Positions 1 through 64,000 of a stretch of DNA of 64,000 bases are shown one piece after another. Source of the stretch: a virus. The notes under the pieces are model-generated. The model searched no databases and was not told the DNA's origin. It worked only from the letters and a program-made list of their open reading frames with translations. Numbering within the stretch: position 1 is the first letter of the stretch; each line of letters begins with the position of its first letter. The DNA lies in IMG/VR virus record IMGVR_UViG_3300025313_000008, positions 24,378 through 88,377 of that record. One strand, written 5' to 3'. The translations under genes were made by a program, and so were the position numbers.

Positions 1-3000
1 CCATTGATTTCCAAGTAATTTCTGTTATTTTAACTTCATTTGCATTAGATTCTAATGAAGTATCTGGATCTCTTAAGAATGCCATTATTGCTCTTTGTCT
101 TTCTCCTATATTCATATCTTTCCATTGCCTATCTGGATATTTATCATCCCACCATTTATGTGCTTGATACATTGTTGATAGTTCTACTTCTATCGCTTTG
201 ACTTCCTTACCAAAATCTCCCCACATATATCTTGCTTCATTGGGTAAGTCTTCCCAATTTCTATATACCAATGGATTTATAGCACTACCTATATCTGCAC
301 CCATACCAAATCCTATGTTCTTTAATTCTTCTGCTTTTTCTTCATATGATGCACCTTTCCACCATGTTTTATCAACTTCTCCATAAAATCCTTTTTGTAT
401 TCTACCAAATGGATATTGTTTGTAATATTGATATTCTATCTTAGGTGGAGTTTTTTCTATTATTTCTTCTTGACTAATATCTTGTCCATTTGCTTCTGGT
501 TCACTATATCCCCTTACACTATCCATTATATTTTTTCCCGTAGGAGCATCTAATGGATCTGTAAATTGATTATAAATAGAATCTAACTCAATAGCTTTTT
601 TTTTGTATGATTCATTTCCTAAAGCAAATCTTACTTGTTCCTGTTCTGTTGGATTAAGAGAAGAAAAACTTCTCCATCCTACATTATCGATACCTAATAA
701 TTCACCTTGTTTATCTCCTTCTAATTTTCCCCATTCTGAAATTATTATAGCATCATCATAGGCATCTTCTTTTGCGTAAGATTCACCAGCATTTTCTTTT
801 CTTTCTTGTTCTTTAAATTCGTTCCATGTATTGGTTATTATAGCTTTATGGTCTTCTGTCATTCCTTCATATGGTATAAGTTTACCTTTTTCAACTAAAT
901 CCTTTGCTACTCCCCAACTCCAATTAGTTCTTTCACGATAATCAACATTTTCGAGTCTAGCATCTATCCAGCTTCTTAATCTAGCATCTCTAGTTTTTGC
1001 TATAGTTTGTGGATCTCCTCTTGGTCTTCCCTCATACGGTCTTCCGTCATAAACTGATACATAGTTATCTATTGGGAAATAGTCTGTTTGTGGATCATAT
1101 CCTGCTCCTGTTTGGCTGTAAATAGATCCTATTTCGGATGCACCATAAGGATATTCTCCACCTAAGTAGTGTGCATTAATGGCACTTCCGCCAGAAAAGT
1201 ATTCAGTTCTTACTGACCATTTTGAGTTAGGATGTTTTTCTTGTAAGTGTAATTTCATTATTGGTGCTTTATATCTTACTCCAAGACCTTCTATATCACC
1301 TCCATTAGTTGGAAATCCCTTCAAACTTGTTACAATGTCTTTCTTTTTCTGATAATAACCTTCAGTTGGATCTCCCATATCCTGTAAGATTTTACTCTTA
1401 ATTGTATCAAATTTCTTTTGGTTTTTTGGTTTATCAACCAATGGTTCAGGCATTGTTGGTGTTATTGGTTCTTCTCTTGGTTTTGGTGTTGGTATATCAT
1501 CTTCTTCTCTCTGTCCTGTATAATAATCTTGATAATCTTTCGTTAATTTTTGTGCATCTTCTCTTTTATTTAATTCTTTTTCTGCGTCAGTTCTTTGATC
1601 CTTACTTGAATATGGATCATCTAAAATCTTATTTAAATCAGAATTTGATTTACTTGATAATCCTCCATCTCCAGTTCCGACACCTTTACTTGTAAATTGT
1701 CCACCTTGATCTCTTGGATGTTCTTCTTCTTTAAAGTTATCTGCTTCACCAATGGGCTCATTGGGGGCTAATAACTGTAGTAATATTGCAATATCTTCTT
1801 CTTCATCTTCGCCTTCTTTTTCCTCTTCTAATTCGTTATCTAGTAGTCTATCTAAAAGTTTAATATCTTTTGGATCATTTACTTCTTCATTTGCCTTTGT
1901 TTCCGAATCAAGTCCTTTTTGTGGTTCCTCATATTCTGTAGGAAAAGTTTTATCTAACCAACCTTTTACATCAGATTTTATATGTGATTCACCTATTTCT
2001 TTTAGCTTACTAGTTCTTTCTGCTTTAGTCATTGTACCCCATTGTATAGGAGTAACTTTTGTGTATCCTCTACCTAATCTTGTTTGTAAGTTGTGTGGAA
2101 GACTTTCCCATGCAAATTCAGAGTGACTTACTTTATATTCTGGCACTTTAACTTCTTCAACTTGTTCATATATTTCATATAATTCTCCTCCTAAAAATGT
2201 AACATCGTTTACATTTACTTTTATTCCATCTTCATATTCGTTATGAACTCCATCTACTCTTACAAAGAATGAATTGTCATCTATCAATGGAATTGCTCCA
2301 ACTTTTCCCGTTTTTCCTGCGTAATCTCCTTTGTTAATCTTAACCTTTCTTCCTTGTCTTTCTGGCTCGAACTCATTCGCTTTTTTATCCAATTCATCCC
2401 ATATATTAGCTGGTGGCTGTGTTCCTGCTGGGGGTCCTGATACACTTATAGTTGATTCTTCATCACCAAATTCTTTCTTAAGTTGTTGATGTATTTTCTT
2501 TTCTTCCTCTTTTGGTTGTTCACCCATTAATTCATGTTCTCTTTTTATCATTTCTTCTGGAGTATGACCATCTATAGCCTCCCCTTTTGGTTTGTCTTTT
2601 GGATTCATGGTATTGCCATAGTCATTCATAAGGTCTTCTATCCACTTATATTCTTTATCTGTTAATTGAGATACTGATTTACCAAATTCTTCTTGTGCCA
2701 TGATTTCCCATGCTTGATCATTCATTTCTTTATTGCTTTTGTAGAAATCTCTTTCTATTGCTATGGATTCATCACTTGCACTTTCTCTAAATAATTCATT
2801 CATTTTTATTTTAAGTGCTTCCTTATGAGCATCAGGCAATTCTTCCCAATCCAGATTTGCCTCAGATATAACAATTCCTTGATGAAATCCTAATGAACCT
2901 AACATTTGCTCTCGCATTCCTGTATCCATTTTTCTCCACATAAATATATATGTCTCTCCTTTTTCTGTTGCATGTGATTCAAACAAAGTTGGTTCTTCAT

Positions 3001-3532
3001 CAAGCATTGCATTAAACTTTTTAGTTATTGTATCTTGTTGTTCCCAACTAAGTTCATTCCAATGAGTACTATAACCTTTTAATCCCCATTGCCATTCAGC
3101 ATCCTTCCATCCTTCTTCTTCCCACCATTCTTTTGCTGTTGGATTCTTTTCATTTGCATATGATTCTTCGTTTTTTGGATGTCTTTGTTCATATTCAAAG
3201 TCAGCTTGATCATTTAAGCTATATTCACGAACTAGGTGGTCTTCGTATTTCTCTCCATGTGTTTTTGCTTCTGTTGGTGAAGAAAACTCTTTTTTACATG
3301 TGTTGCACCACCAACCTCTACCTTCGCTTTTCACATCGCTTCCAATATAAGTTTCATTAATGTCTTCTTGTCCTTTTTGATATTCATATGGAGTAGAAGG
3401 ATCTTTTTCTGCCTTCATTCTTATTCTTGCTCTTTCTAATTCCTCTGGATCATAGTCACTTTGAGTCTGTGATTCTGGCTTGTCGCCTTCCGTATAATCC
3501 CATCTTCCTTCGTCTGATTCATATTCTGTCAT
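1..3532 (-). CDS. Giant acidic modular (polyvalent-type) protein, >1170 aa, truncated at the window edge; absent from the ORF track
   Basis: Hand translation from ATG at 3532 (MTEYESDEGRWDY...) is stop-free to position 2. It contains a C2H2-like finger (CNTCKKEF...H...H), a KOW-like motif (KVKINKGDYAGKTGKV), an HPRDQGGQF motif, an LPD29-like segment and repeated E-S-x-A-x-E linkers. Confidence 0.9.
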   Translation of the reverse strand, partial: MTEYESDEGRWDYTEGDKPESQTQSDYDPEELERARIRMKAEKDPSTPYEYQKGQEDINETYIGSDVKSEGRGWWCNTCKKEFSSPTEAKTHGEKYEDHLVREYSLNDQADFEYEQRHPKNEESYANEKNPTAKEWWEEEGWKDAEWQWGLKGYSTHWNELSWEQQDTITKKFNAMLDEEPTLFESHATEKGETYIFMWRKMDTGMREQMLGSLGFHQGIVISEANLDWEELPDAHKEALKIKMNELFRESASDESIAIERDFYKSNKEMNDQAWEIMAQEEFGKSVSQLTDKEYKWIEDLMNDYGNTMNPKDKPKGEAIDGHTPEEMIKREHELMGEQPKEEEKKIHQQLKKEFGDEESTISVSGPPAGTQPPANIWDELDKKANEFEPERQGRKVKINKGDYAGKTGKVGAIPLIDDNSFFVRVDGVHNEYEDGIKVNVNDVTFLGGELYEIYEQVEEVKVPEYKVSHSEFAWESLPHNLQTRLGRGYTKVTPIQWGTMTKAERTSKLKEIGESHIKSDVKGWLDKTFPTEYEEPQKGLDSETKANEEVNDPKDIKLLDRLLDNELEEEKEGEDEEEDIAILLQLLAPNEPIGEADNFKEEEHPRDQGGQFTSKGVGTGDGGLSSKSNSDLNKILDDPYSSKDQRTDAEKELNKREDAQKLTKDYQDYYTGQREEDDIPTPKPREEPITPTMPEPLVDKPKNQKKFDTIKSKILQDMGDPTEGYYQKKKDIVTSLKGFPTNGGDIEGLGVRYKAPIMKLHLQEKHPNSKWSVRTEYFSGGSAINAHYLGGEYPYGASEIGSIYSQTGAGYDPQTDYFPIDNYVSVYDGRPYEGRPRGDPQTIAKTRDARLRSWIDARLENVDYRERTNWSWGVAKDLVEKGKLIPYEGMTEDHKAIITNTWNEFKEQERKENAGESYAKEDAYDDAIIISEWGKLEGDKQGELLGIDNVGWRSFSSLNPTEQEQVRFALGNESYKKKAIELDSIYNQFTDPLDAPTGKNIMDSVRGYSEPEANGQDISQEEIIEKTPPKIEYQYYKQYPFGRIQKGFYGEVDKTWWKGASYEEKAEELKNIGFGMGADIGSAINPLVYRNWEDLPNEARYMWGDFGKEVKAIEVELSTMYQAHKWWDDKYPDRQWKDMNIGERQRAIMAFLRDPDTSLESNANEVKITEITWKSM
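1040..1265 (-). other. LPD29-like domain within the giant ORF
   Basis: IMKLHLQEKHPNSKWSVRTEYFSGGSAINAHY...YDPQTDYF resembles, from memory, the LPD29 pattern (LK..FP..KFSVR...YSGGSSI.V...FD...DY). Confidence 0.6.
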
Positions 3533-3538
3533 TATTTA

Positions 3539-6376
3539 TCACCTTGGATTACTTGTGGTTTGGTTAACCCAAGCATTAACACCTTCATCATAATCACTCG
3601 CTGTTTTATCATCATCTTTTTTTCTTCCACTTCCGGGTCCTCCTTCATCAACTGCCACATCGCCATGTTCTTCTAGTCTATGATTTTCCATTTTATCAAC
3701 ATTAATTAATTTTCCACATTCGGGACATTCTTTTGTATATTGTCCACTAATTTCATTTGCTCTTGTTTCATTGATATACGCACCTTCGTCTTGTAAAGCT
3801 CTAACTGCCTCTTTTCTATCTATTCCATTATCCAATAGAAATTGTAAAGCACCTTCTGCGTCTTGTGGTGCATCTTCTCCAAATTGTTTGTTCCAAACAT
3901 CAAGTAAATGATCTGCTCTTGCTTCATTGCCTTTCATATATTTTGTTCTATCAGTTCCGGGTTCAATACCAGTACCATTACATCTATTACATTTGGGTCC
4001 ACGACCACTATCATAATCTGTCGGGTACATTCCCACTCCACTACACTGTTTACATGAATATTCATATCCAACCGGTACTCCTAAATGACTACCATCAGGT
4101 AAAAAATTCCCAGCTTCATCTGCACCATCACGATTAGATATATCATCACCATGCTGAAGTCTCCAAACATAATTGTTCCAATACCATTCACCGCTATATT
4201 CATCCATTACTGGATTCTTTGCTCCTAATGCTCTAACTTCTTCTTCTGTGTAAGTTTTATAAAAAGCTTCATCTGGAATTGCTTCCCCTGCTTTTGATTC
4301 AGGACCAAACCAAATTCCCATTTGTTCTAATTCTTCTGGCGATTTGTTGCCATATTTTTTCTTAAGTTTTGCTCTTATGCCCATCATTCCTTGAATAAAC
4401 TCATCATTGCTTAAATCATCCTTATCTGCTTCTTCAAACTTACTTTTTGGCATAGTTACTGTAGTAGAAAATCCCATATCGTGATGTCCTGTTTCATTTT
4501 CATGCTTGCTTGCTCCACTTGCGTCTTCAAATTGTGCTCCACAATTATCACATTGCCACTTGGCTTCTGTTGCTATTGATTCAATTATACTCCCTGTTGA
4601 AATACCCCGATTGTTTAACTCTTTCCTACATGCGTTAATTTCGCCCGTTAGAGCCCAAAGACCTCCTTGTGTTTTAAGTGTTGGTAATTTATCTTCAGCT
4701 CTTTGAAGTCGTCTTTGTAGTTCTTCTGTGCTTAAACTAGAATAATCAGATTCCTCTGCTTTTGCTTCATTTCCCAAACCACATTTTGGACATGACCTAC
4801 CAATAGGATTTCCATATTCGTCTTTTTTTGTGGTTACTTTCTTGTTACCACATCTAGGACAAGCCCAATTATAATCAAACTCTTCTTTTGCTTCAAATGT
4901 AATTCCATGATCAAGTAGATGATCACCAACAGATTTTCCATATGGTAGTTTTACACCACATTTACTGCAAGTCCATTCGTCATATGCTTCATTTAAAAAT
5001 TGTTGATAAGCTTTACTTTGGCTGTAACCTTTTCCTATTCTTTCTCCACTTTCACAATCAATCTCATATCCCTCCCAATCAAAACATTGTTGGCTCACAA
5101 CGTGAACTGGATCTCCTTCTACAACTGGTCTATCTTTTGCTTCATTACCAACTTTTGATCTAATATAATCTAACATTTCGTCATGGTTTGCTCCTTTTAC
5201 TTGTTTCAAAATGTTTGCTGGTAAATGTACATTTTCATCCCAACCACCAAGCGAACCAATTACATTATAATCTTCTTTACCATGCTTTTCAATATATTTA
5301 TCAAGTGCTTGTTTATGTGAATCATTTAAACTTGAACTTCCACCAACACTTGAAAATTTTCCATCGTCTGCGTGGTTTGGATTTGCTTCAGAATAAAAGT
5401 CAGAACCTAAAGAATCAAAATCGGTATCTGCCATTGCTCCTTGAATTCCAGTTTGTGTGTATTGGCTTGGAATATGAACACCATGTTCTTGTTCCATGTG
5501 CCAATCTAATGTTTCTGGTTCCTTAATTTTTTCCTTACAAAAAGGGCATTCATCATCTAATCCTTGTTCATTAGCTTTTTTTTTATAGTCGGGTGAATCG
5601 TGGTATTTTTCTATATCATAAAAGTCTCTATATGCTTCATTAATCTCTTTTTCTTCATCATCTTTTACCGGTTTATCCATAATTCCTTTATGTAAAGCAT
5701 ACAAATCTTCATCATTATCTATTACCAAATCTTCTTCTTTTGCATATGCTTCTGAAGCATCTTTCTTAAGTTGTGGAGATAAGTTATACCAATCTAAATT
5801 AGCTAATGTATATGCACTGCCTTGATTAATGCCAAGAGATTCAAATAATTGTGCTTTCTTTTCTTTTTCTATTATTCCCCATGATTCTCCTAAACTGTCT
5901 ACTTTTCTTATATTATCAAATGAACCTTCTTTACTTGAATCTTTATCTTCATATCCACAAACTGTACAATATTTTCCAGATTTACTTCCATATAATGTAT
6001 GTCTATCACAACTTGGACAATCTCCAATAGGATCTCCTTCTTTTCCTTCTTTTTTTAGTCTTTCTTTCCTTGCTTTATCATCGCGCCAATCATGACCAAA
6101 TTGCTGTTTGTATTGATAATCATCCATACTATCTTCGTTTGCATTTGCTTCACTTGATATTACTCCATTACCTAAACATCTTGGACAATCTTCGGTTTCG
6201 CCGTTAGAAGATACGCTACCTGAGCCATGACATGAAGGACATGTTTTTTCTTCTGCCTTTTTTAAACAAAATACTTCTGAATAAATATTGTTCATTGCTT
6301 CATGAGCTTGTGCTACATGATCTTTATATTCTTCTTCAATTTCAAACTCTTTTCCGCAAACTCCACATTCAATCAT
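3539..6376 (-). CDS. 945-aa multi-zinc-finger acidic modular protein (probable internal head polyprotein)
   Basis: About nine CxxC-based modules (C2H2-like, DnaJ-like CxxCxGxG, ribbons) are separated by EANANE, EAYAKE, GNEAKAEE, ESIATE, ESKAGE and ETRANE linkers. Its stop lies 6 nt from the next ATG. Confidence 0.85.
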   Translation of the reverse strand: MIECGVCGKEFEIEEEYKDHVAQAHEAMNNIYSEVFCLKKAEEKTCPSCHGSGSVSSNGETEDCPRCLGNGVISSEANANEDSMDDYQYKQQFGHDWRDDKARKERLKKEGKEGDPIGDCPSCDRHTLYGSKSGKYCTVCGYEDKDSSKEGSFDNIRKVDSLGESWGIIEKEKKAQLFESLGINQGSAYTLANLDWYNLSPQLKKDASEAYAKEEDLVIDNDEDLYALHKGIMDKPVKDDEEKEINEAYRDFYDIEKYHDSPDYKKKANEQGLDDECPFCKEKIKEPETLDWHMEQEHGVHIPSQYTQTGIQGAMADTDFDSLGSDFYSEANPNHADDGKFSSVGGSSSLNDSHKQALDKYIEKHGKEDYNVIGSLGGWDENVHLPANILKQVKGANHDEMLDYIRSKVGNEAKDRPVVEGDPVHVVSQQCFDWEGYEIDCESGERIGKGYSQSKAYQQFLNEAYDEWTCSKCGVKLPYGKSVGDHLLDHGITFEAKEEFDYNWACPRCGNKKVTTKKDEYGNPIGRSCPKCGLGNEAKAEESDYSSLSTEELQRRLQRAEDKLPTLKTQGGLWALTGEINACRKELNNRGISTGSIIESIATEAKWQCDNCGAQFEDASGASKHENETGHHDMGFSTTVTMPKSKFEEADKDDLSNDEFIQGMMGIRAKLKKKYGNKSPEELEQMGIWFGPESKAGEAIPDEAFYKTYTEEEVRALGAKNPVMDEYSGEWYWNNYVWRLQHGDDISNRDGADEAGNFLPDGSHLGVPVGYEYSCKQCSGVGMYPTDYDSGRGPKCNRCNGTGIEPGTDRTKYMKGNEARADHLLDVWNKQFGEDAPQDAEGALQFLLDNGIDRKEAVRALQDEGAYINETRANEISGQYTKECPECGKLINVDKMENHRLEEHGDVAVDEGGPGSGRKKDDDKTASDYDEGVNAWVNQTTSNPR

Positions 6377-7994
6377 AATTCACACCTGTAGTATTCTTTT
6401 TGGCTTCACCGGCATATAGCCTCATTTCACCAATCTCGGCTTGATTACATTCAGATAGCCTTTTTCCAAACAAAGTATTTGCTACTCTGTCGTCATCTGA
6501 AACTTCAACGCCTCTTATTTTGCTTATGGCGTCTTCGTATTCTAAACCATGATTAATAAATAGTTCTCTTGCTATTTTATCTTCGTGATAACCGTTAAGT
6601 TTTCTGTTGTAGATTACTTCATCAACAGTTTCTGTTACTACAGGTACATCTAATGCACCTTCCATGATATCTGCTAGTGATTCTCCACCTTTTGTTTTAT
6701 TACCTATATAGGATGATAAAGTTCTTGCTTCACTAGCTTTTATATTATCTTTTTCATCAATATTATATTCTTGTGCTTCTACTTCTATTACACTCATATC
6801 TACTTCATTAAGTAAGTCTGGCACTTTTTTGTTTGAATGTGATTCTAATCCATATTTGTTAATTTGTGCATTTGCTATTTTCATTGCTCTATCCCTTGAA
6901 TATTCTGGATTTTCTCTTTGAATCGCATCTGCCATTTCTGTATGTTTGCCTGTGTGTTCTTCTTCTGAAATATCTTCTTCTGCTACTTTATCGCCAAAGT
7001 AAGTATCAAAGTCATTATGTTCATGTGGATGCTCTGGATCATAATGTTGATGTATTGGTTTCTCTTCTTTTACTTGTTCATCATATTCATCTGGCTGTGT
7101 TTCCCCTGCACCAAGTTTTAACAATGTCTTAAATAAAAGTGGTCTATTAACAGAATCTAATATTCTTAATGTTCTTGGATGTAATTCACTTGCAGTAACT
7201 TTTTGTGCTACTTCATTTGCATAAATATCTCTATTGGTTTGACTCTTTTCTACATCTTTGGTTGATTCCCATCCGTATTTATTTAGAATTTCTTCTTCAA
7301 CTTCAATTAAAAGACTTGCTTCTGAGGCAGGTCTTCCTTCTTGTTCATATGGTGTTCTTGTTCCTTTTCTGAATAATTTATTGTCATAAAAATAATGATT
7401 TGGATTATCGTCATATTCCTTTCTTCCTTTTGGAAGTTTTGGTGTTGTTATTGTAGGACCTTCTTCTTGTGGAAATGTTTGCCTTGCAGATTCCCCTCTT
7501 ATCACTCGTCTCGCCCAACTTAAATTATCTTTTGTTAAATCTGGATCAATATCAAGTGATCTGAAATAAGCTTCTTGGCTTTCTGTTTCACTTTCCTCAT
7601 TGTCATGGTTCACTTTTCTGTGAACTCTAAAGTCTTCTTCTGCAGTAAATGTTTCCTCACAATCCTTACATTTGTATCTATTGTCTCCATCTACTTCATA
7701 TACATTTGCTCCATAAGAATCACTAAAGTATCCCATTTCATGCAATCTATTAGAAACATAGAATTGAACTGTTGGAGGAAGTGAATAATAACTCATATTT
7801 TCGTATGAGCTACTTTTCAAATCCTTTTGGTATACATTTTTTGTGTTATTAGAAATGTTTGTCTCTGTCCCCACATTCTGACCTAAAATTGTGGTTCTTG
7901 TCTCCGGACTTAATTCGTTCCAAAGTTCACCTTCACTTACCATCTCTAAGGATGGCGTATCATTGCTGATATCACTATATGAAGGGTCAGACAT
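6369..7994 (-). CDS. 541-aa acidic modular protein with C2H2 finger (probable head-associated protein)
   Basis: CKDCEETF...HRKVNH finger, helical AIQRENPEYSRDRAMKIANAQ module and several AxE/SxE motifs. It is the first gene behind a capsid-type promoter. Confidence 0.8.
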   Translation of the reverse strand: MSDPSYSDISNDTPSLEMVSEGELWNELSPETRTTILGQNVGTETNISNNTKNVYQKDLKSSSYENMSYYSLPPTVQFYVSNRLHEMGYFSDSYGANVYEVDGDNRYKCKDCEETFTAEEDFRVHRKVNHDNEESETESQEAYFRSLDIDPDLTKDNLSWARRVIRGESARQTFPQEEGPTITTPKLPKGRKEYDDNPNHYFYDNKLFRKGTRTPYEQEGRPASEASLLIEVEEEILNKYGWESTKDVEKSQTNRDIYANEVAQKVTASELHPRTLRILDSVNRPLLFKTLLKLGAGETQPDEYDEQVKEEKPIHQHYDPEHPHEHNDFDTYFGDKVAEEDISEEEHTGKHTEMADAIQRENPEYSRDRAMKIANAQINKYGLESHSNKKVPDLLNEVDMSVIEVEAQEYNIDEKDNIKASEARTLSSYIGNKTKGGESLADIMEGALDVPVVTETVDEVIYNRKLNGYHEDKIARELFINHGLEYEDAISKIRGVEVSDDDRVANTLFGKRLSECNQAEIGEMRLYAGEAKKNTTGVNYD

Positions 7995-8014
7995 AAATTT
8001 AATTAGATTTTCTA

Positions 8015-8026
8015 CTTTATAAGCAT
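8015..8026 (-). promoter_or_regulatory. Late-type TATA promoter ATGCTTATAAAG
   Basis: Identical 12-mer to the capsid promoter core (35376..35387), 21 nt upstream of ATG 7994. Confidence 0.7.
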
Positions 8027-8061
8027 ATACTAAAATTATTGCAATATAAGCATTTCTATAC

Positions 8062-8712
8062 CTAAATATTAGTTGTAATCAATACTTCTGGATATTTACC
8101 ACTTACCACATATTCGCTTTTTACCAATTTGTTTCTAAACCCCGATTTAAGCATTGTTTTGTTCTCTTTACGTGTTGTAATTATGAATTTTCCTTTCATG
8201 TTCTTACAAAGTTCTATGACTTCTTCATCGTACTTTCTTACACTTTCCCTATTAAAACATGAAAATTTCTGTAGATAATAGCTTTTGTTCCATGGTGGAT
8301 CAATAAGAAAGAACGTATATTCGTCATCCCAATGCTTCATACAATCAACAAAATCGTCATTAGATATAAATGCTGATGATAGGAACTCTTTGTATAACCA
8401 TACGCGAATAAAATTTGATTTGTCGTTTAAAACTGCCGTTTGAATTCTAAATCCATCTTTTCTTTTTAATGCTTCTTGATAAACCTTGGCTGTTCCAGCA
8501 AATGGTTCTACATAAGTGATACATGGCGATGGTATCATTTGTGCTATTTTTCTTGCCGTACCAGCCAGACCCGGATAACCAGCCCATCGCTTTTTGTCGT
8601 CTATCCTTGGTAAGTGTATTGATTTTTGACCTAACCTATTAGTTATTGTAATTGGTATATATTCACCAATTTTTTCGGATTTTGTTTTTATTCCCCTCCA
8701 CTTAGAATTCAT
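8062..8712 (-). CDS. Compact DNA adenine methyltransferase (Dam/D12-like)
   Basis: YPG, YVEPFAG (SAM-binding motif I), LNDK and FLIDPPW (motif IV) in alpha-class order. Confidence 0.85.
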   Translation of the reverse strand: MNSKWRGIKTKSEKIGEYIPITITNRLGQKSIHLPRIDDKKRWAGYPGLAGTARKIAQMIPSPCITYVEPFAGTAKVYQEALKRKDGFRIQTAVLNDKSNFIRVWLYKEFLSSAFISNDDFVDCMKHWDDEYTFFLIDPPWNKSYYLQKFSCFNRESVRKYDEEVIELCKNMKGKFIITTRKENKTMLKSGFRNKLVKSEYVVSGKYPEVLITTNI

Positions 8713-9121
8713 ATCGCTTCACAAAATAGTCAAACAGCCCTTGATATTCCTTTATTGGATGTACTTTAGTTTCCATTAGTGAAATTATCTTAAAGTCCTC
8801 GTTAATCATTAATACTGGAGCACCTTCCATAAGTGCTCTTATAGCCATACGAATGTCTTTTGTAACTAAAACCCAACCACTTTCTTTTACCCATCGAATA
8901 AGCAATCTATCATCAGTTCCACGTTTGAACTTCTTTTTACTATTCATTATCTTATATTGTGGAAACATTTCAATATCTTCATTGGACATTGCGGTGTTTT
9001 CATCAATAAGAAATCCTTTTGGTTTCCAACCAAGTCTAAAATTCTTTTGAATCCTAGTTTCGCCCGGTCTTAATTTGCCTCCAGCATAAAATATATCTTT
9101 TTTACCGAATCCTAAGACCAT
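8702..9121 (-). CDS. PIN-like domain protein (DUF5615/VapC45-like)
   Basis: FLIDEN ... GTDD.LL.W ... VLVTKD acidic tetrad pattern. Confidence 0.7.
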   Translation of the reverse strand: MVLGFGKKDIFYAGGKLRPGETRIQKNFRLGWKPKGFLIDENTAMSNEDIEMFPQYKIMNSKKKFKRGTDDRLLIRWVKESGWVLVTKDIRMAIRALMEGAPVLMINEDFKIISLMETKVHPIKEYQGLFDYFVKRYEF

Positions 9122-9870
9122 GGTGGTATCAACTCTTTTGGTGGATCACATATCTTTCTAAATGGACAATATTTACAATATTTAGTAATAACCCTATCCG
9201 GCTCTACTAATTGTTTTATTTTATCTAATCTATCTGTTACCCATAATCTAATTTCATCTACTGGCTTTAAATCAAATACAAATGGCAATGGATCTTTAAA
9301 TGAAGTCGCCTTATCCAAGTAAAGAAGAACGCCTTTTTTTGCTTGTACACCATCACAAATATAGTTCAATAGTTTATAGATATTAAGTTGATTTACATAG
9401 CTTTCATCTGGCTCTGTTAATTCTTTCTTTTCATAAGAACCGCCGTTTCTGTAGTTTATCTTTAATGATGACCATGTTTTCTTATCTGCTATAACTAATT
9501 CCCCTTCCCATTCAATCAAATCATCTGCCGTTCCTGTAACACAATCAAACAAATTATAATCATTAATATCCTTTACATCTATTGGTTTCATAGTCCTTAT
9601 ATTGGCACTAAACTTAACCTCATTTTTTCTTGATAATGGTGTTTCTCTATGTAGAAGCTGACCAACATAGAAATTAGCAATGGATTCTGCACTAAGTGGT
9701 TCTGGCTTTTCCCTAAACTCGTACCAACTCTTTCTCATACATGCCCCTGTAATATGTGAAGCATGAACTGTCCTGCTACGCTTTTCTCCACCAACTACTA
9801 ACTGTTTCTGTGTTTCTTTGAATCTTCTTATTACTTCTTCCCCTAGTCTTTTATCTTCTAATGATTCCAT
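9112..9870 (-). CDS. Cas4-like PD-(D/E)xK exonuclease with Fe-S cysteines
   Basis: ASHITGACMRK, GTADDLI, IADKKT, QLNIY and CKYCPFRKIC. The start is placed at ATG 9870 (TAATG overlap with the upstream small ORF); the ORF track starts at 9930. Confidence 0.85.
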   Translation of the reverse strand: MESLEDKRLGEEVIRRFKETQKQLVVGGEKRSRTVHASHITGACMRKSWYEFREKPEPLSAESIANFYVGQLLHRETPLSRKNEVKFSANIRTMKPIDVKDINDYNLFDCVTGTADDLIEWEGELVIADKKTWSSLKINYRNGGSYEKKELTEPDESYVNQLNIYKLLNYICDGVQAKKGVLLYLDKATSFKDPLPFVFDLKPVDEIRLWVTDRLDKIKQLVEPDRVITKYCKYCPFRKICDPPKELIPPWS

Positions 9871-10046
9871 TATGGATGCCTCCTTGGATCTGTCCATGGT
9901 ATATGATCTTCTTTCAATTTCTTTATCCATATCTTCTTTACATCTCTTTCTGGATAGTATTCAGTATGAGTCACTTCATATTCAAAACTAGGTTTACCCA
10001 CAATCAATATTTTTTTATCTTCATCTATATATATTTCAACTGTCAT
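9870..10046 (-). CDS. Hypothetical protein, 58 aa (not in track)
   Basis: MTVEIYIDEDKK...RRHP*; lies directly behind the upstream gene and its stop overlaps the next start. Confidence 0.6.
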   Translation of the reverse strand: MTVEIYIDEDKKILIVGKPSFEYEVTHTEYYPERDVKKIWIKKLKEDHIPWTDPRRHP

Positions 10047-10295
10047 TTACCATAACCCCGATTTATATTTATCATATCTATTATCCAATAAACTATATGA
10101 TACTGGATCTTTATTCCATCTTTCTGGCATTTCTGTTTCACAATCCCACCAAATATGTAAACCAGTATCTTCAGTAACTGTTCCTCCTTTCTTTAAAATT
10201 TCTTGTACTTCTGGAATAAAATCTATTAATCTATTACGACCAAAATGAACTGAACCGTCATACACATGAACATTAAATTCTCCTTCACAAACCAT
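10047..10295 (-). CDS. Hypothetical protein
   Basis: Tightly packed minus-strand ORF in an operon. Confidence 0.6.
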   Translation of the reverse strand: MVCEGEFNVHVYDGSVHFGRNRLIDFIPEVQEILKKGGTVTEDTGLHIWWDCETEMPERWNKDPVSYSLLDNRYDKYKSGLW

Positions 10296-10296
10296 A

Positions 10297-10911
10297 TTAT
10301 TTCCTCGTAATGAAGTACTCCTGCTTCTTTCCTAATAGATTCAATACAAGCCCTGTAATATAGTTAACAGTTTCATTATTGCCAAGTCTTTCTTCATATT
10401 GCACTTGCTCTCTCTTTAAGAATTCCTTAACCTTATTATCTATTAGTTTTGCTCCATTAAAGCTTTCTTGTCTTCCTATTTTCAGATATGGTTTTACCCT
10501 CTTTATGTAAAAATTCAAATTATTATATTTTTTGAACTCCCTCATTACCATGGCATGATATAACTCATCAAGTGGATCTTGATATACACTGCTTAATAAA
10601 ATTGGAGAATCAGTAACCATTACATCTACTTTACCATTAAGTCTAAATTGTCTTTTTGCCTGTTCAGTAAAGATATCCAAATCATTTCTTTGAATGTGAA
10701 GCCTTTCCTCCCATACCAAATCCTTTGCATATTCTGATACATATTCAGCATTAATATTATGGTGTTTCAATAAAGTAAACACTCCAGTTGCACATGTGCT
10801 TTTTCCAGCTCCTGCTCCTGCAAACAAATTTACACATATTGTAGGTGTTTTAGCCGTATATCTTTTTTTAATGTATTCTGCTCTTTCTTTCTTGGTCAAT
10901 CTCTTTCTCAT
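10297..10911 (-). CDS. NadR/Ttd14-type AAA (P-loop) kinase
   Basis: NLFAGAGAGKST Walker A, EYVSEYAKDLVWE and VTDSPILLS, typical of viral NadR-like AAA_28 proteins. Confidence 0.75.
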   Translation of the reverse strand: MRKRLTKKERAEYIKKRYTAKTPTICVNLFAGAGAGKSTCATGVFTLLKHHNINAEYVSEYAKDLVWEERLHIQRNDLDIFTEQAKRQFRLNGKVDVMVTDSPILLSSVYQDPLDELYHAMVMREFKKYNNLNFYIKRVKPYLKIGRQESFNGAKLIDNKVKEFLKREQVQYEERLGNNETVNYITGLVLNLLGKKQEYFITRK

Positions 10912-11183
10912 TTGTTATCCTCTCTAAATTTTTCAATCTTATGTTTTAATCCCTCTTTTTTAAGATATTCAGGGTTAACATCATACATTATTGCTCCTTT
11001 ATCATATGCCGTCCATTTTATTGCACCTTTGTGTAATTTTTCAATTCCAGCCATTACTTTTTTACACCTATGACATCTAATAAAAATCTCTTCTCCCACT
11101 TCATGTCCATTTTCCTTTACCTCTTCATTATAATCTTCTGGACTCCAATCGTGGTCTAATAAACACTTTAATCTTCCAAACAT
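10908..11183 (-). CDS. Small Cys/His protein
   Basis: CLLDHDW ... RCHRC; overlaps its neighbour. Confidence 0.55.
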   Translation of the reverse strand: MFGRLKCLLDHDWSPEDYNEEVKENGHEVGEEIFIRCHRCKKVMAGIEKLHKGAIKWTAYDKGAIMYDVNPEYLKKEGLKHKIEKFREDNK

Positions 11184-11214
11184 TGTATATCTAACATCCT
11201 ATCCCTTATATTAA

Positions 11215-13182
11215 CTAAACCAATGTAACCTCATTACTTGGTTGTTGTACTGATATTACTCCATTTTTGGTTAGTTGGCTAATATATATTCTTGCTTCTT
11301 CAGCCGATTTCCATTTGCCACTAGATACCATTTGTGTTACTATATCATCTACAAATACACAACCTTCCTCAACAATTTTCTTCATTTCATGATATAATAC
11401 TCTAAATGCTACGTCTTTTGATGTTCTACCCATATCTTTTAATAAACCTGTTTGACTAAGTTTATCTGCTTCTGCAAGCGTAAGACCAAAAGTTGCTAAT
11501 TCCTTTTTATAGAATTCAACAGCCATATCAGCATATTCTTCCGTTACCTCTTCTTGAAGATCCAGTTTTGCAAACGCCTCAGCCTTTCTTTTTGATACAA
11601 CAATTCGTCTATTATCTATCAATGAATTTTTCTTATATTTGCCTCTCTCTGAAAATGCTAATGATAATTTATATATAGCTTTTTCTGACATTGTTGGTTC
11701 TAATAATCGAGCATAATTTAAAAACTCGTTTAATTCTTCTTCGCTTAATGTATTTTCAGGTCTTTTTTCATTGGCATCGTTTAATATAAACTTGGCAAGT
11801 TCAAAATCCTTTTGTGCGTCAGGTATATCATATAATCTTATTACTATGTCAAATCTTGAAACAACCCTATCTGTTAATCCTAGATTTTCCAGTATAGATA
11901 ATCTATCGTTCCATTCTGCGAATACAGGGTTGGTACAAGCTATTATGGTTGTACTACATGGAAAGGTTGGATTTCCATATCCTGTGATCGGTCTTGAATA
12001 TTCTTCGTTTTCCATTGCAGTTAATATCATATCATAAATCACTTTATCTCCTTTTTCAAATTCATCAAGAAATACGTGTCCTCCATTATATTTTACCAAA
12101 ACTCCTGCTCCTAATGCCTTTTTACCATCTGGCGTATCAACAACACCAAAAAATAATCCAAACTTACTAGCAGATGGAATACTTGTTAAACATCCTTTAC
12201 GAGATACAGCTTTAATGAATTTTGAAGTAGAAGACTTGGCTGAACCCGGCGGACCGACTATAAGTACATGAATTCTTCCACGCTTATTTTCTGTTTTATT
12301 TCCACCAACTAATGCCAATAAAAGAGCCATTTTTTGATCACTATTGCCAGTAATGTAGTAAGCAAAACTTCTAACCAGTAAATCTCTTAATTTTCCTTCC
12401 TTAGCCAATTTTTTATATTCTTCTATTTTTTCGGGTGTTGGTAATTTATCCTTTGGTTTTTCTATGCTTGTTACGCTTACTGCATCTATTATTATTTTAC
12501 TTACTTCAGTATTCTTCATTGGTATTGATTTAAACATTCCTGTAACTCTTATGTATTCATTCATTTTAAATTGTTTTGTTTGTTCACGATGAAGCTTTAC
12601 TGTAAATGTTCTATCGTCTATATCAAGTGTTATATCTTTTCCATCTTTTACATAAATGCTTTTTATTGTTTCTGATTCTGAATTTCCTATCCTTGTTAAA
12701 CGTTCTTCACATATAGGGCATTCCGGTCTTTCTTCATAAATATCAAATGAATATTCTTGTCCATCTCTACAACCTTTACATATAAAAAGTGCTTGAATTG
12801 CTTCAGCATATTCTTGTCCAACTGAAGAAACTTGACAATCAAAAGTAATAATTTTTCTTTCATGTTCTTCTGCACTGATGTTTTGGATAGTAATATCCAC
12901 TGGTATTTCTATAAATAAATCTATTCGTTGATATTCCTTTACGGTTTTTGATATTTCACTTAATTGTTCATCATTAAAATTACATTTAATATATGCCTTT
13001 ATCAGTGCTTTTCTAATCACATTTCTAAAATTACCTTTTGTTTCGCCAAGTACATTATTTAAAAATTCATTGTCCTTTAATGATATCTTGAAAACTGTTG
13101 TAGGAGTTAACGATTCTATATCTTCTAATCTCGTTGAAAGAAAATATTCAGATAATTCTTTTTCTAGCGTTAAAACTGTCAT
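11215..13182 (-). CDS. mcm: MCM replicative helicase
   Basis: N-terminal Zn finger (CKGC..CPIC), Walker A GPPGSAKS, Walker B VFLDEFEK, arginine finger SRFD and C-terminal wHTH. ATG 13182 is preferred because it lies 24 nt below a TATA box. Confidence 0.95.
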   Translation of the reverse strand: MTVLTLEKELSEYFLSTRLEDIESLTPTTVFKISLKDNEFLNNVLGETKGNFRNVIRKALIKAYIKCNFNDEQLSEISKTVKEYQRIDLFIEIPVDITIQNISAEEHERKIITFDCQVSSVGQEYAEAIQALFICKGCRDGQEYSFDIYEERPECPICEERLTRIGNSESETIKSIYVKDGKDITLDIDDRTFTVKLHREQTKQFKMNEYIRVTGMFKSIPMKNTEVSKIIIDAVSVTSIEKPKDKLPTPEKIEEYKKLAKEGKLRDLLVRSFAYYITGNSDQKMALLLALVGGNKTENKRGRIHVLIVGPPGSAKSSTSKFIKAVSRKGCLTSIPSASKFGLFFGVVDTPDGKKALGAGVLVKYNGGHVFLDEFEKGDKVIYDMILTAMENEEYSRPITGYGNPTFPCSTTIIACTNPVFAEWNDRLSILENLGLTDRVVSRFDIVIRLYDIPDAQKDFELAKFILNDANEKRPENTLSEEELNEFLNYARLLEPTMSEKAIYKLSLAFSERGKYKKNSLIDNRRIVVSKRKAEAFAKLDLQEEVTEEYADMAVEFYKKELATFGLTLAEADKLSQTGLLKDMGRTSKDVAFRVLYHEMKKIVEEGCVFVDDIVTQMVSSGKWKSAEEARIYISQLTKNGVISVQQPSNEVTLV

Positions 13183-13205
13183 TATAGTCACTTGTATTTA
13201 ACTGT

Positions 13206-13220
13206 ATTATAAACGTTTGT
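13206..13220 (-). promoter_or_regulatory. Promoter ACAAACGTTTATAAT upstream of mcm
   Basis: Same ACAAA(C)-TTTATA architecture as 17806..17820, 33073..33087 and 59284..59299; 24 nt to ATG. Confidence 0.7.
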
Positions 13221-13251
13221 GAATTAAGTAAATTTAAAGTTAAATAAAAAT

Positions 13252-13512
13252 TTAACTTGCAATTTGTTCTGAATGATAAAGTCTTTCATGTTCTTTATTT
13301 CCCTTATCTTTTTGATAGTAACCTTCACAATAAAGACATTTTGCATATGCGTCTTTTCCTAAAAATCGTTGTTTGTCTTTGTCTCTCCAACAATTACATG
13401 GTTCACCAGTTGCTGGATCTATTGGTGGTTGTGGTATACCTGTCCATGGCTTCCATGCCAAGGTCTTATCACAATTTCTACACTTTGGAGGCTCTCGCTT
13501 CACTTGGATCAT
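13252..13512 (-). CDS. Small zinc-finger protein
   Basis: CRNC...CNC and CLYC...HERLYH. Confidence 0.6.
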   Translation of the reverse strand: MIQVKREPPKCRNCDKTLAWKPWTGIPQPPIDPATGEPCNCWRDKDKQRFLGKDAYAKCLYCEGYYQKDKGNKEHERLYHSEQIAS

Positions 13513-13987
13513 CCCATAAACCTAATGCTTTGAGTACTTCCTCCTTTGATGCCATATCTATTTCATGACTTCTTTTAGGGTTCCACAAATTTGGAAATTT
13601 ATCTGCATAAAAATCATAAACTGCCCACTTTGCCTGACCAAGGGCTTCTTTTTGATACCAATCCTTTATACCTCTTTTTTTGGAAGCTTGATGTATAGCA
13701 CCCATTAATCTAATGGCGATCTTCTCAGATGGAATAGCAATATCCAAAACACAATTTGGAGCACTTGCACCATCAATCTTTAAATTCTTTACTACATATT
13801 CTTGTTTAACTAAAGCCACTCCCAATCTATCTCTCAAAATCCTAGCACATCTAACTTGTTCTCGGCGATATTCAGTATTTCCCTGTTCGCCCATGTTTCT
13901 TAATATCCAGTTACTGTTTCCCATTTTATCACCATAAGTAAAAAATAAATTTAAGCCTTTACCCCCAACACATATGGTTTGTTCCAA
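13478..13987 (-). CDS. DUF559/Vsr-like endonuclease-fold protein
   Basis: LDIAIPSEKIAI..MG.IH ... D..QKEAL...KW.V pattern. Confidence 0.6.
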   Translation of the reverse strand: MEQTICVGGKGLNLFFTYGDKMGNSNWILRNMGEQGNTEYRREQVRCARILRDRLGVALVKQEYVVKNLKIDGASAPNCVLDIAIPSEKIAIRLMGAIHQASKKRGIKDWYQKEALGQAKWAVYDFYADKFPNLWNPKRSHEIDMASKEEVLKALGLWDDPSEARASKV

Positions 13988-14202
13988 TATGGCGATTTAC
14001 ACCTTGGGTTAGGGCAATTTTTAGGCTCAACTGTTTCAACACCAATAATCTTTCCTACATTATTTCTCTCTACAACCGCTCTTAAAAACCACTCATAGTT
14101 ACAGGTTCTGCAAGAACGTTTTGGCGTTTGTAGGTAATTAAACTTGCTCCCCATGAAAGTTGTATATACTTTACTGAATATATACTTATAGCCACTTAGC
14201 AT
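13951..14202 (-). CDS. Zinc-ribbon protein
   Basis: CRTCNYEW ... PKNCPNPRCKSPYWN, a motif common in archaeal viruses. Confidence 0.7.
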   Translation of the reverse strand: MLSGYKYIFSKVYTTFMGSKFNYLQTPKRSCRTCNYEWFLRAVVERNNVGKIIGVETVEPKNCPNPRCKSPYWNKPYVLGVKA

Positions 14203-14861
14203 TTTATGACTACTGGTTCGTTAACCAAATTGTAATTTTCATTCACTACAGAACAGTTTATAAATGTAGTATCCTTTTTCTTGAGAATTCCATATCCTTC
14301 ATGGATGTGTCCAAATATGTTATATTTTGGCTTGTTTCTTTCAATTTTTACTAGTAATAACTCATCGCCTACATGTTCGTTGGGATTAAATCCTGTTTCT
14401 GCCACTTTATCCAATATGCCTTTTGGTGGACAATGAGTTAACAATATATCTGCATTTCTTGGCATCCCTTTCCATGCTCCCTTCATGTCATATCTAGGCT
14501 TACCAAATGCAAAATAGTTATAAACTTCACTATTCCATGGCGTATAAGGCGAACCCCAAATTTTTATTCCTTCTACTTCTACAGTATTATTTAACAGATA
14601 ATAGGCATTAGTAAATATCTTATATCCAAGTGCTTTATCCTTTCCTAATGATATATCATGATTACCAGCTATTACTATCTTATATGGATGTGGTTGTTTT
14701 CCAAACCAATCATTAAGATCCATTAATACGTCTATTTCTCCCGACATTGTTAAATCCCCCGCATGTAATAATATATCACCATCTGGAACGTTTACATGAT
14801 GATGAAACCCATGTGTATCAGATAAACAAACTATCTTAGTCAATTTTGTGTACTTCCACAT
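14196..14861 (-). CDS. Calcineurin-like metallophosphoesterase (MPPED/239FB type)
   Basis: SDTHG, HAGDLT, AGNHD, THCPP and FGHIHE motifs. Confidence 0.92.
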   Translation of the reverse strand: MWKYTKLTKIVCLSDTHGFHHHVNVPDGDILLHAGDLTMSGEIDVLMDLNDWFGKQPHPYKIVIAGNHDISLGKDKALGYKIFTNAYYLLNNTVEVEGIKIWGSPYTPWNSEVYNYFAFGKPRYDMKGAWKGMPRNADILLTHCPPKGILDKVAETGFNPNEHVGDELLLVKIERNKPKYNIFGHIHEGYGILKKKDTTFINCSVVNENYNLVNEPVVIKC

Positions 14862-14908
14862 ATCCAGAGCACTTCAAACAATGAAGCACTTCGTCTTTCC
14901 ACTCTGTA

Positions 14909-16291
14909 TTACACTGTGGGCATCTTTTCATGTAAATATTTCCCCTCAAAATTCTTTATATTTGCTTTTACTAGTTCTGATAATATTATTTTTTCTTGTG
15001 ATGTATTTTGTTCAAGTGCTAATTCTCTAATATCACTCCATTTTTGTCTTAATAATTTAGGACGCGTTGAATGCTCATCCATTTCATAAACTGTTTGATA
15101 AAGTCCTTTACTAGAATAATCTACAACTAAATTACCATTCTCTTTTATAATATTAACACAGCCGGGAATTGATCTCTTAAACGGATTTGATATTGTTAGC
15201 TTCATTCTGTCTTTTCCGTTTGAATATGCAGTTTTCATGGCATGACCTAGATAATCTCTATCTAAATCATTATAATAACCAGCTCCTATTCCATAACTCA
15301 TAAATTCAAGTGGTATTCCTTTTTCCTTTAATATCTTATCATATTCTTTTACCTTTTCAAATGACATTCCTTCTCCTATTATCATTGATACATTTTTGAA
15401 CTCCCAAAACTTCACTAATCCATAAATCTGTATAGTTTGGCTTAATACATCACCTGAATCAGGTCTTAATACAACATGGACTCCTTGTTTTTCTGCGTGT
15501 TCTAATACATCTCGCATCATTTCATGAATGAAACGACTTGGATCATATGTATCAATTACAAGTGCCACTATATTGTGACCTTTTTCTTTTACTTGATCAA
15601 TAGCATGAATAAATCCTTGTTTTTCACTATCAAACTGTTGTATAGTTTTATGTGCTGTTGCTGGAATGCTTCCTAATTTTGCCGTAGGACAATGATATTG
15701 ACCATGAAAATCATCTGTTCCTGTTAAGAACATATTCCATGCTGTAGTAGCCCAATATGCGTCTTCCAATGAACGATGCCCTCTAAATCCAAAGCTATGA
15801 AATCTATGTAATGGCAATTTATTTTCTACCAAATAATTCTTCATTTCAAGTGCTCTCGTTGCACATGCACTAGGAAAATATGAATGTAAAAATATTCCTT
15901 CCCACCATGTTACTAGTTCACCAAAACCTTCATCTGTATTGGTTATTTGAGCGAATGGCGTTCCTTGTGGAACCCATGTACCATCTGGAACTGCTTCTAC
16001 TTGAAGTGGTATCCAACCATGAAGTTTATCTATAACATTCATCCACATATCAACAGGGAACTTCATACCCATTTTTCTAGCACATTCGTCTGCTTCCATA
16101 ACCATCGACTCTTGAATCTTTTGATTTAACAGATTTATAACAATTTCGTTAAATCCATATAGTATCATTGGTCTTGATCTGTTGTAAATATGTGATATTT
16201 CATAATCTTGATTTTCTTTGAGATACCAGTGACTAAGATTATAACAGTCAGTTAATACCAATGGATTAAAACGTATATCATTAATAGTCAT
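14909..16291 (-). CDS. nadV: Nicotinamide phosphoribosyltransferase (NAMPT/NadV-like)
   Basis: TDCY..SH, FGFRG, GTD (Asp as in NAMPT rather than the Ser of NAPRT GTSN), IPATAH, IDTYD and RPDSGD. Confidence 0.88.
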   Translation of the reverse strand: MTINDIRFNPLVLTDCYNLSHWYLKENQDYEISHIYNRSRPMILYGFNEIVINLLNQKIQESMVMEADECARKMGMKFPVDMWMNVIDKLHGWIPLQVEAVPDGTWVPQGTPFAQITNTDEGFGELVTWWEGIFLHSYFPSACATRALEMKNYLVENKLPLHRFHSFGFRGHRSLEDAYWATTAWNMFLTGTDDFHGQYHCPTAKLGSIPATAHKTIQQFDSEKQGFIHAIDQVKEKGHNIVALVIDTYDPSRFIHEMMRDVLEHAEKQGVHVVLRPDSGDVLSQTIQIYGLVKFWEFKNVSMIIGEGMSFEKVKEYDKILKEKGIPLEFMSYGIGAGYYNDLDRDYLGHAMKTAYSNGKDRMKLTISNPFKRSIPGCVNIIKENGNLVVDYSSKGLYQTVYEMDEHSTRPKLLRQKWSDIRELALEQNTSQEKIILSELVKANIKNFEGKYLHEKMPTV

Positions 16292-16535
16292 TTGCTGGTC
16301 TTCCTATATGTAGTCCTTGTTTAGCTAATACTTGAACAATTTGTGGTTCTATACCTGAACCTACTTCCAATCTTATCAACATTTCCATGTAGTCTTGTCC
16401 TTTAATTTCTTTTGCCCTTACATACATAATATCTCCTATCTTGGAACCGCCAAAATATACTGAAGCGTCTATTGAAACAGAACCAGAAGTATTTGTTATT
16501 ACTTCTTTCTTCTTTTTGCCGAATATTTTAACCAA
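16281..16535 (-). CDS. Hypothetical protein
   Basis: Overlapping operon ORF. Confidence 0.55.
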   Translation of the reverse strand: MVKIFGKKKKEVITNTSGSVSIDASVYFGGSKIGDIMYVRAKEIKGQDYMEMLIRLEVGSGIEPQIVQVLAKQGLHIGRPANDY

Positions 16536-16782
16536 AGTGTTGACCCGCTTTATCGTTTTTATTAGTTTGTTTACTAATTCTAATCTTTTCTAACGCTTCA
16601 AGTGCTATTTTCATCAAATCTGGAACGTCTTTGTCCTTGCTTTTGACTGTCACATTTGCGTTTCTGTTGTATTCACTTGTACTATCATTAAGAGAAATAT
16701 TTACTTCATTTCTTGCGTTTATTTCTTCTTCGTCATCGGTTTTTTCTATATTAACATGAACTTCGTCGTCTCCTTCTCCCAT
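16528..16782 (-). CDS. Hypothetical protein
   Basis: Overlapping operon ORF. Confidence 0.55.
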   Translation of the reverse strand: MGEGDDEVHVNIEKTDDEEEINARNEVNISLNDSTSEYNRNANVTVKSKDKDVPDLMKIALEALEKIRISKQTNKNDKAGQHFG

Positions 16783-17040
16783 TTATTTCTCCTCCTTTTT
16801 TTCTTTTTGTACGAAATTTAAGTTTTTTAATTCAACTGGCGGAAGTCCTGCTTCTTTCATACCATTGACATATTGTAGTGTTTTTTTTATTGCCATTTCT
16901 ATTGCAAGATCCTCGTCATTAGATTGATATTTGAATCCTAATTGCCATCTTCCGGTTGCATTTTGATGATGTTCAACCTTTATCCTATACTCATTGAAAA
17001 AATTATGGATTTCTCCACGTTGAGTTTGATTTCCACTCAT
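16783..17040 (-). CDS. Hypothetical protein
   Basis: Abutting operon ORF with ATGA coupling upstream. Confidence 0.55.
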   Translation of the reverse strand: MSGNQTQRGEIHNFFNEYRIKVEHHQNATGRWQLGFKYQSNDEDLAIEMAIKKTLQYVNGMKEAGLPPVELKNLNFVQKEKKEEK

Positions 17041-17201
17041 TCGTCAACACCTATTAATTTGAATAGTGTAAAACCATTTTCTTCTAATGCTTCTTTCACT
17101 CGCCTATCAAATGCCACTTGTTCATAGTATGGCACATTTGCCTTAGTACGTACTTTCCATTCCCCATTTTTGTTTTGTCGTAAATCTATACTATACTTCA
17201 T
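17037..17201 (-). CDS. Hypothetical protein, 54 aa (not in track)
   Basis: MKYSIDLRQNKNGEWKV...GVDE*; ATGA overlap with the next gene. Confidence 0.55.
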   Translation of the reverse strand: MKYSIDLRQNKNGEWKVRTKANVPYYEQVAFDRRVKEALEENGFTLFKLIGVDE

Positions 17202-17625
17202 CTAATACCACGTACTTTTGATCTTTATCTTTCTTCTCTATATTAATGATTCGATTCTCAGTTGGACATTCGGGGTTCTTTGTAAAGTCATCTAATTTTC
17301 TTATACTCCATTCTGCTCCACCTTCCCCACATTGTGGTTCTATTAGTTTTACTAGAATAGCATTGAATTCAAATCCTTTGCAGTTTCTCCAATCTTTGAA
17401 TATTTTTACATGGGTCCCAGATTTAAAAACTGTTTCCTTTAGTCTTTCCTTATATGTAACATTTCTTGGTTTTGATCTTAATCTGTATCCGCAACATGGA
17501 CACCATAATCCTTCCCAATTCATATAAAGTTCACAAATCTGACATCGTCTTTGTCCAGAAGCATATCTTCCTATGCCTCTTGGTTTTGATGCTTTATGTC
17601 TTACACAAACGCCTTTACAAGTCAT
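17191..17625 (-). CDS. Thaumarchaeote-type Cys-rich zinc-binding protein with C-terminal extension
   Basis: MTCKGVCVRHKA.KP.G.GRYASGQRRCQICE....GLWCPCCGYRLRSKPRN closely resembles, from memory, a conserved small Nitrosopumilus/Nitrososphaera hypothetical protein. Confidence 0.7.
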   Translation of the reverse strand: MTCKGVCVRHKASKPRGIGRYASGQRRCQICELYMNWEGLWCPCCGYRLRSKPRNVTYKERLKETVFKSGTHVKIFKDWRNCKGFEFNAILVKLIEPQCGEGGAEWSIRKLDDFTKNPECPTENRIINIEKKDKDQKYVVLDEV

Positions 17626-17628
17626 GAT

Positions 17629-17781
17629 TTATTTCTCCAAATCCTCTAAATAATACTTAGCCGTTATTAAATCAGCTTCAGATTTAGTTTGATATGTTGT
17701 TTTTCTGTCAAAGTTTTGTTCTGATATTGCTAGATTAGAGTATATTTCCGCACTTTTTAAATAATATTCTATACGCTTCAT
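17629..17781 (-). CDS. Hypothetical protein, 50 aa (not in track); first gene of the NAMPT-containing operon
   Basis: MKRIEYYLKSAE...LEK*; ATG 25 nt below a TATA box. Confidence 0.55.
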   Translation of the reverse strand: MKRIEYYLKSAEIYSNLAISEQNFDRKTTYQTKSEADLITAKYYLEDLEK

Positions 17782-17791
17782 TAACAAGTCC

Positions 17792-17820
17792 TATATACCC
17801 TAGTGTATATAAACGTTTGT
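17792..17820 (-). promoter_or_regulatory. TATA promoter with overlapping palindromic operator TATATAC-N6-GTATATA
   Basis: Matches 33059..33087 at 22 of 23 non-spacer positions. Confidence 0.75.
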
Positions 17821-19020
17821 TTATGCACTCGCGTCTTCGACTCCTTTATTAGTAAGTTCTAATATGGCTTCAGATTTTGCGTGATTTGGTGAATCTATTA
17901 TGATAGCTACTACCTTTTTACCACTTTTCTTTAGATATATCCTATGCGTAGATGTGTGTGATAATACTGTTCCACCTGATGCCTTTATTGGATCGCCAAA
18001 ACCAGTAGGTGATTGTAATACTTGGTTTGTTACGATACCAACTATATTGTATGTTTCACAAAGTCGTGATACATGCTTTATGTGTCTCTTTAGTTTCTCT
18101 TGTCTTTCACCTATTTCTCCTCTTCCAAAATAATCAAGCCTAAATGTTGCTGTAATAGAATCTATTATCAAAAGTCTTACTGGAGGTTGCCCTTCTTGAT
18201 TTATATATGAACCTAATTCTTGACCAACTAAAAGCTGATGTCCAGCATTTGCAACTTTAATCAATATTATATTATCAAAAAACTTCATAGCTTTTTCGCG
18301 TTCCTCGTCATTAAGTGGTTGTTTTGGATCTTTTCTTTTTTCTTCCATTTTAGTTTGTTCTTTTGTTTGAACCAAACCGCGTTCATATATGAGTTGTTCT
18401 ATCCTATCAGGTCTAAACGTGCCTTCAGTATCAACATAAATAACACGACAAGGCTTTCCTATTTCAGATAACCCGCCAACTGTTAATGTTTTTACATCAC
18501 ATGTTGGACATCTTTCTATTTTTTGATCCTCAAATACCTCATGACATTTAAAACATTTTCTCTTGTAAGGAAGTTGTGCCATAATGGTTGCCATAAAGCA
18601 AAACTGAGTTTTTCCAGCTCCAAACTCTCCATATAGTTCAGTTATAGCACTACTTTCAAATCCACCACTCATCATTTCATCAAATCCATTTACTCCACTA
18701 CTTAATGTATATCTTGTTGATGTCATATAATTATAAAATTCTCTTCCTGTAAATACTGCTTTTGCTACAACTCCTTTATCACGCAAGTATGTTCGTGCAT
18801 CTTCTATCATTTTTGTTGTATCACTAGAATCCATATCAAGTAATACGCCTAATTCTTTGGGTCCTCTTATTATTAAATCAGTTGCATCTAATATTCCTGC
18901 TTCTTGTAATTTCTTTAATTTAACAGGTCCAATTCCTTCTATATCTGCCAAATTAAAGCTAAGTGCTTCATCAACTTCCTTTAAGCTTTGTTCTATTTCT
19001 TCTTTTTTTCTAGGTGCCAA
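17821..19020 (-). CDS. radA: Archaeal recombinase RadA with two insertions
   Basis: N-terminal HhH (IEGIGPVKLKKLQEAG), Walker A GEFGAGKTQ, YVDTEGTFRPDRI, LIIDS, TNQV and GG.VL.HTST.RIY.KKSGKK. Confidence 0.95.
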   Translation of the reverse strand: MAPRKKEEIEQSLKEVDEALSFNLADIEGIGPVKLKKLQEAGILDATDLIIRGPKELGVLLDMDSSDTTKMIEDARTYLRDKGVVAKAVFTGREFYNYMTSTRYTLSSGVNGFDEMMSGGFESSAITELYGEFGAGKTQFCFMATIMAQLPYKRKCFKCHEVFEDQKIERCPTCDVKTLTVGGLSEIGKPCRVIYVDTEGTFRPDRIEQLIYERGLVQTKEQTKMEEKRKDPKQPLNDEEREKAMKFFDNIILIKVANAGHQLLVGQELGSYINQEGQPPVRLLIIDSITATFRLDYFGRGEIGERQEKLKRHIKHVSRLCETYNIVGIVTNQVLQSPTGFGDPIKASGGTVLSHTSTHRIYLKKSGKKVVAIIIDSPNHAKSEAILELTNKGVEDASA

Positions 19021-19270
19021 ATTCAGTTACCTCTCTTGGTTTTCTTCCTAATACAAGATAAAACCCATCATCTTCAAATTCCATAATCACTTCTATTCTT
19101 TTGTTTTTCATTTCTGGGTCTTTGTCCTCTATTGCCATTATCATTACATTCATGTATGCTTTAAACTTTGCTAACTGTTCTAGATTACGTTCATTTGATC
19201 CAAATGAAGAATTGGCATCATCAAATGTATCAATCTTGTCACCAAGTTTTATTGTTGTTTTTACATTCAT
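19010..19270 (-). CDS. Hypothetical protein
   Basis: Overlapping operon ORF. Confidence 0.55.
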   Translation of the reverse strand: MNVKTTIKLGDKIDTFDDANSSFGSNERNLEQLAKFKAYMNVMIMAIEDKDPEMKNKRIEVIMEFEDDGFYLVLGRKPREVTEFGT

Positions 19271-19698
19271 TTTGTGTCATCTTTTATTAAATTTCTCAAA
19301 TCTTCTTTTATTAAATCGTATGTTATATTTACTACTTGACCAATTCCCGGTGCGTTTCCTTTCAATGTTGGAAAATGACTAACTATCATTCCAGATAACA
19401 AATGTTTTATTGCTATTGCTCTTTTAACTCCTTTTTCCATTCTTTCCATTTGTTCTTCTGTAAATAATGATTCTGCCTCAGCATCAGTATATTCTTTCAC
19501 TTCTTTAGTTGGCACTTCTTTATCAAAGTCAGTCACGTCTAAATCTAGTAATTTCTGTATCTTATTTATCTGTTTCTTCGCCTTTTCTGGATCTCCTGCT
19601 TCTTGACCTTTCTTTATCTTCCATTGTTTCTTTAAGTCAAGCCATTGTTTATCTTTTTCTTCTTGTGATAACTCAGTCATGTTACACATAGTTACCAA
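19267..19698 (-). CDS. Hypothetical charged helical protein
   Basis: ORF with upstream TATA-like element; ATGA coupling. Confidence 0.55.
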   Translation of the reverse strand: MVTMCNMTELSQEEKDKQWLDLKKQWKIKKGQEAGDPEKAKKQINKIQKLLDLDVTDFDKEVPTKEVKEYTDAEAESLFTEEQMERMEKGVKRAIAIKHLLSGMIVSHFPTLKGNAPGIGQVVNITYDLIKEDLRNLIKDDTK

Positions 19699-19717
19699 AA
19701 AGGGTAATATAAATGAA

Positions 19718-20008
19718 CTACTTTTTCTTTAGTTCATCTACTTGTTTTTTAAGTGCTTCGTTTTCCTTTGTTAATCTACTTACCTCTCGCATGTAAAGAT
19801 TTAGCTTTTGACCTATGTTTTTGATTGCTTCAATAGAACCTGTTTTTGCATTTTCGTGTTCTAAGATAACATTGCTCATTAAGTTATTTATATATGCCAT
19901 AAATGCTTGATCTTCAGTCATTTGTTGCTCTGGCTGTGGTGGAGTTTTTGGTTCTGTTCCTTTAGGTTCAGGCATTGATACCGATTTTGCACCTTTATTC
20001 TTACTCAT
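19718..20008 (-). CDS. Small coiled-coil protein
   Basis: Heptad C-terminus EVSRLTKENEALKKQVDELKKK. Confidence 0.6.
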   Translation of the reverse strand: MSKNKGAKSVSMPEPKGTEPKTPPQPEQQMTEDQAFMAYINNLMSNVILEHENAKTGSIEAIKNIGQKLNLYMREVSRLTKENEALKKQVDELKKK

Positions 20009-20010
20009 TA

Positions 20011-20259
20011 CTATTCACCCCCGACAAATTGAACTGAGTTTCCTATTGTCGCTTCTAATATTTCACTTCTTCTTTCTTCCGTTATTGGAATTCCAGTAAA
20101 TATATCTATAGGTAAAGAACCATCTTCATTCTTTCTGATAGATATTAAAGCATTAATATATTGATTTATTTGTTGTTCAGCATCTACTTTTTCCTTTAAA
20201 CTTACATACAATTTACCAATTAATTGTTCAAGAACTTCATCGCTTATTGCCATAGCCAC
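20011..20259 (-). CDS. Hypothetical protein (possible fibre chaperone)
   Basis: Small ORF directly after the tail fibre; function inferred from position only. Confidence 0.45.
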   Translation of the reverse strand: MAMAISDEVLEQLIGKLYVSLKEKVDAEQQINQYINALISIRKNEDGSLPIDIFTGIPITEERRSEILEATIGNSVQFVGGE

Positions 20260-20285
20260 ATTACCATATTCTTCTATATAACCTA

Positions 20286-23200
20286 TTAGCCTACTATTCC
20301 CATCCCTCTTAATATAGAAGATAACAAGTTTAATGTTGATTGTAATCCAGCCAAAGTAGCTGGAGCACTTGGCATTGTGGTTATTGATTGTGGTGTTCTA
20401 CCTCTAAATCCTATTTGTCCACCATCTTGATTCAAGTTTCCACTTATGTTAAATGTTGCTTGTGTAAATGTTTTAGTTCCAGTTATAGTTTGTGTACTGT
20501 TTAAGTTTACTGCTGTTCCTGTTATAGCTGTAGGTTGTATAGAACCAGCAACAAATCCGACAGCACTGTTGAATAATACTCCATTATTAAATGTGTTTAT
20601 ACCAGTCCATGTATTTGTTCCGCTCAATGATACTCCTCCTACACTTGCCACTAATGTTTGAACTGCTTGCGATGTCATCACAGATGTATTATTATTAGTA
20701 GAAGAATTAGTAGTAATGTTATTTATTTGTGCTCCAAACTGTAATTGTAAACTATTACCATATATTACATTCCACCTATTACCAAATTCTCCCAAATCAC
20801 TTAGATTAGAACTAATAAGATCAGTTACAAATCTTCCGCCAACAGAAATACCATCAGCAATAGAATTTCCAATAAATATCGCTGGTGCAATTAAACTAAC
20901 AGATGCACCGTTGAATGTATGAGAACCAGTCCATGTAAAGTTAGCTGTTGTATCAATACCACCACCAACCAATGAATCAACATAGCCTTTTGTAGTTAAA
21001 GTTGTTGAAGCATCTCCTCCTACTGTTGCTCCACTGTTTATCACTTTAAATCCATTCATATTTAAATTTACAAACGAATCATTCTCTACACTTCCTATTG
21101 AAAATTTAGGAACAGCGTTCACATTATAATCGTAAGAATCACCAGCACCAATATTGAAACTTTGACCACTAGGACCTCCAATCCAACTTTGACCAAAAGC
21201 ATTAGTCCATGAAGTAAAATTCTGTAATGAGTTACTTGCCAAATTTACAATAGATGTAGCTGGAAATGTTGACCAAGTTGATACGTCTATTCCTGCTATT
21301 GCTGAATTTAATGTTTGTAGGTTTACCGCATCTAAATTATTGAGAGGATTAGAAACATTAGTTATTTGTTTATTACGTACATTTAAATCAGTTATTCCTA
21401 ATTCCATAAGAGGAGTAGGATTACCACTAATAATCCATCTAAAAGCATCGGTTGAACTACCCAACTGGAAATTTTGTAGTCCAGCATTTACAAAAAATGC
21501 ATGTCCTCCACTAGAAGTCCATCCTAAATAATTAGTTATTGTATTAAACGCCATATTAAGCGGTTGTGTTGCAGTGTGATCACCCAAGTTATCTGCTCCA
21601 CCGGCACTTAATGTTGTTAAGTTTACATTTGTATTTCCAGATCTAAATATTACGTCATTTCCCACTAATCTGTCTTCGCCATTAAGCATTCCTGTTGTTC
21701 CATTTGCGTGATTTGCACCTAAAATAAATGCACCGTCTGCTATAATGCTTGGATTTGTTATAAATGTATTTGTTTTCATATGAAATGATGCAGTGTTTAA
21801 AGTTGCTATAGAAGTAAGATTAACTTGCCAATCATAAAACTTACCTAATGGAACACTCCATTGTAATTTAGTGTTCCCTGCATTTACAGCTGAACCATAT
21901 TCTCCAAATCCTATTACACCACTATCTACAGCATATCGTAATACATCCAAATTAAAGATATTAAATGTACCCATATTAAGATCTGCATCTGCAGTAAATC
22001 CAATAAAAGAAGTGCCAAATGCATTTGTTAAGTTTCTAATAAATCCACCAGTTCCTACCATTATATCTAATGAACCTCCATTATTTACTTGTCTTATCAT
22101 TCCATCTACCATTCCACTAGTACCTAATGTATGAGTTAGTAATTCAAATTGATTTGCTCGTATTCTTGGATCAGAGAATACAAAATTCATTGTTAATAAT
22201 CCTTCTTCTAAACTCATGAATTCTGTATCGTTTTCTCTGAAACTAAAACTCTTAAAAAAAGGAACGTTGAACTCTAATCTATTTGCATCAGTAGAGCCAG
22301 CTATTGCAAATTGATTTCCTCCTACTATGCCATTATTAGAACTAAAATTAATCATATCAACATTATGTATATTCTGAGTTTGTAAATTAAGATCAGTAGA
22401 CATTTTCATTCCACCACCGTTTGTTGTATTATGTCCTAAGCCATCCAATACAAACATATCTAATTGAGTGTATGAAGGTGCAGGTCCCCTTACTCTAAAG
22501 TTCATAGTTTGCGGATTACCAGTTCCAAAAGGAGGATTTACACCAGCTAGAAATTCTAATCCAAATCCAGCTAAATCAATTATACTTCCTGCATTTGGAA
22601 AAAATATTCCTTGAACATTGAATATATTATTAGTATACATATCAAGTCCATCTTGTCTAAATTCATATTTTAGATCACTATTAGTTTGTCCAGTATTTTC
22701 AAACCATAGTTTAACAGTTTTTAATTTTGGCACATTAATATTGATTCCAGAATTACCACCACTGATTCTTCTTTGTCCATGATCAATAGATGAAACAAAC
22801 CCACCAAATGCGTCAAATTGAGCTTGATCTAGATTAATAATATCATTTGTAACCATATCCAAATTTACATTTGATTTATTAACATTCAACCTCATTTCCA
22901 TGTTTGCATTTACTCCATTATCTACGTAAAATGCATGATGAGAACCAGCACCTGTTACAGAATAATATAATCTTGCATTCGATGTTTCACTTGTTATGTG
23001 AGCTGTAAATGAAGGGCTATCTGTAAACCCAAGAAATCTTACATCTTTTATATTAAAGTCATGCATGAGTAAATCAAAAGTATCTAATGTCATGTGTGGA
23101 AACCCACCAATATACCATCTATATTGTTGTGATGGTGGAACATTTGCTTCTATTCCCGTTCCAGAAGTTGAAAGTCCCTTTACTGTTGCATCAGTAGGAA

Positions 23201-24422
23201 AACTAAATCCTCCAGCTGGGGCAAATCTTAATTTATCTAAATTAAAAAGATCATATGTATTAGCATCATGATCAACTTGCCATGGAGTATCTTGACCAGC
23301 TCCAGCCGGTGCTATTATCTGTGCATGATAAGTTACTCCTCCATCAGCCGTAACAAATTGTATTAAAGTTTGTGAATTTACAGCAGAATCTATTTGTGTT
23401 AATATTGAAGCACCGTTTTTAACTGAAGCCGGTAATGCAGTCAAAGTACGACTTCCTGTTCCATCTTGAACCAGTAACACATAAAATTTAAATCCATTTG
23501 ATGAAGGTGGTGGACTACTAAACGTTAATGATATATTTCCTATCATTCTTATTCTCTTATAATGACCGTTTGCTTGATTTAATGATAAACCAACAGCTCC
23601 AGACTGATCTCCTAAATCCTCTTTGGGATATAATATAGGAAAATCAAAAACATTTCCAGCTCCACCACTTGTAACACTTGATAAAACTGGCACCCATCCA
23701 CCATCAGAAGTTACATTGCTTGCTCCTTGATATTGAAGAATTACTATTGCATTTTCTATTATATTAAAAGAAGAATCTAAATCCAAATTTCCAGTATTAG
23801 CATCGGTTGTTATTGCTCTTCTAAGCCTTATTGTTTGACCATTCTGTGCTCTTAATAACACTATTTGTCCGTTGTTTTTTGCATTATCTATAAAATGAAT
23901 TTCATATGGCGTTGCTACACCTTCTACAATAATTGAAGCTGAACCAGCGTTTAAATGACCTCTGCCAGTTTGTGTATATAACGTTCCATCAACTTTTGCG
24001 TTTCCATTTATGCTACCGTTTAAATTTTCGTTATTAGTAAATGTTCCGCTTATCGAATTTGGTTTAAGTGTTAAAACACCTGTAGTAGAAGTAAGTATAT
24101 CTATATCTCCTATTATTGCTGTCGCACCAGAAGTTCCACCAGTAATTGTTTCATTTATCGCAAATTCCATGTTTGGTACTAGCGTTTTATAATTTAACTT
24201 ATTTATTACACCAGTATCTTTGGTTAATCTAATTACATTAGGAATAAATGTAGCAGTTCCTGTAGTTGGTAACGAACCACCAATACTAGAGCTTAATTTT
24301 CCACCTCCTCTTCCTCCCGAATTTAGTGGAAATGCTTTGGCAAACTGCTCTTCTCTTATTTTTGCTACTTCTTCCTTTAACGCTCTTATTGCGTGATCTG
24401 CTGTATCATTATCATAGCTCAT
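20286..24422 (-). CDS. Tail fibre / receptor-binding protein, 1378 aa
   Basis: G/N/T/S-rich, N-terminal coiled coil, repeated L(N/D)Mxx(F/N)xIxN(L/V) fibre motifs and a TTKGYVD stalk motif; follows the hub gene. Confidence 0.8.
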   Translation of the reverse strand: MSYDNDTADHAIRALKEEVAKIREEQFAKAFPLNSGGRGGGKLSSSIGGSLPTTGTATFIPNVIRLTKDTGVINKLNYKTLVPNMEFAINETITGGTSGATAIIGDIDILTSTTGVLTLKPNSISGTFTNNENLNGSINGNAKVDGTLYTQTGRGHLNAGSASIIVEGVATPYEIHFIDNAKNNGQIVLLRAQNGQTIRLRRAITTDANTGNLDLDSSFNIIENAIVILQYQGASNVTSDGGWVPVLSSVTSGGAGNVFDFPILYPKEDLGDQSGAVGLSLNQANGHYKRIRMIGNISLTFSSPPPSSNGFKFYVLLVQDGTGSRTLTALPASVKNGASILTQIDSAVNSQTLIQFVTADGGVTYHAQIIAPAGAGQDTPWQVDHDANTYDLFNLDKLRFAPAGGFSFPTDATVKGLSTSGTGIEANVPPSQQYRWYIGGFPHMTLDTFDLLMHDFNIKDVRFLGFTDSPSFTAHITSETSNARLYYSVTGAGSHHAFYVDNGVNANMEMRLNVNKSNVNLDMVTNDIINLDQAQFDAFGGFVSSIDHGQRRISGGNSGININVPKLKTVKLWFENTGQTNSDLKYEFRQDGLDMYTNNIFNVQGIFFPNAGSIIDLAGFGLEFLAGVNPPFGTGNPQTMNFRVRGPAPSYTQLDMFVLDGLGHNTTNGGGMKMSTDLNLQTQNIHNVDMINFSSNNGIVGGNQFAIAGSTDANRLEFNVPFFKSFSFRENDTEFMSLEEGLLTMNFVFSDPRIRANQFELLTHTLGTSGMVDGMIRQVNNGGSLDIMVGTGGFIRNLTNAFGTSFIGFTADADLNMGTFNIFNLDVLRYAVDSGVIGFGEYGSAVNAGNTKLQWSVPLGKFYDWQVNLTSIATLNTASFHMKTNTFITNPSIIADGAFILGANHANGTTGMLNGEDRLVGNDVIFRSGNTNVNLTTLSAGGADNLGDHTATQPLNMAFNTITNYLGWTSSGGHAFFVNAGLQNFQLGSSTDAFRWIISGNPTPLMELGITDLNVRNKQITNVSNPLNNLDAVNLQTLNSAIAGIDVSTWSTFPATSIVNLASNSLQNFTSWTNAFGQSWIGGPSGQSFNIGAGDSYDYNVNAVPKFSIGSVENDSFVNLNMNGFKVINSGATVGGDASTTLTTKGYVDSLVGGGIDTTANFTWTGSHTFNGASVSLIAPAIFIGNSIADGISVGGRFVTDLISSNLSDLGEFGNRWNVIYGNSLQLQFGAQINNITTNSSTNNNTSVMTSQAVQTLVASVGGVSLSGTNTWTGINTFNNGVLFNSAVGFVAGSIQPTAITGTAVNLNSTQTITGTKTFTQATFNISGNLNQDGGQIGFRGRTPQSITTMPSAPATLAGLQSTLNLLSSILRGMGIVG

Positions 24423-24425
24423 TTA

Positions 24426-27400
24426 TTACACCTCCTCTTCAAAAACAAACTTTCGTTTGCCTGTAATATGTACCATATATCCATCATTATCTATAACATG
24501 TTTTACTTCACTGCATATAAGGTCTTGAGTACCGCCGGGAACTCTACTTCCACTTGCAACAAACTTTTCACCAAATCTTAATCTTACATCTCCGTGACCT
24601 TGCATAAACCAAACTTGTTCAACAAATTTCTTTCTTTCCCTTGATGCTTGTGATTTTATTTTTAAGTTTAAGTAATCAACTTCAGATGCATCGTGGTCTA
24701 ATATTGCTCTTGAATTAGAACCTAATGTTTGAAGTGATTTATTGTTTGAAGTTGTATATAGTTGTTTTTTAAAATGAAGTTCATCTATTGCCAATCTAGC
24801 ATTATTAATAAGTAAATCATTTGGTTGATGTTCTTCGCCCGGCAATCCTTGAGAAATAATAAAAGGAAATATTGATCCTGCAACTTGTTCTGATATACTT
24901 TTTACATAATCGGGAAACTGACTTGCAACATATAGTCCTTCGTTATTGTACCCTGCTTCATAAAATATTCCAATAGCTTTTACAAACCTCCAGTCAAATT
25001 CCAATCCTGACCATTCTTTCTCTTTTAACAACCAATCTGTTTCCAAAACAATACCAAATAATTTAAGATATTCGTCATACCTTCCATGATGTAATTGTCC
25101 TGCTGAATTTTCACCAAATGACAAATCAAATACATCATATTGTCCGTTTCTTGATATCTTAATTGGTGTGTACCAAATTCTATCAAAAATATCTACAGCC
25201 CAACAAACCATAGGCATATCTGCATAACCAAGAACCAAACCTCCAGTAATTGAGCCATATAATGATAATCTTGCTTTAAAATGAATTGTTTGTATTCTAC
25301 CCAAGTCTTCACTATCAAGACCTCTATTCCATCCATATTCTCCTTTATGGTTTAATGTTAAATTATTAGTATCTATAACAGGATTTTTATATACATCACC
25401 AACATCTCTTGAAAATGTAGGTATTTTCATATATGGAAATTGCATAAACCACCATGCTCCTAAACTAGTATAATTTTTCTTATCTCCTCCTGTTTCACCG
25501 GTGAAGTGAAAATTACTTTCAAATGGGTTCCAATCAAATCTTAACTCAAATGCTTGACCCGGAATTCCAGATGCTCCTTCTACTAATTTAATATCTTTAC
25601 AAATATGTAATGGAGATTGCCTTGTTGCACTACCGAATGTTTGTATATCAAATAAAAATGAAATTGCTGTACCAACAATGGGTCCAAGTGCAGTGACTAT
25701 AAAAAAAACCCCAACTGTTGTTAGTCCATTTACTATTTGTTGCCATATTGAATTATCTACACCGCCGGGTGCAATATCCAAAACATTCCAAAACTTTTCC
25801 CACTGATTTGTGTCGTTTTTCCATACTAACATAACTCCAGTTGCTTGATGACAAATAACCTCACCATGTTCTGGAGATTTGCTGAATTCCCAATCACTAA
25901 CTGAATCATTTGGATTAAAATCTGGACCGACATATTCTGCTATTTTATTATCTTGTCCACTAAATATTCCTGTAGGATTTTCTGAAACCAAATATCTTGC
26001 ACCAAGATAACATTCTTTGTCTGGTGGTGGTGCATCTAGAGTTTTTATTACGTCTTTTCCTACTACTTGCTCATATTGATTATCAGCTTCTATTCTGTCA
26101 AAGTTTGCTCTTACATAATTCCAATCTGGAACAACTCCTTGATATCCTGCTGTTTCAAAATTATCTTCTTGTTGATTATCACCAATACCAAACAATGTTC
26201 CTGCTCTCATTGCTTCAAAATCAGCAGTCCATGGAGTATAACTAAAGAATCGTGTTCTTCCACCTCTTCCTATAGTTATTGCATTAGAATCAAATAACGG
26301 ATGATTAAGTCCTCTCAAAAATGTTTGTCCTGTGTCAGCCCAATAACTTGTTCCAAAAGGTGCTGGTTTATATATTGATAGATTAGTTGGATTATTTGGT
26401 ACATCTTGAATTGCTTTGTAAAATCTATCGACTGGACTTGGACCTGAATCTGGTTGAACTATTATATCGTCTTTTTTATAACTTGCATATTTATTATAAT
26501 CTGGAATTGTTACAAAATCTTCTTCCCAATATGCTTCTTTAAGAGGATCAGTTGTAGGATTTCTATTTATGTTTCCTGTTGTTTGTATTGCTTTAAAAAA
26601 TCTTATTTCATCTAAAAACGGATCAAGAATTCGTACTTCACTTTGATTTGTTCCTAATGTTCCATCATAATATTGTGTGGTTGCATCCCATTCAGGTCTT
26701 ATTTTTGCATGTTCCCATAAAGAAGAAAATTTTGCATTTTCCATAGGTAGTGTTCCACCAACTGGATTACCTTCCATCACAACATGGTTTTTAAACTTAA
26801 TCAAATCGACATTGATTGTTTTATCTTTTTCTGTACCCGAAACAAATTCAAAAAGAAGTGGATCTATTATTACTCCTCTATCAACAGTTCCTTCTTCTTC
26901 TGCTTTTATTGTTACTGCTTTTGTTGAAAGAACAAGTGGTTCATAATCAAAAAAGAAATCTCTAAAAACACCGCCTGCAATACTTGGTAAAGACTGTGAT
27001 TTTGCTATAATTCTAAATAAATCATGTGTTGAGGTTGGTGCTAATGGTCGCCATTCTTGACTTAATGATTCTGCATCAGGTAACTTTATAGTTTCATTTA
27101 TTCCAACAGGATGTATTAATTGAGTATTAGTTTCACCTTTTATTGTATTATAGGCAGTTATTCTTCTTACAAATGCTTCTTGTGGGGTTTTAAATGGAAA
27201 AGTTATTCTTTCTGAATCCAAAGTTTCTCTTGTATGATATTCAGTAGAAATTAATGTTATCTTAAGTGTTTCTCCCGTTAATGCATCATCTATTAGTGTA
27301 GGTTGTCCTATAAAAAATCTAAACAGTCTTCCTTCTTCTTCATATACGCCATCCTTATCTCTATCTTGTTTTATTCTTGCTTGTATAATGTAATTATCTT

Positions 27401-27644
27401 TTGCACCTTCATTTATTAATATTGGTTCTTTTCTTACAAATGTTCCATCTGGTGGAATTCTTAAAGTAATAATCCCACTATTTTGTAACTCATTACCTGT
27501 GTTAGTTAGCTCTATTCTAGCCCTAAATGGTTGTAAATTGCCATTAATCACTTGACCTTCAGTAATTGGAGTTGGTGCTTCAAAGTCTTTATCTAATAAG
27601 ATTATTTCTTCTTGATAAAACGCGTTTGTACTTATAAAACTCAT
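24426..27644 (-). CDS. Tail tip / baseplate hub-like protein with inserted carbohydrate-binding-like segments
   Basis: Located after the Dit-like gene; hub-like N- and C-termini flank W..(T/A)..Y repeats and a DUF2793-like ARYLVSENPTG.FSGQDNKIAEY stretch. Confidence 0.6.
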   Translation of the reverse strand: MSFISTNAFYQEEIILLDKDFEAPTPITEGQVINGNLQPFRARIELTNTGNELQNSGIITLRIPPDGTFVRKEPILINEGAKDNYIIQARIKQDRDKDGVYEEEGRLFRFFIGQPTLIDDALTGETLKITLISTEYHTRETLDSERITFPFKTPQEAFVRRITAYNTIKGETNTQLIHPVGINETIKLPDAESLSQEWRPLAPTSTHDLFRIIAKSQSLPSIAGGVFRDFFFDYEPLVLSTKAVTIKAEEEGTVDRGVIIDPLLFEFVSGTEKDKTINVDLIKFKNHVVMEGNPVGGTLPMENAKFSSLWEHAKIRPEWDATTQYYDGTLGTNQSEVRILDPFLDEIRFFKAIQTTGNINRNPTTDPLKEAYWEEDFVTIPDYNKYASYKKDDIIVQPDSGPSPVDRFYKAIQDVPNNPTNLSIYKPAPFGTSYWADTGQTFLRGLNHPLFDSNAITIGRGGRTRFFSYTPWTADFEAMRAGTLFGIGDNQQEDNFETAGYQGVVPDWNYVRANFDRIEADNQYEQVVGKDVIKTLDAPPPDKECYLGARYLVSENPTGIFSGQDNKIAEYVGPDFNPNDSVSDWEFSKSPEHGEVICHQATGVMLVWKNDTNQWEKFWNVLDIAPGGVDNSIWQQIVNGLTTVGVFFIVTALGPIVGTAISFLFDIQTFGSATRQSPLHICKDIKLVEGASGIPGQAFELRFDWNPFESNFHFTGETGGDKKNYTSLGAWWFMQFPYMKIPTFSRDVGDVYKNPVIDTNNLTLNHKGEYGWNRGLDSEDLGRIQTIHFKARLSLYGSITGGLVLGYADMPMVCWAVDIFDRIWYTPIKISRNGQYDVFDLSFGENSAGQLHHGRYDEYLKLFGIVLETDWLLKEKEWSGLEFDWRFVKAIGIFYEAGYNNEGLYVASQFPDYVKSISEQVAGSIFPFIISQGLPGEEHQPNDLLINNARLAIDELHFKKQLYTTSNNKSLQTLGSNSRAILDHDASEVDYLNLKIKSQASRERKKFVEQVWFMQGHGDVRLRFGEKFVASGSRVPGGTQDLICSEVKHVIDNDGYMVHITGKRKFVFEEEV

Positions 27645-27655
27645 ATTTTATCACC

Positions 27656-28204
27656 TCATTGCACTCCTATGGTTCCACCAGAAGTTAAAACCAGTTCAAA
27701 ATCAAAGTTTTTAGGTTTACCTCCTACTCTTGAAATTGATAATTTTTTTATAGTAAGTCCAAATCCATCTGTAGGATCATAATTAAATGGTGTTGAAACA
27801 GTGTTGGAAGCTTTAAATCCAAATTTACCATATTGATGATATTGTCCTTCTAATTGTAATAGTTCTGCAAAACCCTGTATTTTTAATATATCAAAACTGG
27901 CATCTCTAAAACGTCCTCTAAATACAAGCGTAAGACCTTGTAACCCGTTATCCTGTTTATTAACCACTCTTTTTCCGGCTGGATTTGACACTGGTGAATC
28001 TTTTATGTTATTTTCATATACAAGTGAAACAGATTCCAACAATTCTTCTGGCAAAGTAAATTGTAATTTTTGATTAGGAGGTAGATTATTTGGATCAAAG
28101 TATGTGCTTGGAACTGTGTGATTAATGTCGTTCCATTTTTTTGTTGCCTCTGTTCTAAAGAAAAGTAATGCATCTGCCATTTTTAAGCACCACCAACATT
28201 CCAA
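27656..28204 (-). CDS. Distal tail (Dit-like) protein
   Basis: Beta-rich, about 170 aa, immediately after the tape-measure-like gene. Confidence 0.5.
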   Translation of the reverse strand: MECWWCLKMADALLFFRTEATKKWNDINHTVPSTYFDPNNLPPNQKLQFTLPEELLESVSLVYENNIKDSPVSNPAGKRVVNKQDNGLQGLTLVFRGRFRDASFDILKIQGFAELLQLEGQYHQYGKFGFKASNTVSTPFNYDPTDGFGLTIKKLSISRVGGKPKNFDFELVLTSGGTIGVQ

Positions 28205-29109
28205 TTCTGGAATTGAACAACTCTATCTCTTTGTCTTGTAGTATTAGATACTTCAGGGGGTCCTGATTGTAATTCAACGTCTGAAGTAAAGAACACTCTT
28301 CCTGCTCTTCTATCTAACATATGATCTAATTCTGCAATTTCTTTAACTTGATCTTTTACAGTTTTTCTTACATCGTAAGGTCCTCCATCTCCATATAGCT
28401 TAACAACTTCTTGAAAAATTTGGTCTGCCATTTCAATAACAGCAAGTGCTATTAATCCATATATTCCGCCTTTTCCTATAAGTCCTTTTAATTTTCCTAT
28501 TCCAAACCCAACTGGATCTGCGTTAATTTGTAAAGCTTGTGAAAAATCATTTTGTACTTTACTTAACATTGCCTTCTGTTCTGCTAATTGATCTCTAATT
28601 TCTTTTTCTATTTTCTTTTGTTCTTTCTTTTGTTGTTCTGCTAGCTTTACTGCTTCTTCTAATTGTGCCTGTAATCTTATAATAGTTCCCATTGGAGATT
28701 TTTCTTGTCCTGTTCCAAATGCAGTTCTTCCAGTCTTTAATCTACCAGTAAATGGATCTCTTCCACCCATTCCTTCAAATCCGCCCGCTTCTGATTCTTC
28801 AAAGTCTTCTTCACCGCCTATATTACCTAATGCAGTTCTGTGTTCTGCTAATTGATTTACTTCTGTGATTGTTCTTTTAATTCGCGTTCTTGCTTTTTCT
28901 GCCTTCTCTGCTTCTTTTTCTATTTGTTCTACTTTCTTAACAGCGTCATTTAATAATTGATCTTCTTTACTTTGTAAACTTGAGGCTTTTTCAGAATTGG
29001 CTTCTGCCTTTTTAGCTAACTCTTCCAATCTACTAGCATCTTCTTCCATTTGCCTAATATCGGCTTCAGAAAGTGGCTTATCTAAATTAATGTCCTTTTC
29101 TACTGGCAT
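28183..29109 (-). CDS. Short tape-measure-like protein, 308 aa
   Basis: Long coiled coils plus Gly-rich hydrophobic GFGIGKLKGLIGKGGIYGLIALAV; positioned between tube/neck and Dit genes. Confidence 0.5.
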   Translation of the reverse strand: MPVEKDINLDKPLSEADIRQMEEDASRLEELAKKAEANSEKASSLQSKEDQLLNDAVKKVEQIEKEAEKAEKARTRIKRTITEVNQLAEHRTALGNIGGEEDFEESEAGGFEGMGGRDPFTGRLKTGRTAFGTGQEKSPMGTIIRLQAQLEEAVKLAEQQKKEQKKIEKEIRDQLAEQKAMLSKVQNDFSQALQINADPVGFGIGKLKGLIGKGGIYGLIALAVIEMADQIFQEVVKLYGDGGPYDVRKTVKDQVKEIAELDHMLDRRAGRVFFTSDVELQSGPPEVSNTTRQRDRVVQFQNWNVGGA

Positions 29110-29387
29110 ATCTCCTCAATCTCTTCTTCATTTATTCCAAATTTGCAATTATAGCAAATTACATTACTATTATCAACAGTTAAAAATCCTAAATATGTTT
29201 CACCGCAATCATGACAGCTTGGTGCTTTTGTTTTACTTGCATCATAAAGTTGCTGTACTCTTTGTTTTATCTTGTATTTTCTATTTGCCCTTGCTAAAGC
29301 TTCTTTCCCTTCAGATGTTTTTCTATACCTCTTTTGTCCTTCATAAATAACATTCTTTACTTCATATTCATCATTAAGACTCTTCAT
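29100..29387 (-). CDS. Degenerate HNH-like zinc-binding protein
   Basis: Basic N-terminus, then CHDCGE...FLTVD...VICYNC; lacks the DH..N catalytic segment. Confidence 0.45.
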   Translation of the reverse strand: MKSLNDEYEVKNVIYEGQKRYRKTSEGKEALARANRKYKIKQRVQQLYDASKTKAPSCHDCGETYLGFLTVDNSNVICYNCKFGINEEEIEEICQ

Positions 29388-29423
29388 AACTAATATAACC
29401 GCTCTGGACTATATTAGCATATT

Positions 29424-29912
29424 TTATTGTGCAAAAACATGGGCTTTCCACTCTTCTACGTCTTCATTTAGTTTCAGTTGAACTTCAGGTATCTTTTCAT
29501 TAACAACATTTTTTATAATGTAAAGTGATTTTAATCCACTTACTATATGTCCTTTTGAGAATAATCTTCTTCCATCTTGAATCCAACTTAACAGTTGTTT
29601 AAATCTAGGTCTAATCCAGTGATCTTTAGTTCCGTATTCCCGTGCTATTGCCACATCAAAACCTGATTCTGAAAAATAATAATTCTGTAAAGTTACTATT
29701 ACTTTATCTCTTTCAATTTTAGATGTTATAATTTTGGTGTTCATCCATATCTTTTGAGAGAAGTTAGCATTTCTCATTCTGTTTTGAATTTCATCTATAA
29801 TCAATTCATTAACCCATCTTTCTGCACTTCTTAGTAAGACAAAATCAATATTATCTCTTATATGAAATATTTTATTCTTATACTTTTGTGCATCTTCTAC
29901 TGATGGTATCAA
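29424..29912 (-). CDS. HK97 gp10-like tail completion / neck protein
   Basis: REYGTKDHWIRPR...LLSW.QDG...F.KG..VSG motif; TTGA coupling. Confidence 0.7.
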   Translation of the reverse strand: MIPSVEDAQKYKNKIFHIRDNIDFVLLRSAERWVNELIIDEIQNRMRNANFSQKIWMNTKIITSKIERDKVIVTLQNYYFSESGFDVAIAREYGTKDHWIRPRFKQLLSWIQDGRRLFSKGHIVSGLKSLYIIKNVVNEKIPEVQLKLNEDVEEWKAHVFAQ

Positions 29913-30451
29913 GGTGCATCGCTATTTATTGTTCTTCTTACTTCAGATATACTTATTACTTCTCCGGAAACCGGTATACTTACAGTACCACCACTTGCTC
30001 CCAAAGTAACGGGACCAAACTTATTTGGATCTAAAACAAATTTAAAATGTAAGAATTTTTCTGTTGTATCTCCAGCGGGACCGCTTTGTGCTTCAAGTGT
30101 TGTAACAAATATTATTTGAATTGGCTCATATAACTCGTTTTTAAGCATCCAATAAGAAACTGTCTTTTTATCCGAAGATGTGTCTGGATTTGCTTTATTA
30201 TATTCATCATCTATTAAATCAGAAGTAAGTTTTAGATTCATATCAAATGTATGACCATGTCCAGCTGGATCTAATACTTTTATACCGGCATCATCATAAT
30301 GTGGATCTCTTAACCAATTAAATGTAACACTGGCTGTTTGTCTTTCTTTTAATCTAAGGTAATTAGCTGGATTATTTGGATCTTGAAATTGAATAAACCC
30401 TTTAAATGCACGAGTTCTTAATCCCTGCAAGTTAAAATCAATTATAGCCAT
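29909..30451 (-). CDS. Putative tail tube (major tail) protein
   Basis: 180-aa beta-rich protein in the tail module with its own TATA-like promoter. Confidence 0.45.
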   Translation of the reverse strand: MAIIDFNLQGLRTRAFKGFIQFQDPNNPANYLRLKERQTASVTFNWLRDPHYDDAGIKVLDPAGHGHTFDMNLKLTSDLIDDEYNKANPDTSSDKKTVSYWMLKNELYEPIQIIFVTTLEAQSGPAGDTTEKFLHFKFVLDPNKFGPVTLGASGGTVSIPVSGEVISISEVRRTINSDAP

Positions 30452-30491
30452 AACCTACATTCCTCTTTATCGTTTAAAAACATATATTTTT

Positions 30492-31313
30492 TTACCATGT
30501 TCCCACCACGAAAAACTGTGTTGTAACCTTCTCAACTTCACCATAACTACTAGTTCTTGTGCTTGTTCCTACTAAAAATAGCACATTTTTTGGCACTCCG
30601 TTTCTTACTAGTTTTCCCTTAAATTCTTCCCTTGCTGTATGTAGTTGATCTACAAGAACATCTATATCTGGAGTAGATTCATAGGTTATATTCAAATCTC
30701 CTTCCCTTAGTTCCCTTGGATCATATTGAACTTGCCCTGTATCTATACTATGTTGATCAACAGTTACACCTGATACATCACTTATTGAAAGAGGTTGAAT
30801 TGAAAGAGGTCCTGAAAGTGGAGAACCAGATCCATCACTATCCAATTCAAATGAATTATATGCACCAACAATTCCATCCCCTGTAGTGGATAAAATCTGT
30901 CTAAAAGTAAATCGTAATGTGCTTGTACTACCATAAATTGCACTATCAGTAGTTGAGGTATTCCAACTCTTTTGTTCAAAAAATATTTTTCCCGGTGGTG
31001 GTATATCAGCATTTTCCAATAACGTTAAAATTTCATCTTCCGTTACTAATCTATCGGCTTCTTCAAATTCTTCTTCTCTTGTATACTTTAGTAACAGTTT
31101 TATTTCAAATGTTGTATCTACCGTAGTTTTTTGAACATCTGACGTAGTTGATGGCGAACCAACCCTTCTTACTTCCACGCTTGGATAATCTGGAAACTTT
31201 TGTTCTTGAGTGAAGAACCTTAATAGCTTGTATGGATATGTTCCAGTTTTTAATATAGTTACTACCTGATCTTGAGTAAGTGTATCCGCCTGAAAATTGC
31301 CTGAAGCACTCAT
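30492..31313 (-). CDS. Tail terminator-like protein with an additional tube-like C-terminal domain
   Basis: N-half shows the YPSVEV...FEIKLLL...EILTLL terminator-like pattern; C-half is beta-rich. Confidence 0.4.
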   Translation of the reverse strand: MSASGNFQADTLTQDQVVTILKTGTYPYKLLRFFTQEQKFPDYPSVEVRRVGSPSTTSDVQKTTVDTTFEIKLLLKYTREEEFEEADRLVTEDEILTLLENADIPPPGKIFFEQKSWNTSTTDSAIYGSTSTLRFTFRQILSTTGDGIVGAYNSFELDSDGSGSPLSGPLSIQPLSISDVSGVTVDQHSIDTGQVQYDPRELREGDLNITYESTPDIDVLVDQLHTAREEFKGKLVRNGVPKNVLFLVGTSTRTSSYGEVEKVTTQFFVVGTW

Positions 31314-31315
31314 GT

Positions 31316-31939
31316 TTAAATCACCGTAAAGTTAATCTCTTTGAAATTTTTTCTATCTGTTATAATTATAATAGCCGGTTCATTAACTATTGATGAAGCT
31401 GGTATTGTAAATGTTATACCTGAAAATGCTCCATTCTCATCTGTTAATGCTTGTGCTGGAATAGTTGTTACTTGTATCCCGTCAACAGTAATTCTTAACA
31501 AAGCATTGGGTAGCCATCTGCTTCCTTCTATTGTTACAACCTGACTTGGAGGACCAAGAGCTGGATCTAATACAATTAATGGTATTTGTCTAAATGGCAC
31601 ATTTCTTGTATATCCAAATCGTCTATCAAGATAATTATCTAAGTTTTTTATTGCCGTATCCCAAACCAGTGGTTTTTCCGAAGTTTGTAATCTAAATTTA
31701 CCTATAACCAAATCTGTTGCTATTGCTTTAAGTTCTTCATCTATTGATGGTTCCCCGTCAACAGTTAAAGGAAGTATGATATCATTACCGTTGAAATCAG
31801 TAGTTCCTAATTTATTCCTAATCCTATTATTTACAAGATCGTCTACTTCCTGTATATAGAGATACATTTCGTCTTTTAAAGTATCATCATTTAATCTTAA
31901 TTTTTCCTTTACACTTTCCCACTCTATTAAACGTGCCAC
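31316..31939 (-). CDS. Head-tail adaptor with C-terminal Ig/IPT-like domain
   Basis: W..VKEKLRL....D...I..VD.LVN..I helical adaptor pattern, then GPPSQVVTIEGS.W.PN Ig-like segment. Confidence 0.7.
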   Translation of the reverse strand: MARLIEWESVKEKLRLNDDTLKDEMYLYIQEVDDLVNNRIRNKLGTTDFNGNDIILPLTVDGEPSIDEELKAIATDLVIGKFRLQTSEKPLVWDTAIKNLDNYLDRRFGYTRNVPFRQIPLIVLDPALGPPSQVVTIEGSRWLPNALLRITVDGIQVTTIPAQALTDENGAFSGITFTIPASSIVNEPAIIIITDRKNFKEINFTVI

Positions 31940-31969
31940 ATTATAGATACATCTTACTAGTATTTAATT

Positions 31970-31985
31970 ATAAATAAAAAGAAAG
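31970..31985 (-). terminator. Oligo-T terminator after the DUF932 gene
   Basis: T-rich tract on the minus strand just after the stop codon. Confidence 0.4.
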
Positions 31986-31988
31986 TGG

Positions 31989-33050
31989 CTAAATAGCCAC
32001 TGGAATAGGTACTTTACCTGTATAATCAGTTGTTATTAATTCGAAGTTTTGTAGTATTTCTGCATGTGATTCATTAATCTCTTCCTTTCTGTTTTTGCTC
32101 TTTTTGATGGTTTCCATATTGCTTCCTACGTAAGTGGATGCCATATAGATGCCATAAAGGGTTCCATCCCAATCCATTTTACCATTAAGAGTTTTGTCTG
32201 ACTTGGTAAACAATCGTTTCCAGATTGCTTTTTGCATGTATTGTGGGATAGGCAAGGCGTTGATTCTCTTTTTTGCTTGTTTCTTAGTTACTTCGATTTC
32301 ACGGAGTTTAAAGACTTTCTCAGGTAGAACATCTAGGCTTTCTAGGATTGCTCCAATGTGTTTGTTGATTTCTCTTGCAATTTCTGTGTTTGTTTTCATA
32401 TGTCTTAGTTTGATTTCTGACGTTGAATTGTTAGAAATCATTCCATTACCACATATTATAACTACTGCTCCACCATAGAATCTTAGTGATTTATCACCAT
32501 TATTCTTATTGATGTAGCTTACAGTTTTTGCTATTTCTGAACCTTTAGTCACTGCATTTAACAATTTATAGATGCCATTAACGCCTTCAAATTTGACAGT
32601 TTTCTCAAATCTGATTCCTTCAGCAGTTAATCTATCTTCGATTGTTTTTTGAATGAATTCTTGATCTACTGACATATATTTGTTGGAAGTAAATCTAGTT
32701 ACTATTCCGCCTTTATGCAGTATTTGGAATTTCTTTGTTGGTGACTTTGGATATTTGTTTTGGATGTATTTGTTATGTGTTTCTATTCCTTCACCTTTTC
32801 TCAAAGTAGCCCTAATTTGTGGTACTAATTTGGATTTACGAACTTTAATGAAGGTTAAGAATTTACTGAATGGTCTTCCTTGAAGTACGTATTTTGTTCC
32901 AGAGTTTTTTGGACTTAGAACTATTTGCGGTACATCAATAATTTTTCCGTAGTGATTGACTTTTACCATCTCTAAAGAAGGCATGTAATCTTTCTTTCTG
33001 ATTACGTCAACAACTGAATTTTTTTCGTCTTGTATTGCTTCTACGTTCAT
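31989..33050 (-). CDS. DUF932-like protein
   Basis: ITRFTSNKYMSVD, YINKNNGDKSL.FYGG...ICGNGMI, LRHMK and GTLYGIY.A.TY resemble DUF932. Confidence 0.65.
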   Translation of the reverse strand: MNVEAIQDEKNSVVDVIRKKDYMPSLEMVKVNHYGKIIDVPQIVLSPKNSGTKYVLQGRPFSKFLTFIKVRKSKLVPQIRATLRKGEGIETHNKYIQNKYPKSPTKKFQILHKGGIVTRFTSNKYMSVDQEFIQKTIEDRLTAEGIRFEKTVKFEGVNGIYKLLNAVTKGSEIAKTVSYINKNNGDKSLRFYGGAVVIICGNGMISNNSTSEIKLRHMKTNTEIAREINKHIGAILESLDVLPEKVFKLREIEVTKKQAKKRINALPIPQYMQKAIWKRLFTKSDKTLNGKMDWDGTLYGIYMASTYVGSNMETIKKSKNRKEEINESHAEILQNFELITTDYTGKVPIPVAI

Positions 33051-33058
33051 GCTATATC

Positions 33059-33087
33059 TATATACTAGACGGTATATAAAGGTTTGT
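33059..33087 (-). promoter_or_regulatory. TATA promoter with palindromic operator TATATAC-N6-GTATATA (second copy)
   Basis: Near-identical to 17792..17820; TATA box 23 nt above ATG 33050. Confidence 0.75.
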
Positions 33088-33110
33088 TTTTAATCCCTGC
33101 GACACAAGCA

Positions 33111-33118
33111 CTTATATA
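33111..33118 (+). promoter_or_regulatory. TATA box (CTTATATA) of the only plus-strand gene
   Basis: About 22 nt upstream of ATG 33140, followed by inverted repeat ATACTATA-N10-TATAGTAT. Confidence 0.6.
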
Positions 33119-33139
33119 CTATATGGGATAAGGTATAGT

Positions 33140-33526
33140 ATGAAACAAATACTTAGTGAAGAAACCTGTAATAACAGGCATTTTTACAAATGTGTTATCA
33201 AGGATAACAAATGTGTAAATTGTGATAGATCCTATGTTAAAGAAGGAACCATTATAAAGTCCGAATGTAATGATTGTGGTAAAGTTACAAACATTATAGT
33301 CGAACATGTATGGCATGAGGGTTATTATAGGGGATCTTGCCAAGAATGTTTAGATAACCACAAAGCAATCTCTGAATTATATGGAGACTTTACTGGAGCT
33401 TGTGAAACATTAGATGGTGATGCAATTAGAGTAATGGAAGAAAAATCACTTGATAAGATAGTCAAGCTTCCTACAAGCCAATTAAAAACATTCTTAAGAT
33501 CCATGAATAGTTCTATAGAGCGATAA
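33140..33526 (+). CDS. Multi-CxxC zinc-binding protein (only plus-strand gene)
   Basis: CVNC, CNDC and CQEC pairs; own TATA box and downstream T-tract. Confidence 0.7.
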   Translation: MKQILSEETCNNRHFYKCVIKDNKCVNCDRSYVKEGTIIKSECNDCGKVTNIIVEHVWHEGYYRGSCQECLDNHKAISELYGDFTGACETLDGDAIRVMEEKSLDKIVKLPTSQLKTFLRSMNSSIER

Positions 33527-33540
33527 TCTATAGAATCCCC

Positions 33541-33570
33541 TTTGTTTTAAAATAAAAAAAAAAGAAAAAT
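33541..33570. terminator. Bidirectional oligo-T terminator between convergent genes
   Basis: TTTGTTTT on plus followed by a long A-tract (T-tract on minus) after the capsid gene. Confidence 0.65.
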
Positions 33571-33581
33571 AAGTGTGATTC

Positions 33582-35351
33582 TTATAGGTGTGACAATCTT
33601 ACTGTTGCTTCTACGTTCTTAACTACTGCAGAGATTTTCTGAGTTCCAGTCAAATGAATCAACTGTCTCTCGTTCCTTCGCTGAGCTTCCATTGTTAAGT
33701 CTCTTCCTGAAACTAAACCAAATGCTACATTTGGAATAAACATTACAGATCTTTTTCCACCAACGAAAGTTGTTGGAGCTATTGCAGATGATCTCACTAG
33801 ATTTGTTCCAGCGATTCTTTCTACAGTTGCTTCTGTAATTATTGCAGGTCTAGAGAATCCAATGTATGAATCCAGATCTGGATCTAATGTTAAGTCACGA
33901 ATTCCTTTACCGCTAGTGTATGTGATTAAGTTTGAATCGTCTAAACCTTCATCTTGAATTACTCCCTTTGCAGAAAGTAATCCTCTGTAGGTTAAAACTC
34001 CTAAACCACCGGCATCAGCTACTATTTGAGTTCCTGTATTACCATCGACCCATCTACCAGCTTTTGTACCACCACCTTTTGCCTTTCGAACAGTTGCTGA
34101 ACCTGAAGAACCTGCATCGAGGTTGTAAGCTCGAGTCAAAACTTCTACTGATTCATCATTTATGCTCTCAAGTGCAAATGAACGGTTTGCTGAAGCAATA
34201 ATATCAATCGGACTTTCCTCAGTTTGTTGATAACCGATATCTATCCTTGTACCTCTTGGATCTGTCTCTGTTCCAGCACTTCTTATGATTGGTGAAGATA
34301 ATGGAACTGCTACAGCCGGATCAGTGTCTCCTTCAACGATATCGCTGAAAGTTACTGGTCCAAAGTCGTAGAAGAATGCTTCTCGTGTTCCCGGAGGCAA
34401 AACTTTTGTCTCTGTGAATTGACGAATTGGAGTTACTACTTTTCCACTAGGTAATACTAGAACTTGTTCTGACATGATTCTCATAAAGTCTCCGTCAGCT
34501 GGTCCTGCTACTGAAATTGTTACTGCTTCTCCGCCATAAGTCTTACCCACTTCTGTTTTTGGAACTGGGAATTTTAACTCATTGCCGTTGGCATCAAATT
34601 TCTTGTAGAATTGCTTACCGTAATTCTCATAGATTTTCTCCTTGTTAATGTGCCAGATAAATGCTGGACTTACATTCTCTTCTCTTTGAACCGCTCTGAA
34701 CCATGCAGAGGGTTTTGATATTTCTGCCTCGACAGCACTGGTCTTAGAACCATTTGCATAGACTCCTTGTGGAGTGTTTACTAATGCTCTTGGTTTTGAA
34801 GACTCTTTTGCTTGTCTAATTCGTGCATCCAAATCAGCTTCTTTAGCTAGTAATTCTTTAGCACGTACTCGCATTTCGGCTTGTTCTAGTTTTCTCAAAG
34901 CTTCGGCTTTTGCAATTTTATATGCATAAGTTCCGTTTCTTCGAGCCTCGCTAGTTTTGTCAGCATTTGATCCAGTTAATTTAGTTGGATCTACTGCTGG
35001 TTCGCTACCGTCTTGTCCTGTAATCAAATCGGTTATTACACCTTTCTCATTGTCATCTGGAAGTTCTGATCCTTCAACAAGATCAACATCGATCCCGTCT
35101 ACTGTTTCAGCCTCTCCAGTTGCAGATGAAGCTTTTGCTACTGGTTCAGGTATTGAACGCTTACTTGCGTCACCTAAGTCAGATTTTTCACATTTTCGAG
35201 TATGTGCGTTCCAAATTTGACCATCCGGACAATTTGCACCACCAGCAGTTCCGTCTGCACCATTATCTGGTACTCCGCTTGCTGGAAGTTTTCCTGTTGG
35301 CTCTATTTGATCGCTAACATCCTCTGTTGCTTTTCTAACCTTTGTAGGCAT
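33582..35351 (-). CDS. Major capsid protein precursor (HK97 fold) with long N-terminal propeptide/scaffold
   Basis: C-terminal about 314 aa show an HK97-like pattern; N-terminal acidic region and coiled coil; follows the protease. Start MPTKVRK at 35351 lies 25 nt below a TATA box, whereas the track start at 35387 falls inside the promoter. Confidence 0.88.
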   Translation of the reverse strand: MPTKVRKATEDVSDQIEPTGKLPASGVPDNGADGTAGGANCPDGQIWNAHTRKCEKSDLGDASKRSIPEPVAKASSATGEAETVDGIDVDLVEGSELPDDNEKGVITDLITGQDGSEPAVDPTKLTGSNADKTSEARRNGTYAYKIAKAEALRKLEQAEMRVRAKELLAKEADLDARIRQAKESSKPRALVNTPQGVYANGSKTSAVEAEISKPSAWFRAVQREENVSPAFIWHINKEKIYENYGKQFYKKFDANGNELKFPVPKTEVGKTYGGEAVTISVAGPADGDFMRIMSEQVLVLPSGKVVTPIRQFTETKVLPPGTREAFFYDFGPVTFSDIVEGDTDPAVAVPLSSPIIRSAGTETDPRGTRIDIGYQQTEESPIDIIASANRSFALESINDESVEVLTRAYNLDAGSSGSATVRKAKGGGTKAGRWVDGNTGTQIVADAGGLGVLTYRGLLSAKGVIQDEGLDDSNLITYTSGKGIRDLTLDPDLDSYIGFSRPAIITEATVERIAGTNLVRSSAIAPTTFVGGKRSVMFIPNVAFGLVSGRDLTMEAQRRNERQLIHLTGTQKISAVVKNVEATVRLSHL

Positions 35352-35367
35352 ACTAATTAAATTTAAG

Positions 35368-35394
35368 CATAATTCCTTTATAAGCATTTAATAA
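35368..35394 (-). promoter_or_regulatory. Strong late promoter TTATTAAATGCTTATAAAGGAATTATG
   Basis: 26/27 identical to 54470..54496. Confidence 0.8.
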
Positions 35395-35438
35395 GTATAT
35401 ATTAGGGGTGTTTTTAGTGTAATTTTTCGTGCCTATTT

Positions 35439-37556
35439 TTATGCAGTTGTTGAATTATAATTAAATGGTGTTGAAGTTGTAGTTGCCATTACATCGGTTG
35501 TAGTAAATGTAATATTGCCTGTTTCCGATGAAGTTAAATATGGTATAGCTAATGATTCTGCTATTATTGTTTGTTTCGCCCTTTTCTTTAAGTTTGCTTC
35601 TACTGCTTCAATAGTTGCTATTGGAAAACCGGGGTGATATACTAATGAAACTTCTCTAAATTCTGCTCCTCTAATAAGTGTATAACATTCTTGATCACAA
35701 ACTTGTGGAGAATCAGAATCATACCAAATTCCTAATGATACCGCCATTTGTGCATCATCTACTTCCCTTTGGAAGAATTTGTCTATAATTACTCCTTCAT
35801 AATAAAGTGTTAATTCTTCGGCTACCCATTTTAGTTTAACCCATCCTATTTGGTAATCTTCATTTTTTTCAAGAGAACCTCTCATTTTTTCGTCTAATCT
35901 ATCTAATTCTTCTTCTGCTCCCGCTACATTGCTATGATTTAATAAAAGTGGCAATGTTTTACCGTCACCTTTTGCTAATTCTTCAGGGAGATAAATACGA
36001 TTATTTAAAGAAACTCCAGCATATGCTAATACACCTTTTATTTTCTTTCCTTTTTGTTCAATAGTTGGTATTCCAAATAAAAGACCAACTCCTTCATGTG
36101 CAGGTCTCTTTAATTTTAATATATTTATTTTTCTTTGAACCCAACCTTCAAACTGTTTCACTGATTTAGGACATACTAGGCACTCTAAGCTTTTTTTTTC
36201 AAATGGGTTTTCGGAATCCTTTTTCTTTTCGAATGGATTATCTGCCTTTTTCTCAAATGGGTTCTCTTTCTTTGGTTCTTGAGGCTGAGTTGATTGTTGT
36301 GGTTGTTGATTTAATGGTGGACTTGAACCCTGCGGTTGCTGTGTTTGATTTGGTGGTTGATTTGGCATTTGGGTTGGTGTTTGTTGTAATCCAGATTCAT
36401 TTGGTTGCACACCATCTACATTGCCGTCTCCTCCACAACGTGGACAATCTTTTAAACCTAAATGTTCAACGGTTACTTTACCAGTACCTTTACAAAAATC
36501 ACAATTACCTATATCATTTTCTGAAGCTTTTTTTTTAACTTCAGTATAAACAGTTTTAAATTTTAATATTCCTTTCTCTTTCATAATTATTTTTTCAACA
36601 GCAATAACTTCTTCAACTGGTTCCTTTTGTTCTATTGGTTCCTCTTTTGGTTTGTCTACGTTTTGAGTTATATTTCCTTGTGGAGTATTAATAGTTGGAA
36701 TTTCTGTTGTTTCTGCTGGTTTTTGAACTGGCAGTTCTTCTTCGTGTACTTCAAAAATGTTATACTTTTTATATTTACCATTTGATTCTTTTATTATAAT
36801 ACTTTCACTAGTTGGATTTAATTGAGGTGTACTTGTTGCAGTTGTTGGTTGTGGCATTGATGATTGTGGGTTTGGAACTATATCACCTTGTTCCTCAGCA
36901 TCTTTAACATAATAATCATCATCTAATTCTAATACATCTTCGTCTGCTTCTTTCCAAAATTTGTTATCATACTCCAAATCATTGTCTTCTGCTTCTCCAG
37001 CCCTTGGAATGTAAATTTTTCCATCATATTCTATTGATTCTACTTTATTATATGATTCACCATTATATTCAAGACTTTGATGATCTTCTCTCCTTTTGTC
37101 TTTATTTTCATCTTCATTTTCTATATGTTTTGAACCATTTAGTTTTCCATATGCATTGGTTTTCTTAATATCTGAATCTTGACTAACTTCTGAACTTCCT
37201 TGATGTCCTACATTTGCTGGTTCTGCTTGATCTTGTGGATTTGCTGATGGTTCTGCCTTATCCTGTGCTGGATTTGCTGGCGATAATTCACCTTGTCCAG
37301 AAGCAAATGGATTTTCTGCTTCTCTTGAAGAACCTTGTGGAGATGTTAAATCTTGTGGATCTTCTGTTTTTACATCATCGGCATTTGGTGAAGTTAAAGA
37401 TTGAGTTTGTTCTGGAACTTCTGCCTCATTTTGTTTTCTATCAATAGTTGCTACATAAGCGTCTGCCCTTTCTTTTGGCAATCCCTTACTTTGTTGAACT
37501 GATTTTGAGGCGTCCTCAAATTTATCATAAGTTTGATCCCCCATCTTGATAGGCAT
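35439..37556 (-). CDS. Prohead protease (assemblin/HK97-type) with long acidic N-terminal region
   Basis: IKGVLAYAGVSLNNRIY, PLLLNH (His), IGWV, AVSLG (Ser) and EVSLVYHPG; located between portal and capsid. Confidence 0.88.
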   Translation of the reverse strand: MPIKMGDQTYDKFEDASKSVQQSKGLPKERADAYVATIDRKQNEAEVPEQTQSLTSPNADDVKTEDPQDLTSPQGSSREAENPFASGQGELSPANPAQDKAEPSANPQDQAEPANVGHQGSSEVSQDSDIKKTNAYGKLNGSKHIENEDENKDKRREDHQSLEYNGESYNKVESIEYDGKIYIPRAGEAEDNDLEYDNKFWKEADEDVLELDDDYYVKDAEEQGDIVPNPQSSMPQPTTATSTPQLNPTSESIIIKESNGKYKKYNIFEVHEEELPVQKPAETTEIPTINTPQGNITQNVDKPKEEPIEQKEPVEEVIAVEKIIMKEKGILKFKTVYTEVKKKASENDIGNCDFCKGTGKVTVEHLGLKDCPRCGGDGNVDGVQPNESGLQQTPTQMPNQPPNQTQQPQGSSPPLNQQPQQSTQPQEPKKENPFEKKADNPFEKKKDSENPFEKKSLECLVCPKSVKQFEGWVQRKINILKLKRPAHEGVGLLFGIPTIEQKGKKIKGVLAYAGVSLNNRIYLPEELAKGDGKTLPLLLNHSNVAGAEEELDRLDEKMRGSLEKNEDYQIGWVKLKWVAEELTLYYEGVIIDKFFQREVDDAQMAVSLGIWYDSDSPQVCDQECYTLIRGAEFREVSLVYHPGFPIATIEAVEANLKKRAKQTIIAESLAIPYLTSSETGNITFTTTDVMATTTSTPFNYNSTTA

Positions 37557-37558
37557 AT

Positions 37559-37813
37559 CTAAATTACCTCTTCGTCATTTAAAAGCTTTCTTTTTTTCCT
37601 TTCTTCAATCATATCCATTTCAGCCTCATTTGATACAAATCCCTTACAATTACACTCTATTCTATCGGGCTTTCTTTTGACTATTTTAAGGCATCTTACG
37701 TCTATGTGGCTAGAATACTTGTGTTTACATCTAAAACATGTTCGAGATGAGCGAGGCGGTCTTTTCCACCATTTTTCTGTCTCTTTTACCTTTTTAACCA
37801 TTTTGAGCACCAT
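37559..37813 (-). CDS. Small basic Cys/His zinc-binding protein
   Basis: CFRCKHKYSSH....C......CNCKGF motif. Confidence 0.65.
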   Translation of the reverse strand: MVLKMVKKVKETEKWWKRPPRSSRTCFRCKHKYSSHIDVRCLKIVKRKPDRIECNCKGFVSNEAEMDMIEERKKRKLLNDEEVI

Positions 37814-38006
37814 AAATATACACTTTTTCGCCTTTCAAACTCTTTGCAAATTCTCTAGCTTCTTCCGCAGTATTAGTGTGTTTTACAACGGTTACTCTAT
37901 TTCCTATATCTGAATATTCATCATATGTACAAACATTGAATCCTTTCTTTGGTGTTGTTCTTAATTGTTCCTTGATAACTAATTCTATGTAACTTTCATC
38001 TGTCAT
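37794..38006 (-). CDS. 70-aa protein coupled to the portal-synthetase fusion (candidate antitoxin)
   Basis: ATG 38006 overlaps the portal TGA (ATGA); function inferred from position only. Confidence 0.55.
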   Translation of the reverse strand: MTDESYIELVIKEQLRTTPKKGFNVCTYDEYSDIGNRVTVVKHTNTAEEAREFAKSLKGEKVYIYGAQNG

Positions 38007-41000
38007 TGTAAGCACCCTATTATAACCAATTCTGGTGGACATTCTGGCGGATTTGCTTTTTTACCACTATCCAAATCATAGAAATAATCCGACATCTTAT
38101 AAGAATAATCTGTTATAATGTTCATATTTTCTTTTAAATATTCCTTCATTTCATTATCAAATGGTTTATAAAATTCATGAGCCCAATCTGCCCATTTTTG
38201 CTGATTTGGCGTTCTTACCTGAACTTCAGAAACTAATCCTTGTTTATCAATAATTGATAAGTGAACGCTTCTATATCCTCCTTTTGAGTTTTCTAAATAT
38301 TTTTCTTCATTTACAATATTATAATTTTCTTTCATATGATTGACTGTTTTATTTACATCATTTAGATTTTCTAATACTAGTCTAACTGCTGATATATCAT
38401 TTAAATCAGATACATCTTTATACAAATTAGGTCTTCTTGCTAATTTTTCTATCATACTGTAAGTTGTTTTCACTCTTCCTGTTACATCTGCATTAGGAAA
38501 TTCTTGTTTCAAACTGTCAATAACCTCTTTGACTCTTTTTTGATGTTTATCTTGTAGTTTTTCTGATTTGATCGCTTGTTTGGTTGCTGTTTCATGATCA
38601 AATTTATCTGGAAATGTGTTCGTAATATCCCTAATTGCATCTGTTCTTTCAATTTGTCTTGAATCATCTATCTTCACCTTTGTTGGTTTTCCCTTTTTTT
38701 CTTCTGGCTTCCTTCCTCTTCCCCTTGTATCCCATCCTTTCTTCGCTCCTTCTGGCGTTCCTGTTTCCTTCGACTGATCTTTTTTTTTTCTCATATCTTT
38801 GAATCTTGGTGCTCCTATTACTTTTTTTGCTGGATTTACAAATACTTGTTCGGACTGAACCCTCATTCCATCAGAAGTCAAAGCCTCAGATACTTTTTTA
38901 TCTTCGTCTTCCCCTAATACTGGTTCCCAACCTTCTTCTTTTGGTTCTTCTGGATTAAACAGTTTTTCTACCCTTCCTTGTGGTTCATCAGGTGTAGTAT
39001 TGTCGAAAACATTGGTATTATCTTGATTTTGTTTGTCTAATTCAGCATTAAATTGATCTTCTGATACCATTGGTGGTTGATTTATAGGCTCATTTTGATG
39101 TCGCTGTCCTTCCAATTCTGCCTCATATTCCTCCTTAGTTACAATCTCATTTTCCAATTCAACGTTTGGTTGAGTTTCATCTGAATCTGGAGTTTGATCA
39201 AATCTTAAATCTGGAACTTCATTACCTTGTTCATCAGTTAAGTCTGTATAATTTACTCCTGTTTCTGGATCTACATGTAATTGGTCTGGATCTATCTCAT
39301 TTGGATCTACTCCTTGATCAATATTTTGTCCTTGTGATGGGTCTGCATTTGGCACTGGTATATCTTTCTGTGTTGGTTGAACTTGCTGTACGTCTTCTGG
39401 CTTTACGATCATTCCATCATCATGAGGAACAGTTCCTATTGGATCTTCTCTAGTTGGATTTTGTAAGCTATTAGTTTCATCAGGTCTTACATTTAATCCA
39501 CTTTGATCTATTGGTGGATCGCCCGGCGTTGGTAATGTAGAATAATCATCATTTCCTGTTAATTCAGCTTGTTTTAATCTATATTGATCAGATTGTCCTA
39601 TTGCTGGTTCAACAGCATTTCCATCTTCACTTATATCATTCTTAATATCATCTAAATTAGTTGCTTGATTTGTAGATTGTCCTTCTTTTGGTGGTCTACT
39701 TGGATTTATTCCAGATATGTTGTTTACTGGTGTTTCTTGTAATGGAGTATCATCTAATTGTGCTTGACCTTTTTGTGGTTCATTTAGATGTGGATTTGGA
39801 TCTTCAAAAGGTAAACTTGGATCTGAGTCTTCTGGCTTCTTTGCGTCTTTATGTGGTTCTTCAAGTGGATCAGGTTTTTTATTTATTTTTTCCGCTTCAT
39901 TTAATTGCTGACTATTCTCAAGTTTCTTTAATTTTCCACTCTTTTTATCTTCTTCATCTTTGCCAAATCCTTCCGCTTTTTCATATGGTGGTTCATCTCC
40001 TTTCAGTGAACCTAATTGCTTCAAATCTGGATTTTCAGGTTCATATCCACCTGTTAAACCTCTACTTAAATTATCTCTCTCACGAGGTCCGATATTTGTA
40101 GTTTGTGGTTGTCCTTCTTCTGGTTCTGCTGGTTCATTTTGTATATCTGCCAAATCATGTGGATCTTTTATATCACCAGTAGAATCTTGGTTTATTCTTT
40201 GGTCTCCAGTTCCGCCTTTAGTATGATCTCCCTTTACCTTACCTTCTAATTCATTAACATAATCGCTTAATTTAACCTGAGGTGGTTGATTAACCACATT
40301 TCCAGAAGCATCTACTTGTGGAATTCCTTGTCCTCCAGCATTTGTAAAGTCTATTCCTTGACTATCTCCTCTTTTTGCATTCAACATATTTCTTCTTGCT
40401 TCTTCTTGTGGATCTAATATTGGTGGATTCATAGAATCTGCTCTTCTTTGTGGTGCGTTTGGTGGTAGTTCACCTTCAAACTCATCTTTATCCAATCCAT
40501 ACACTTTTCTTAATTCTGGATCTGTAACATCTGGGCGACCCGGCGTATCTAATCCTTGTGAAACATACAAATCAGATGAACTATTGCTTAATGCTCCTGC
40601 CTTTGGTGGTAAAGATATTCTTTCCTGTGCTTTTAGAGTTGCTTCTACTGCCTTTAAAACTATTTTTTCCACATCGTCTTCTGTCAATGATTCTCCCTTT
40701 TTCTTTCTAAATATAGATGGTTCCTGTTTGTCTGTTCTTGTAGGTGATGGTCTATCTTTTTCAATATCAGGTCTTGGAGGTGTCGTTGGAGCTGGTTTTG
40801 TATCACCTTTATCATCTCCTCCAAACGGTGGTTTTCCTTTATCTCCTATTGGTGTTGGTTCTCCTCCTCCAAATCCATTGTTTTGAGCCTGAACCATAGC
40901 AGTATCTTTTTGGTCTTGTTTGTCTTGTTTAAGTTCGTTTTGAAATTCATCATAAAGTTGGTCATCTAATGGAATGTTTAATTTTTTATACATTTCTCTC

Positions 41001-42190
41001 TTTTCTTTAGGTGCTACTGATTCTGGATCGAGTAGTTTAATATCATCCATTGTAAGTCGTTTAACGTTAGGAGTAAATGATACTTCCACTTCCATTTCTT
41101 CAAATTCTTTAAATCCCCATGATTCTGCTAATGGTTTTAATAGCTTGTCAATAATGAGTTCGGCAACATCGTTTTGCATGTCCACCATTCTTTGATCTAA
41201 AACGTCTAATGGACTTTGAGCACTTGAATAACTAAATCCGCCGGGATGGGATATAACTTTTGAAGCAAAGCCCGTAGCTATATCAATGTGTGAATCTACG
41301 TTATCTCCATAATCATCAAAACGTGTTTGTGCCTGTATTTGTAGTTCTTTTGAATCAACCGGTTTATCAAAAATCCATATGTATTGATCACTGTTTGGAT
41401 CTGCCATTTCTAACTGTACTTGCTTCATTTGATCTTGTGGCATTCCCGGAGCAGATACAATGAGTCTTGGTTTACCCATTTTCTCTTTAATTTCTACTTC
41501 AGCATTTTGTAGAATTGCTTGAGCATCTAATAATGGACGTAAGTTTCTATCGGGGTTTATAGGCTGACCTGTGAATTTATCAACTTTTGTAGTTACGGGT
41601 CTTGGTGATGCAACAGAAAAGAATTCAGATTTTCCAAATGCTTGTCTATCAGGGTTATTAATCATCCAATGCATAAAGTATTCTGGATCGAGTTCTTTGA
41701 AAACACCGTCAACAACTTGTACTAGTTTAAGTTCATTAGCAAACTGATCCCTGAAAACCCTGAATATAGTCTGCATAGGAATATGTTCTACGTTTCCTAT
41801 TCTTCCATCAGGTGTATATTGAATCTCCATTATTGCGTTTCCTGTAATTAATCCAGATAAGAAATACTCACTAAATTTTTTTCCTGCGTTTGTTGTTTTC
41901 CACCATTTTTCTATAAAAACATTAAAATATTCATTGTTAGATTTTATTTCTATTCCTGCACCAATTAGTTTTTGATGAGAAGTATCCATGGATCTTTTAA
42001 TTTGATCCCAATGATGATAAAATTCAAATAATCGTTCAAATGTTACTGGAGGAAATTCTCCAACTAATTGTTTAGAAGGACCTACCACTGTTGCATTCTT
42101 TTTTCTTACAATAGAACCTAAAAGTGAGTTAAATGTTTGAAATACTTTTGGTACTGCTTCACTCGCTTTTCGTCTAAATCCAAAAGCCAT
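38003..42190 (-). CDS. Portal protein fused via an acidic linker to a RelA/SpoT-like small alarmone synthetase domain
   Basis: N-terminal about 400 aa are portal-like (GNAIMEI, HIPMQTI, AFGKS); C-terminus has GRVKTTYSMIEK, DISAVRLV, GGYRSVHL, EVQVRT and WADWAH..YK. Confidence 0.88.
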   Translation of the reverse strand: MAFGFRRKASEAVPKVFQTFNSLLGSIVRKKNATVVGPSKQLVGEFPPVTFERLFEFYHHWDQIKRSMDTSHQKLIGAGIEIKSNNEYFNVFIEKWWKTTNAGKKFSEYFLSGLITGNAIMEIQYTPDGRIGNVEHIPMQTIFRVFRDQFANELKLVQVVDGVFKELDPEYFMHWMINNPDRQAFGKSEFFSVASPRPVTTKVDKFTGQPINPDRNLRPLLDAQAILQNAEVEIKEKMGKPRLIVSAPGMPQDQMKQVQLEMADPNSDQYIWIFDKPVDSKELQIQAQTRFDDYGDNVDSHIDIATGFASKVISHPGGFSYSSAQSPLDVLDQRMVDMQNDVAELIIDKLLKPLAESWGFKEFEEMEVEVSFTPNVKRLTMDDIKLLDPESVAPKEKREMYKKLNIPLDDQLYDEFQNELKQDKQDQKDTAMVQAQNNGFGGGEPTPIGDKGKPPFGGDDKGDTKPAPTTPPRPDIEKDRPSPTRTDKQEPSIFRKKKGESLTEDDVEKIVLKAVEATLKAQERISLPPKAGALSNSSSDLYVSQGLDTPGRPDVTDPELRKVYGLDKDEFEGELPPNAPQRRADSMNPPILDPQEEARRNMLNAKRGDSQGIDFTNAGGQGIPQVDASGNVVNQPPQVKLSDYVNELEGKVKGDHTKGGTGDQRINQDSTGDIKDPHDLADIQNEPAEPEEGQPQTTNIGPRERDNLSRGLTGGYEPENPDLKQLGSLKGDEPPYEKAEGFGKDEEDKKSGKLKKLENSQQLNEAEKINKKPDPLEEPHKDAKKPEDSDPSLPFEDPNPHLNEPQKGQAQLDDTPLQETPVNNISGINPSRPPKEGQSTNQATNLDDIKNDISEDGNAVEPAIGQSDQYRLKQAELTGNDDYSTLPTPGDPPIDQSGLNVRPDETNSLQNPTREDPIGTVPHDDGMIVKPEDVQQVQPTQKDIPVPNADPSQGQNIDQGVDPNEIDPDQLHVDPETGVNYTDLTDEQGNEVPDLRFDQTPDSDETQPNVELENEIVTKEEYEAELEGQRHQNEPINQPPMVSEDQFNAELDKQNQDNTNVFDNTTPDEPQGRVEKLFNPEEPKEEGWEPVLGEDEDKKVSEALTSDGMRVQSEQVFVNPAKKVIGAPRFKDMRKKKDQSKETGTPEGAKKGWDTRGRGRKPEEKKGKPTKVKIDDSRQIERTDAIRDITNTFPDKFDHETATKQAIKSEKLQDKHQKRVKEVIDSLKQEFPNADVTGRVKTTYSMIEKLARRPNLYKDVSDLNDISAVRLVLENLNDVNKTVNHMKENYNIVNEEKYLENSKGGYRSVHLSIIDKQGLVSEVQVRTPNQQKWADWAHEFYKPFDNEMKEYLKENMNIITDYSYKMSDYFYDLDSGKKANPPECPPELVIIGCLQ

Positions 42191-42192
42191 GT

Positions 42193-42549
42193 TTAATCAC
42201 CCACCATGAAGCCAGTCCAAGTTCCTTTAAATAAATTACCTGAATTAAACTGAACTAATCCTCTAATTTTCCATCTTCCGTCAACATCAAAAATCCCTGC
42301 TGAATCTATTTTTTCTATCAAACCATTTTGAGCATCTATAATAGTTGCTACTAACAAAGGCTTTCTTTTTCCTTTTGGAATCTCTAATTCTATCCATACG
42401 GTTTGAGCAGTTGTTAGATTCACTGGTTCCCTTTCTGATTCTAAACCTTTAACGTCTTCCGGTGCAATAGTATCTTTTACTTTTGTTATCCGTACACGTA
42501 ATCGCGTGCCTATGTTACCTACCTTAATATCTGGAATTATGTTTACCAT
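42193..42549 (-). CDS. BppU-N-like Ig-fold virion protein
   Basis: VGNIGT.LRV.I...PVNLTTA...ATIIDAQNG.IE...FDVDGRW...V pattern. Confidence 0.6.
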   Translation of the reverse strand: MVNIIPDIKVGNIGTRLRVRITKVKDTIAPEDVKGLESEREPVNLTTAQTVWIELEIPKGKRKPLLVATIIDAQNGLIEKIDSAGIFDVDGRWKIRGLVQFNSGNLFKGTWTGFMVGD

Positions 42550-42609
42550 TGACCCACCCTATATATACTTATTGCTAACTTGTTTATAAATTGATAGCCT
42601 AATATGCCT

Positions 42610-45600
42610 TTAAACTTCATGACCTATCACCGATTCTACATCCAAAATTGATTGTGGCTCGCCTACTACCCCAACAAATGCATCTATTCTAAATGATCTA
42701 ATTTTTGCCAATTTTGCATTTATTAAATATGTTGATTGGTTTCTTTTTATTATTTTTGCATTTATTGTAAATGGTTTATAAGAAGGTTGGAAAATATGAG
42801 CATTAATAAAGAATGGTTCATCCGTGGTAACTGCCGATGCGAGAACCAATATAACACTTGGAGTAACGTTGTTTACTGCTGTTCTTCTTACTATTCTAGC
42901 ATTTACACTTACCTGTGCTGGAAGTGGTGAAAGATGTGCATTTATAGTAAATTCTTTCCTTCCTATTAATATTGCATTCATTTTAAACTCTATCTCTTTT
43001 TTACCTTTAGTTATCACACCAACAGAAAATGTTTCTATTTCTATCCCTGCATTAAGCATAGATATGGTGTCTCCATGAATTAATACCTCTGTTGGCGTAC
43101 TTGAAGATGTATTGTTTAATCCAACATAGCCTATCCACATTCCTGTTACATGTGATTCGAAATCCCATGCATTTGTTTCACTTAATATAGCACTACTATC
43201 AAATGCATCTTTTAAGTTAACACCTTCTATTTCAGCTACTGAACCAGTGGGATTTGATAACGAAATAGGTACATCTGATGAATTGTTGATTATCCATTCT
43301 GTTCCATTCCATATGTAAGCTTGACTTCCAGAAGTTCCATATAATTTAAACAATATTCCTCTTGTTGATGTTGGTATATTTGGTGTTCCTAATATTAATT
43401 CATATCCTACCATTACTCCAACTGGATTTGATTGTAAACTTAAAATATCTGCTCTCATTTTTGCATTTAGTGATAATGGAATATCCAAGCCTGATCCATC
43501 TGTTCTAATTATTGCTGGCAAGAATCTTGAAACAGAAACTCTTCCAGTTCTACTTCCAGATCCAGTTCTTGTATATAATTGATCTATTTTGAATGCTTTT
43601 GTTCCTTCTACAGGAGACTCTGGCGAAACCTCATGTATATCAATTAATGGTGTAAAAGTTCCACCAGTTACTTCATTTTGACTTATCCATGGAATTGGAT
43701 TTTGGTCTCCAGTTGCATAACCATCCCATGTTTCTATAAACGAACCCGTAGCTGGAACAAATTTCTGTGGAATTGTTGGTAAATTACCTACATATTGAGA
43801 TACACAAATATCATCTATAGATCCTTGAAATATTCTTCCACCTCCACTTGCAACATTATTTCCAACCATTATATATCTAAGATTTGTTGGATTTACTCCA
43901 ATAGCATCAACAGTGATAGGACTTCCTCTTATATGTTGAGTTCTAGCAGAATCTTTATATGTACTCAATCTTAATTTATTATTTTTTAATTCAACTCTTA
44001 CGTAATAAGGTCCTTTTAATGAAGCATCTGAAGCTGGAAGATTACTATTTGGATATATCCATAAAGAATGTTGGTTTTTTGCTCCAGAAGATGTGGTTTT
44101 AGTTGTTGTTGCATCGTTTACTATGCCATTCATTGCTATTGAATCACCAATTACATTAATAAGATCAACTCTAATAGTGCCATTTGTACCTTGTTGTTGT
44201 GGATGAGATGTTGTCGCACAAAGCCCTATTGAAATTACGGCTGGAAAGCCAATTTGCCCCATAGCATCATAATCAAGTTTAAAATCAAGTCTAACATCAC
44301 CCGAAATAACACTACCTATATCTTTATATGCATATCTAGGAAAACTTCCTCCTCCACCATCTAGGTTTAATTTTATCAAATCTGGATATAATGGATCATC
44401 AATAAATATTCTAGTATTAACATTGACTCCTACTTTTACCCATCCGATGCTCGTTGAAATATCATCACAAATAGTTACTGCGTGTAATATTATAGAACCA
44501 CCATTAACAAAACCCCAATCTCTTATTGTACCTGTTAAAACATTTGTTACTTGTGAATTACTGAAATTATATTCTGCTACTGTTGATATATCTATACTAT
44601 CAAAAAGTATATTGTTGTAAGGAAGTTGTTGTGAATCAGCATTAATGAAAAATACAGTGACAAAACCTGTTACAGAATTAGCATAATTAATACTTGAAGC
44701 TGGTAAAATTAAACTCTGTCCAAAATGAGGTCCGAAACTTACACTTGCACTTGTAGATCCTAATAATCCTCCTCCTTTTGGTATTATATTTGCCGATACT
44801 GCAATAGCATCAGGAAAATCAACTTGTGAAGCTGGATCATAGATACCATCATATACTGCAAGTCCAATGCTTGATACATATCCAGATATCTCTGACCAAA
44901 TCAATTCTATGTCACTTCCTATTATACTTTCTATTGGAAATGTTTTGAATAAATACCCATGTCCTAAAGAATTATTAACACTCCCACTAATCATTTGAAA
45001 TCTATTAGGTGCTGTACTCTCCCGTTGAAAAGTATAAACTGGATTAAATACGCCAGTAGATGTTTTATGTTCTCTAAAATTCCATGCATCTGTTGGTGGT
45101 GAAGGTGGTGCTATTAAATCATATGAATAAACACGACCGTTTGTTTGTCCAGTAATAAATAATTTTAATCCATCTGGCTTAAAAAATACACTTGATGGAG
45201 CCGTATCTTGAGCACTCACTAAAATACTTTGAAAAAATACTGCTGTTGATACATTCCATGCTGTAGAAAGATTATATTCATATACACGATCATTTGTTGC
45301 TCCTGTTACAAACATTTTTAATCCATCAGGTTTAAAAAATACTCCAGTTGAAAATGTATCTTGAGCATTTATATTTTTGCTTTGAACAAATGAAAGTGAA
45401 GGATTTGTTATATTCCATGCAGATGATAAATTAAATTCATGTATACTATCATTACCCGCATCAGATATATACGCTTTCAATCCATCAGATCTAAAGAATA
45501 AATCTGTAGGAGTTGATAATATTGAACTTAAATCAATAGTAGTTATATCAAATGATGCGGTTGATATATTCCATGGTGTTGATAAATTATATTGATGTAT

Positions 45601-45927
45601 TCTTGTACTACCAACATCGCCTTTTACTATAAACATTCTAGTTCCATCAGGTCTAAAAAATACCCCAACTGGTGAAGATGTGTTTGCATCTACATCAAAA
45701 AGTTGAACAAATGAGGCAGTTGTTATATCCCACGCAATAGAAAGATTGAATTCATAAATTTCATTTGATTCACTACCTATACCACTACCATTGATTCTTG
45801 AATTATTTACAACATACATTTTCAATCCATCGCTTCTAATATATAATCCAGTTGTAGCATGGGTTGAAGCAGTTACTACCGATTTTGAGTTTAAAAATAC
45901 CGATGTAGAAATATCCCACGCTGTCAT
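42610..45927 (-). CDS. 1105-aa virion adhesin: beta-propeller, lectin-like domains and C-terminal FxIxA repeats
   Basis: N-terminal blades of W(D/N)ISTA.F....G.FF.PDG.KM(F/Y) type, a ConA-like domain, and FTINA repeats at the end. Confidence 0.75.
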   Translation of the reverse strand: MTAWDISTSVFLNSKSVVTASTHATTGLYIRSDGLKMYVVNNSRINGSGIGSESNEIYEFNLSIAWDITTASFVQLFDVDANTSSPVGVFFRPDGTRMFIVKGDVGSTRIHQYNLSTPWNISTASFDITTIDLSSILSTPTDLFFRSDGLKAYISDAGNDSIHEFNLSSAWNITNPSLSFVQSKNINAQDTFSTGVFFKPDGLKMFVTGATNDRVYEYNLSTAWNVSTAVFFQSILVSAQDTAPSSVFFKPDGLKLFITGQTNGRVYSYDLIAPPSPPTDAWNFREHKTSTGVFNPVYTFQRESTAPNRFQMISGSVNNSLGHGYLFKTFPIESIIGSDIELIWSEISGYVSSIGLAVYDGIYDPASQVDFPDAIAVSANIIPKGGGLLGSTSASVSFGPHFGQSLILPASSINYANSVTGFVTVFFINADSQQLPYNNILFDSIDISTVAEYNFSNSQVTNVLTGTIRDWGFVNGGSIILHAVTICDDISTSIGWVKVGVNVNTRIFIDDPLYPDLIKLNLDGGGGSFPRYAYKDIGSVISGDVRLDFKLDYDAMGQIGFPAVISIGLCATTSHPQQQGTNGTIRVDLINVIGDSIAMNGIVNDATTTKTTSSGAKNQHSLWIYPNSNLPASDASLKGPYYVRVELKNNKLRLSTYKDSARTQHIRGSPITVDAIGVNPTNLRYIMVGNNVASGGGRIFQGSIDDICVSQYVGNLPTIPQKFVPATGSFIETWDGYATGDQNPIPWISQNEVTGGTFTPLIDIHEVSPESPVEGTKAFKIDQLYTRTGSGSRTGRVSVSRFLPAIIRTDGSGLDIPLSLNAKMRADILSLQSNPVGVMVGYELILGTPNIPTSTRGILFKLYGTSGSQAYIWNGTEWIINNSSDVPISLSNPTGSVAEIEGVNLKDAFDSSAILSETNAWDFESHVTGMWIGYVGLNNTSSSTPTEVLIHGDTISMLNAGIEIETFSVGVITKGKKEIEFKMNAILIGRKEFTINAHLSPLPAQVSVNARIVRRTAVNNVTPSVILVLASAVTTDEPFFINAHIFQPSYKPFTINAKIIKRNQSTYLINAKLAKIRSFRIDAFVGVVGEPQSILDVESVIGHEV

Positions 45928-48900
45928 TAAGTACCACCTATCCCGAATGTAGATTCAATACCAATCATACTTCCATCATTAATTACTGATTCTGCTTCAA
46001 TTCCCACGTCTATCAACTCTCCTATGAATGCACTTATAGTAAAGGCGTTAGTCTTATTTAGCTTTGCGTCAACTGTTACTTTAGCTTGTCCAACTCCAAC
46101 CAATGCATCTATAGTAAATGTATTAGTGCAGAATAGATTTCCACTACAAGCTAGACATTTTATTAATGCATCTACCAATGGTTTTACTGTATGTGGTGGA
46201 TCTATGAAACTATCAATTATGAATATTTCATCATATCTATTCACTATCTTTGAATCAATAGTTGTCATCTTGAATGGGAAAACCAATTTGGCATCTATCG
46301 TAAATACCTTTGTATTTGGTTGTTCTGCAAACGTATCAATTATAAATGTAGATGTTCCTATCTTTTTTACTAAAGCGTCTACTATTACAGTTTGTAATAC
46401 ACCTAACTTCTTAACCAATGCGTCAACTATACTAGTTAGTTCTATTCTATCAGCCAATAAAGCATCACAAGTAAATGTTTTCACTTTTCTCAATCTCAGT
46501 AATCCATCGATACGCCATCTAACATTTCTAAAGTATGTAATTGCATCTACAATAAATAATACTGGAGGCTGTGTTACTGCCAATGAAGCTGTTATATCAA
46601 ATGTTATTTCTTTGTCTTTTACTATTAATATAGTATCAGTCAAAAATCCATTAACTTCATTCTCTTTCTTTAACAATACATCAACTGTAAATATAAATGG
46701 AACAATTATTTTTAAATATGCATTAATATTTATCGTATTTTCTGCTCCAAATTTCTTTACTATTGCATCTACAAAGAAGAATTTACTTGGTTCATTAATT
46801 ATAAATGCATCTACTATGAATGGAGCAACTTTATTAAAGTATTTTGTTGTTCCGTCTATAGTAAATATCTTTGTTTTTATTTCTGCTATCAATGCATTAC
46901 AGTTAAATATTTTGTTTATGTCCTCTGTCTTTAGATCCGCGTCTATGAAAAATGTTTCATTAATTGTACCCTTTAATATAGAATCAACACTAAATAATTT
47001 TCCGGGTTCAACCAATAATAAACCATCTATACTAAATATTACTAGTGAAGGTATTAATATAGCATCGACTTCAAATCTTTTTATTCCCCCTATTACTATA
47101 GCATCTATTAAGAAGTTCTTGATTTTTATATTCACTAATTCCGCATCAATTTCAAATGTTTCGTAAATTGGCAGATATAATACAGCATCTGTTGATAATA
47201 CTTCTGTAAATGCAGATTGTAATACAGCATCGCATTTTGGACAGTGGTTTCCTATTCCTTCTATGATATCATCGCCATTTATTACTTCTACTCTAATTAC
47301 TATGTCTTTAGATATTGTTGTCAAGTACATCCATGTTAATGGATCAATTATAGAATTTGATTCTCTTCTCATTACCGCACTTCCAGAAATTACGTTACTA
47401 TCTGATATAACTGGAATTGCTATACCTACTCCCTTCGGAGCATTTGTATTTACACCTACAAAATGCTGTAATCCTATTACATAATTACCAGTTAAGAATG
47501 GTGTTGTCAGATTATCATAAGTAAATATAATTTCTTTCCATACTCCAGATGGTAAATCTCCAGATATATTTTGTGCATTTATAGTGTTTTCTGATGTTGC
47601 CTCAACAATTTCGCCAGCAAGGTTTCCTACAACTACATTACTCCATATTTTTCCTGTAATTAATGATGTGTCAGTTATTTCATTAGGAAAACCACTTGCT
47701 CTTAACAAAAATGTAACACGTCTTACCTGTTGGTTATTAAGAACCACCTCTTGTCCTATTAACATATCAACACTTTCTTCATGATCTGGAGTAATTGGTC
47801 CCATAAATTGTTCTAATCCCGTATCTATTGCAAAGTTTGTATTAGGATAGAAATTACATATTCCGTTGACTCCTAACATCTTTATTAATGCATCTATATA
47901 AAATGTCTGTATATTAGTTTCTCTTATTCTCGAATCTACAGTAAATTGTTTATTTATAGTAAATTGTATTAAAAATGCATCTATTGTAAATGTAAAGAAA
48001 ACTCCCTCTATTAAAACAGCGTCAATACTAAATGTTTTATCTACGTTTTGTAAATTAACTATTGCATCTATTGTTATTAATTCTGCTGGTGGAACAAATG
48101 GAATACCATCTATTGTAAATATCTTGTTTACTGCTCCTTTTAACAGTGGATCTACTGTAAATGTCTTTAATGGACTAGCTAATAAAACAGCATCTACATT
48201 AGAATATACGTTTCTAACTATATATGCGTCTATATTAAATAGTTTTATTCCTCGTAATCTAGCATCTATACTAAATTTAGATTCTCTTACTAATCTAGCA
48301 CTTATAGAAAATGTTTCTCCACTGAATCCAGAAAGATGAGCATCTACATAAGCTACTGGACATGGAGATGAAAATATCTTAATATTATCAACTTTCCCTA
48401 TAGTATCTGGTTCTGCTGTAGGAGCACTTTTGTCGTTTGCGCCAATTATTAACCAACTAAGGTCTAACTGTTCCTTATTTACTGAAGAAGTATCCACATT
48501 AACTGGAGATCCTGCTATATGGGTTGTATGTGTTATATCTGTATATGCATTTAATGTTAATGTGTTTCCTAATGATTCCATTACAATGTATCTTTTTGTT
48601 CCTGTTCCCACGTTTAATGTTGGTGTATTTACATTAACGAACCCATCATCCAATGTAGCAGATATTATTCCTAATCCAGCCGAATTAATATGTAAAGATG
48701 ATGTATTAGGATCATTATCTGGATGTAAGCTTGATTTATTAAGCACTATAAATCTTCCTTTTGTTCCAGATAGGTATGTAAGTTCAAAGTCTACTCTAAT
48801 ATTGTTTCCTCTTACTTTTCCTATTCCTCCATATGAATCCAGTTTCTTTCTTCTATATTTTGACTTTAGAATTGGTTGCATTGCTCCAGTGTATCCGCCC

Positions 48901-51900
48901 GGTGGCATCTGGATATATGCAATTCCATTTAACGGTTCTTGTGAAAGTAGTGATTCTCCATCTATGAATATTTTTTGTGTTCCCCAACCATCTACTACAG
49001 TATTATTAACTTCAATACTCCAATTAGATGTAGTTGTAAAGTGTTCTTCAAATATATTCTCAAATGGACATCTGTTATCTCCTAATGCCTTGATAAGAGC
49101 ATCTAAACTAAATATATGTAATCTTACAAGATATGCGTCTATTGTAAAGTTGCCCTGAATTGCAATATCTGTAAAAGTATCTATTGTGAAAGTTTTTGTT
49201 TTTCTTTTGCTTAATAATGCATCTATAGTAGGTCTAGTTCTATATACTAATTTTGCATCAACTGTAAAGTTTTCATCAAATGTATCCTGTAAATAAGAGT
49301 CAATAAGGAAATTTGGACATCTATCTGCATATATTACTAAATCCTCTATTTCTCCAGTATATTTTCTTGCACTACCCGGACCTGCAGGACCTACGTTTGA
49401 AGCTTGCACATATAAAAATGGAACTTTAATCTGTGATGATACATCTAATTGAACTGGACTTCCTGTTACATGGATGGTTCTTGCTGAATCTGAAAACATA
49501 CTTAATGTTATTATACTTGCTAGATTCTTATCTATCCTTACATAATATGTTGTGTTATTATTCATTGGAATTGCAGTTGCAGTAGAAAGTACTGGATCTG
49601 ATATTGTTGATCTATAAAGTATTCTTATTCCTTCACCATCAGGTCCATCTCCTGCATTAATTCTATATTCTATTTTCGGTACTATTGCAAATTGATGACC
49701 TATTCTTGTTGTCGTATCAGTAAGTCCAAATACAGCATATGATTCAAATCCTGTACATCCTCCAACGTTATTATGTGTAAACTCTATTCTAAATTCTTCG
49801 CCTGTTGGAATTGGTAGTGTTTTTATAGCTTGAGAACCCGGATTAGGTGAATTAACACAGTTATATCTTAACACATTGGGGTTTGCTATTGAATCTACTG
49901 TAATCAGTCCAAATGTTGTCCATCCTGTTGATGAATCAAAGTTATCTGAAAATATTGGAGTTAAAACACTACATAAGGTATCTCCAGTCATTTTTAATAC
50001 TGCGTCTATAGTATATGTTTTAGTTTGCACATATCTTAGTCTGGCTTGAACCGTAAATGTTTCTGTTTGTGTTAATCTTAATCTTGCATCTACTAAAAAC
50101 ACCGCCACTGTTGCTCCGGCTGGTGTTAATATTGAATCTAATGTAAATATCTTAGTTTTTGCTTGTTCTAATACTGCATCTACTGTGAATGTTTTTACCT
50201 TCTCTTTTTCTAATAAAGCATCTATACTAAATGTATTATAAATCGGCAGATATAGCACAGCGTCTATCGATAATGTTTCCGCGAAAGTTGCTTTTAATAT
50301 GGCATCCACTGTTGATACTAATGATGATGTTAATTTTACTCTAGCATCTATAGTAAATGATTCTATCCCACTTATAATTATTGAAGCATCTATTAAAAAT
50401 AAAGCAGATGGAACTACAAATGGTATTCCGTCTATAGTAAAGTTAAAGTTTTGTGTTGCTCTTAAAATTGCATCTATAGTGAAATTAACATCAAACCTAC
50501 TTACTAATACTGCGTCTATATCTAATGTTTCGTCAAAAGTCTCTTCAAGTAATCCATCTATTGTAAATGTATTATCAAAAGTATTCTCTAACAATCCATC
50601 TACATTAAATGTCTCATCTTGTGTTTTTCTTAATAAGGCGTCTACTGTAAACGTTTCAGTAAAAACTGCCCTTAATCTCGCATCTAATGTAAATGTTTCT
50701 GTGTTAGTTGTTTCTAATTCTGCGTCTACTAAAAATGTTTTATCCTGTGTTTTCTTTAATAATGAATCAACTAAGAAAATTTCATTTTGTGTTGCTCTTA
50801 ATATAGAATCTACAGTAAATGTTTCATCAAATCTTGCTACTAAGATAGAATCACATGTAAATACTTTAGATGGAAATACTATTATGATAGAATCTACAGT
50901 AAAGTTATTATCAAATGTTGCTTGTGTAAATGTATCTACCGCAAATTGAATTGCTTTTATTACTATTCCGTCTATCTTGAAAGTCTTTATCTGTGCTAAT
51001 CTTGCATCTATATCAAATTCACTTGTTTGAACTATCTTTAACCTTACATCACAGGTGAAAGTATTGCTTTGAACTTTTCTTAATCTTGCATCAACGGTAA
51101 ATGTTTCATCTTGCCTTAATTCTAATAATGAATCTATTAAAAATGATTCAGTACCTTCTTGTTTAAGTAATGAATCTATTAAGAAGTTAAATATTTGTGT
51201 AGTCCTTAGTAAAGCATCGCAAGTAAATGTCTCAGTTTGTGTTTGTATTAATATAGAATCACAGGTAAATTCTTTTCTTTGTATTAATCTGGCATCTACA
51301 GTAAATTCTTCTAATGCCGATAATCTCGCATCTATTGTAAATTCCTCTAATGCTGATAGTCTAGCATCAACTGTAAATTCTTCTCTTTGTGCTAATCTAG
51401 CGTCTATTGTGAATGTTTCATCAAATGTCATTTCTAGTAATGCATCTACTAAAAATAGTTTGGTTGTTTCTAATTCAAGAAATGCATCTACTAAGAAATT
51501 GAATGTTTGTGTAGTTTCTAATAAAGCATCACAAGTAAATGTTTCGTCAAATCTGTTTACTAATATAGCATCACATGTAAATGTTTTATCGAATCTATTT
51601 ACTACTATTGCGTCACAAGTAAATTCCTGTTTTGGTTGATCTGCCATGACAACCCATAAGAATTTCCATGCACTTGAGGCTAAGTTAGTCCAATCCATTG
51701 TGAACTTATTAGTTCCAAATGATGCGTCGGCTTCTCCATCTACTGTTGGTGCTCCAGCACCTTGATCTAGTATTTGTATTGCTTTTGTATTAGATAATGT
51801 TCTACCATAAAACATTGTTGTATTGGCATCTAACTCTGAAAATCCTCCACAAATTTCTGTTGAATTCGCTCTTGCACCTATAACAAAAGAACCTGTTTGC

Positions 51901-52841
51901 TGTGATGTACCTTCTGTTGTTCTTCTTCCTGCTATTGTAATTAATCCTGTTGGTGTGAATAAAGTTGTAGTGTCTTTTGTGCTTCCAGCCGTTAATGCAG
52001 TTTCATTACCAGTTTGCCATCTACCACCTTTAATTATTAAGAAAATAATGGGAGATGCCTGAGCGTCATTTGTTGTCCATGTAATATTTAATGTTGTAGT
52101 AATACTTGTAAAATCGGCTTCTGCCTGTAAAACTCCAGAATCAGAGTCTGTAATTACCATACACTTTGACTCTGAATATGTTTGAAATACTTCGCTGGTT
52201 CCAACACCGCTATCGTTTGAAATATGATATTGTCCTTCATCTGAAGATGGTACAGCGACACCAAGTCCTATATCCATATCTCCCACCATGTTGTTTAAAG
52301 TATCATGATCTGGAGATGCGAAAAAAACAATTCCTCCGTTTGCACTTATATTTTGGACATCTGAATTTATTGTAACGTTTTGTGTTACTGGTGCTCCCGC
52401 AGTTGATTTAAGAAAACTTCCAGCCTGTGCAGTGATACTAGATCCTCCTATAACAATATAATTTATTACTGTCGCTACAGAATCATTAACTACCCAAGTT
52501 ACAGTAAATTGATTAGTTCCAAATGATATTGTTGCCCTTGATTCTGTTGTACCTCCTGCTACAGTACCAAAAAAAATACAACTAGTATTTCTTATAGTTA
52601 ATTGTGAAGCCTCTGTTCCAGCACCGTCATCTCCATCACTTCCATTACATACGTTATTTATACCATCACTAAATCCATGACTGTAGGATACATCACCATC
52701 TCCTAGACCGTTAGAAGTTTGAAGTAAGGTTCCCCAAACTATTATTGCTTTTGGATCAAATCCAGTTGAAACGTTCTGAGTAGCACCATCTACATTTGTA
52801 GCATCCTTAGTAAATTGTCCTACTTCGACACTTAAAACCAT
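45927..52841 (-). CDS. 2304-aa beaded fibre protein: FxxDAxL repeat shaft with three inserted globular domains
   Basis: Dozens of about 12-14 aa F(T/L)(I/V/C)D(A/S)xL repeats interrupted by three Cys-flanked domains. Confidence 0.85.
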   Translation of the reverse strand: MVLSVEVGQFTKDATNVDGATQNVSTGFDPKAIIVWGTLLQTSNGLGDGDVSYSHGFSDGINNVCNGSDGDDGAGTEASQLTIRNTSCIFFGTVAGGTTESRATISFGTNQFTVTWVVNDSVATVINYIVIGGSSITAQAGSFLKSTAGAPVTQNVTINSDVQNISANGGIVFFASPDHDTLNNMVGDMDIGLGVAVPSSDEGQYHISNDSGVGTSEVFQTYSESKCMVITDSDSGVLQAEADFTSITTTLNITWTTNDAQASPIIFLIIKGGRWQTGNETALTAGSTKDTTTLFTPTGLITIAGRRTTEGTSQQTGSFVIGARANSTEICGGFSELDANTTMFYGRTLSNTKAIQILDQGAGAPTVDGEADASFGTNKFTMDWTNLASSAWKFLWVVMADQPKQEFTCDAIVVNRFDKTFTCDAILVNRFDETFTCDALLETTQTFNFLVDAFLELETTKLFLVDALLEMTFDETFTIDARLAQREEFTVDARLSALEEFTIDARLSALEEFTVDARLIQRKEFTCDSILIQTQTETFTCDALLRTTQIFNFLIDSLLKQEGTESFLIDSLLELRQDETFTVDARLRKVQSNTFTCDVRLKIVQTSEFDIDARLAQIKTFKIDGIVIKAIQFAVDTFTQATFDNNFTVDSIIIVFPSKVFTCDSILVARFDETFTVDSILRATQNEIFLVDSLLKKTQDKTFLVDAELETTNTETFTLDARLRAVFTETFTVDALLRKTQDETFNVDGLLENTFDNTFTIDGLLEETFDETLDIDAVLVSRFDVNFTIDAILRATQNFNFTIDGIPFVVPSALFLIDASIIISGIESFTIDARVKLTSSLVSTVDAILKATFAETLSIDAVLYLPIYNTFSIDALLEKEKVKTFTVDAVLEQAKTKIFTLDSILTPAGATVAVFLVDARLRLTQTETFTVQARLRYVQTKTYTIDAVLKMTGDTLCSVLTPIFSDNFDSSTGWTTFGLITVDSIANPNVLRYNCVNSPNPGSQAIKTLPIPTGEEFRIEFTHNNVGGCTGFESYAVFGLTDTTTRIGHQFAIVPKIEYRINAGDGPDGEGIRILYRSTISDPVLSTATAIPMNNNTTYYVRIDKNLASIITLSMFSDSARTIHVTGSPVQLDVSSQIKVPFLYVQASNVGPAGPGSARKYTGEIEDLVIYADRCPNFLIDSYLQDTFDENFTVDAKLVYRTRPTIDALLSKRKTKTFTIDTFTDIAIQGNFTIDAYLVRLHIFSLDALIKALGDNRCPFENIFEEHFTTTSNWSIEVNNTVVDGWGTQKIFIDGESLLSQEPLNGIAYIQMPPGGYTGAMQPILKSKYRRKKLDSYGGIGKVRGNNIRVDFELTYLSGTKGRFIVLNKSSLHPDNDPNTSSLHINSAGLGIISATLDDGFVNVNTPTLNVGTGTKRYIVMESLGNTLTLNAYTDITHTTHIAGSPVNVDTSSVNKEQLDLSWLIIGANDKSAPTAEPDTIGKVDNIKIFSSPCPVAYVDAHLSGFSGETFSISARLVRESKFSIDARLRGIKLFNIDAYIVRNVYSNVDAVLLASPLKTFTVDPLLKGAVNKIFTIDGIPFVPPAELITIDAIVNLQNVDKTFSIDAVLIEGVFFTFTIDAFLIQFTINKQFTVDSRIRETNIQTFYIDALIKMLGVNGICNFYPNTNFAIDTGLEQFMGPITPDHEESVDMLIGQEVVLNNQQVRRVTFLLRASGFPNEITDTSLITGKIWSNVVVGNLAGEIVEATSENTINAQNISGDLPSGVWKEIIFTYDNLTTPFLTGNYVIGLQHFVGVNTNAPKGVGIAIPVISDSNVISGSAVMRRESNSIIDPLTWMYLTTISKDIVIRVEVINGDDIIEGIGNHCPKCDAVLQSAFTEVLSTDAVLYLPIYETFEIDAELVNIKIKNFLIDAIVIGGIKRFEVDAILIPSLVIFSIDGLLLVEPGKLFSVDSILKGTINETFFIDADLKTEDINKIFNCNALIAEIKTKIFTIDGTTKYFNKVAPFIVDAFIINEPSKFFFVDAIVKKFGAENTININAYLKIIVPFIFTVDVLLKKENEVNGFLTDTILIVKDKEITFDITASLAVTQPPVLFIVDAITYFRNVRWRIDGLLRLRKVKTFTCDALLADRIELTSIVDALVKKLGVLQTVIVDALVKKIGTSTFIIDTFAEQPNTKVFTIDAKLVFPFKMTTIDSKIVNRYDEIFIIDSFIDPPHTVKPLVDALIKCLACSGNLFCTNTFTIDALVGVGQAKVTVDAKLNKTNAFTISAFIGELIDVGIEAESVINDGSMIGIESTFGIGGT
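46000..51630 (-). repeat. Intragenic tandem FxxDAxL repeats
   Basis: For example FTIDARLAQREEFTVDARLSALEEFTIDARLSALEEFTVDARL; the plus strand shows recurrent GCATCTA(C/T)TGTAAA. Confidence 0.9.
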
Positions 52842-52843
52842 GA

Positions 52844-53176
52844 CTAACCCTCATCTAAGGTCAATCCAAGAAATGTGTTAAAGTTAGCCTTTGTAATGTC
52901 CCCCATCTGTATTGCAAATATACAGGCTTCCAAATCCATTAGCCATTTTTCCCTGTTTAGATTCCCTGCCGTTGTAGCTGGAAAACTGTCGTATTTTGTT
53001 TTAAACTTGTCAAAATCCGTTTCCATATTAGCTGGTATGTTAAAGAAATTAATCATTGCCGTTCTTGTAACGATACCGTGACAGTATAGTTTAAACGCGT
53101 TTTCTACTCTATGTCCTGTTACTCTTTCACTAGGTGTTAAAGATTGACTTCTTGATATTCTATCTAATAGAGTCAT
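52844..53176 (-). CDS. Hypothetical protein (possible fibre chaperone)
   Basis: 110-aa ORF immediately upstream of the giant fibre gene. Confidence 0.5.
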   Translation of the reverse strand: MTLLDRISRSQSLTPSERVTGHRVENAFKLYCHGIVTRTAMINFFNIPANMETDFDKFKTKYDSFPATTAGNLNREKWLMDLEACIFAIQMGDITKANFNTFLGLTLDEG

Positions 53177-53325
53177 TTGCTTATCACCTTAATTGCAGTA
53201 ATAAAGTGCTCACATTTTTTACAATAAAGTCCTTCTAGAGAATCTTCTTTACCATATATCAAGAAACCAGTATGACCCGTTGTCTCCTTATGATCTAAAA
53301 TTTCTTTCTGATATGGGATTTGCAT
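53173..53325 (-). CDS. Hypothetical protein, 50 aa, with CKKC (not in track)
   Basis: MQIPYQKE...YCKKCEH...K*; ATGA overlap with the next gene. Confidence 0.5.
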   Translation of the reverse strand: MQIPYQKEILDHKETTGHTGFLIYGKEDSLEGLYCKKCEHFITAIKVISK

Positions 53326-53354
53326 TGTATTGCACCTTTAAAGCATTGTATTGC
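53322..53354. repeat. 12-bp direct repeat GCATTGTATTGC x2, 21-bp period
   Basis: Exact copies at 53322..53333 and 53343..53354. Confidence 0.8.
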
Positions 53355-53395
53355 CATACTAATGAGTAGGTAGACTTCCTATATAAGCATAAAAT

Positions 53396-53821
53396 CTATA
53401 AGCTTGGTGTATTTACTGCCGAATGTAGTGAGTCTTCTCTCCACTCATCATCCATTTCAATTCTTCCGTCTGGAAGAAGATAAAATATTGCTTTTGAATT
53501 GACTTCATTTATAGTTTTTTGCCAACCTAAAATTATTATAACTCTATGTGACTCTGCTGGAATAGAAACTTTAACATCACCTTGCATTACTGTTCTTGCC
53601 CCTGTTGTCATAAGATTTCTTCTTGCAAAGATTAGCCTTTTTCCTTCGCCCAATTTCACTTGACAAATAGCTATATTTTGCTGATTGATTAATTGAAATG
53701 CAATTAATTTTATAAAATCTATTTCTTTAAAAGCATGTTCTGTTCCACTTTGTTCTACTTCATCTAAAACAGTATTATCATTATAAATAGCCCGCCATTT
53801 TACGGTATCAGTTATACCCAT
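53396..53821 (-). CDS. Conserved viral hypothetical protein
   Basis: W.A.Y.D...RLIF.RR...GWQ.T...N.K....LPDG.I pattern recalled from phage virion modules; own TATA-like element. Confidence 0.55.
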   Translation of the reverse strand: MGITDTVKWRAIYNDNTVLDEVEQSGTEHAFKEIDFIKLIAFQLINQQNIAICQVKLGEGKRLIFARRNLMTTGARTVMQGDVKVSIPAESHRVIIILGWQKTINEVNSKAIFYLLPDGRIEMDDEWREDSLHSAVNTPSL

Positions 53822-53859
53822 ATAGTAATAATGAATGGAGTACTATTTAACCTTAAAGT

Positions 53860-53871
53860 AAAAAAAGAAAA
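53860..53871 (-). terminator. Oligo-T terminator
   Basis: T-tract on the minus strand after the 189-aa gene. Confidence 0.5.
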
Positions 53872-53886
53872 TATAAAGAGATTTAT

Positions 53887-54456
53887 TTAAATCTCATCGT
53901 ATTGGAATGTCCAAGTCTCGTCTGCTAAATCGCCGGGTGATGCTGTGGTTCCTACATCCATTTGAACTACTATATAATTACTTGTTTCACCGGATGCGTT
54001 TATAATTGCACCAGCTTCACTAATTGTAACTGTTTTTGGTGAACCTGAAGTGGCAAGAAACGCATCGGTTTTAGCTGTAATAATTGCATGAGTTGTCAAT
54101 TCGTTTCCAGTTGTTCCTACAGTTCCAGTTGCTTGGTCATAACCAGCAGTTGAACCTGAGTTTTTAGTTGGAGTTTCAGTTCCAATATATACAACAATAC
54201 CAGTACCAAATCCAGTTCCGTCAGTAAAGAACTTTATATTATCAATTTGTGTAAAAGTTCCACCTGTACATCTTAAGTAAATGTGTTTCCAAAATGATCT
54301 ATTTGTTCCAACAGTTGGAATTGGAATAGGATTGTTTGCATCAATCACGGCATCATCAGCAGTCTTAAATCGGATATTTGGAGGTCCTAATCCAGCTGTT
54401 GGTGTTGCTGTTGGTCCCGCTCCTGTATCTACATATACTTCTACTGTTGCTACCAT
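53887..54456 (-). CDS. Probable high-copy virion protein (decoration/fibre type), 189 aa
   Basis: G/T-rich beta protein ending in FQYDEI, driven by a near-copy of the capsid promoter. Confidence 0.6.
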   Translation of the reverse strand: MVATVEVYVDTGAGPTATPTAGLGPPNIRFKTADDAVIDANNPIPIPTVGTNRSFWKHIYLRCTGGTFTQIDNIKFFTDGTGFGTGIVVYIGTETPTKNSGSTAGYDQATGTVGTTGNELTTHAIITAKTDAFLATSGSPKTVTISEAGAIINASGETSNYIVVQMDVGTTASPGDLADETWTFQYDEI

Positions 54457-54469
54457 GATATAAGTTAAT

Positions 54470-54496
54470 CATAATTCCTTTATAAACATTTAATAA
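54470..54496 (-). promoter_or_regulatory. Late promoter, near-copy of the capsid promoter
   Basis: 26/27 identity to 35368..35394. Confidence 0.8.
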
Positions 54497-54497
54497 T

Positions 54498-54650
54498 CTA
54501 TTCTTCTTTTTTCTCTTCCACTTTTGTTTCTTCCACTTTTTCTTCATTTTTTGGAAGTGTTCCAGTTACTGGATCTTTATCAGTTACCGTATGATATCTA
54601 TCTATTCGGCTTTGTTTTGATCTCCTAATACCTTTTGTTCGACCCGGCAT
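54498..54650 (-). CDS. 50-aa protein starting MPGR, basic N-terminus and acidic C-terminus (not in track)
   Basis: MPGRTKGIRRSKQSR...EEKKEE*; TATA box 22 nt upstream. Confidence 0.6.
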   Translation of the reverse strand: MPGRTKGIRRSKQSRIDRYHTVTDKDPVTGTLPKNEEKVEETKVEEKKEE

Positions 54651-54685
54651 AAAATGTATTAGTATAAAAGGTATTTAAAGATATT

Positions 54686-54970
54686 CTACTCTACATTATA
54701 GTTTAATTGTTTTAATGGATCAAACCCATTAGCCCTACAACATTGATGAAATGTAGTTTTTATTCTATTAAGACTCATTATAATATCTAATTGTTTTTCA
54801 CATTTGTAATATGAATCTAATCGCTCTCTAAGATTAGGAACATCTTTTAATTCATCGAGATTAGATTCTATTGCCTTAATTAAACTGGAAACTTCTAAGT
54901 GTGAATAAATTTCTCTTTTTTGAATGCCGTGAATTCTAAGCCAAAATTTTAGGCAAAGTAATAAACACAA
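54686..54970 (-). CDS. Hypothetical protein
   Basis: Minus-strand ORF following the 267-aa gene. Confidence 0.45.
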   Translation of the reverse strand: MCLLLCLKFWLRIHGIQKREIYSHLEVSSLIKAIESNLDELKDVPNLRERLDSYYKCEKQLDIIMSLNRIKTTFHQCCRANGFDPLKQLNYNVE

Positions 54971-54972
54971 GT

Positions 54973-55776
54973 TTATCTATCTTGGTATAAGAATAGAGTG
55001 TCTACAATTAGATATTTGTTAGTTGCTTCGCCTGATTGAATTGTAGATATTGCATTAACAGAATTATTAGGTAAGTCAGTTGTAAATGTTGCTACTAATA
55101 CATCGTCAATTAAATATTCAATACTTGGTGTTGATGGATTTGTTCTAATTTCAAATGTATGGAAAAGATTGTCATCTGCAACTCCTGTATCCACACTATC
55201 TGGAGTAGTACCGTCACTAATTTCTGCAAACCAATTTCCTGTTCCATCTGCTCTAAATATAACATAATCGTTTGGTACAGTTGAAAATGGAAATACCCCA
55301 CCGGGATATGAACCATTATAAAAATGTCCTCCTAAAAGAACTGATTGTAATGTGTCTCCACTTGATTCTTTTCTAGCTCTCCAAACTAGTCTTGCGTTTT
55401 TAGTTGGATCTAATGCTAGTCTTCCTGTACCACAAATGTTTATTCTTGCTACATCGTCTGTTACTCCGTCAGTTCCTATTCTAGTTTGTCCTCCTACTAC
55501 ATTATCTACAACAGAAATTCCACCAGTAGCTTGTTTTTCAAAGTGAACATCCAAACCAGTTGTTGGTGCTGGATAAAAGAATTCATCATAAAACCAAAAA
55601 TTATCAAAAGGATCAACTACATGTTCAGAATCAATACCTCCTCCACCACCTTCAATTATTGCTTGATAAGCTGGATCAATATCTTCTTGTTTAATAGTAC
55701 CTTGTTTAATATCCTCACTTGTAATAGTGTTATCAGGTGTTCCACCAATTTTCCAAGGTTGTCCTCTTCCCGGCAT
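54973..55776 (-). CDS. Head-fibre-like protein with MPGRG N-terminus and ConA/LamG-like domain
   Basis: N-terminal 25 aa shared with 55837..56175; GGGGG hinge; FHTFEI...IEYLIDDVLVAT. Confidence 0.65.
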   Translation of the reverse strand: MPGRGQPWKIGGTPDNTITSEDIKQGTIKQEDIDPAYQAIIEGGGGGIDSEHVVDPFDNFWFYDEFFYPAPTTGLDVHFEKQATGGISVVDNVVGGQTRIGTDGVTDDVARINICGTGRLALDPTKNARLVWRARKESSGDTLQSVLLGGHFYNGSYPGGVFPFSTVPNDYVIFRADGTGNWFAEISDGTTPDSVDTGVADDNLFHTFEIRTNPSTPSIEYLIDDVLVATFTTDLPNNSVNAISTIQSGEATNKYLIVDTLFLYQDR

Positions 55777-55836
55777 AATAAAGAATAGTATAGAAAGTAT
55801 ATAAGTATATTTTTAAAAAAAATAAAATTTTGTTGA

Positions 55837-56175
55837 TTATGTAGCTTCTACTACAACAAACCAACCGGGTGTTCCTATCACAACAACATCTACTGGTGTA
55901 TGAACGCCTTCTGTTATCATTGGAGGTGCATAAACTCCGGGTCCGTCAACTATTGTTACAGTTACTTTTGCTGGAACCCTTCCTAATCCGTGTGGAATTA
56001 GTACTGGTGCTCCTGTCATTGGTATTGGTGGGCTTTTGAAAAATCCTAATTTAATTCCCCAAACTGCTCCGTTTGCAATATCGCTAGTTCCTACATCCAA
56101 ATCTTTTATATCTGGACTAGTAACAGTTGAATCGGGTAATCCGCCTTCACTCCATGGTTTTCCTCTTCCGGGCAT
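55837..56175 (-). CDS. Head-fibre-like protein with MPGRG N-terminus
   Basis: VTSPDIKDLDVGTSDIANGAV trimeric-type repeats and HGLGRVP motif. Confidence 0.65.
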   Translation of the reverse strand: MPGRGKPWSEGGLPDSTVTSPDIKDLDVGTSDIANGAVWGIKLGFFKSPPIPMTGAPVLIPHGLGRVPAKVTVTIVDGPGVYAPPMITEGVHTPVDVVVIGTPGWFVVVEAT

Positions 56176-56209
56176 AAGATAAATTAGTAATTTTTACTTA
56201 TAAACATAT

Positions 56210-56701
56210 TTACTCAGTAATGTCAACTATTCGTTCCTGTTCTAACTGATCGTTTGCATCATTTCCATGTGCTTCTACCTTTACAAGATATTTTCCTGCT
56301 AATAACCCATTAATAGTTCTTTGTTGGAGTGGAACTGGATCATAGAAATCATATGATACTTCGTCCTTGTTCTTTTCTGTTTTATCGTGAATTACATTTG
56401 TATTTCCCGAAATCTCTTCTATTATTGCTCCTTGGTAAACTTTTAGGTTAACACTATCAAATCTTTTCCCCAATCTAACTATAAATTTTTGACCTAATTT
56501 TCCACTTTCAGGGATTTGTGCAACTAACTGTTTAATCTTGGGTAACTCTCTTGGCTTTTGTTCAACATTATCTGTTAGTTCTTCTATAAGTTTTCGCTTT
56601 CTTTCAGCATCTGGATTAGATTCTTTAGCTTTGTCATCTCGCGTAATTTCTACCCCGATTTTTGTTGACTCAAAACGAGTATCTTTTTCACTTTCAGACA
56701 T
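56210..56701 (-). CDS. Hypothetical protein with C-terminal Ig-like segment
   Basis: Own TATA box; GKYLVKVEAH beta pattern. Confidence 0.55.
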   Translation of the reverse strand: MSESEKDTRFESTKIGVEITRDDKAKESNPDAERKRKLIEELTDNVEQKPRELPKIKQLVAQIPESGKLGQKFIVRLGKRFDSVNLKVYQGAIIEEISGNTNVIHDKTEKNKDEVSYDFYDPVPLQQRTINGLLAGKYLVKVEAHGNDANDQLEQERIVDITE

Positions 56702-56750
56702 AAAAAGAAATAGAAATCATAGTTTATAACCTTTTGGTGTTATTCTATGA

Positions 56751-57008
56751 TTAAGATACTTCGGGCTTTGGTGGTGCAGTCCTAAAGTAGAATTGCACTA
56801 CTAATACCACTATGATTGTCATAGTACCTATAACACTCGCCAGTTGCTCCATTGCTGAAATAACACCTATTACTGGATCTGATCCTTCTGCAGTTGCAGT
56901 TGTGATTCCATAAAATAGAGTGAAACCCCATATTAGACAATAGGTTCCTATGATAAGGAAGGCTAGAATGTTGTTTATAGTTATTCTGTCTATTACAGCG
57001 TTTGCCAT
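56751..57008 (-). CDS. Two-TM membrane protein (holin-like)
   Basis: Two hydrophobic helices; own TATA box. Confidence 0.55.
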   Translation of the reverse strand: MANAVIDRITINNILAFLIIGTYCLIWGFTLFYGITTATAEGSDPVIGVISAMEQLASVIGTMTIIVVLVVQFYFRTAPPKPEVS

Positions 57009-57041
57009 GTTATAATCAATTACTTAGTAGTATATATCCAT

Positions 57042-57323
57042 TTAGGCATCTTCTTCATAATCATCGCTAGTACTCAGTAACTCTCTAGCTATTTCTTCCA
57101 GTTCTGTTTGTAATTCTGGGTGTGTTTTTTTTGATATACTATCTAATATTTTAGCCATGATTACCACTGTTTTATTTAATCGCCAAACTGCCTTTCTTAA
57201 ATCCGAAACATCATCTAAATGTTTCTTTTGATCATCAAGTCGCGTTTTTATTTTCCATCCTATTGCACCAAATACGGCAGTTAAAACTGCACCGAATATA
57301 GTTAGAAAGACTTGATTCTCCAT
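57042..57323 (-). CDS. Single-TM coiled-coil membrane protein
   Basis: N-terminal TM followed by a coiled coil; own TATA box. Confidence 0.55.
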   Translation of the reverse strand: MENQVFLTIFGAVLTAVFGAIGWKIKTRLDDQKKHLDDVSDLRKAVWRLNKTVVIMAKILDSISKKTHPELQTELEEIARELLSTSDDYEEDA

Positions 57324-57347
57324 ATTGAACTATTGTTTGATTTGAAT

Positions 57348-57554
57348 TTAAACATATTTTTCTTTTCTTTTATAACCGCATTTATAGCATCTATCATCAT
57401 CAAAAATATGCTTGCATTTTGCCATCTTTTTTAAATATTGTGTTGTCTGTTTTCCACATTTTGTACAGAAATATAATCTTGTATGCCCTGCTTCTCCAAC
57501 CTTTGTTAATCCGTAATTATTACAATATTTACACTTTTTTAAAGTGTTTGCCAT
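57348..57554 (-). CDS. Small multi-CxxC protein
   Basis: CKYC, CTKC, CKH..CYKC. Confidence 0.6.
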   Translation of the reverse strand: MANTLKKCKYCNNYGLTKVGEAGHTRLYFCTKCGKQTTQYLKKMAKCKHIFDDDRCYKCGYKRKEKYV

Positions 57555-57645
57555 AAACCAGTTTAGTAATTATAGTTATTAAATATACTTTTTGCATTTA
57601 CAACCAAAAAAATAGCATCTTCCTACGTGTATGTTATTTTCGTGA

Positions 57646-57903
57646 TTACAGTTCTTGCACTTTATCTACTTTCACCTTATAAATAATTGATACCCTAATA
57701 TAACCATCGCCTTGATCTATAGTGATTTTATCTTCATCTTTTACGTCTATTGTTTTAAGAAATTCATTAACAGGTTCATCTATTTGTTTGGGATCTTTCG
57801 TTTTTGTCACCGTATCAAATATGAATGTTTTAATCTGGAATTTAGTAGATTTACTCTTCCTCATCGAAGTCTTCTTCTTCCTCTTTATATTCTTCTTTTT
57901 CAT
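57646..57903 (-). CDS. Hypothetical protein (sporulation Cse60-like alpha/beta pattern)
   Basis: QIKTF....IDEPVNEFL..I...I.I...VSIIY; the family call is weak. Confidence 0.4.
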   Translation of the reverse strand: MKKKNIKRKKKTSMRKSKSTKFQIKTFIFDTVTKTKDPKQIDEPVNEFLKTIDVKDEDKITIDQGDGYIRVSIIYKVKVDKVQEL

Positions 57904-58018
57904 ACTCTGGGTTCCCCTTTGGATTCACTTTTTCCATTTCTTCTTCGAAAACTAGACTCATACAATAGATTAGGTTGACTCAGAATAAAAACATTATCTA
58001 GGTTTAAAATGGGATAAT

Positions 58019-58375
58019 TCATGCTTTTTTGGTAGTTTTCTTTTTTGATTCGTCTTTATTAACCAAAAAATGTAGTGCTGTTTTTCTACGTATCGAATCA
58101 TAACTTTTTATGAATTCATATTGCCTATCAACTAATCCCATTTCTCTTAATACATCTAATCTGTTTCGTGCAATTCTAATTTTTATACCCAATTTTTTTG
58201 CTACTAACGCATATGTAACAAATTTTCTTGATTTCATAAAATCTAAAATTTCTACTAATTCATCACTTACTGTACCATTAAATAAAAGCAATGGTTCTTG
58301 TTCTGCCTCTATTTCTTTTAAATCTTCTGCCGTAATTACTATTTCCTTCAAACGTTTATCACTGGTTTTTCCCAT
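58019..58375 (-). CDS. Winged-helix DNA-binding protein (candidate transcription regulator)
   Basis: ILDFMK....VTYALVAKKLGI...IARNRLDVLREMGLV.R. Confidence 0.75.
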   Translation of the reverse strand: MGKTSDKRLKEIVITAEDLKEIEAEQEPLLLFNGTVSDELVEILDFMKSRKFVTYALVAKKLGIKIRIARNRLDVLREMGLVDRQYEFIKSYDSIRRKTALHFLVNKDESKKKTTKKA

Positions 58376-59259
58376 TTTATTGGTGCCAAATGTGGTTCAA
58401 CTATAATCTTGCCGTTAGATTCAACAATGACTTCAATGTTACCAACTGTAGGCATTTCTGGTTCGCCTTGTTTGTATAAGAATCCATCTGGAAACTTCCA
58501 TGCTGGCGTTGATAGTCCTATTGTATTTGGAAATCTTACCTCAACATAATAGTGAACATGGCTTCTGACCAATAAATCTGTATGAAATCCATTCTCTCTA
58601 TGTTGAAAATGCATCTTTACTAATTCTCTTGCTATTGGTGTTGGTCTATACATCCACCATCCAGAATATCCTACGTGATGAGTAAAGTGTATATGTTTAT
58701 CAAAAACTTTGAATGTAGCCTCAAAATCAGCCATTGTTTCATTTCCTATTACACTTGTATAAGACTCTGCTCCTATTTTCTTTCCAAATATTTTCTCAAA
58801 GTTTGTTGCTTCTCTTGTTGAATGATATGGTGATCCACTGGTTAAATATATCTTTTCGTGTGGTATCATCTTGATTAATTTTTCGACGTCTGTCATTTGA
58901 TCTAGATAATTTGTAGACCAAACTGAATCTCCTAAACTTCGTGGATTACTTCCATCAACTGGTTCTCCGTTTATTACTAATATTTTTGGTTTTGTTATTA
59001 ATGCATCTATTGATTCCTGCCATGATGCTAATAACTTTCTTTGCATTCTTGATGGTCTATAACTACCACCATTATCTAGCGTTGGTTCTTCAGAACACAC
59101 TGCGTATTTCGAACCATCATGTATGTCACTGAATATTGCAAGAGATTTTGATGAAGTTGAACGACCTGATTTTAATTCGATATTTTGTTGTGTCAGTCTT
59201 TCTATTCTCGCTAATTGTTTTGTGTTTAAATCCTTTAACTGTTCTATTGTTTGCCCCAT
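58348..59259 (-). CDS. Calcineurin-like metallophosphoesterase with N-terminal coiled coil
   Basis: FSDIHDG, NGEPVDG, GSPYH, FTHH and RSHVH. Start placed at ATG 59259, 25 nt below TATA; the track start abuts the TATA box. Confidence 0.75.
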   Translation of the reverse strand: MGQTIEQLKDLNTKQLARIERLTQQNIELKSGRSTSSKSLAIFSDIHDGSKYAVCSEEPTLDNGGSYRPSRMQRKLLASWQESIDALITKPKILVINGEPVDGSNPRSLGDSVWSTNYLDQMTDVEKLIKMIPHEKIYLTSGSPYHSTREATNFEKIFGKKIGAESYTSVIGNETMADFEATFKVFDKHIHFTHHVGYSGWWMYRPTPIARELVKMHFQHRENGFHTDLLVRSHVHYYVEVRFPNTIGLSTPAWKFPDGFLYKQGEPEMPTVGNIEVIVESNGKIIVEPHLAPIKWEKPVINV

Positions 59260-59283
59260 TCGCAATCTCTGTATTACCTCCAT

Positions 59284-59299
59284 TATATAAACGCTTTGT
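59284..59299 (-). promoter_or_regulatory. Promoter ACAAAGCGTTTATATA
   Basis: Same class as the mcm promoter. Confidence 0.6.
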
Positions 59300-59700
59300 T
59301 AGATCAATGGCAATAGATAAGTTTCTTTTTTTAGTATCTTAGCTTGCTTGAGTGTCCAACATGCTCCGCTTCTCTCATGATCTGTTGTGTTACAATGATA
59401 ACATGGTTCCGTTTTTAGTTTTGTTGGAAGACAATAAAGTATATCACATTCTTGTGCAATCCTTAAGTTTCTTACCTTGTATCCATCCCAATTCTGTTCT
59501 GCTGGTTTAAATATCTTACATTCTATACCTAATTGTTTTGCTACGTCTTCCGCCTGTGTATCTACACCTTTCGCTCCACCCGATATTAAAGTAACAGTGC
59601 CTTGTTTTAAGTAGTTCTTTAATATTGTAGAACTAACTTGACGTGCTGTCCGTTCTTCTCCTTCTGATAAATGACTTGATCCTACTATTGCTATTTTCAT
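59299..59700 (-). CDS. SLOG-superfamily (YspA/DUF2493-like) protein
   Basis: IAIVGS, LISGGAKGVDT.AE..A and RN.RIAQ.CD. Confidence 0.8.
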   Translation of the reverse strand: MKIAIVGSSHLSEGEERTARQVSSTILKNYLKQGTVTLISGGAKGVDTQAEDVAKQLGIECKIFKPAEQNWDGYKVRNLRIAQECDILYCLPTKLKTEPCYHCNTTDHERSGACWTLKQAKILKKETYLLPLI

Positions 59701-60074
59701 ATCTTTAAAAACGGTAAAACTGATTGTGGTATTGTGGGTATTTTAATACGACTGTGACTATCACCTTTAATTTCTCTAAGCACATCCCAATGTGAATGCC
59801 AATCACATTTACATTTCATATGTAAAATCTCATGCCATAATACTCCCCCGCCATTCATTAAATGATCCCATTTTCCTATACGATCCTTATAACCATGAGA
59901 TAATTGTATTATATTAGTATCCTCAAATATCCCGTTTTTATAAATAGCCCTTCCTAACGCTCTTTCTGCATTGGGGATTTTACCATCATATATTACAATA
60001 TCCCATTCTTGTGAACAATCATAATAAGGCGATGCAAATGTAAGAGCACATATTGTTATTAGTGTTTCAATCAT
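59697..60074 (-). CDS. Secreted or membrane-anchored HExxH metallopeptidase-like protein
   Basis: Hydrophobic N-terminus and LWHEILHMKC. Confidence 0.55.
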   Translation of the reverse strand: MIETLITICALTFASPYYDCSQEWDIVIYDGKIPNAERALGRAIYKNGIFEDTNIIQLSHGYKDRIGKWDHLMNGGGVLWHEILHMKCKCDWHSHWDVLREIKGDSHSRIKIPTIPQSVLPFLKI

Positions 60075-60241
60075 ATCTGACTTGCTCTTCCTTCAAATTC
60101 TGCATTACATTCTCTATGAGCAATGGATTTCATATCACCGTATGGAAATGGAATAACCCAATTTTCGGTTTTAAATACAAGTTTTCTACAATGACAACAT
60201 TTTCCTATGCTATCATCAAACTCTCTTAATCCTTCAGTCAT
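60071..60241 (-). CDS. 56-aa zinc-finger microprotein (not in track)
   Basis: CCHC...AHREC; ATGA coupling. Confidence 0.5.
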   Translation of the reverse strand: MTEGLREFDDSIGKCCHCRKLVFKTENWVIPFPYGDMKSIAHRECNAEFEGRASQI

Positions 60242-60455
60242 GTCCTAATCAATAATACGTGTCTTCTTGTATTTTCTCTAAATCAACAACTTTGGTTTCC
60301 CTGTTTTCTCTTGCCATTACTTTTTCCTTTGTTTCACTTGCTTCTTCAAGACTTTCAAACGCCTCTTCTTCCTGCCAATCTCCGTTTTTGTTAATGAATC
60401 TAACTGAATATCTGTATCTCATTTTCTCACCATAAAAAAAAGAAACACTGGGTTT

Positions 60456-60719
60456 CTACCCAGTCACCTCTGTAGCACTCGCGATTTTTAAAGAGTCGGC
60501 TACCTCAGAAGCTAATGCGACTGGGATAACTGTGCCTTTTTTGCTGTACTTTTCTCCAGCCTTGGTTTTACCTTGCTCGTTTAGGAAGAACTTTTTCTTT
60601 CCACTATCGTTGTCGGTAATAAGACTGAATACAAGATACTTATCTTGGGCTTCAGAACTTTTCCACTTTTTAATTTCCTTAAAGGTGGAATTGTATTTTG
60701 GCTTTTCTTGGTCTGCCAT
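60456..60719 (-). CDS. PC4-like ssDNA-binding protein (tentative)
   Basis: Beta-beta-beta-helix pattern FFLNEQG.....YSKKG.VIP..LA.EVAD.L; own promoter and terminator. Confidence 0.5.
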   Translation of the reverse strand: MADQEKPKYNSTFKEIKKWKSSEAQDKYLVFSLITDNDSGKKKFFLNEQGKTKAGEKYSKKGTVIPVALASEVADSLKIASATEVTG

Positions 60720-60759
60720 TAATAATGTATTAACACGAAGGGGTATATTAATTTATCGT

Positions 60760-60855
60760 TTAATTGAACTTACTACAAAATTTACACGTACCACTTTCTT
60801 TCTTGGTTAGTGGAACCCCACAGAATATACATTTTTTTGGTAGTCGTTCAGCCAT
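60760..60855 (-). CDS. 31-aa zinc-ribbon microprotein (not in track)
   Basis: MAERLPKKCIFCGVPLTKKESGTCKFCSKFN*. Confidence 0.55.
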   Translation of the reverse strand: MAERLPKKCIFCGVPLTKKESGTCKFCSKFN

Positions 60856-61197
60856 AGGTTGTTCCTCTTTCAGTTAATGTAAGTAATTTTTTGGAATATT
60901 TTTCAAATTCTTTTTGATTCTTCTTTAGTCTTTCTCTCAAAAATATTTCCTCGAATTTAATCTGAAGTAATTTTACTTCTAGATCCTCATGAGGATCCTT
61001 TATTCGCCCTGTTCTATTAACCATGCCTCTAAAGTGTCTCGTAATTGTATATCATCTTCTTTACAATATTCATTATTCTTATAGTCTGGAAAAGCATAAT
61101 GGAACCAATTATACATAGTCTTGGCACTTTCGACAGTTAGATTCATATCAAATAACATAGCGATTACCTTAAATATAACCTTTATAACAGTTTCGGC

Positions 61198-61566
61198 TCA
61201 TTTTTTTACCTTTTTAGCGTAATTACGTTCCTTCAATGTTTCGTGAAGATAGCCCATTGTATTAAACAAAATAGCACAAACCGATTCTTCCAATTCTTCT
61301 CTACCTTCAAATCCCCTATGTTCAAGCCACATATCCTCAGTGTGCCGTAATAAACTTTTCATATATTGATCTTTTGGTATTCCTTTTTGCCAATTATCAG
61401 AATCTCTTAGAGTTCCATCAGATTGTACTCTATGTTTTGACATATACTCCCCATATCTTTTCAATACTATTGGTGATATAAATCCTTCATAATCTAGTTT
61501 TCCAGCGTCTGTATCTCTGGTTGCACCAGTTTCAAATTTTCTTACTTTGCCTCTCTTCCTTCCCAT
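61198..61566 (-). CDS. dATP/dGTP diphosphohydrolase-domain protein (DUF5664-like)
   Basis: FETGATRD...GKLDY, NWQKGIP....SLLRH and AILFN.MG. Confidence 0.8.
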   Translation of the reverse strand: MGRKRGKVRKFETGATRDTDAGKLDYEGFISPIVLKRYGEYMSKHRVQSDGTLRDSDNWQKGIPKDQYMKSLLRHTEDMWLEHRGFEGREELEESVCAILFNTMGYLHETLKERNYAKKVKK

Positions 61567-61594
61567 CGCATGTTAATTCGTATTGTCCCATATA

Positions 61595-61792
61595 TTAACC
61601 ATTGCCTTTTTCTTTTTTCAGTCTTTCATCGTATTCTTCTCTAGTCAACCAGCCGGGAATTTTTTCTTTAATCATAGAAGCTATTCTTTTAGGATATTTC
61701 TTTTTACATCTATCACAAAATGAGTGTCCACAAAGTGAACAATATGTTGTATCTATTGAATCACAATAAAGGCATTTATCCACGTTCATCAA
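61595..61792 (-). CDS. B-box/RING-like zinc-finger microprotein
   Basis: CLYC.....CSLCGHSFCDRC. Confidence 0.6.
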   Translation of the reverse strand: MMNVDKCLYCDSIDTTYCSLCGHSFCDRCKKKYPKRIASMIKEKIPGWLTREEYDERLKKEKGNG

Positions 61793-62152
61793 CTTCTTCT
61801 TTTGATAATGTTTTAATCAGTTGAAATGGAGTTATTATCTTATCTGTTACTTCATATTCTATGCCTTCCCCATCATCTATTCTTATTATAAACCGTTCTC
61901 CTTTATCTAATATCTTCATAACATAAAATGGACATCTAACAATATAAACATTATAGGAACCTGTAATTATTGTTTAATTCCTAGTCTTCTTCCTGTGTAT
62001 CTGGAATGTTTTTCTCATAAAGTGCATCCCTTGGACACAGAGTAATGTATTTGCCGATCATTTGCTCGTCATCTATGCTATCGAGTAAAGCTCCGCACTT
62101 CATACAATGCATGTATACCGATTATAGTTACTACCTTGTAGTATATAACTAT

Positions 62153-62377
62153 TTAAGTGTTTTTAGGTATTATTTCCTTATTTTTTAGATATTCTCGCCA
62201 TAATTTAGATATTTCTTTATTGAACCATGCTGTTGACAGTACTTCATCTATATCTTTCCACATTACTTCCAATTCAACTTGTACTTTCTCTATCTGATCA
62301 TTAGTTCCATGCTTTGCTAAGTAAACTAATCCAGAGATTATATTTTCCATTATATCATTTAGATTTTTTTGGCTCAT
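62153..62377 (-). CDS. Hypothetical protein
   Basis: Packed minus-strand ORF. Confidence 0.5.
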   Translation of the reverse strand: MSQKNLNDIMENIISGLVYLAKHGTNDQIEKVQVELEVMWKDIDEVLSTAWFNKEISKLWREYLKNKEIIPKNT

Positions 62378-62633
62378 CTTTTATTGCCTCCATTATCTTA
62401 TCCCAACATGCGTCATCTGTTGCTATAAAAAGTGGTTGTTCATCTCCATCAAATGTAATTAGAATTCCTTTCTTAACATTTTTTATGTGTTTCTCCTTCC
62501 ATTTTTTCTCTACTTCTTTTTCTATAGTGTATGTTCCTGTAATCGCTGGATATACATCTGGATAAATCCATGGTTGTGGTGTATAAGGTGGGTATGTTGG
62601 AAGTTGTGGATACCAAGGTTCTACTATTACCAT
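62355..62633 (-). CDS. Hypothetical protein with Pro/Tyr-rich N-terminus
   Basis: PWYPQLPTYPPYTPQPW. Confidence 0.5.
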   Translation of the reverse strand: MVIVEPWYPQLPTYPPYTPQPWIYPDVYPAITGTYTIEKEVEKKWKEKHIKNVKKGILITFDGDEQPLFIATDDACWDKIMEAIKDEPKKSK

Positions 62634-62762
62634 TTACTTTCGCCCCGTATCTCTAAGGTGTTCTAGAGTATAAAAATGTTTCTCACAATACCACTTTCCA
62701 TCTATATCATCGTATTTAGTTTTTCCTTGACATTGATTTGGATATTTTTCACACTGTGCCAT
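62634..62762 (-). CDS. 42-aa zinc-finger microprotein (not in track)
   Basis: QCEKYPNQC...WYCEKH. Confidence 0.5.
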   Translation of the reverse strand: MAQCEKYPNQCQGKTKYDDIDGKWYCEKHFYTLEHLRDTGRK

Positions 62763-62887
62763 TACTTTCCCTCTTTACACTTTCTATGTCTAAACATGTG
62801 ATTACCACAGAATGGTAGATTACATCCTTTGCATATATCCTTTATGGCGTAACTTCCACACATTGGGCATCGCATATCATAAGACAT
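62762..62887 (-). CDS. 41-aa AN1-like zinc-finger microprotein (not in track)
   Basis: CPMC......CKGCNLPFCGNHMFRHRKC. Confidence 0.55.
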   Translation of the reverse strand: MSYDMRCPMCGSYAIKDICKGCNLPFCGNHMFRHRKCKEGK

Positions 62888-62905
62888 TTCTACCTAATAA
62901 AACTA

Positions 62906-63349
62906 TTATTGTTTATATAACCTTTTACCACAAAATGGACAGAAATCTATCTTATAATAATCTCCATACGCACTAATAAAATACGCTCTTATCTCAGAAT
63001 TAGAAAACTCATCAAATGCCTGAATCGCTCTTACCCCCTTACATAAAGGGAATTTTGCACAGTTACACATTGATTTTGCCTTTACTTCCTTCTTTGTTTC
63101 ATTAACGGCTTCCTTCATTGGATTTGGCTTTTTTGTTGTAGTTATTTTAATTTTATCCTCTACGCCTTCAGTTGTCAATGGAACTTCGGTAACTTCAGCA
63201 AATTGAGATTCTGAACATGCATTACATAACAATTCAACTGTTTGTGTTTTATGATAAGGCACTAATCTTAATTCATCTTCACCAAATGTTTTTTCACAAA
63301 CTACACATTTTTCTTGGCTTTCGTTTCTTCCGGCTCCTATAAGTCCCAT
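62906..63349 (-). CDS. Double zinc-finger protein
   Basis: CVVC...CNAC and CNC...FCPFCGKRL. Confidence 0.6.
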   Translation of the reverse strand: MGLIGAGRNESQEKCVVCEKTFGEDELRLVPYHKTQTVELLCNACSESQFAEVTEVPLTTEGVEDKIKITTTKKPNPMKEAVNETKKEVKAKSMCNCAKFPLCKGVRAIQAFDEFSNSEIRAYFISAYGDYYKIDFCPFCGKRLYKQ

Positions 63350-63350
63350 A

Positions 63351-63557
63351 TCACTTCAGTTGATCCTCGTGGCATTTAACCTTTCCATAACAATCATCAC
63401 ATAAATAATCCCTAAACCTAGAAAAATTCTCACATTTATGATGTGGACATTCACATCTTACAATACCTCTAATAGGCTGTCTTCCTTTTTCTACGCCTTT
63501 TTTTGTATCTTTAGCTATGCTCTTTTTTGTAGTTTTTTTCTTTCCAAATCCAAACAT
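63351..63557 (-). CDS. Small Cys/His protein
   Basis: CECPHHKC....YLCDDC...CH. Confidence 0.55.
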   Translation of the reverse strand: MFGFGKKKTTKKSIAKDTKKGVEKGRQPIRGIVRCECPHHKCENFSRFRDYLCDDCYGKVKCHEDQLK

Positions 63558-63874
63558 TATGACTCCCTCCAGTTACTATCACATGTATCACATCGTCCCA
63601 TATAACCGTTGTACCTTGGTTCATACCACCTTATAGTTAAATCTCCACATAACAGACACATATCTTCTTTTAAAATCCGTGTCAATAAAGATATTTTTTC
63701 TTCCAATTCTTTTTTAGCATTTTCGTAATACATGTAAAACTCAGGTATTATTTTTAGTTGCTCTTTCAAATGAGTTTCTATTGCAGATATTAATTTTTCA
63801 TAGTTTATAATCTGTGCTTCTAATACTCCAATATATGTTAGATTTGTTTCTCCTTCAATCGGTTTTGGGTACAT
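63557..63874 (-). CDS. Coiled-coil plus zinc-ribbon protein
   Basis: CLLC...CDTC...W.ES. Confidence 0.55.
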   Translation of the reverse strand: MYPKPIEGETNLTYIGVLEAQIINYEKLISAIETHLKEQLKIIPEFYMYYENAKKELEEKISLLTRILKEDMCLLCGDLTIRWYEPRYNGYMGRCDTCDSNWRES

Positions 63875-64000
63875 TTGGTATATCCACCATATGCTTGCTC
63901 TCTATATATCCCTTGCCATCGCAATAACTGCAAGTTTCCCTATCAATACAAAACCCCTGTGTTACTGCTTCTTTTGGATGGGTTTTCTCATGTTCTAAAA

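Follow-up and report, generated by a model that had tools for sequence, protein, structure and literature searches.

The window, a stretch of 64,000 nt, is part of the record IMGVR_UViG_3300025313_000008, which has a full length of 98,399 bp. The virus was found in soil, sediment, and groundwater metagenomes only, and there is no isolate. Portal, protease, HK97-type capsid, and tail genes are all present in this one 98-kb record, which is the context of a portal-terminase virus. Judged from its sequence, the element is a head-tailed archaeal virus with a capsid protein related to that of the Nitrososphaera provirus Pro-Nvie1. Coding on one strand and a GC content of 33% also suggested a Borg-like element or plasmid. 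This was rejected, since capsid, portal, and protease were found and Borg-type tandem repeats were not. An affiliation to the magroviruses was rejected as well: the capsid protein matches Pro-Nvie1, and no DNA polymerase, clamp, or RFC was found by Pfam in the scanned ORFs.

The window harbors an operon of three ORFs, A, B, and C (Table 1), for which the original prediction had given the correct lengths and coordinates, with C being open at the window edge. The operon is flanked by methylase/Cas4/MCM genes and PrimPol and lies about 26 kb from the head module. Relatives have the operon in the same position (MCM, AAA_28, methylases, Cas4, and then the polyproteins), and methylase, RelA/SpoT, DUF932, and Mom-type genes are found near the polyprotein genes. 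A capsid-type promoter had been assumed for the operon, but the element in front of A is an ordinary TATA element, which resembles those before mcm and DUF932 and is unlike the upstream region of the capsid gene. Due to the distance from the head module and the generic promoter, late expression is not indicated, which counts against a role as head cargo. ORF A is a conserved, non-mosaic protein with 83% identity to the copy of a relative.

Table 1. Features of the polyprotein operon and of the head genes in the window.
Feature	Position	Strand	Remark
ORF C	2..3532	-	window holds N-terminal 1177 of 1444 aa; gene runs on to genome 23575
ESNANE (C 1161)	35..52	-	
EVKAIE (C 1110)	188..205	-	
ESYAKE (C 917)	767..784	-	top PWM score of genome
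ETKANE (C 544)	1886..1903	-	
ESIAIE (C 255)	2753..2770	-	
ESHATE (C 185)	2963..2980	-	
ESYANE (C 123)	3149..3166	-	
ORF B	3539..6376	-	945 aa cassette polyprotein; 6 motif sites; 13 CxxC pairs
ETRANE (B 870)	3752..3769	-	one edge of block replaced in co-occurring strain
ESKAGE (B 693)	4283..4300	-	
ESIATE (B 599)	4565..4582	-	
EAKAEE (B 537)	4751..4768	-	opposite edge of block replaced in co-occurring strain
EAYAKE (B 209)	5735..5752	-	C-terminal edge of confidently folded helical cassette
EANANE (B 76)	6134..6151	-	
ORF A	6369..7994	-	541 aa; first gene of A-B-C operon
Intergenic region 5' of A	7995..8061	-	TATA-like GCTTATAAAG, 25-32 nt (approximate) upstream of ATG; resembles generic archaeal promoter
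Major capsid protein (MCP) precursor	33582..35387	-	601 aa; propeptide/scaffold part of about 287 aa, then HK97-type core
Capsid-maturation protease domain	35592..36065	-	aa 498-655 of 705-aa ORF 35439-37556
Portal	38003..42190	-	N-terminal part of about 400 aa, then long low-complexity linker, RelA/SpoT domain

ORFs B and C carry a recurrent motif with the consensus [G/N/S]-E-S-[K/Y]-A-[K/T/N]-E (short form E-S-x-A-x-E), and all 13 linkers listed in the original prediction were located. We compared the frequency of E-x-x-A-x-E with that in composition shuffles. It occurs 6 times in B (0.64 expected) and 9 times in C (0.98 expected), numbers that were reached in 0 of 2000 shuffles in either case, while ORF A showed no enrichment (1 versus 0.43 expected). 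In the window, only 3 occurrences are spread over the remaining 45 ORFs, which add up to 15,972 aa. At the DNA level, 12 of 12 matches to GAADCNNNNGCNNNNGAA in the 64 kb fall in frame in B or C (0.24 expected), always in a single frame and on a single strand. No enrichment was found for the loose form [ASG]-x-E, with P 0.08 in B and P 0.6 in C. Enrichment of bare A-x-E was seen in A (10 versus 3.5 expected, P 0.0025), B (12 versus 6.3), and C (19 versus 8.3). Since the hexamer is far above chance and [ASG]-x-E is not enriched, we concluded that the true signal is the hexamer, in B and C only. Thus, the claim of three punctuated ORFs stood for B and C, but not for A, where only bare A-x-E is enriched. 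A position weight matrix (PWM) trained on homologues only had its top 9 hits in the genome all in B and C; the best hits outside these ORFs include the capsid propeptide and the N-terminus of the portal. Scanning IMG/VR for GAATCAWAWGCAAMWGAA gave at least 116 matches, mostly single chance ones, and among the matches listed, an ORF with 3 motifs was seen at a single locus (L121).

A search of IMG/VR for related loci with ORF B gave no match, and relatives were found with the capsid protein as the query instead. About 30 metagenomic homologues carry the motif. Fifteen family proteins, including B, C, and the two copies of a close relative, have 3-11 sites each versus 0.6-1.6 expected, and 17 C-type homologues have 117 sites versus 18 expected. 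A relative with 54% MCP identity has motif-dense ORFs with the same terminal hallmarks, yet no BLAST similarity to B or C. These hallmarks are a C2H2 finger at the start of B-type proteins, which is kept in all B-type homologues, and, for the C-type, an acidic leader at the start and a Gly-rich motif plus zinc ribbon at the end. The N-termini are most conserved (93% between C and C2 over aa 1-43 versus about 45% elsewhere); leader or finger is common to most homologues and has a putative targeting role. Besides its leader, ORF C with its 9 sites has an LPD29-like cassette at aa 756-820.

The motifs divide B into 7 and C into 10 pieces, which measure 21-373 aa and not 40-100 aa as originally stated. 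The cassettes are small and acidic and comprise zinc fingers, Trp-rich helical units, a KOW-like unit, and the LPD29-like unit. The notion of a zinc-finger-rich payload applies to B with its CxxC pairs, but in C zinc fingers are confined to the first and last pieces. Searching A, B, and C against Pfam and PHROGs resulted in sub-threshold matches only (zinc-finger, Anti-TRAP/DnaJ-CR, LPD29). Over the same profile span, LPD29 scored 18 bits for C, 23.9 for P0169, and 26.7 for P0171, with a Pfam cut-off of 27 bits. The other cassettes are generic zinc fingers or have no family match. Foldseek with the whole B model against the PDB gave nothing with E < 0.1, just vague zinc-finger arrays, and ESM-Atlas scores for B 148-332 and C 590-922 were ≤0.82 and uninformative.

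In the AlphaFold model of B, at least nine separate confident segments were seen. The model was built on alignment A1, in which two short rows are poorly placed; the MAFFT alternative A2 was unstable, with one row misplaced. Five of the six motifs are at sharp pLDDT transitions, as expected for sites between domains, but B 870 lies inside a confidently predicted helix. B 209 is also predicted to be helical, and the acidic hexamer may simply serve as a linker that forms a helix. B and C would then be giant "polyvalent" proteins that stay uncut, with E-S-x-A-x-E as inter-domain spacer or as repeated docking motif for one partner, e.g., a chaperone, a scaffold, or a modifying enzyme. In phages and plasmids, polyvalent proteins frequently act or are transferred as full-length chains (PMC5512222), and the LPD29-like cassette fits such a role. 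However, a generic spacer would not hold four fixed residues across otherwise unrelated proteins, and the majority of the B motifs are in low-confidence linkers at domain edges. At P3-P1, the motif also agrees with the rule known for Glu-specific head proteases (PMC10052503) and with the predicted capsid site of the clade. We consider uncut proteins unlikely.

Alignments and strain comparison agreed with the B model in that module borders coincide with the motif, and B and C are modular arrays as predicted. Among family proteins, 20.3% of the ends of ungapped HSPs are ≤5 aa from a motif (10.9% by chance), and only 10.5% of the HSPs span a motif (22.9% by chance). Entire cassettes between motifs are exchanged in a relative with 93% MCP identity, i.e., between near-identical viruses. 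In the contig of a co-occurring strain, window position 3754 is joined to 4757, so that the sequence breaks inside one motif and resumes inside another, and a clean 504-nt indel is bounded by SEA / FEAKE. The motif codons from three genomes are also biased: Ser is TCN in 23 of 23 cases, while AGY makes up 37% in these ORFs, and Glu is GAA in 74 of 74 versus 90% in the background. The block replacements, the strain junction, the indel, and the codon bias would be in line with a primary role at the DNA level, in which the 18-nt sequence GAA-TCA-NNN-GCA-ANN-GAA is a microhomology joint for cassette swaps and the peptide a tolerated by-product. Such a role is compatible with any of the other readings. 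As the first cause of the motif, we regard it as very unlikely: conservation is by whole codons, with four residues fixed and two positions varying non-synonymously, the motif persists in a relative without DNA similarity, and every occurrence is in one frame and on one strand. The codon bias may also result from S/A/T interchange together with selection for accurate codons at key sites.

ORF 35439-37556 had been named as the protease, and this was supported by several results. His541 and Ser607 are invariant, and the domain has 30% identity to the protease part of the Pro-Nvie1 protease/MCP fusion. Pfam and PDB sequence searches with the domain gave no match, and a fold search was needed. With a model of pLDDT 72, the top Foldseek match was 5JBL (T4 gp21; probability 1.00, E-value only 1e-2), followed by 28 herpesvirus assemblin chains. 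The ESM neighbours are S77, S78, and S80 proteases. By these data, the domain has the fold of a capsid-maturation protease.

T4 gp21 cleaves after L/I-x-E, and phiKZ gp175 processes inner-body proteins at S/A/G-x-E. Cleavage after A-X-E by SPN3US gp245, as cited in the original prediction, is borne out by the literature (PMC10052503). The conserved sites at which capsid, protease, and portal are predicted to mature agree with the A/G/S-x-E rule (slashes mark the predicted cuts). The capsid precursor would be cut after E287 (GGE/AVT; codon 34527-34529), and all near relatives that align in this region (about 17, read by eye) have [A/G/S]-x-E/A-V-T where the HK97 core begins. The protease domain is followed by a conserved ATIEAVE/A (ATIEAxE/A in the family), and K-A-S-E/A at aa 8-12 of the portal aligns with K-A-F-E/T of the portal of a relative. 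In one protease-MCP fusion, the protease domain is directly followed by LEAIATE, and the capsid site reads ETKAKATE. The capsid site of this virus is, however, G-G-E and not A-x-E, which counts against a shared rule, and the conserved E-A-V-T could be structural instead of a cut site. When the protease domain was modelled in complex with a linker peptide of 43 aa from C, the predicted score was 0.02 (mark 0.34), which speaks neither for nor against binding.

With a probability of roughly 0.4, we propose that B and C, and more loosely A, are precursor polyproteins that are cut by the virus's own capsid protease in the prohead and ejected with the DNA. In this model, constant ends would frame a variable string of small acidic cassettes joined by E-S-x-A-x-E, the putative recognition site of the Glu-specific protease of ORF 35439-37556. 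The cut would be made after the final Glu (P3 Ala, P1 Glu), and the same Glu rule would trim capsid protein, protease, and portal. Cutting after Glu by a prohead protease is plausible from the motif and the head proteins. Loading into proheads is proposed because such proteases normally act inside the procapsid. Packaging and injection are conjecture: the polyproteins might be loaded via their constant ends and diced inside the prohead into many small proteins, which might be released into the cell together with the DNA and act early in infection, probably in takeover of the host or against its defences. The polyproteins amount to about 2,900 aa per copy with a pI of 4.7-4.8. Such a very acidic mass is an awkward co-passenger for packaged DNA and counts against prohead loading.

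Alternatively, the hexamer may be cut in the cytoplasm by a Glu-specific protease of the host, by a viral protease that escaped recognition, or by the viral capsid protease outside the capsid, and many small intracellular early/middle proteins would be made from one leaderless transcript. The position among replication, methylase, and nuclease genes, conserved in relatives, and the generic promoter agree with this. Of the hexamer, just the final three residues, in the minimal form A/G-x-E, recur in the head proteins; the preference at P5 and P6 is, therefore, unexplained by the capsid-protease model, and recognition seems more specific than the capsid sites need. On the other hand, the A-x-E core is common to the predicted capsid, protease, and portal sites, and if a host enzyme were responsible, every host of a diverged virus clade would need to have kept it. 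No second cytoplasmic protease was detected in the 98-kb genome by Pfam and PHROGs. A metzincin two genes downstream of C (HEFAHAMGLGH) was rejected as the processing enzyme; it has a signal peptide/TM helix and, therefore, probably acts outside the cytoplasm. Overall, cutting in the cytoplasm is not likely in our view.

Returning to processing by the capsid protease, the hexamer codons could be both cutting site and microhomology joint for cassette exchange among strains that infect the same cell. The clade would then re-deal dozens of zinc-finger and helical effectors in two constant "carrier" frames, a combinatorial library of virion-delivered effectors for counter-defence that would resemble exon shuffling. 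We consider this extension doubtful.

Two known concepts come closest, polyvalent proteins and the head cargo that a protease processes in phiKZ/SPN3US. [quoted passage not shown] Their repertoire includes LPDs, MPTase, ART, methylase, primase, and RelA/SpoT, and an in-chain zincin-like metallopeptidase, the proposed processor, is frequent but not universal (PMC5512222). B and C are similarly very large, mosaic, fast-shuffling, and multi-domain proteins of a portal-terminase virus, with an LPD29-like cassette (below the Pfam cut-off) and genes of comparable types nearby (methylase, RelA/SpoT, DUF932, Mom-type). In contrast to polyvalent proteins, A, B, and C lack HExxH and so an in-chain zincin peptidase, and B and C have tiny cassettes and no recognisable enzymatic effector domains. 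The strict hexapeptide punctuation is absent from the published account, according to which archaea show a paucity of polyvalent proteins and nearly all those >1000 aa are bacterial (PMC5512222).

With the T4 internal proteins and Alt, the phiKZ inner-body, and the SPN3US ejection proteins, the system shares a capsid-maturation protease of the same fold, a motif ending in A-x-E, and constant N-termini that could serve as targeting propeptides. SPN3US gp53 is one substrate with multiple cuts. Known substrates, however, mostly lose one N-terminal propeptide, and none is a string of 1000-1500 aa with 6-15 unrelated cassettes and a regular six-residue separator. Unlike the genes for that cargo, those studied here lie outside the head module, belong to a virus of a presumably archaeal host, and are known from sequence alone. 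ASFV pp220/pp62 are cut at G-G-x by pS273R, and poxvirus core precursors at A-G-x. These are also polyproteins of dsDNA viruses with a short repeated motif and a viral protease acting in morphogenesis, but protease class, realm, and products are unrelated, and the polyproteins are conserved and not hypervariable arrays. Pro-Nvie1 (FR725450) has a capsid protein with 30% identity (E 5e-40), x-x-E/A-V-T before the capsid core, and a RelA/SpoT-like domain adjoining or fused to the portal. In contrast to this virus, it is the remnant of a provirus, 23.7 kb long, in which protease and capsid protein are fused and P3 is K, and its record contains no cassette polyproteins. To our knowledge, swappable modules punctuated by one strict hexapeptide have not been described for tailed viruses.

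Should cleavage occur at the hexamer, about 20 small proteins per virus would come from one operon, and hundreds of distinct ones across the clade. Lacking separate genes, these would be missed by gene-based annotation, and they would change proteome counts for archaeal viruses, perhaps also for other tailed viruses. For archaeal tailed viruses, the motif would be the first sequence rule of a capsid protease, and it is a simple search key for cassette polyproteins in metagenomes. The cassettes would provide a catalogue of candidate factors for takeover or counter-defence in archaea of soil and sediment (ammonia oxidisers or their relatives), for which there is no tractable virus-host system.

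All three ORFs of the original prediction exist, with C continuing past the window to a length of 1444 aa, and all 13 quoted linkers were present. The hexamer E-x-x-A-x-E (consensus E-S-x-A-x-E) occurred six times in B and nine times in C, compared to 0.64 and 0.98 copies expected; none of 2000 composition shuffles reached these numbers. Outside A, B, and C, the proteins of the window (15,972 aa) contained three copies. The looser [A/S/G]-x-E, which had also been proposed, was not enriched in B and C. Bare A-x-E was enriched in A, B, and C (in A 10 versus 3.5, P 0.0025). The informative pattern in B and C is E-x-x-A-x-E. The DNA pattern GAADCNNNNGCNNNNGAA had 12 matches in the 64 kb, all of them in frame inside B or C (0.24 expected). 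A contained one hexamer versus 0.43 expected in composition shuffles, and shared 83% identity with the corresponding ORF of a relative, without mosaicism. The view of the ORFs as polyproteins therefore gained support for B and C but was overstated for A. The motif feature of B and C is real, strongly non-random, and conserved.

Relatives found via the capsid protein included G001 (capsid protein 93% identical) as well as G003 (54%; a complete genome carrying terminal repeats). The A-, B-, and C-type ORFs of G001 comprise 560, 1057, and 1255 aa, with eight hexamers in the B-type protein B2 and four in the C-type protein C2. When B and B2 were cut at the motifs, entire pieces corresponded to each other (B 82-214 to B2 130-232), and the three pieces that extend from the motif at B 537 to the one at B 870 had given way in B2 to four unrelated ones, each ending with a motif. 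The contig of a co-occurring strain, present in two metagenome runs, aligned to window position 3754 and then again from 4757; these breakpoints lie inside the motifs at 3752-3769 and 4751-4768, respectively. A co-occurring strain lacked a block of exactly 504 nt, with no filler; the block edges (after ...YSEA and after ...FEAKE) are degenerate motif halves, and its counterpart in a homolog (P0011) was found at another location, after a full EAKATE.

BLAST did not find homologs of B or C in G003. ORFs of this genome nonetheless had 2, 5, and 3 hexamers (ESKAKE, ESKAIE, ESHAIE, and others), a C2H2 finger at the N-terminus, and the C-type C-terminal hallmark. Another 13 B-type and 17 C-type proteins, with lengths of 577-2167 aa, came from database searches; those of the C type contained 117 hexamers versus 18 expected. 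The consensus from 98 sites in 15 family proteins, including B, C, and the G001 copies, was [G/N/S]-E-S-[K/Y]-A-[K/T/N]-E, and a variant with an insertion, ES(K/R)2-3A-x-E, also occurred. For 733 ungapped HSPs between family members, 20.3% of the ends were at most 5 aa away from a motif (10.9 +/- 0.8% by chance), and 10.5% of the HSPs crossed a motif (22.9 +/- 1.2% by chance). Cassettes were exchanged across B-type and C-type frames. As modeled by AlphaFold (mean pLDDT 62), B showed small confident domains with disordered stretches between them. For five of the six motif sites, the position coincided exactly with a jump or drop of pLDDT; the site at B 870 was located in a helix. The motif is a hallmark of the family and is placed at cassette borders.

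Codons were counted for 37 motif copies from our virus, G001, and G003. Serine was encoded by TCN in 23 of 23 cases (AGY makes up 37% of the Ser codons in these ORFs), both glutamates by GAA in 74 of 74 (background 90%), and alanine by GCA in 33 of 37. Synonymous choice at the hexamer is frozen more than the amino acid motif demands. Since the codons are frozen and the breakpoints lie inside the motif, this suggests that the 18-nt word may also be a recombination joint, or that the linkers may share a common origin. The peptide is favored as the object under selection, since conservation follows entire codons and persists where DNA similarity is absent.

All B-type proteins share one common C2H2 finger at the N-terminus. 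Most C-type proteins start with EEGRWDYTEGD...ELERARxRMxAEK and end with x-x-E-GGKGSGKKGHxxWMR and a zinc ribbon. C and C2 were 93% identical in residues 1-43 and about 45% identical in the remainder. All cassettes are acidic (pI 4.5-5.4). The commonest module is a Trp-rich helical cassette of ~55-60 aa (W...L..E....LG......a..L.W..L....); the copy at B 160-215 had a fold with pLDDT 93-97 and the motif at its end. Another motif that recurs, E-G-G-x-G-S-G-(K/R)(K/R), immediately follows Glu and often opens the last cassette. Matches to LPD29 remained below threshold (18-26.7 bits in three members versus a cut-off of 27); the LPD29-like cassette begins with the recurrent F-K-E-E-E-H-P-R-D-x-G-G-x-F-T-S-K-G.

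Coordinates of the features (window positions unless stated otherwise)
Feature	Position	Strand	Remarks
Linker	NAGESYAKEDAY		cassette-joining linker sequence
504-nt block	4879-5384		B aa 332-498
Trp-rich helical cassettes	B aa 150-215; C aa 129-260, 923-1166
E-G-G-x-G-S-G-(K/R)(K/R)	B aa 905-915 (about 3632-3664); C last 60 aa (outside window)		many homologs
F-K-E-E-E-H-P-R-D-x-G-G-x-F-T-S-K-G motif	C aa about 600		opens the LPD29-like cassette
145-aa protein	genome 23105-23542 (L002, stretch of own genome reaching outside the window, 5105-5542)	-	directly downstream of C
Metzincin	genome 22168-22998 (L002 4168-4998)	-	outside window
NAMPT-type phosphoribosyltransferase; AAA_28 (NadR-like) kinase	14909-16291; 10297-10911	-
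Major capsid protein	33582-35387	-	601 aa; Pro-Nvie1 match
Protease ORF	35439-37556	-	705 aa; C-terminal domain about 498-655
Protease-capsid fusion of G003	L007 (G003 locus) 8789-11536		916 aa
Portal + RelA/SpoT domain	38003-42190	-	long low-complexity stretch between the two
2304-aa ORF	45927-52841	-	tandem coding repeats at 51242-51624

The end of A overlaps B by 8 nt, and C starts 6 nt after B, behind GGTGA. The operon is flanked by methylase, Cas4, and MCM genes on one side and by an Hjc-like gene, a metzincin, and PrimPol on the other; roughly 26 kb separate it from the head genes, and the gene order is kept in relatives. A capsid-type promoter had been assigned to the operon. This is unsupported, because the upstream TATA-like GCTTATAAAG is similar to elements that precede mcm, DUF932, and other genes and differs from the sequence upstream of the capsid gene. 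The 145-aa protein encoded after C was 57% identical in the distant relative, which exceeds the conservation of the capsid protein. It had no Pfam match and by eye looks like a PD-(D/E)xK/Hjc-type resolvase.

The window (bases 24378-88377) comes from one virus record of 98,399 bp with practically all genes on the minus strand, and near-identical DNA was present in metagenomes that at least a dozen studies obtained from soil, sediment, and groundwater. The sole match of the capsid protein in the phage collection was the "protease/major capsid protein" of the Nitrososphaera provirus Pro-Nvie1 (30.5% identity, E 5e-40). HMMER, run over the full set of 1.8 billion representatives, revealed 135 relatives, many of them protease-capsid fusions of 800-1000 aa. 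The capsid kinship and the GC content of 33% suggest a member of the Nitrososphaerota, or some other mesophilic archaeon, as putative host. Other genes around the head genes encode MCM, RadA, NAMPT, a Cas4-like nuclease, Dam and Mom-type modification, DUF932, PrimPol, and a helicase. The NAMPT-type enzyme and the NadR-like kinase could possibly function in NAD salvage. In the portal ORF, a Pro/Gln/Glu-rich linker of ~800 aa precedes the C-terminal RelA/SpoT domain (Pfam 1.3e-18); in Pro-Nvie1, a Rel_Spo-like gene of its own directly follows the portal gene, and the 678-aa portal protein of G003 has no such domain. The 2304-aa ORF, with 36- and 42-nt repeats and no family match, probably encodes a large virion protein such as a fiber.

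Protease and capsid protein are encoded by two genes here and by one in G003; many database homologs are also fused (800-1027 aa). The protease domain was 30% identical to the protease part of the Pro-Nvie1 fusion and 60% identical to that of the G003 fusion. It had no matches in Pfam or PDB sequence searches. His 541 and Ser 607 were invariant among eight homologs, the nearest neighbors by protein language model were S77, S78, and S80 prohead proteases, and the top structural match of the model (pLDDT 72) was T4 gp21 (5JBL, probability 1.00, TM 0.53), followed by 28 herpesvirus assemblin chains. The N-terminal half of the ORF is of low complexity and contains a DnaJ-type zinc finger; the CxxCxGxG finger of this 480-aa extension resembles one in ORF B. 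T4 gp21 and the phiKZ enzyme cleave after Glu. SPN3US gp245 cleaves after A-X-E (PMC10052503). The metzincin (HEFAHAMGLGH, secreted or membrane-anchored) is the sole further peptidase in the neighborhood; it is encoded two genes downstream of C and kept in G001 and G003. Its signal peptide makes it an unpromising candidate for processing in the cytoplasm or inside the capsid; it possibly degrades the S-layer or envelope.

The alignment of the capsid family showed a strikingly conserved x-x-E↓A-V-T (arrow, proposed cut) at the start of the HK97 core. P3, two residues before the final Glu (P1), was A, G, or S in all aligned near relatives (about 17, read off the list), as in KATE, SATE, KASE, KAGE, SGTE, and YGGE (E287) of our virus; in the distant Pro-Nvie1-like branch it was K. 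ATIEAxE↓A was conserved downstream of the protease domain, and the portal N-termini carried ...KASE↓A in our virus and ...KAFE↓T in G003 at aligned positions. One fusion protein had LEAIATE right behind the protease domain and ETKAKATE at the capsid site, which by sequence would both be full polyprotein-type motifs. Outside B and C, the few best matches of a PWM trained on homologs alone included the N-terminus of the portal and the propeptide of the capsid protein (ELLAKE, aa 178; aa 17). For the preference at P5 and P6 of the hexamer, head proteins had no counterpart. The predicted sites in head proteins agree with each other and are consistent, as circumstantial evidence, with a Glu-specific protease preferring a small P3 residue.

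Our literature search found no paper describing these cassette proteins. The closest concept is that of polyvalent proteins (PMC5512222). These are very large mosaic proteins of portal-terminase viruses, presumed to undergo delivery and processing; the paper describes no regular separator and no large examples from archaea. The sub-threshold LPD29 cassette hints at a real kinship. In contrast, no in-chain peptidase and no recognizable enzymatic effector were found here. In terms of mechanism, the nearest parallel is the processing of head cargo by the proteases of T4, phiKZ, and SPN3US, whose substrates usually shed one propeptide. We predict that B and C are protease-punctuated cassette polyproteins cut at the motif (probability about 0.65), with the viral capsid protease as the most likely cutter. 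The whole model, in which this protease dices the packaged polyproteins, is more tentative, with slightly less than even chances. By analogy to the head cargo of these phages, the polyproteins may be packaged and ejected.

What the first reader, a model, noticed from the sequence alone, without database searches (positions are those of the whole stretch)
10297..16291. NAD+ salvage potential in an archaeal virus: NAMPT plus NadR-like kinase
Seen: an intact NAMPT-type gene (GTD signature) and a NadR-type P-loop kinase 4 kb away. No NMNAT or PRPP-synthetase-like partner is visible in the window. Established: bacteriophages rebuild NAD+ with NARP1 (Adps plus Namat) or NARP2 (Nampt plus Nmnat) to defeat SIR2/TIR-type NAD-depleting defences. 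Inference: thaumarchaeal viruses face NADase immunity and use a variant route, possibly with host NadM.
Basis: partly seen in the sequence, partly recalled or inferred. Interest (0 to 1): 0.62.

Follow-up and report, generated by a model that had tools for sequence, protein, structure and literature searches.

The report
Nampt NAD-salvage gene, archaeal virus
A 98-kb tailed virus that probably infects soil ammonia-oxidising archaea carries an intact gene for Nampt, the enzyme that turns nicotinamide into the NAD+ precursor NMN, and apparently leaves the last step to its host; the 'NadR-like' kinase 4 kb away is real but is not shown to belong to the same pathway.

Summary
Both genes exist as described. 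ORF 14909-16291(-) is a 460-aa Nampt-family protein. It keeps all the catalytic residues I checked, and its high-confidence model superposes on human NAMPT (Z 33.8). ORF 10297-10911(-) is a 204-aa P-loop kinase of Pfam AAA_28 whose model is closest to NadR ribosylnicotinamide-kinase domains (Z 17.2, against 14.7 or less for thymidylate kinases).

The 98-kb record (83% complete) holds no NMNAT, Prs/Adps, Nudix, PnuC or Macro gene. The Nampt belongs to a deep third clade, separate from the phage Nampt and Namat references used. In Bacillales that clade sits directly before an NMNAT gene. It also occurs in some Nitrososphaeraceae and in a lineage of their viruses. It lacks both halves of the Namat adenine clamp, so PRPP-type Nampt is the best reading.

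Of 101 sampled genomes of the candidate host family, 100 match archaeal NMNAT and about 20 carry SIR2_2 proteins like the Thoeris NADase effector ThsA.

The kinase link is weak. Its family is widespread in phages, mostly beside dUTPase, RNR and dCMP-deaminase genes. Nampt lies within 10 kb in 2 of 80 loci. One related virus has Nampt without the kinase.

Verdict: a Nampt-only, host-completed version of NARP2, the phage Nampt-plus-Nmnat NAD+ rebuilding pathway, in an archaeal virus. The counter-defence role is untested.

The parts
14909..16291 (-). Nampt-family nicotinamide phosphoribosyltransferase, 460 aa, member of a divergent third clade
   Evidence: Hits Pfam NAPRTase and NAMPT_N, PHROG 448, and NF006629 at 181 bits, below its 405-bit cut-off. 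The alignment to human NAMPT keeps the Y18, F193, R196, D219, H247, R311, D313 and R392 equivalents. AF2 model pLDDT 90.2; Z 33.8, rmsd 2.7 A over 414 residues to human NAMPT.
10297..10911 (-). Stand-alone AAA_28 P-loop kinase with a NadR-RNK-like fold; substrate unknown and membership in the NAD route not shown
   Evidence: Pfam AAA_28. PHROG 2107, labelled 'thymidylate kinase', 1.4e-15. AF2 model pLDDT 89.7. NadR RNK domains score Z 15.8-17.2 against 14.7 or less for thymidylate kinases. hhalign to the E. coli NadR RNK domain gives probability 79%, E 1.6e-5; to E. coli Tmk, probability 7%.
14196..14861 (-). MPPED2-family metallophosphoesterase, 47 nt downstream of Nampt; possible partner, unproven
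   Evidence: Pfam Metallophos. Rat MPPED2 (3rl4) E 1.2e-41. PADLOC candidate defence family PDC-S10 E 2.7e-75 over its full length. It sits next to Nampt only in the close relatives L004, L119-L121 and L124.
17191..17625 (-). Zn-ribbon protein (orf144) that travels with Nampt in all viral relatives; context marker, function unknown
   Evidence: Four Cys pairs at the N-terminus. No family hit. 59-80% identical and close to Nampt in L004, L119-L134, L143 and L175.

Best explanation
The 460-aa gene encodes an active, PRPP-dependent nicotinamide phosphoribosyltransferase (Nampt). It makes NMN from nicotinamide and PRPP inside the infected cell. The virus has no adenylyltransferase of its own, so the host's archaeal NMNAT (NadM type) converts that NMN to NAD+. 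The effect is to rebuild or raise NAD+ during infection. That would also blunt NAD+-cleaving (SIR2/TIR) immunity, because nicotinamide is one of the cleavage products.

The gene belongs to a clade shared by Bacillales, Nitrososphaeraceae and Nitrososphaeraceae-type viruses. It was probably picked up within the pool of genes exchanged between this host group and its viruses.

The AAA_28 kinase 4 kb away is a separate gene of the replication module (MCM - kinase - Cas4-like nuclease). It more likely phosphorylates a nucleoside or (deoxy)nucleotide for DNA synthesis than nicotinamide riboside.

Shown here: gene integrity, family, fold, conserved residues, absence of a viral NMNAT or Adps gene in the held record, and presence of NMNAT and SIR2-type genes in the candidate host family. 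Inferred: the substrates, completion of the pathway by the host, and the counter-defence role.
For: - **Catalytic core:** the equivalents of Tyr18, Phe193, Arg196, Asp219, His247, Arg311, Asp313 and Arg392 are kept and are invariant in the clade.
- **Fold:** the model has pLDDT 90.2 and scores Z 33.8 to human NAMPT and Z 32.6 to Xanthomonas Nampt.
- **Not Namat:** the helix motif reads G-A-G-Y-Y-N-D-L-D-R-D. Residue 3 is Gly as in Nampt, and residue 7 is not aromatic. The beta1-beta2 loop is 7-11 residues shorter than in the reference Nampt and Namat proteins (criteria from PMC12774641). No Prs/Adps gene was found.
- **Partner in cellular relatives:** about 50%-identical Bacillales genes are followed directly by an NMNAT gene in most loci. 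In Paenibacillus the order is NrtR - Nampt - NMNAT - HD. That implies NMN is the product.
- **Host supply:** archaeal NMNAT (TIGR01527) was found in 100 of 101 sampled Nitrososphaeraceae genomes, 71 of them above the cut-off.
- **Host link:** the viral sequences nest with Nitrososphaeraceae sequences in the tree, with SH-aLRT support of 98.
- **Possible pressure:** SIR2_2 proteins occur in 20-21 of 101 genomes, and the examples checked match ThsA and TIR models.
- **Precedent:** Nampt plus Nmnat (NARP2) overcomes Thoeris and DSR2 in bacteria (10.1101/2024.02.11.579819).
- **Kinase context:** in 74 phage loci its neighbours include dUTPase (13), NrdD (8), NrdG (7), NT5C (6) and dCMP deaminase (4). 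Nampt lies within 10 kb in 2 of 80 loci.
Against: - There is no biochemistry for any member of this clade.
- The protein scores 181 bits against a 405-bit cut-off for the NCBIfam Nampt-type equivalog NF006629 (named nicotinate phosphoribosyltransferase). It lies on a very long branch away from both the reference Nampt and Namat proteins.
- The Asp354 equivalent is Glu. The helix motif carries Phe/Tyr-Tyr at positions 4-5, so some use of an adenine-bearing donor is not excluded.
- The record is 83% complete, and relatives were only seen within 10 kb either side of the gene, so an NMNAT gene elsewhere is possible.
- Among phages, 94% of Nampt carriers also encode Nmnat, so a Nampt-only design is unusual.
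- The kinase is structurally closest to NadR RNK domains.
- Myxococcus phage Mx1 groups a homologue of the kinase with Nampt, two cytidylyltransferase-like genes and a Macro-domain gene.
- The virus has no dUTPase or ThyX gene that would fit a thymidylate route.
Confidence: 0.6

Rival explanations
1. The AAA_28 protein is a stand-alone nicotinamide riboside kinase, that is, a NadR RNK domain without its NMNAT half. The virus then has two routes to NMN (nicotinamide + PRPP, and nicotinamide riboside + ATP), both finished by host NadM.
For: - It hits Pfam AAA_28.
- The five best structural matches are NadR RNK domains, Z 15.8-17.2.
- hhalign to the E. coli NadR RNK domain gives probability 79% with a shared EY[AG][KR]D segment, against 7% for Tmk.
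- The kinase accompanies Nampt in 7 related viral loci, down to 55% Nampt identity.
- Phage Mx1 clusters a homologue with Nampt and cytidylyltransferase-like genes.
- The virus has no dUTPase or ThyX gene.
Against: - In the viral relatives the kinase always sits between MCM and the Cas4-like nuclease, so the pairing may reflect only shared gene order.
- It is missing from that slot in L166, which still has Nampt.
- Only 2 of 80 phage loci have Nampt within 10 kb. In one of them (L092) the kinase abuts dUTPase, 6.6 kb from the Nampt-Nudix pair.
- CcrBL9 has both this kinase and a complete NadR.
- No PnuC transporter was found that could supply nicotinamide riboside.
- Longer forms of the family carry an unknown C-terminal extension, not an NMNAT domain.
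Confidence: 0.25
2. The Nampt is a host-derived auxiliary metabolic gene. It simply raises NAD+ supply for viral replication, with no relation to immunity.
For: - The clade is present in about 9 of 101 Nitrososphaeraceae genomes, in cellular-looking contexts.
- Viral copies nest among the host copies.
- NARP2 raises NAD+ even in cells without a defence system.
- The gene sits in the replication/recombination module, not in an obvious anti-defence island.
Against: - No NAD+-consuming viral enzyme was recognised among the ORFs scanned.
- Defence-type SIR2 and TIR-SIR2 proteins exist in the host family.
- The adjacent gene matches a candidate defence-island family.
- The two roles do not exclude each other.
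Confidence: 0.3
3. The enzyme is Namat-like. It joins nicotinamide to an ADP-ribose-derived donor made by an unrecognised viral enzyme, giving NAD+ directly without any NMNAT.
For: - It would explain the lack of an NMNAT gene.
- The helix motif has aromatic residues at positions 4-5 and often His at position 7 in the clade.
- Namat and Nampt share their catalytic core.
Against: - No Prs/Adps homologue was found in the record.
- Position 3 is Gly, as in Nampt. In this virus position 7 is Asp.
- The loop half of the clamp is deleted.
- Cellular clade members pair with NMNAT, not with Prs.
Confidence: 0.07

Closest known systems
NARP2 of Vibrio phage KVP40 (Nampt NadV + bifunctional Nmnat/Nudix NatV); 10.1101/2024.02.11.579819
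   Same: A virus-encoded Nampt-family enzyme with the same catalytic residues and fold, and the same predicted chemistry: nicotinamide + PRPP gives NMN, which is then made into NAD+.
   Different: - No viral Nmnat or Nudix gene, so the last step must be the host's.
- The host is an archaeon.
- The protein is only about 25-27% identical to phage Nampts and lies in a separate deep clade.
Bacillales chromosomal NrtR - Nampt - NMNAT operons (Paenibacillus, Cohnella, Bacillus gaemokensis)
   Same: Same Nampt clade at 48-56% identity, with the same motif set: short beta1-beta2 loop, HSFG, A[TL]AHK, IGEG, G[SA]GFY.
   Different: The bacterial genes have an NMNAT gene immediately downstream and, in L005, an NrtR regulator upstream. 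The viral copies have neither.
Namat of NARP1 (SPbetaL1, Bas63-type Felixounavirus, BPS13); PMC12774641
   Same: Homologous fold and catalytic core; also used by viruses to restore NAD+.
   Different: [quoted passage not shown] All three were tested here and are absent.
NadR ribosylnicotinamide kinase domain (E. coli, H. influenzae 1lw7, L. lactis 6gyf; phage Bas30_86 of NARP3, PMC13464706)
   Same: The kinase shares Pfam AAA_28, gives the best structural match (Z up to 17.2), and has Walker A, an EY[AG][KR]D segment, a Walker B Asp and a lid G-R in the same order.
   Different: It stands alone, with no fused or neighbouring NMNAT and no PnuC. It is only about 15-20% identical. In phages its family sits in nucleotide-metabolism contexts.
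Stand-alone AAA_28 'thymidylate kinase' genes of large phages (PHROG 2107; CcrBL9 gp142, S-CBWM1 gp051, Lak phages)
   Same: Direct sequence relatives at 33-39% identity over 70-92% of the protein, of the same size and domain.
   Different: None has been characterised. The 'thymidylate kinase' name is an annotation, and the profile comparison with true Tmk is poor.

Membership tests
Nampt (PRPP-dependent nicotinamide phosphoribosyltransferase, NadV) | Type II phosphoribosyltransferase fold with the NAMPT N-terminal domain | tested here: met
   Pfam NAPRTase and NAMPT_N. AF2 model Z 33.8, rmsd 2.7 A, 414 residues aligned to human NAMPT.
Nampt (PRPP-dependent nicotinamide phosphoribosyltransferase, NadV) | Catalytic and substrate residues: Tyr18, Phe193, Arg196, Asp219 (nicotinamide selectivity), His247, Arg311, Asp313, Arg392 in human numbering (residue roles from my own knowledge of the NAMPT structures) | tested here: met
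   Query Y17, F167, R170, D193, H214, R276, D278 and R345 align to these residues, and all are invariant in the clade. The Asp354 equivalent is Glu307.
Nampt (PRPP-dependent nicotinamide phosphoribosyltransferase, NadV) | Score above the curated cut-off of NF006629, the NCBIfam equivalog that best matches this protein (NCBIfam names it nicotinate phosphoribosyltransferase) | tested here: not met
   181.4 bits against a cut-off of 405: a divergent clade, not the canonical orthologue group.
Nampt (PRPP-dependent nicotinamide phosphoribosyltransferase, NadV) | Makes NMN from nicotinamide and PRPP | not testable with these tools
   Needs an enzyme assay. The indirect support is the NMNAT neighbour in Bacillales clade members.
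NARP2 (viral Nampt + Nmnat pair) | A virus-encoded Nmnat in the same genome | tested here: not met
   No PF01467 match in the 98-kb record. No NMNAT within 10 kb of Nampt in any viral relative. The record is 83% complete.
Namat / NARP1 | An Adps (Prs-like) partner gene | tested here: not met
   No PF13793 match in the record. The reference Namat genes of REP5 and BPS13 have a Prs-like gene directly upstream.
Namat / NARP1 | [quoted passage not shown] | tested here: not met
   The query reads G-A-G-Y-Y-N-D-L-D-R-D. The Namat references read G-S-Y-T-Y-x-Y-x-T-R-D.
Namat / NARP1 | A beta1-beta2 loop that supplies an adenine-stacking Arg, Lys or Tyr | tested here: not met
   The loop is 7-11 residues shorter than in the Nampt and Namat references.
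NadR RNK domain / Pfam AAA_28 | AAA_28 profile above cut-off, with Walker A, Walker B and a lid Arg | tested here: met
   35.4 bits against a cut-off of 27. G34, K37, S38, T39, D101, G146 and R147 are invariant in 29 homologues.
NadR RNK domain / Pfam AAA_28 | Fold closest to solved RNK domains | tested here: met
   8x7f Z 17.2, 6gyf 16.7, 1lw7 15.8; the best thymidylate kinase scores 14.7. hhalign probability 79% over 142 columns.
NARP3 (NadR + PnuC) | An NMNAT domain fused or adjacent, and a PnuC transporter | tested here: not met
   No PF01467 or PF04973 match in the record. Longer family members carry an unknown C-terminal extension, not an NMNAT domain.
NadR RNK domain / Pfam AAA_28 | Nicotinamide riboside kinase activity | not testable with these tools
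   Needs an enzyme assay.
Thymidylate kinase (label of PHROG 2107) | Sequence-profile similarity to true Tmk | tested here: inconclusive
   PHROG 2107 at 1.4e-15, but hhalign to E. coli Tmk gives probability 7% over 54 columns. Fold similarity is Z 14-14.7.

The most novel reading that the evidence does not exclude
The virus carries a small kit against NAD+-cleaving immunity that works through the host's own NadM. Nampt rebuilds NMN from the nicotinamide that SIR2/TIR effectors release. The adjacent MPPED2-type phosphodiesterase, a homologue of the defence-island candidate PDC-S10, destroys a nucleotide or ADPR-type immune signal. The NadR-like kinase adds a second route to NMN from nicotinamide riboside. 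This would be the first NAD+-centred counter-defence described for a virus of archaea.
Probability: 0.15. Interest if true: 0.7.

Novelty: new variant of a known kind. Interest (0 to 1): 0.42.

Why it matters
All experimentally studied viral NAD+ rebuilding pathways (NARP1, NARP2, NARP3) come from bacteriophages. In the papers I could search I found no report of Nampt in a virus of ammonia-oxidising or other archaea.

If this Nampt is active, the contest over NAD+ extends to archaea that matter for the nitrogen cycle. It would also show a cheaper design in which the virus supplies only the Nampt step, because archaeal hosts already have an NMNAT (archaeal NMNATs are known to accept NMN; not tested here for these hosts).

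The work also marks out a third, uncharacterised clade of the Nampt/Namat family, found in Bacillales, Nitrososphaeraceae and their viruses. Its donor specificity should be measured.

The practical weight is moderate. The gene family and the chemistry are known, and nothing here tests function.

Tried and rejected
1. **Namat reading.** Rejected on three tested features: no Adps gene, wrong helix motif, and the loop deleted.
2. **Hidden NMNAT in the conserved neighbours.** orf144 is a Zn-ribbon protein. It and orf169 have no family hit and no (T/H)xGH-type motif.
3. **General Nampt-kinase linkage.** tblastn of Nampt against 80 IMG/VR loci centred on kinase homologues found 2 hits, not clearly above what chance would give.
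4. **Sequence search of the kinase against solved structures.** Nothing significant with the single sequence or the profile. The best hits, E about 0.07-0.1, were APS kinase, deoxyguanosine kinase and RecA.
5. **NR-binding residues.** The L. lactis NadR paper has no ligand in the RNK site. The Bas30_86 site residues come from a model, and I had no sequence to map them onto. No residue-level test was possible.
6. **More viral relatives.** Single-protein scans of IMG/VR with the kinase and with orf144 returned only the one relative already known.
7. Co-location of homologues on metagenome contigs rests on matching contig lengths and on the 80 loci.
8. **Tree.** Only the quick tree finished; the careful search did not.
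9. **Literature.** No paper joined Nampt with thaumarchaeal or archaeal tailed viruses.
Full report
**Setting**

The window is bases 24378-88377 of a 98,399-bp IMG/VR virus record that CheckV estimates to be 83% complete. It has about 33% G+C and nearly all its genes lie on the minus strand. The replication genes are of archaeal type: MCM, a Rad51/RadA recombinase, a Cas4-like PD-(D/E)XK nuclease, PCNA and a primase-polymerase. I read it as a tailed archaeal virus. Earlier notes of this scan on the same genome also say it probably infects ammonia-oxidising archaea (one says soil). My own support for that host is the Nampt tree described below.

ORF 14909-16291(-) encodes 460 aa. It hits Pfam NAPRTase and NAMPT_N and PHROG 448, and its best solved relatives are NAMPT chains at E 1e-28. 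In the printed alignment to human NAMPT the query keeps the equivalents of Tyr18, Phe193, Arg196, Asp219 (within G-T-D), His247, Arg311, Asp313 and Arg392. All of these are invariant across 15 clade members. The residue roles are from my own knowledge of the NAMPT structures. A model built on 25 homologues has pLDDT 90.2 and superposes on human NAMPT with Z 33.8, rmsd 2.7 A over 414 residues, and on Xanthomonas Nampt with Z 32.6.

ORF 10297-10911(-) encodes 204 aa and hits Pfam AAA_28 above its cut-off. The two genes are 3,998 bp apart. Between them lie an MPPED2-like phosphoesterase, small ORFs and MCM.

Searches of the whole record found no cytidylyltransferase-like (NMNAT), Prs N-terminal, Nudix, PnuC, Macro, dUTPase or ThyX domain.

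**What kind of Nampt this is**

All 1,578 phage records with a homologue are below 30% identity in the rows shown. The protein also scores below the cut-off of NF006629, the NCBIfam equivalog it matches best (181 against 405 bits; NCBIfam names that family nicotinate phosphoribosyltransferase). Its close relatives fall into three groups:
- metagenomic sequences at 55-87% identity;
- chromosomal genes of Paenibacillus, Cohnella, Aneurinibacillus, Alicyclobacillus and Bacillus at 48-56%;
- Nitrososphaeraceae MAG genes at 43-47%.

A quick maximum-likelihood tree puts all of these on one very long branch, away from both my reference Nampts (phi-ST2, a Mesorhizobium phage, Mx1, L092) and my reference Namats (REP5, BPS13). 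Inside the clade the Bacillales are basal, and the archaeal and viral sequences form a nested group with SH-aLRT support of 98. Only the quick tree finished. The root is a midpoint and the branches are long, so the order of transfer is not settled.

[quoted passage not shown] My alignment gave these results:
- The Namat references read G-S-Y-T-Y-x-Y-x-T-R-D.
- The Nampt references read G-[AG]-[GA]-L-L-Q-x-x-x-R-D.
- This clade reads G-[AS]-G-[FY]-Y-[NK]-[DH]-[LI]-D-R-D.
- The beta1-beta2 loop of this clade is the shortest of all, 7-11 residues shorter than the references.

Both halves of the clamp are therefore missing, and there is no Adps gene.

The Bacillales members are followed directly by an NMNAT gene in most loci. 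In Paenibacillus xanthanilyticus the order is NrtR - Nampt - NMNAT - HD. An NMNAT partner implies that NMN is the product. I therefore read the clade as a PRPP-type Nampt with an unusual active-site entrance. The Phe/Tyr-Tyr pair in the helix motif and the Asp354-to-Glu change keep a small doubt open.

**Completing the pathway**

No viral relative shows an NMNAT within 10 kb of Nampt. Among bacteriophages, 94% of Nampt carriers also encode Nmnat (10.1101/2024.02.11.579819). In 101 sampled genomes of the family that holds the Nitrososphaeraceae homologues, 100 match the archaeal NMNAT model TIGR01527 at E of 1e-49 or better, and 71 are above the curated cut-off, usually with two copies. It is established knowledge, not tested here, that archaeal NMNATs accept NMN, while the main bacterial enzyme NadD prefers NaMN. 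That would explain why an archaeal virus can do without its own adenylyltransferase. This step is inference.

**Is there NADase immunity to counter?**

SIR2_2 domains occur in 20-21 of the same 101 genomes. Two tandem examples match PADLOC ThsA SIR2 models at E 1e-15 to 1e-22. Another is a TIR-SIR2 fusion. This shows candidate NAD+-cleaving defence proteins in the host family. It does not show that they act, or that this virus meets them.

About 9 of the 101 genomes also carry the Nampt clade themselves, so the viral gene could equally be a borrowed metabolic gene.

The samples include unpublished genomes (G078 in both; G037 and G100). Only the tallies rest on them, and I left the G078 sequence out of the tree.

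**The kinase**

A model with pLDDT 89.7 is closest to NadR ribosylnicotinamide-kinase domains: 8x7f Z 17.2, 6gyf 16.7, 1lw7 15.8. Thymidylate kinases follow at Z 14.7 or less. The profile comparison with the E. coli NadR RNK domain gives probability 79%, E 1.6e-5 over 142 columns, with matching Walker A, an EY[AG][KR]D segment, the Walker B Asp and a lid G-R. The same comparison with E. coli Tmk gives probability 7%. 'NadR-type P-loop kinase' is therefore a fair description of family and fold.

Function is another matter.
- The family is widespread in viruses: at least 398 IMG/VR stretches and 101 phage records, mostly annotated thymidylate kinase or AAA ATPase.
- In 74 loci the recurring neighbours are dUTPase (13, often directly downstream), NrdD (8), NrdG (7), the 5'-deoxynucleotidase NT5C (6), dCMP deaminase (4), DNA polymerase B, UvsX and DnaB.
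- In cyanophage S-CBWM1 it lies among primase, dCMP deaminase and RNR genes.
- Nampt lies within 10 kb in 2 of 80 loci. In one of them (L092) the kinase abuts dUTPase, 6.6 kb from a Nudix-Nampt pair.
- Caulobacter phage CcrBL9 has both this kinase and a full NadR-like gene.
- In the archaeal-virus lineage the kinase always sits between MCM and the Cas4-like nuclease. It is absent from that slot in L166, which keeps Nampt.

Against this stand three points. Phage Mx1 groups a 33%-identical homologue with Nampt, two cytidylyltransferase-like genes and a Macro-domain gene. The present virus has no dUTPase or ThyX gene. The fold is closest to RNK. I put a nucleotide- or nucleoside-kinase role in DNA precursor supply at about 0.5, nicotinamide riboside kinase at about 0.25, and other roles at the rest.

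**The neighbour worth noting**

The gene 47 nt downstream of Nampt is an MPPED2-family metallophosphoesterase (E 1.2e-41 to rat MPPED2). It matches the PADLOC candidate defence family PDC-S10 over its full length (E 2.7e-75). It accompanies Nampt only in the closer relatives. A phosphodiesterase that removes a nucleotide signal beside an enzyme that restores NAD+ would make a coherent pair, but nothing here tests that.

**Comparison and verdict**

In mechanism this looks like NARP2 without its second enzyme. In sequence it belongs to an uncharacterised third clade of the Nampt/Namat family, shared with Bacillales NrtR-regulated salvage operons and with Nitrososphaeraceae. It is not Namat and not NARP3.

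The scan has noted the same Nampt-plus-kinase pairing on another genome. It has also noted the same motif variants in an operon with NMNAT and Nudix genes, which agrees with what I found.

I rate it a new variant of a known kind, of moderate interest. The host-NadM idea is plausible and partly supported. The kinase link and the anti-defence role remain unproven.

Noticed in passing
window 14196-14861 (-): An MPPED2-family metallophosphoesterase lies directly after Nampt. It matches the PADLOC candidate defence family PDC-S10 over its full length (E 2.7e-75) and rat MPPED2 (E 1e-41). A virus copy of a defence-island gene could be a signal-degrading counter-defence enzyme.
   Followed up: partly
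window 11215-13191 (-) and 17821-19020 (-); loci L004, L119-L121, L124: Between flanking genes that are 80-93% identical, MCM is only 32-33% identical in L004, L119, L121 and L124 but 58% in L120. RadA is 51-55% against 78%. The replication and recombination genes look like swapped cassettes within one conserved module.
   Followed up: no
window 17191-17625 (-): A 144-aa protein with an N-terminal multi-Cys Zn-ribbon and no family hit. It stays 59-80% identical and close to Nampt in every viral relative, so it is better conserved than Nampt itself (68% in L143, where Nampt is 48%).
   Followed up: partly
L015, L016, L018 (Aneurinibacillus, Alicyclobacillus, Bacillus methanolicus): A well-supported Bacillales subclade of this Nampt lacks the NMNAT neighbour. 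In B. methanolicus (L018) the next gene belongs to the OMP-decarboxylase/HUMPS family, and an enolase-superfamily gene and a HAD hydrolase lie nearby. This may be a different use of the enzyme.
   Followed up: no
L116 (Myxococcus phage Mx1, OR576727.2 118209-130670): About 10 kb hold two cytidylyltransferase-like genes, Nampt, an SPFH protein, a stand-alone AAA_28 kinase (annotated as NMNAT) and a Macro-domain protein. This may be an extended NAD/ADPR module in a bacteriophage.
   Followed up: partly
L202 691-2085 (+) and L201 1174-3410 (+) (Nitrososphaeraceae genomes G050, G097): Nitrososphaeraceae genomes carry a TIR-SIR2 fusion protein and a tandem pair of ThsA-like SIR2 proteins. These are candidate NAD+-cleaving defence genes in ammonia-oxidising archaea.
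   Followed up: partly
L001 10255-10851 (-), L001 14677-15135 (-), L002 4169-4999 (-) (same virus record, outside the window): The virus also encodes a Mom-family protein (E 8e-34), a dual-specificity phosphatase and a matrixin-like metallopeptidase.
   Followed up: no
P0227, P0228, P0235 (metagenome proteins, 325-332 aa): Longer members of the kinase family carry a C-terminal extension of about 150 aa with no Pfam match, not an NMNAT domain.
   Followed up: partly
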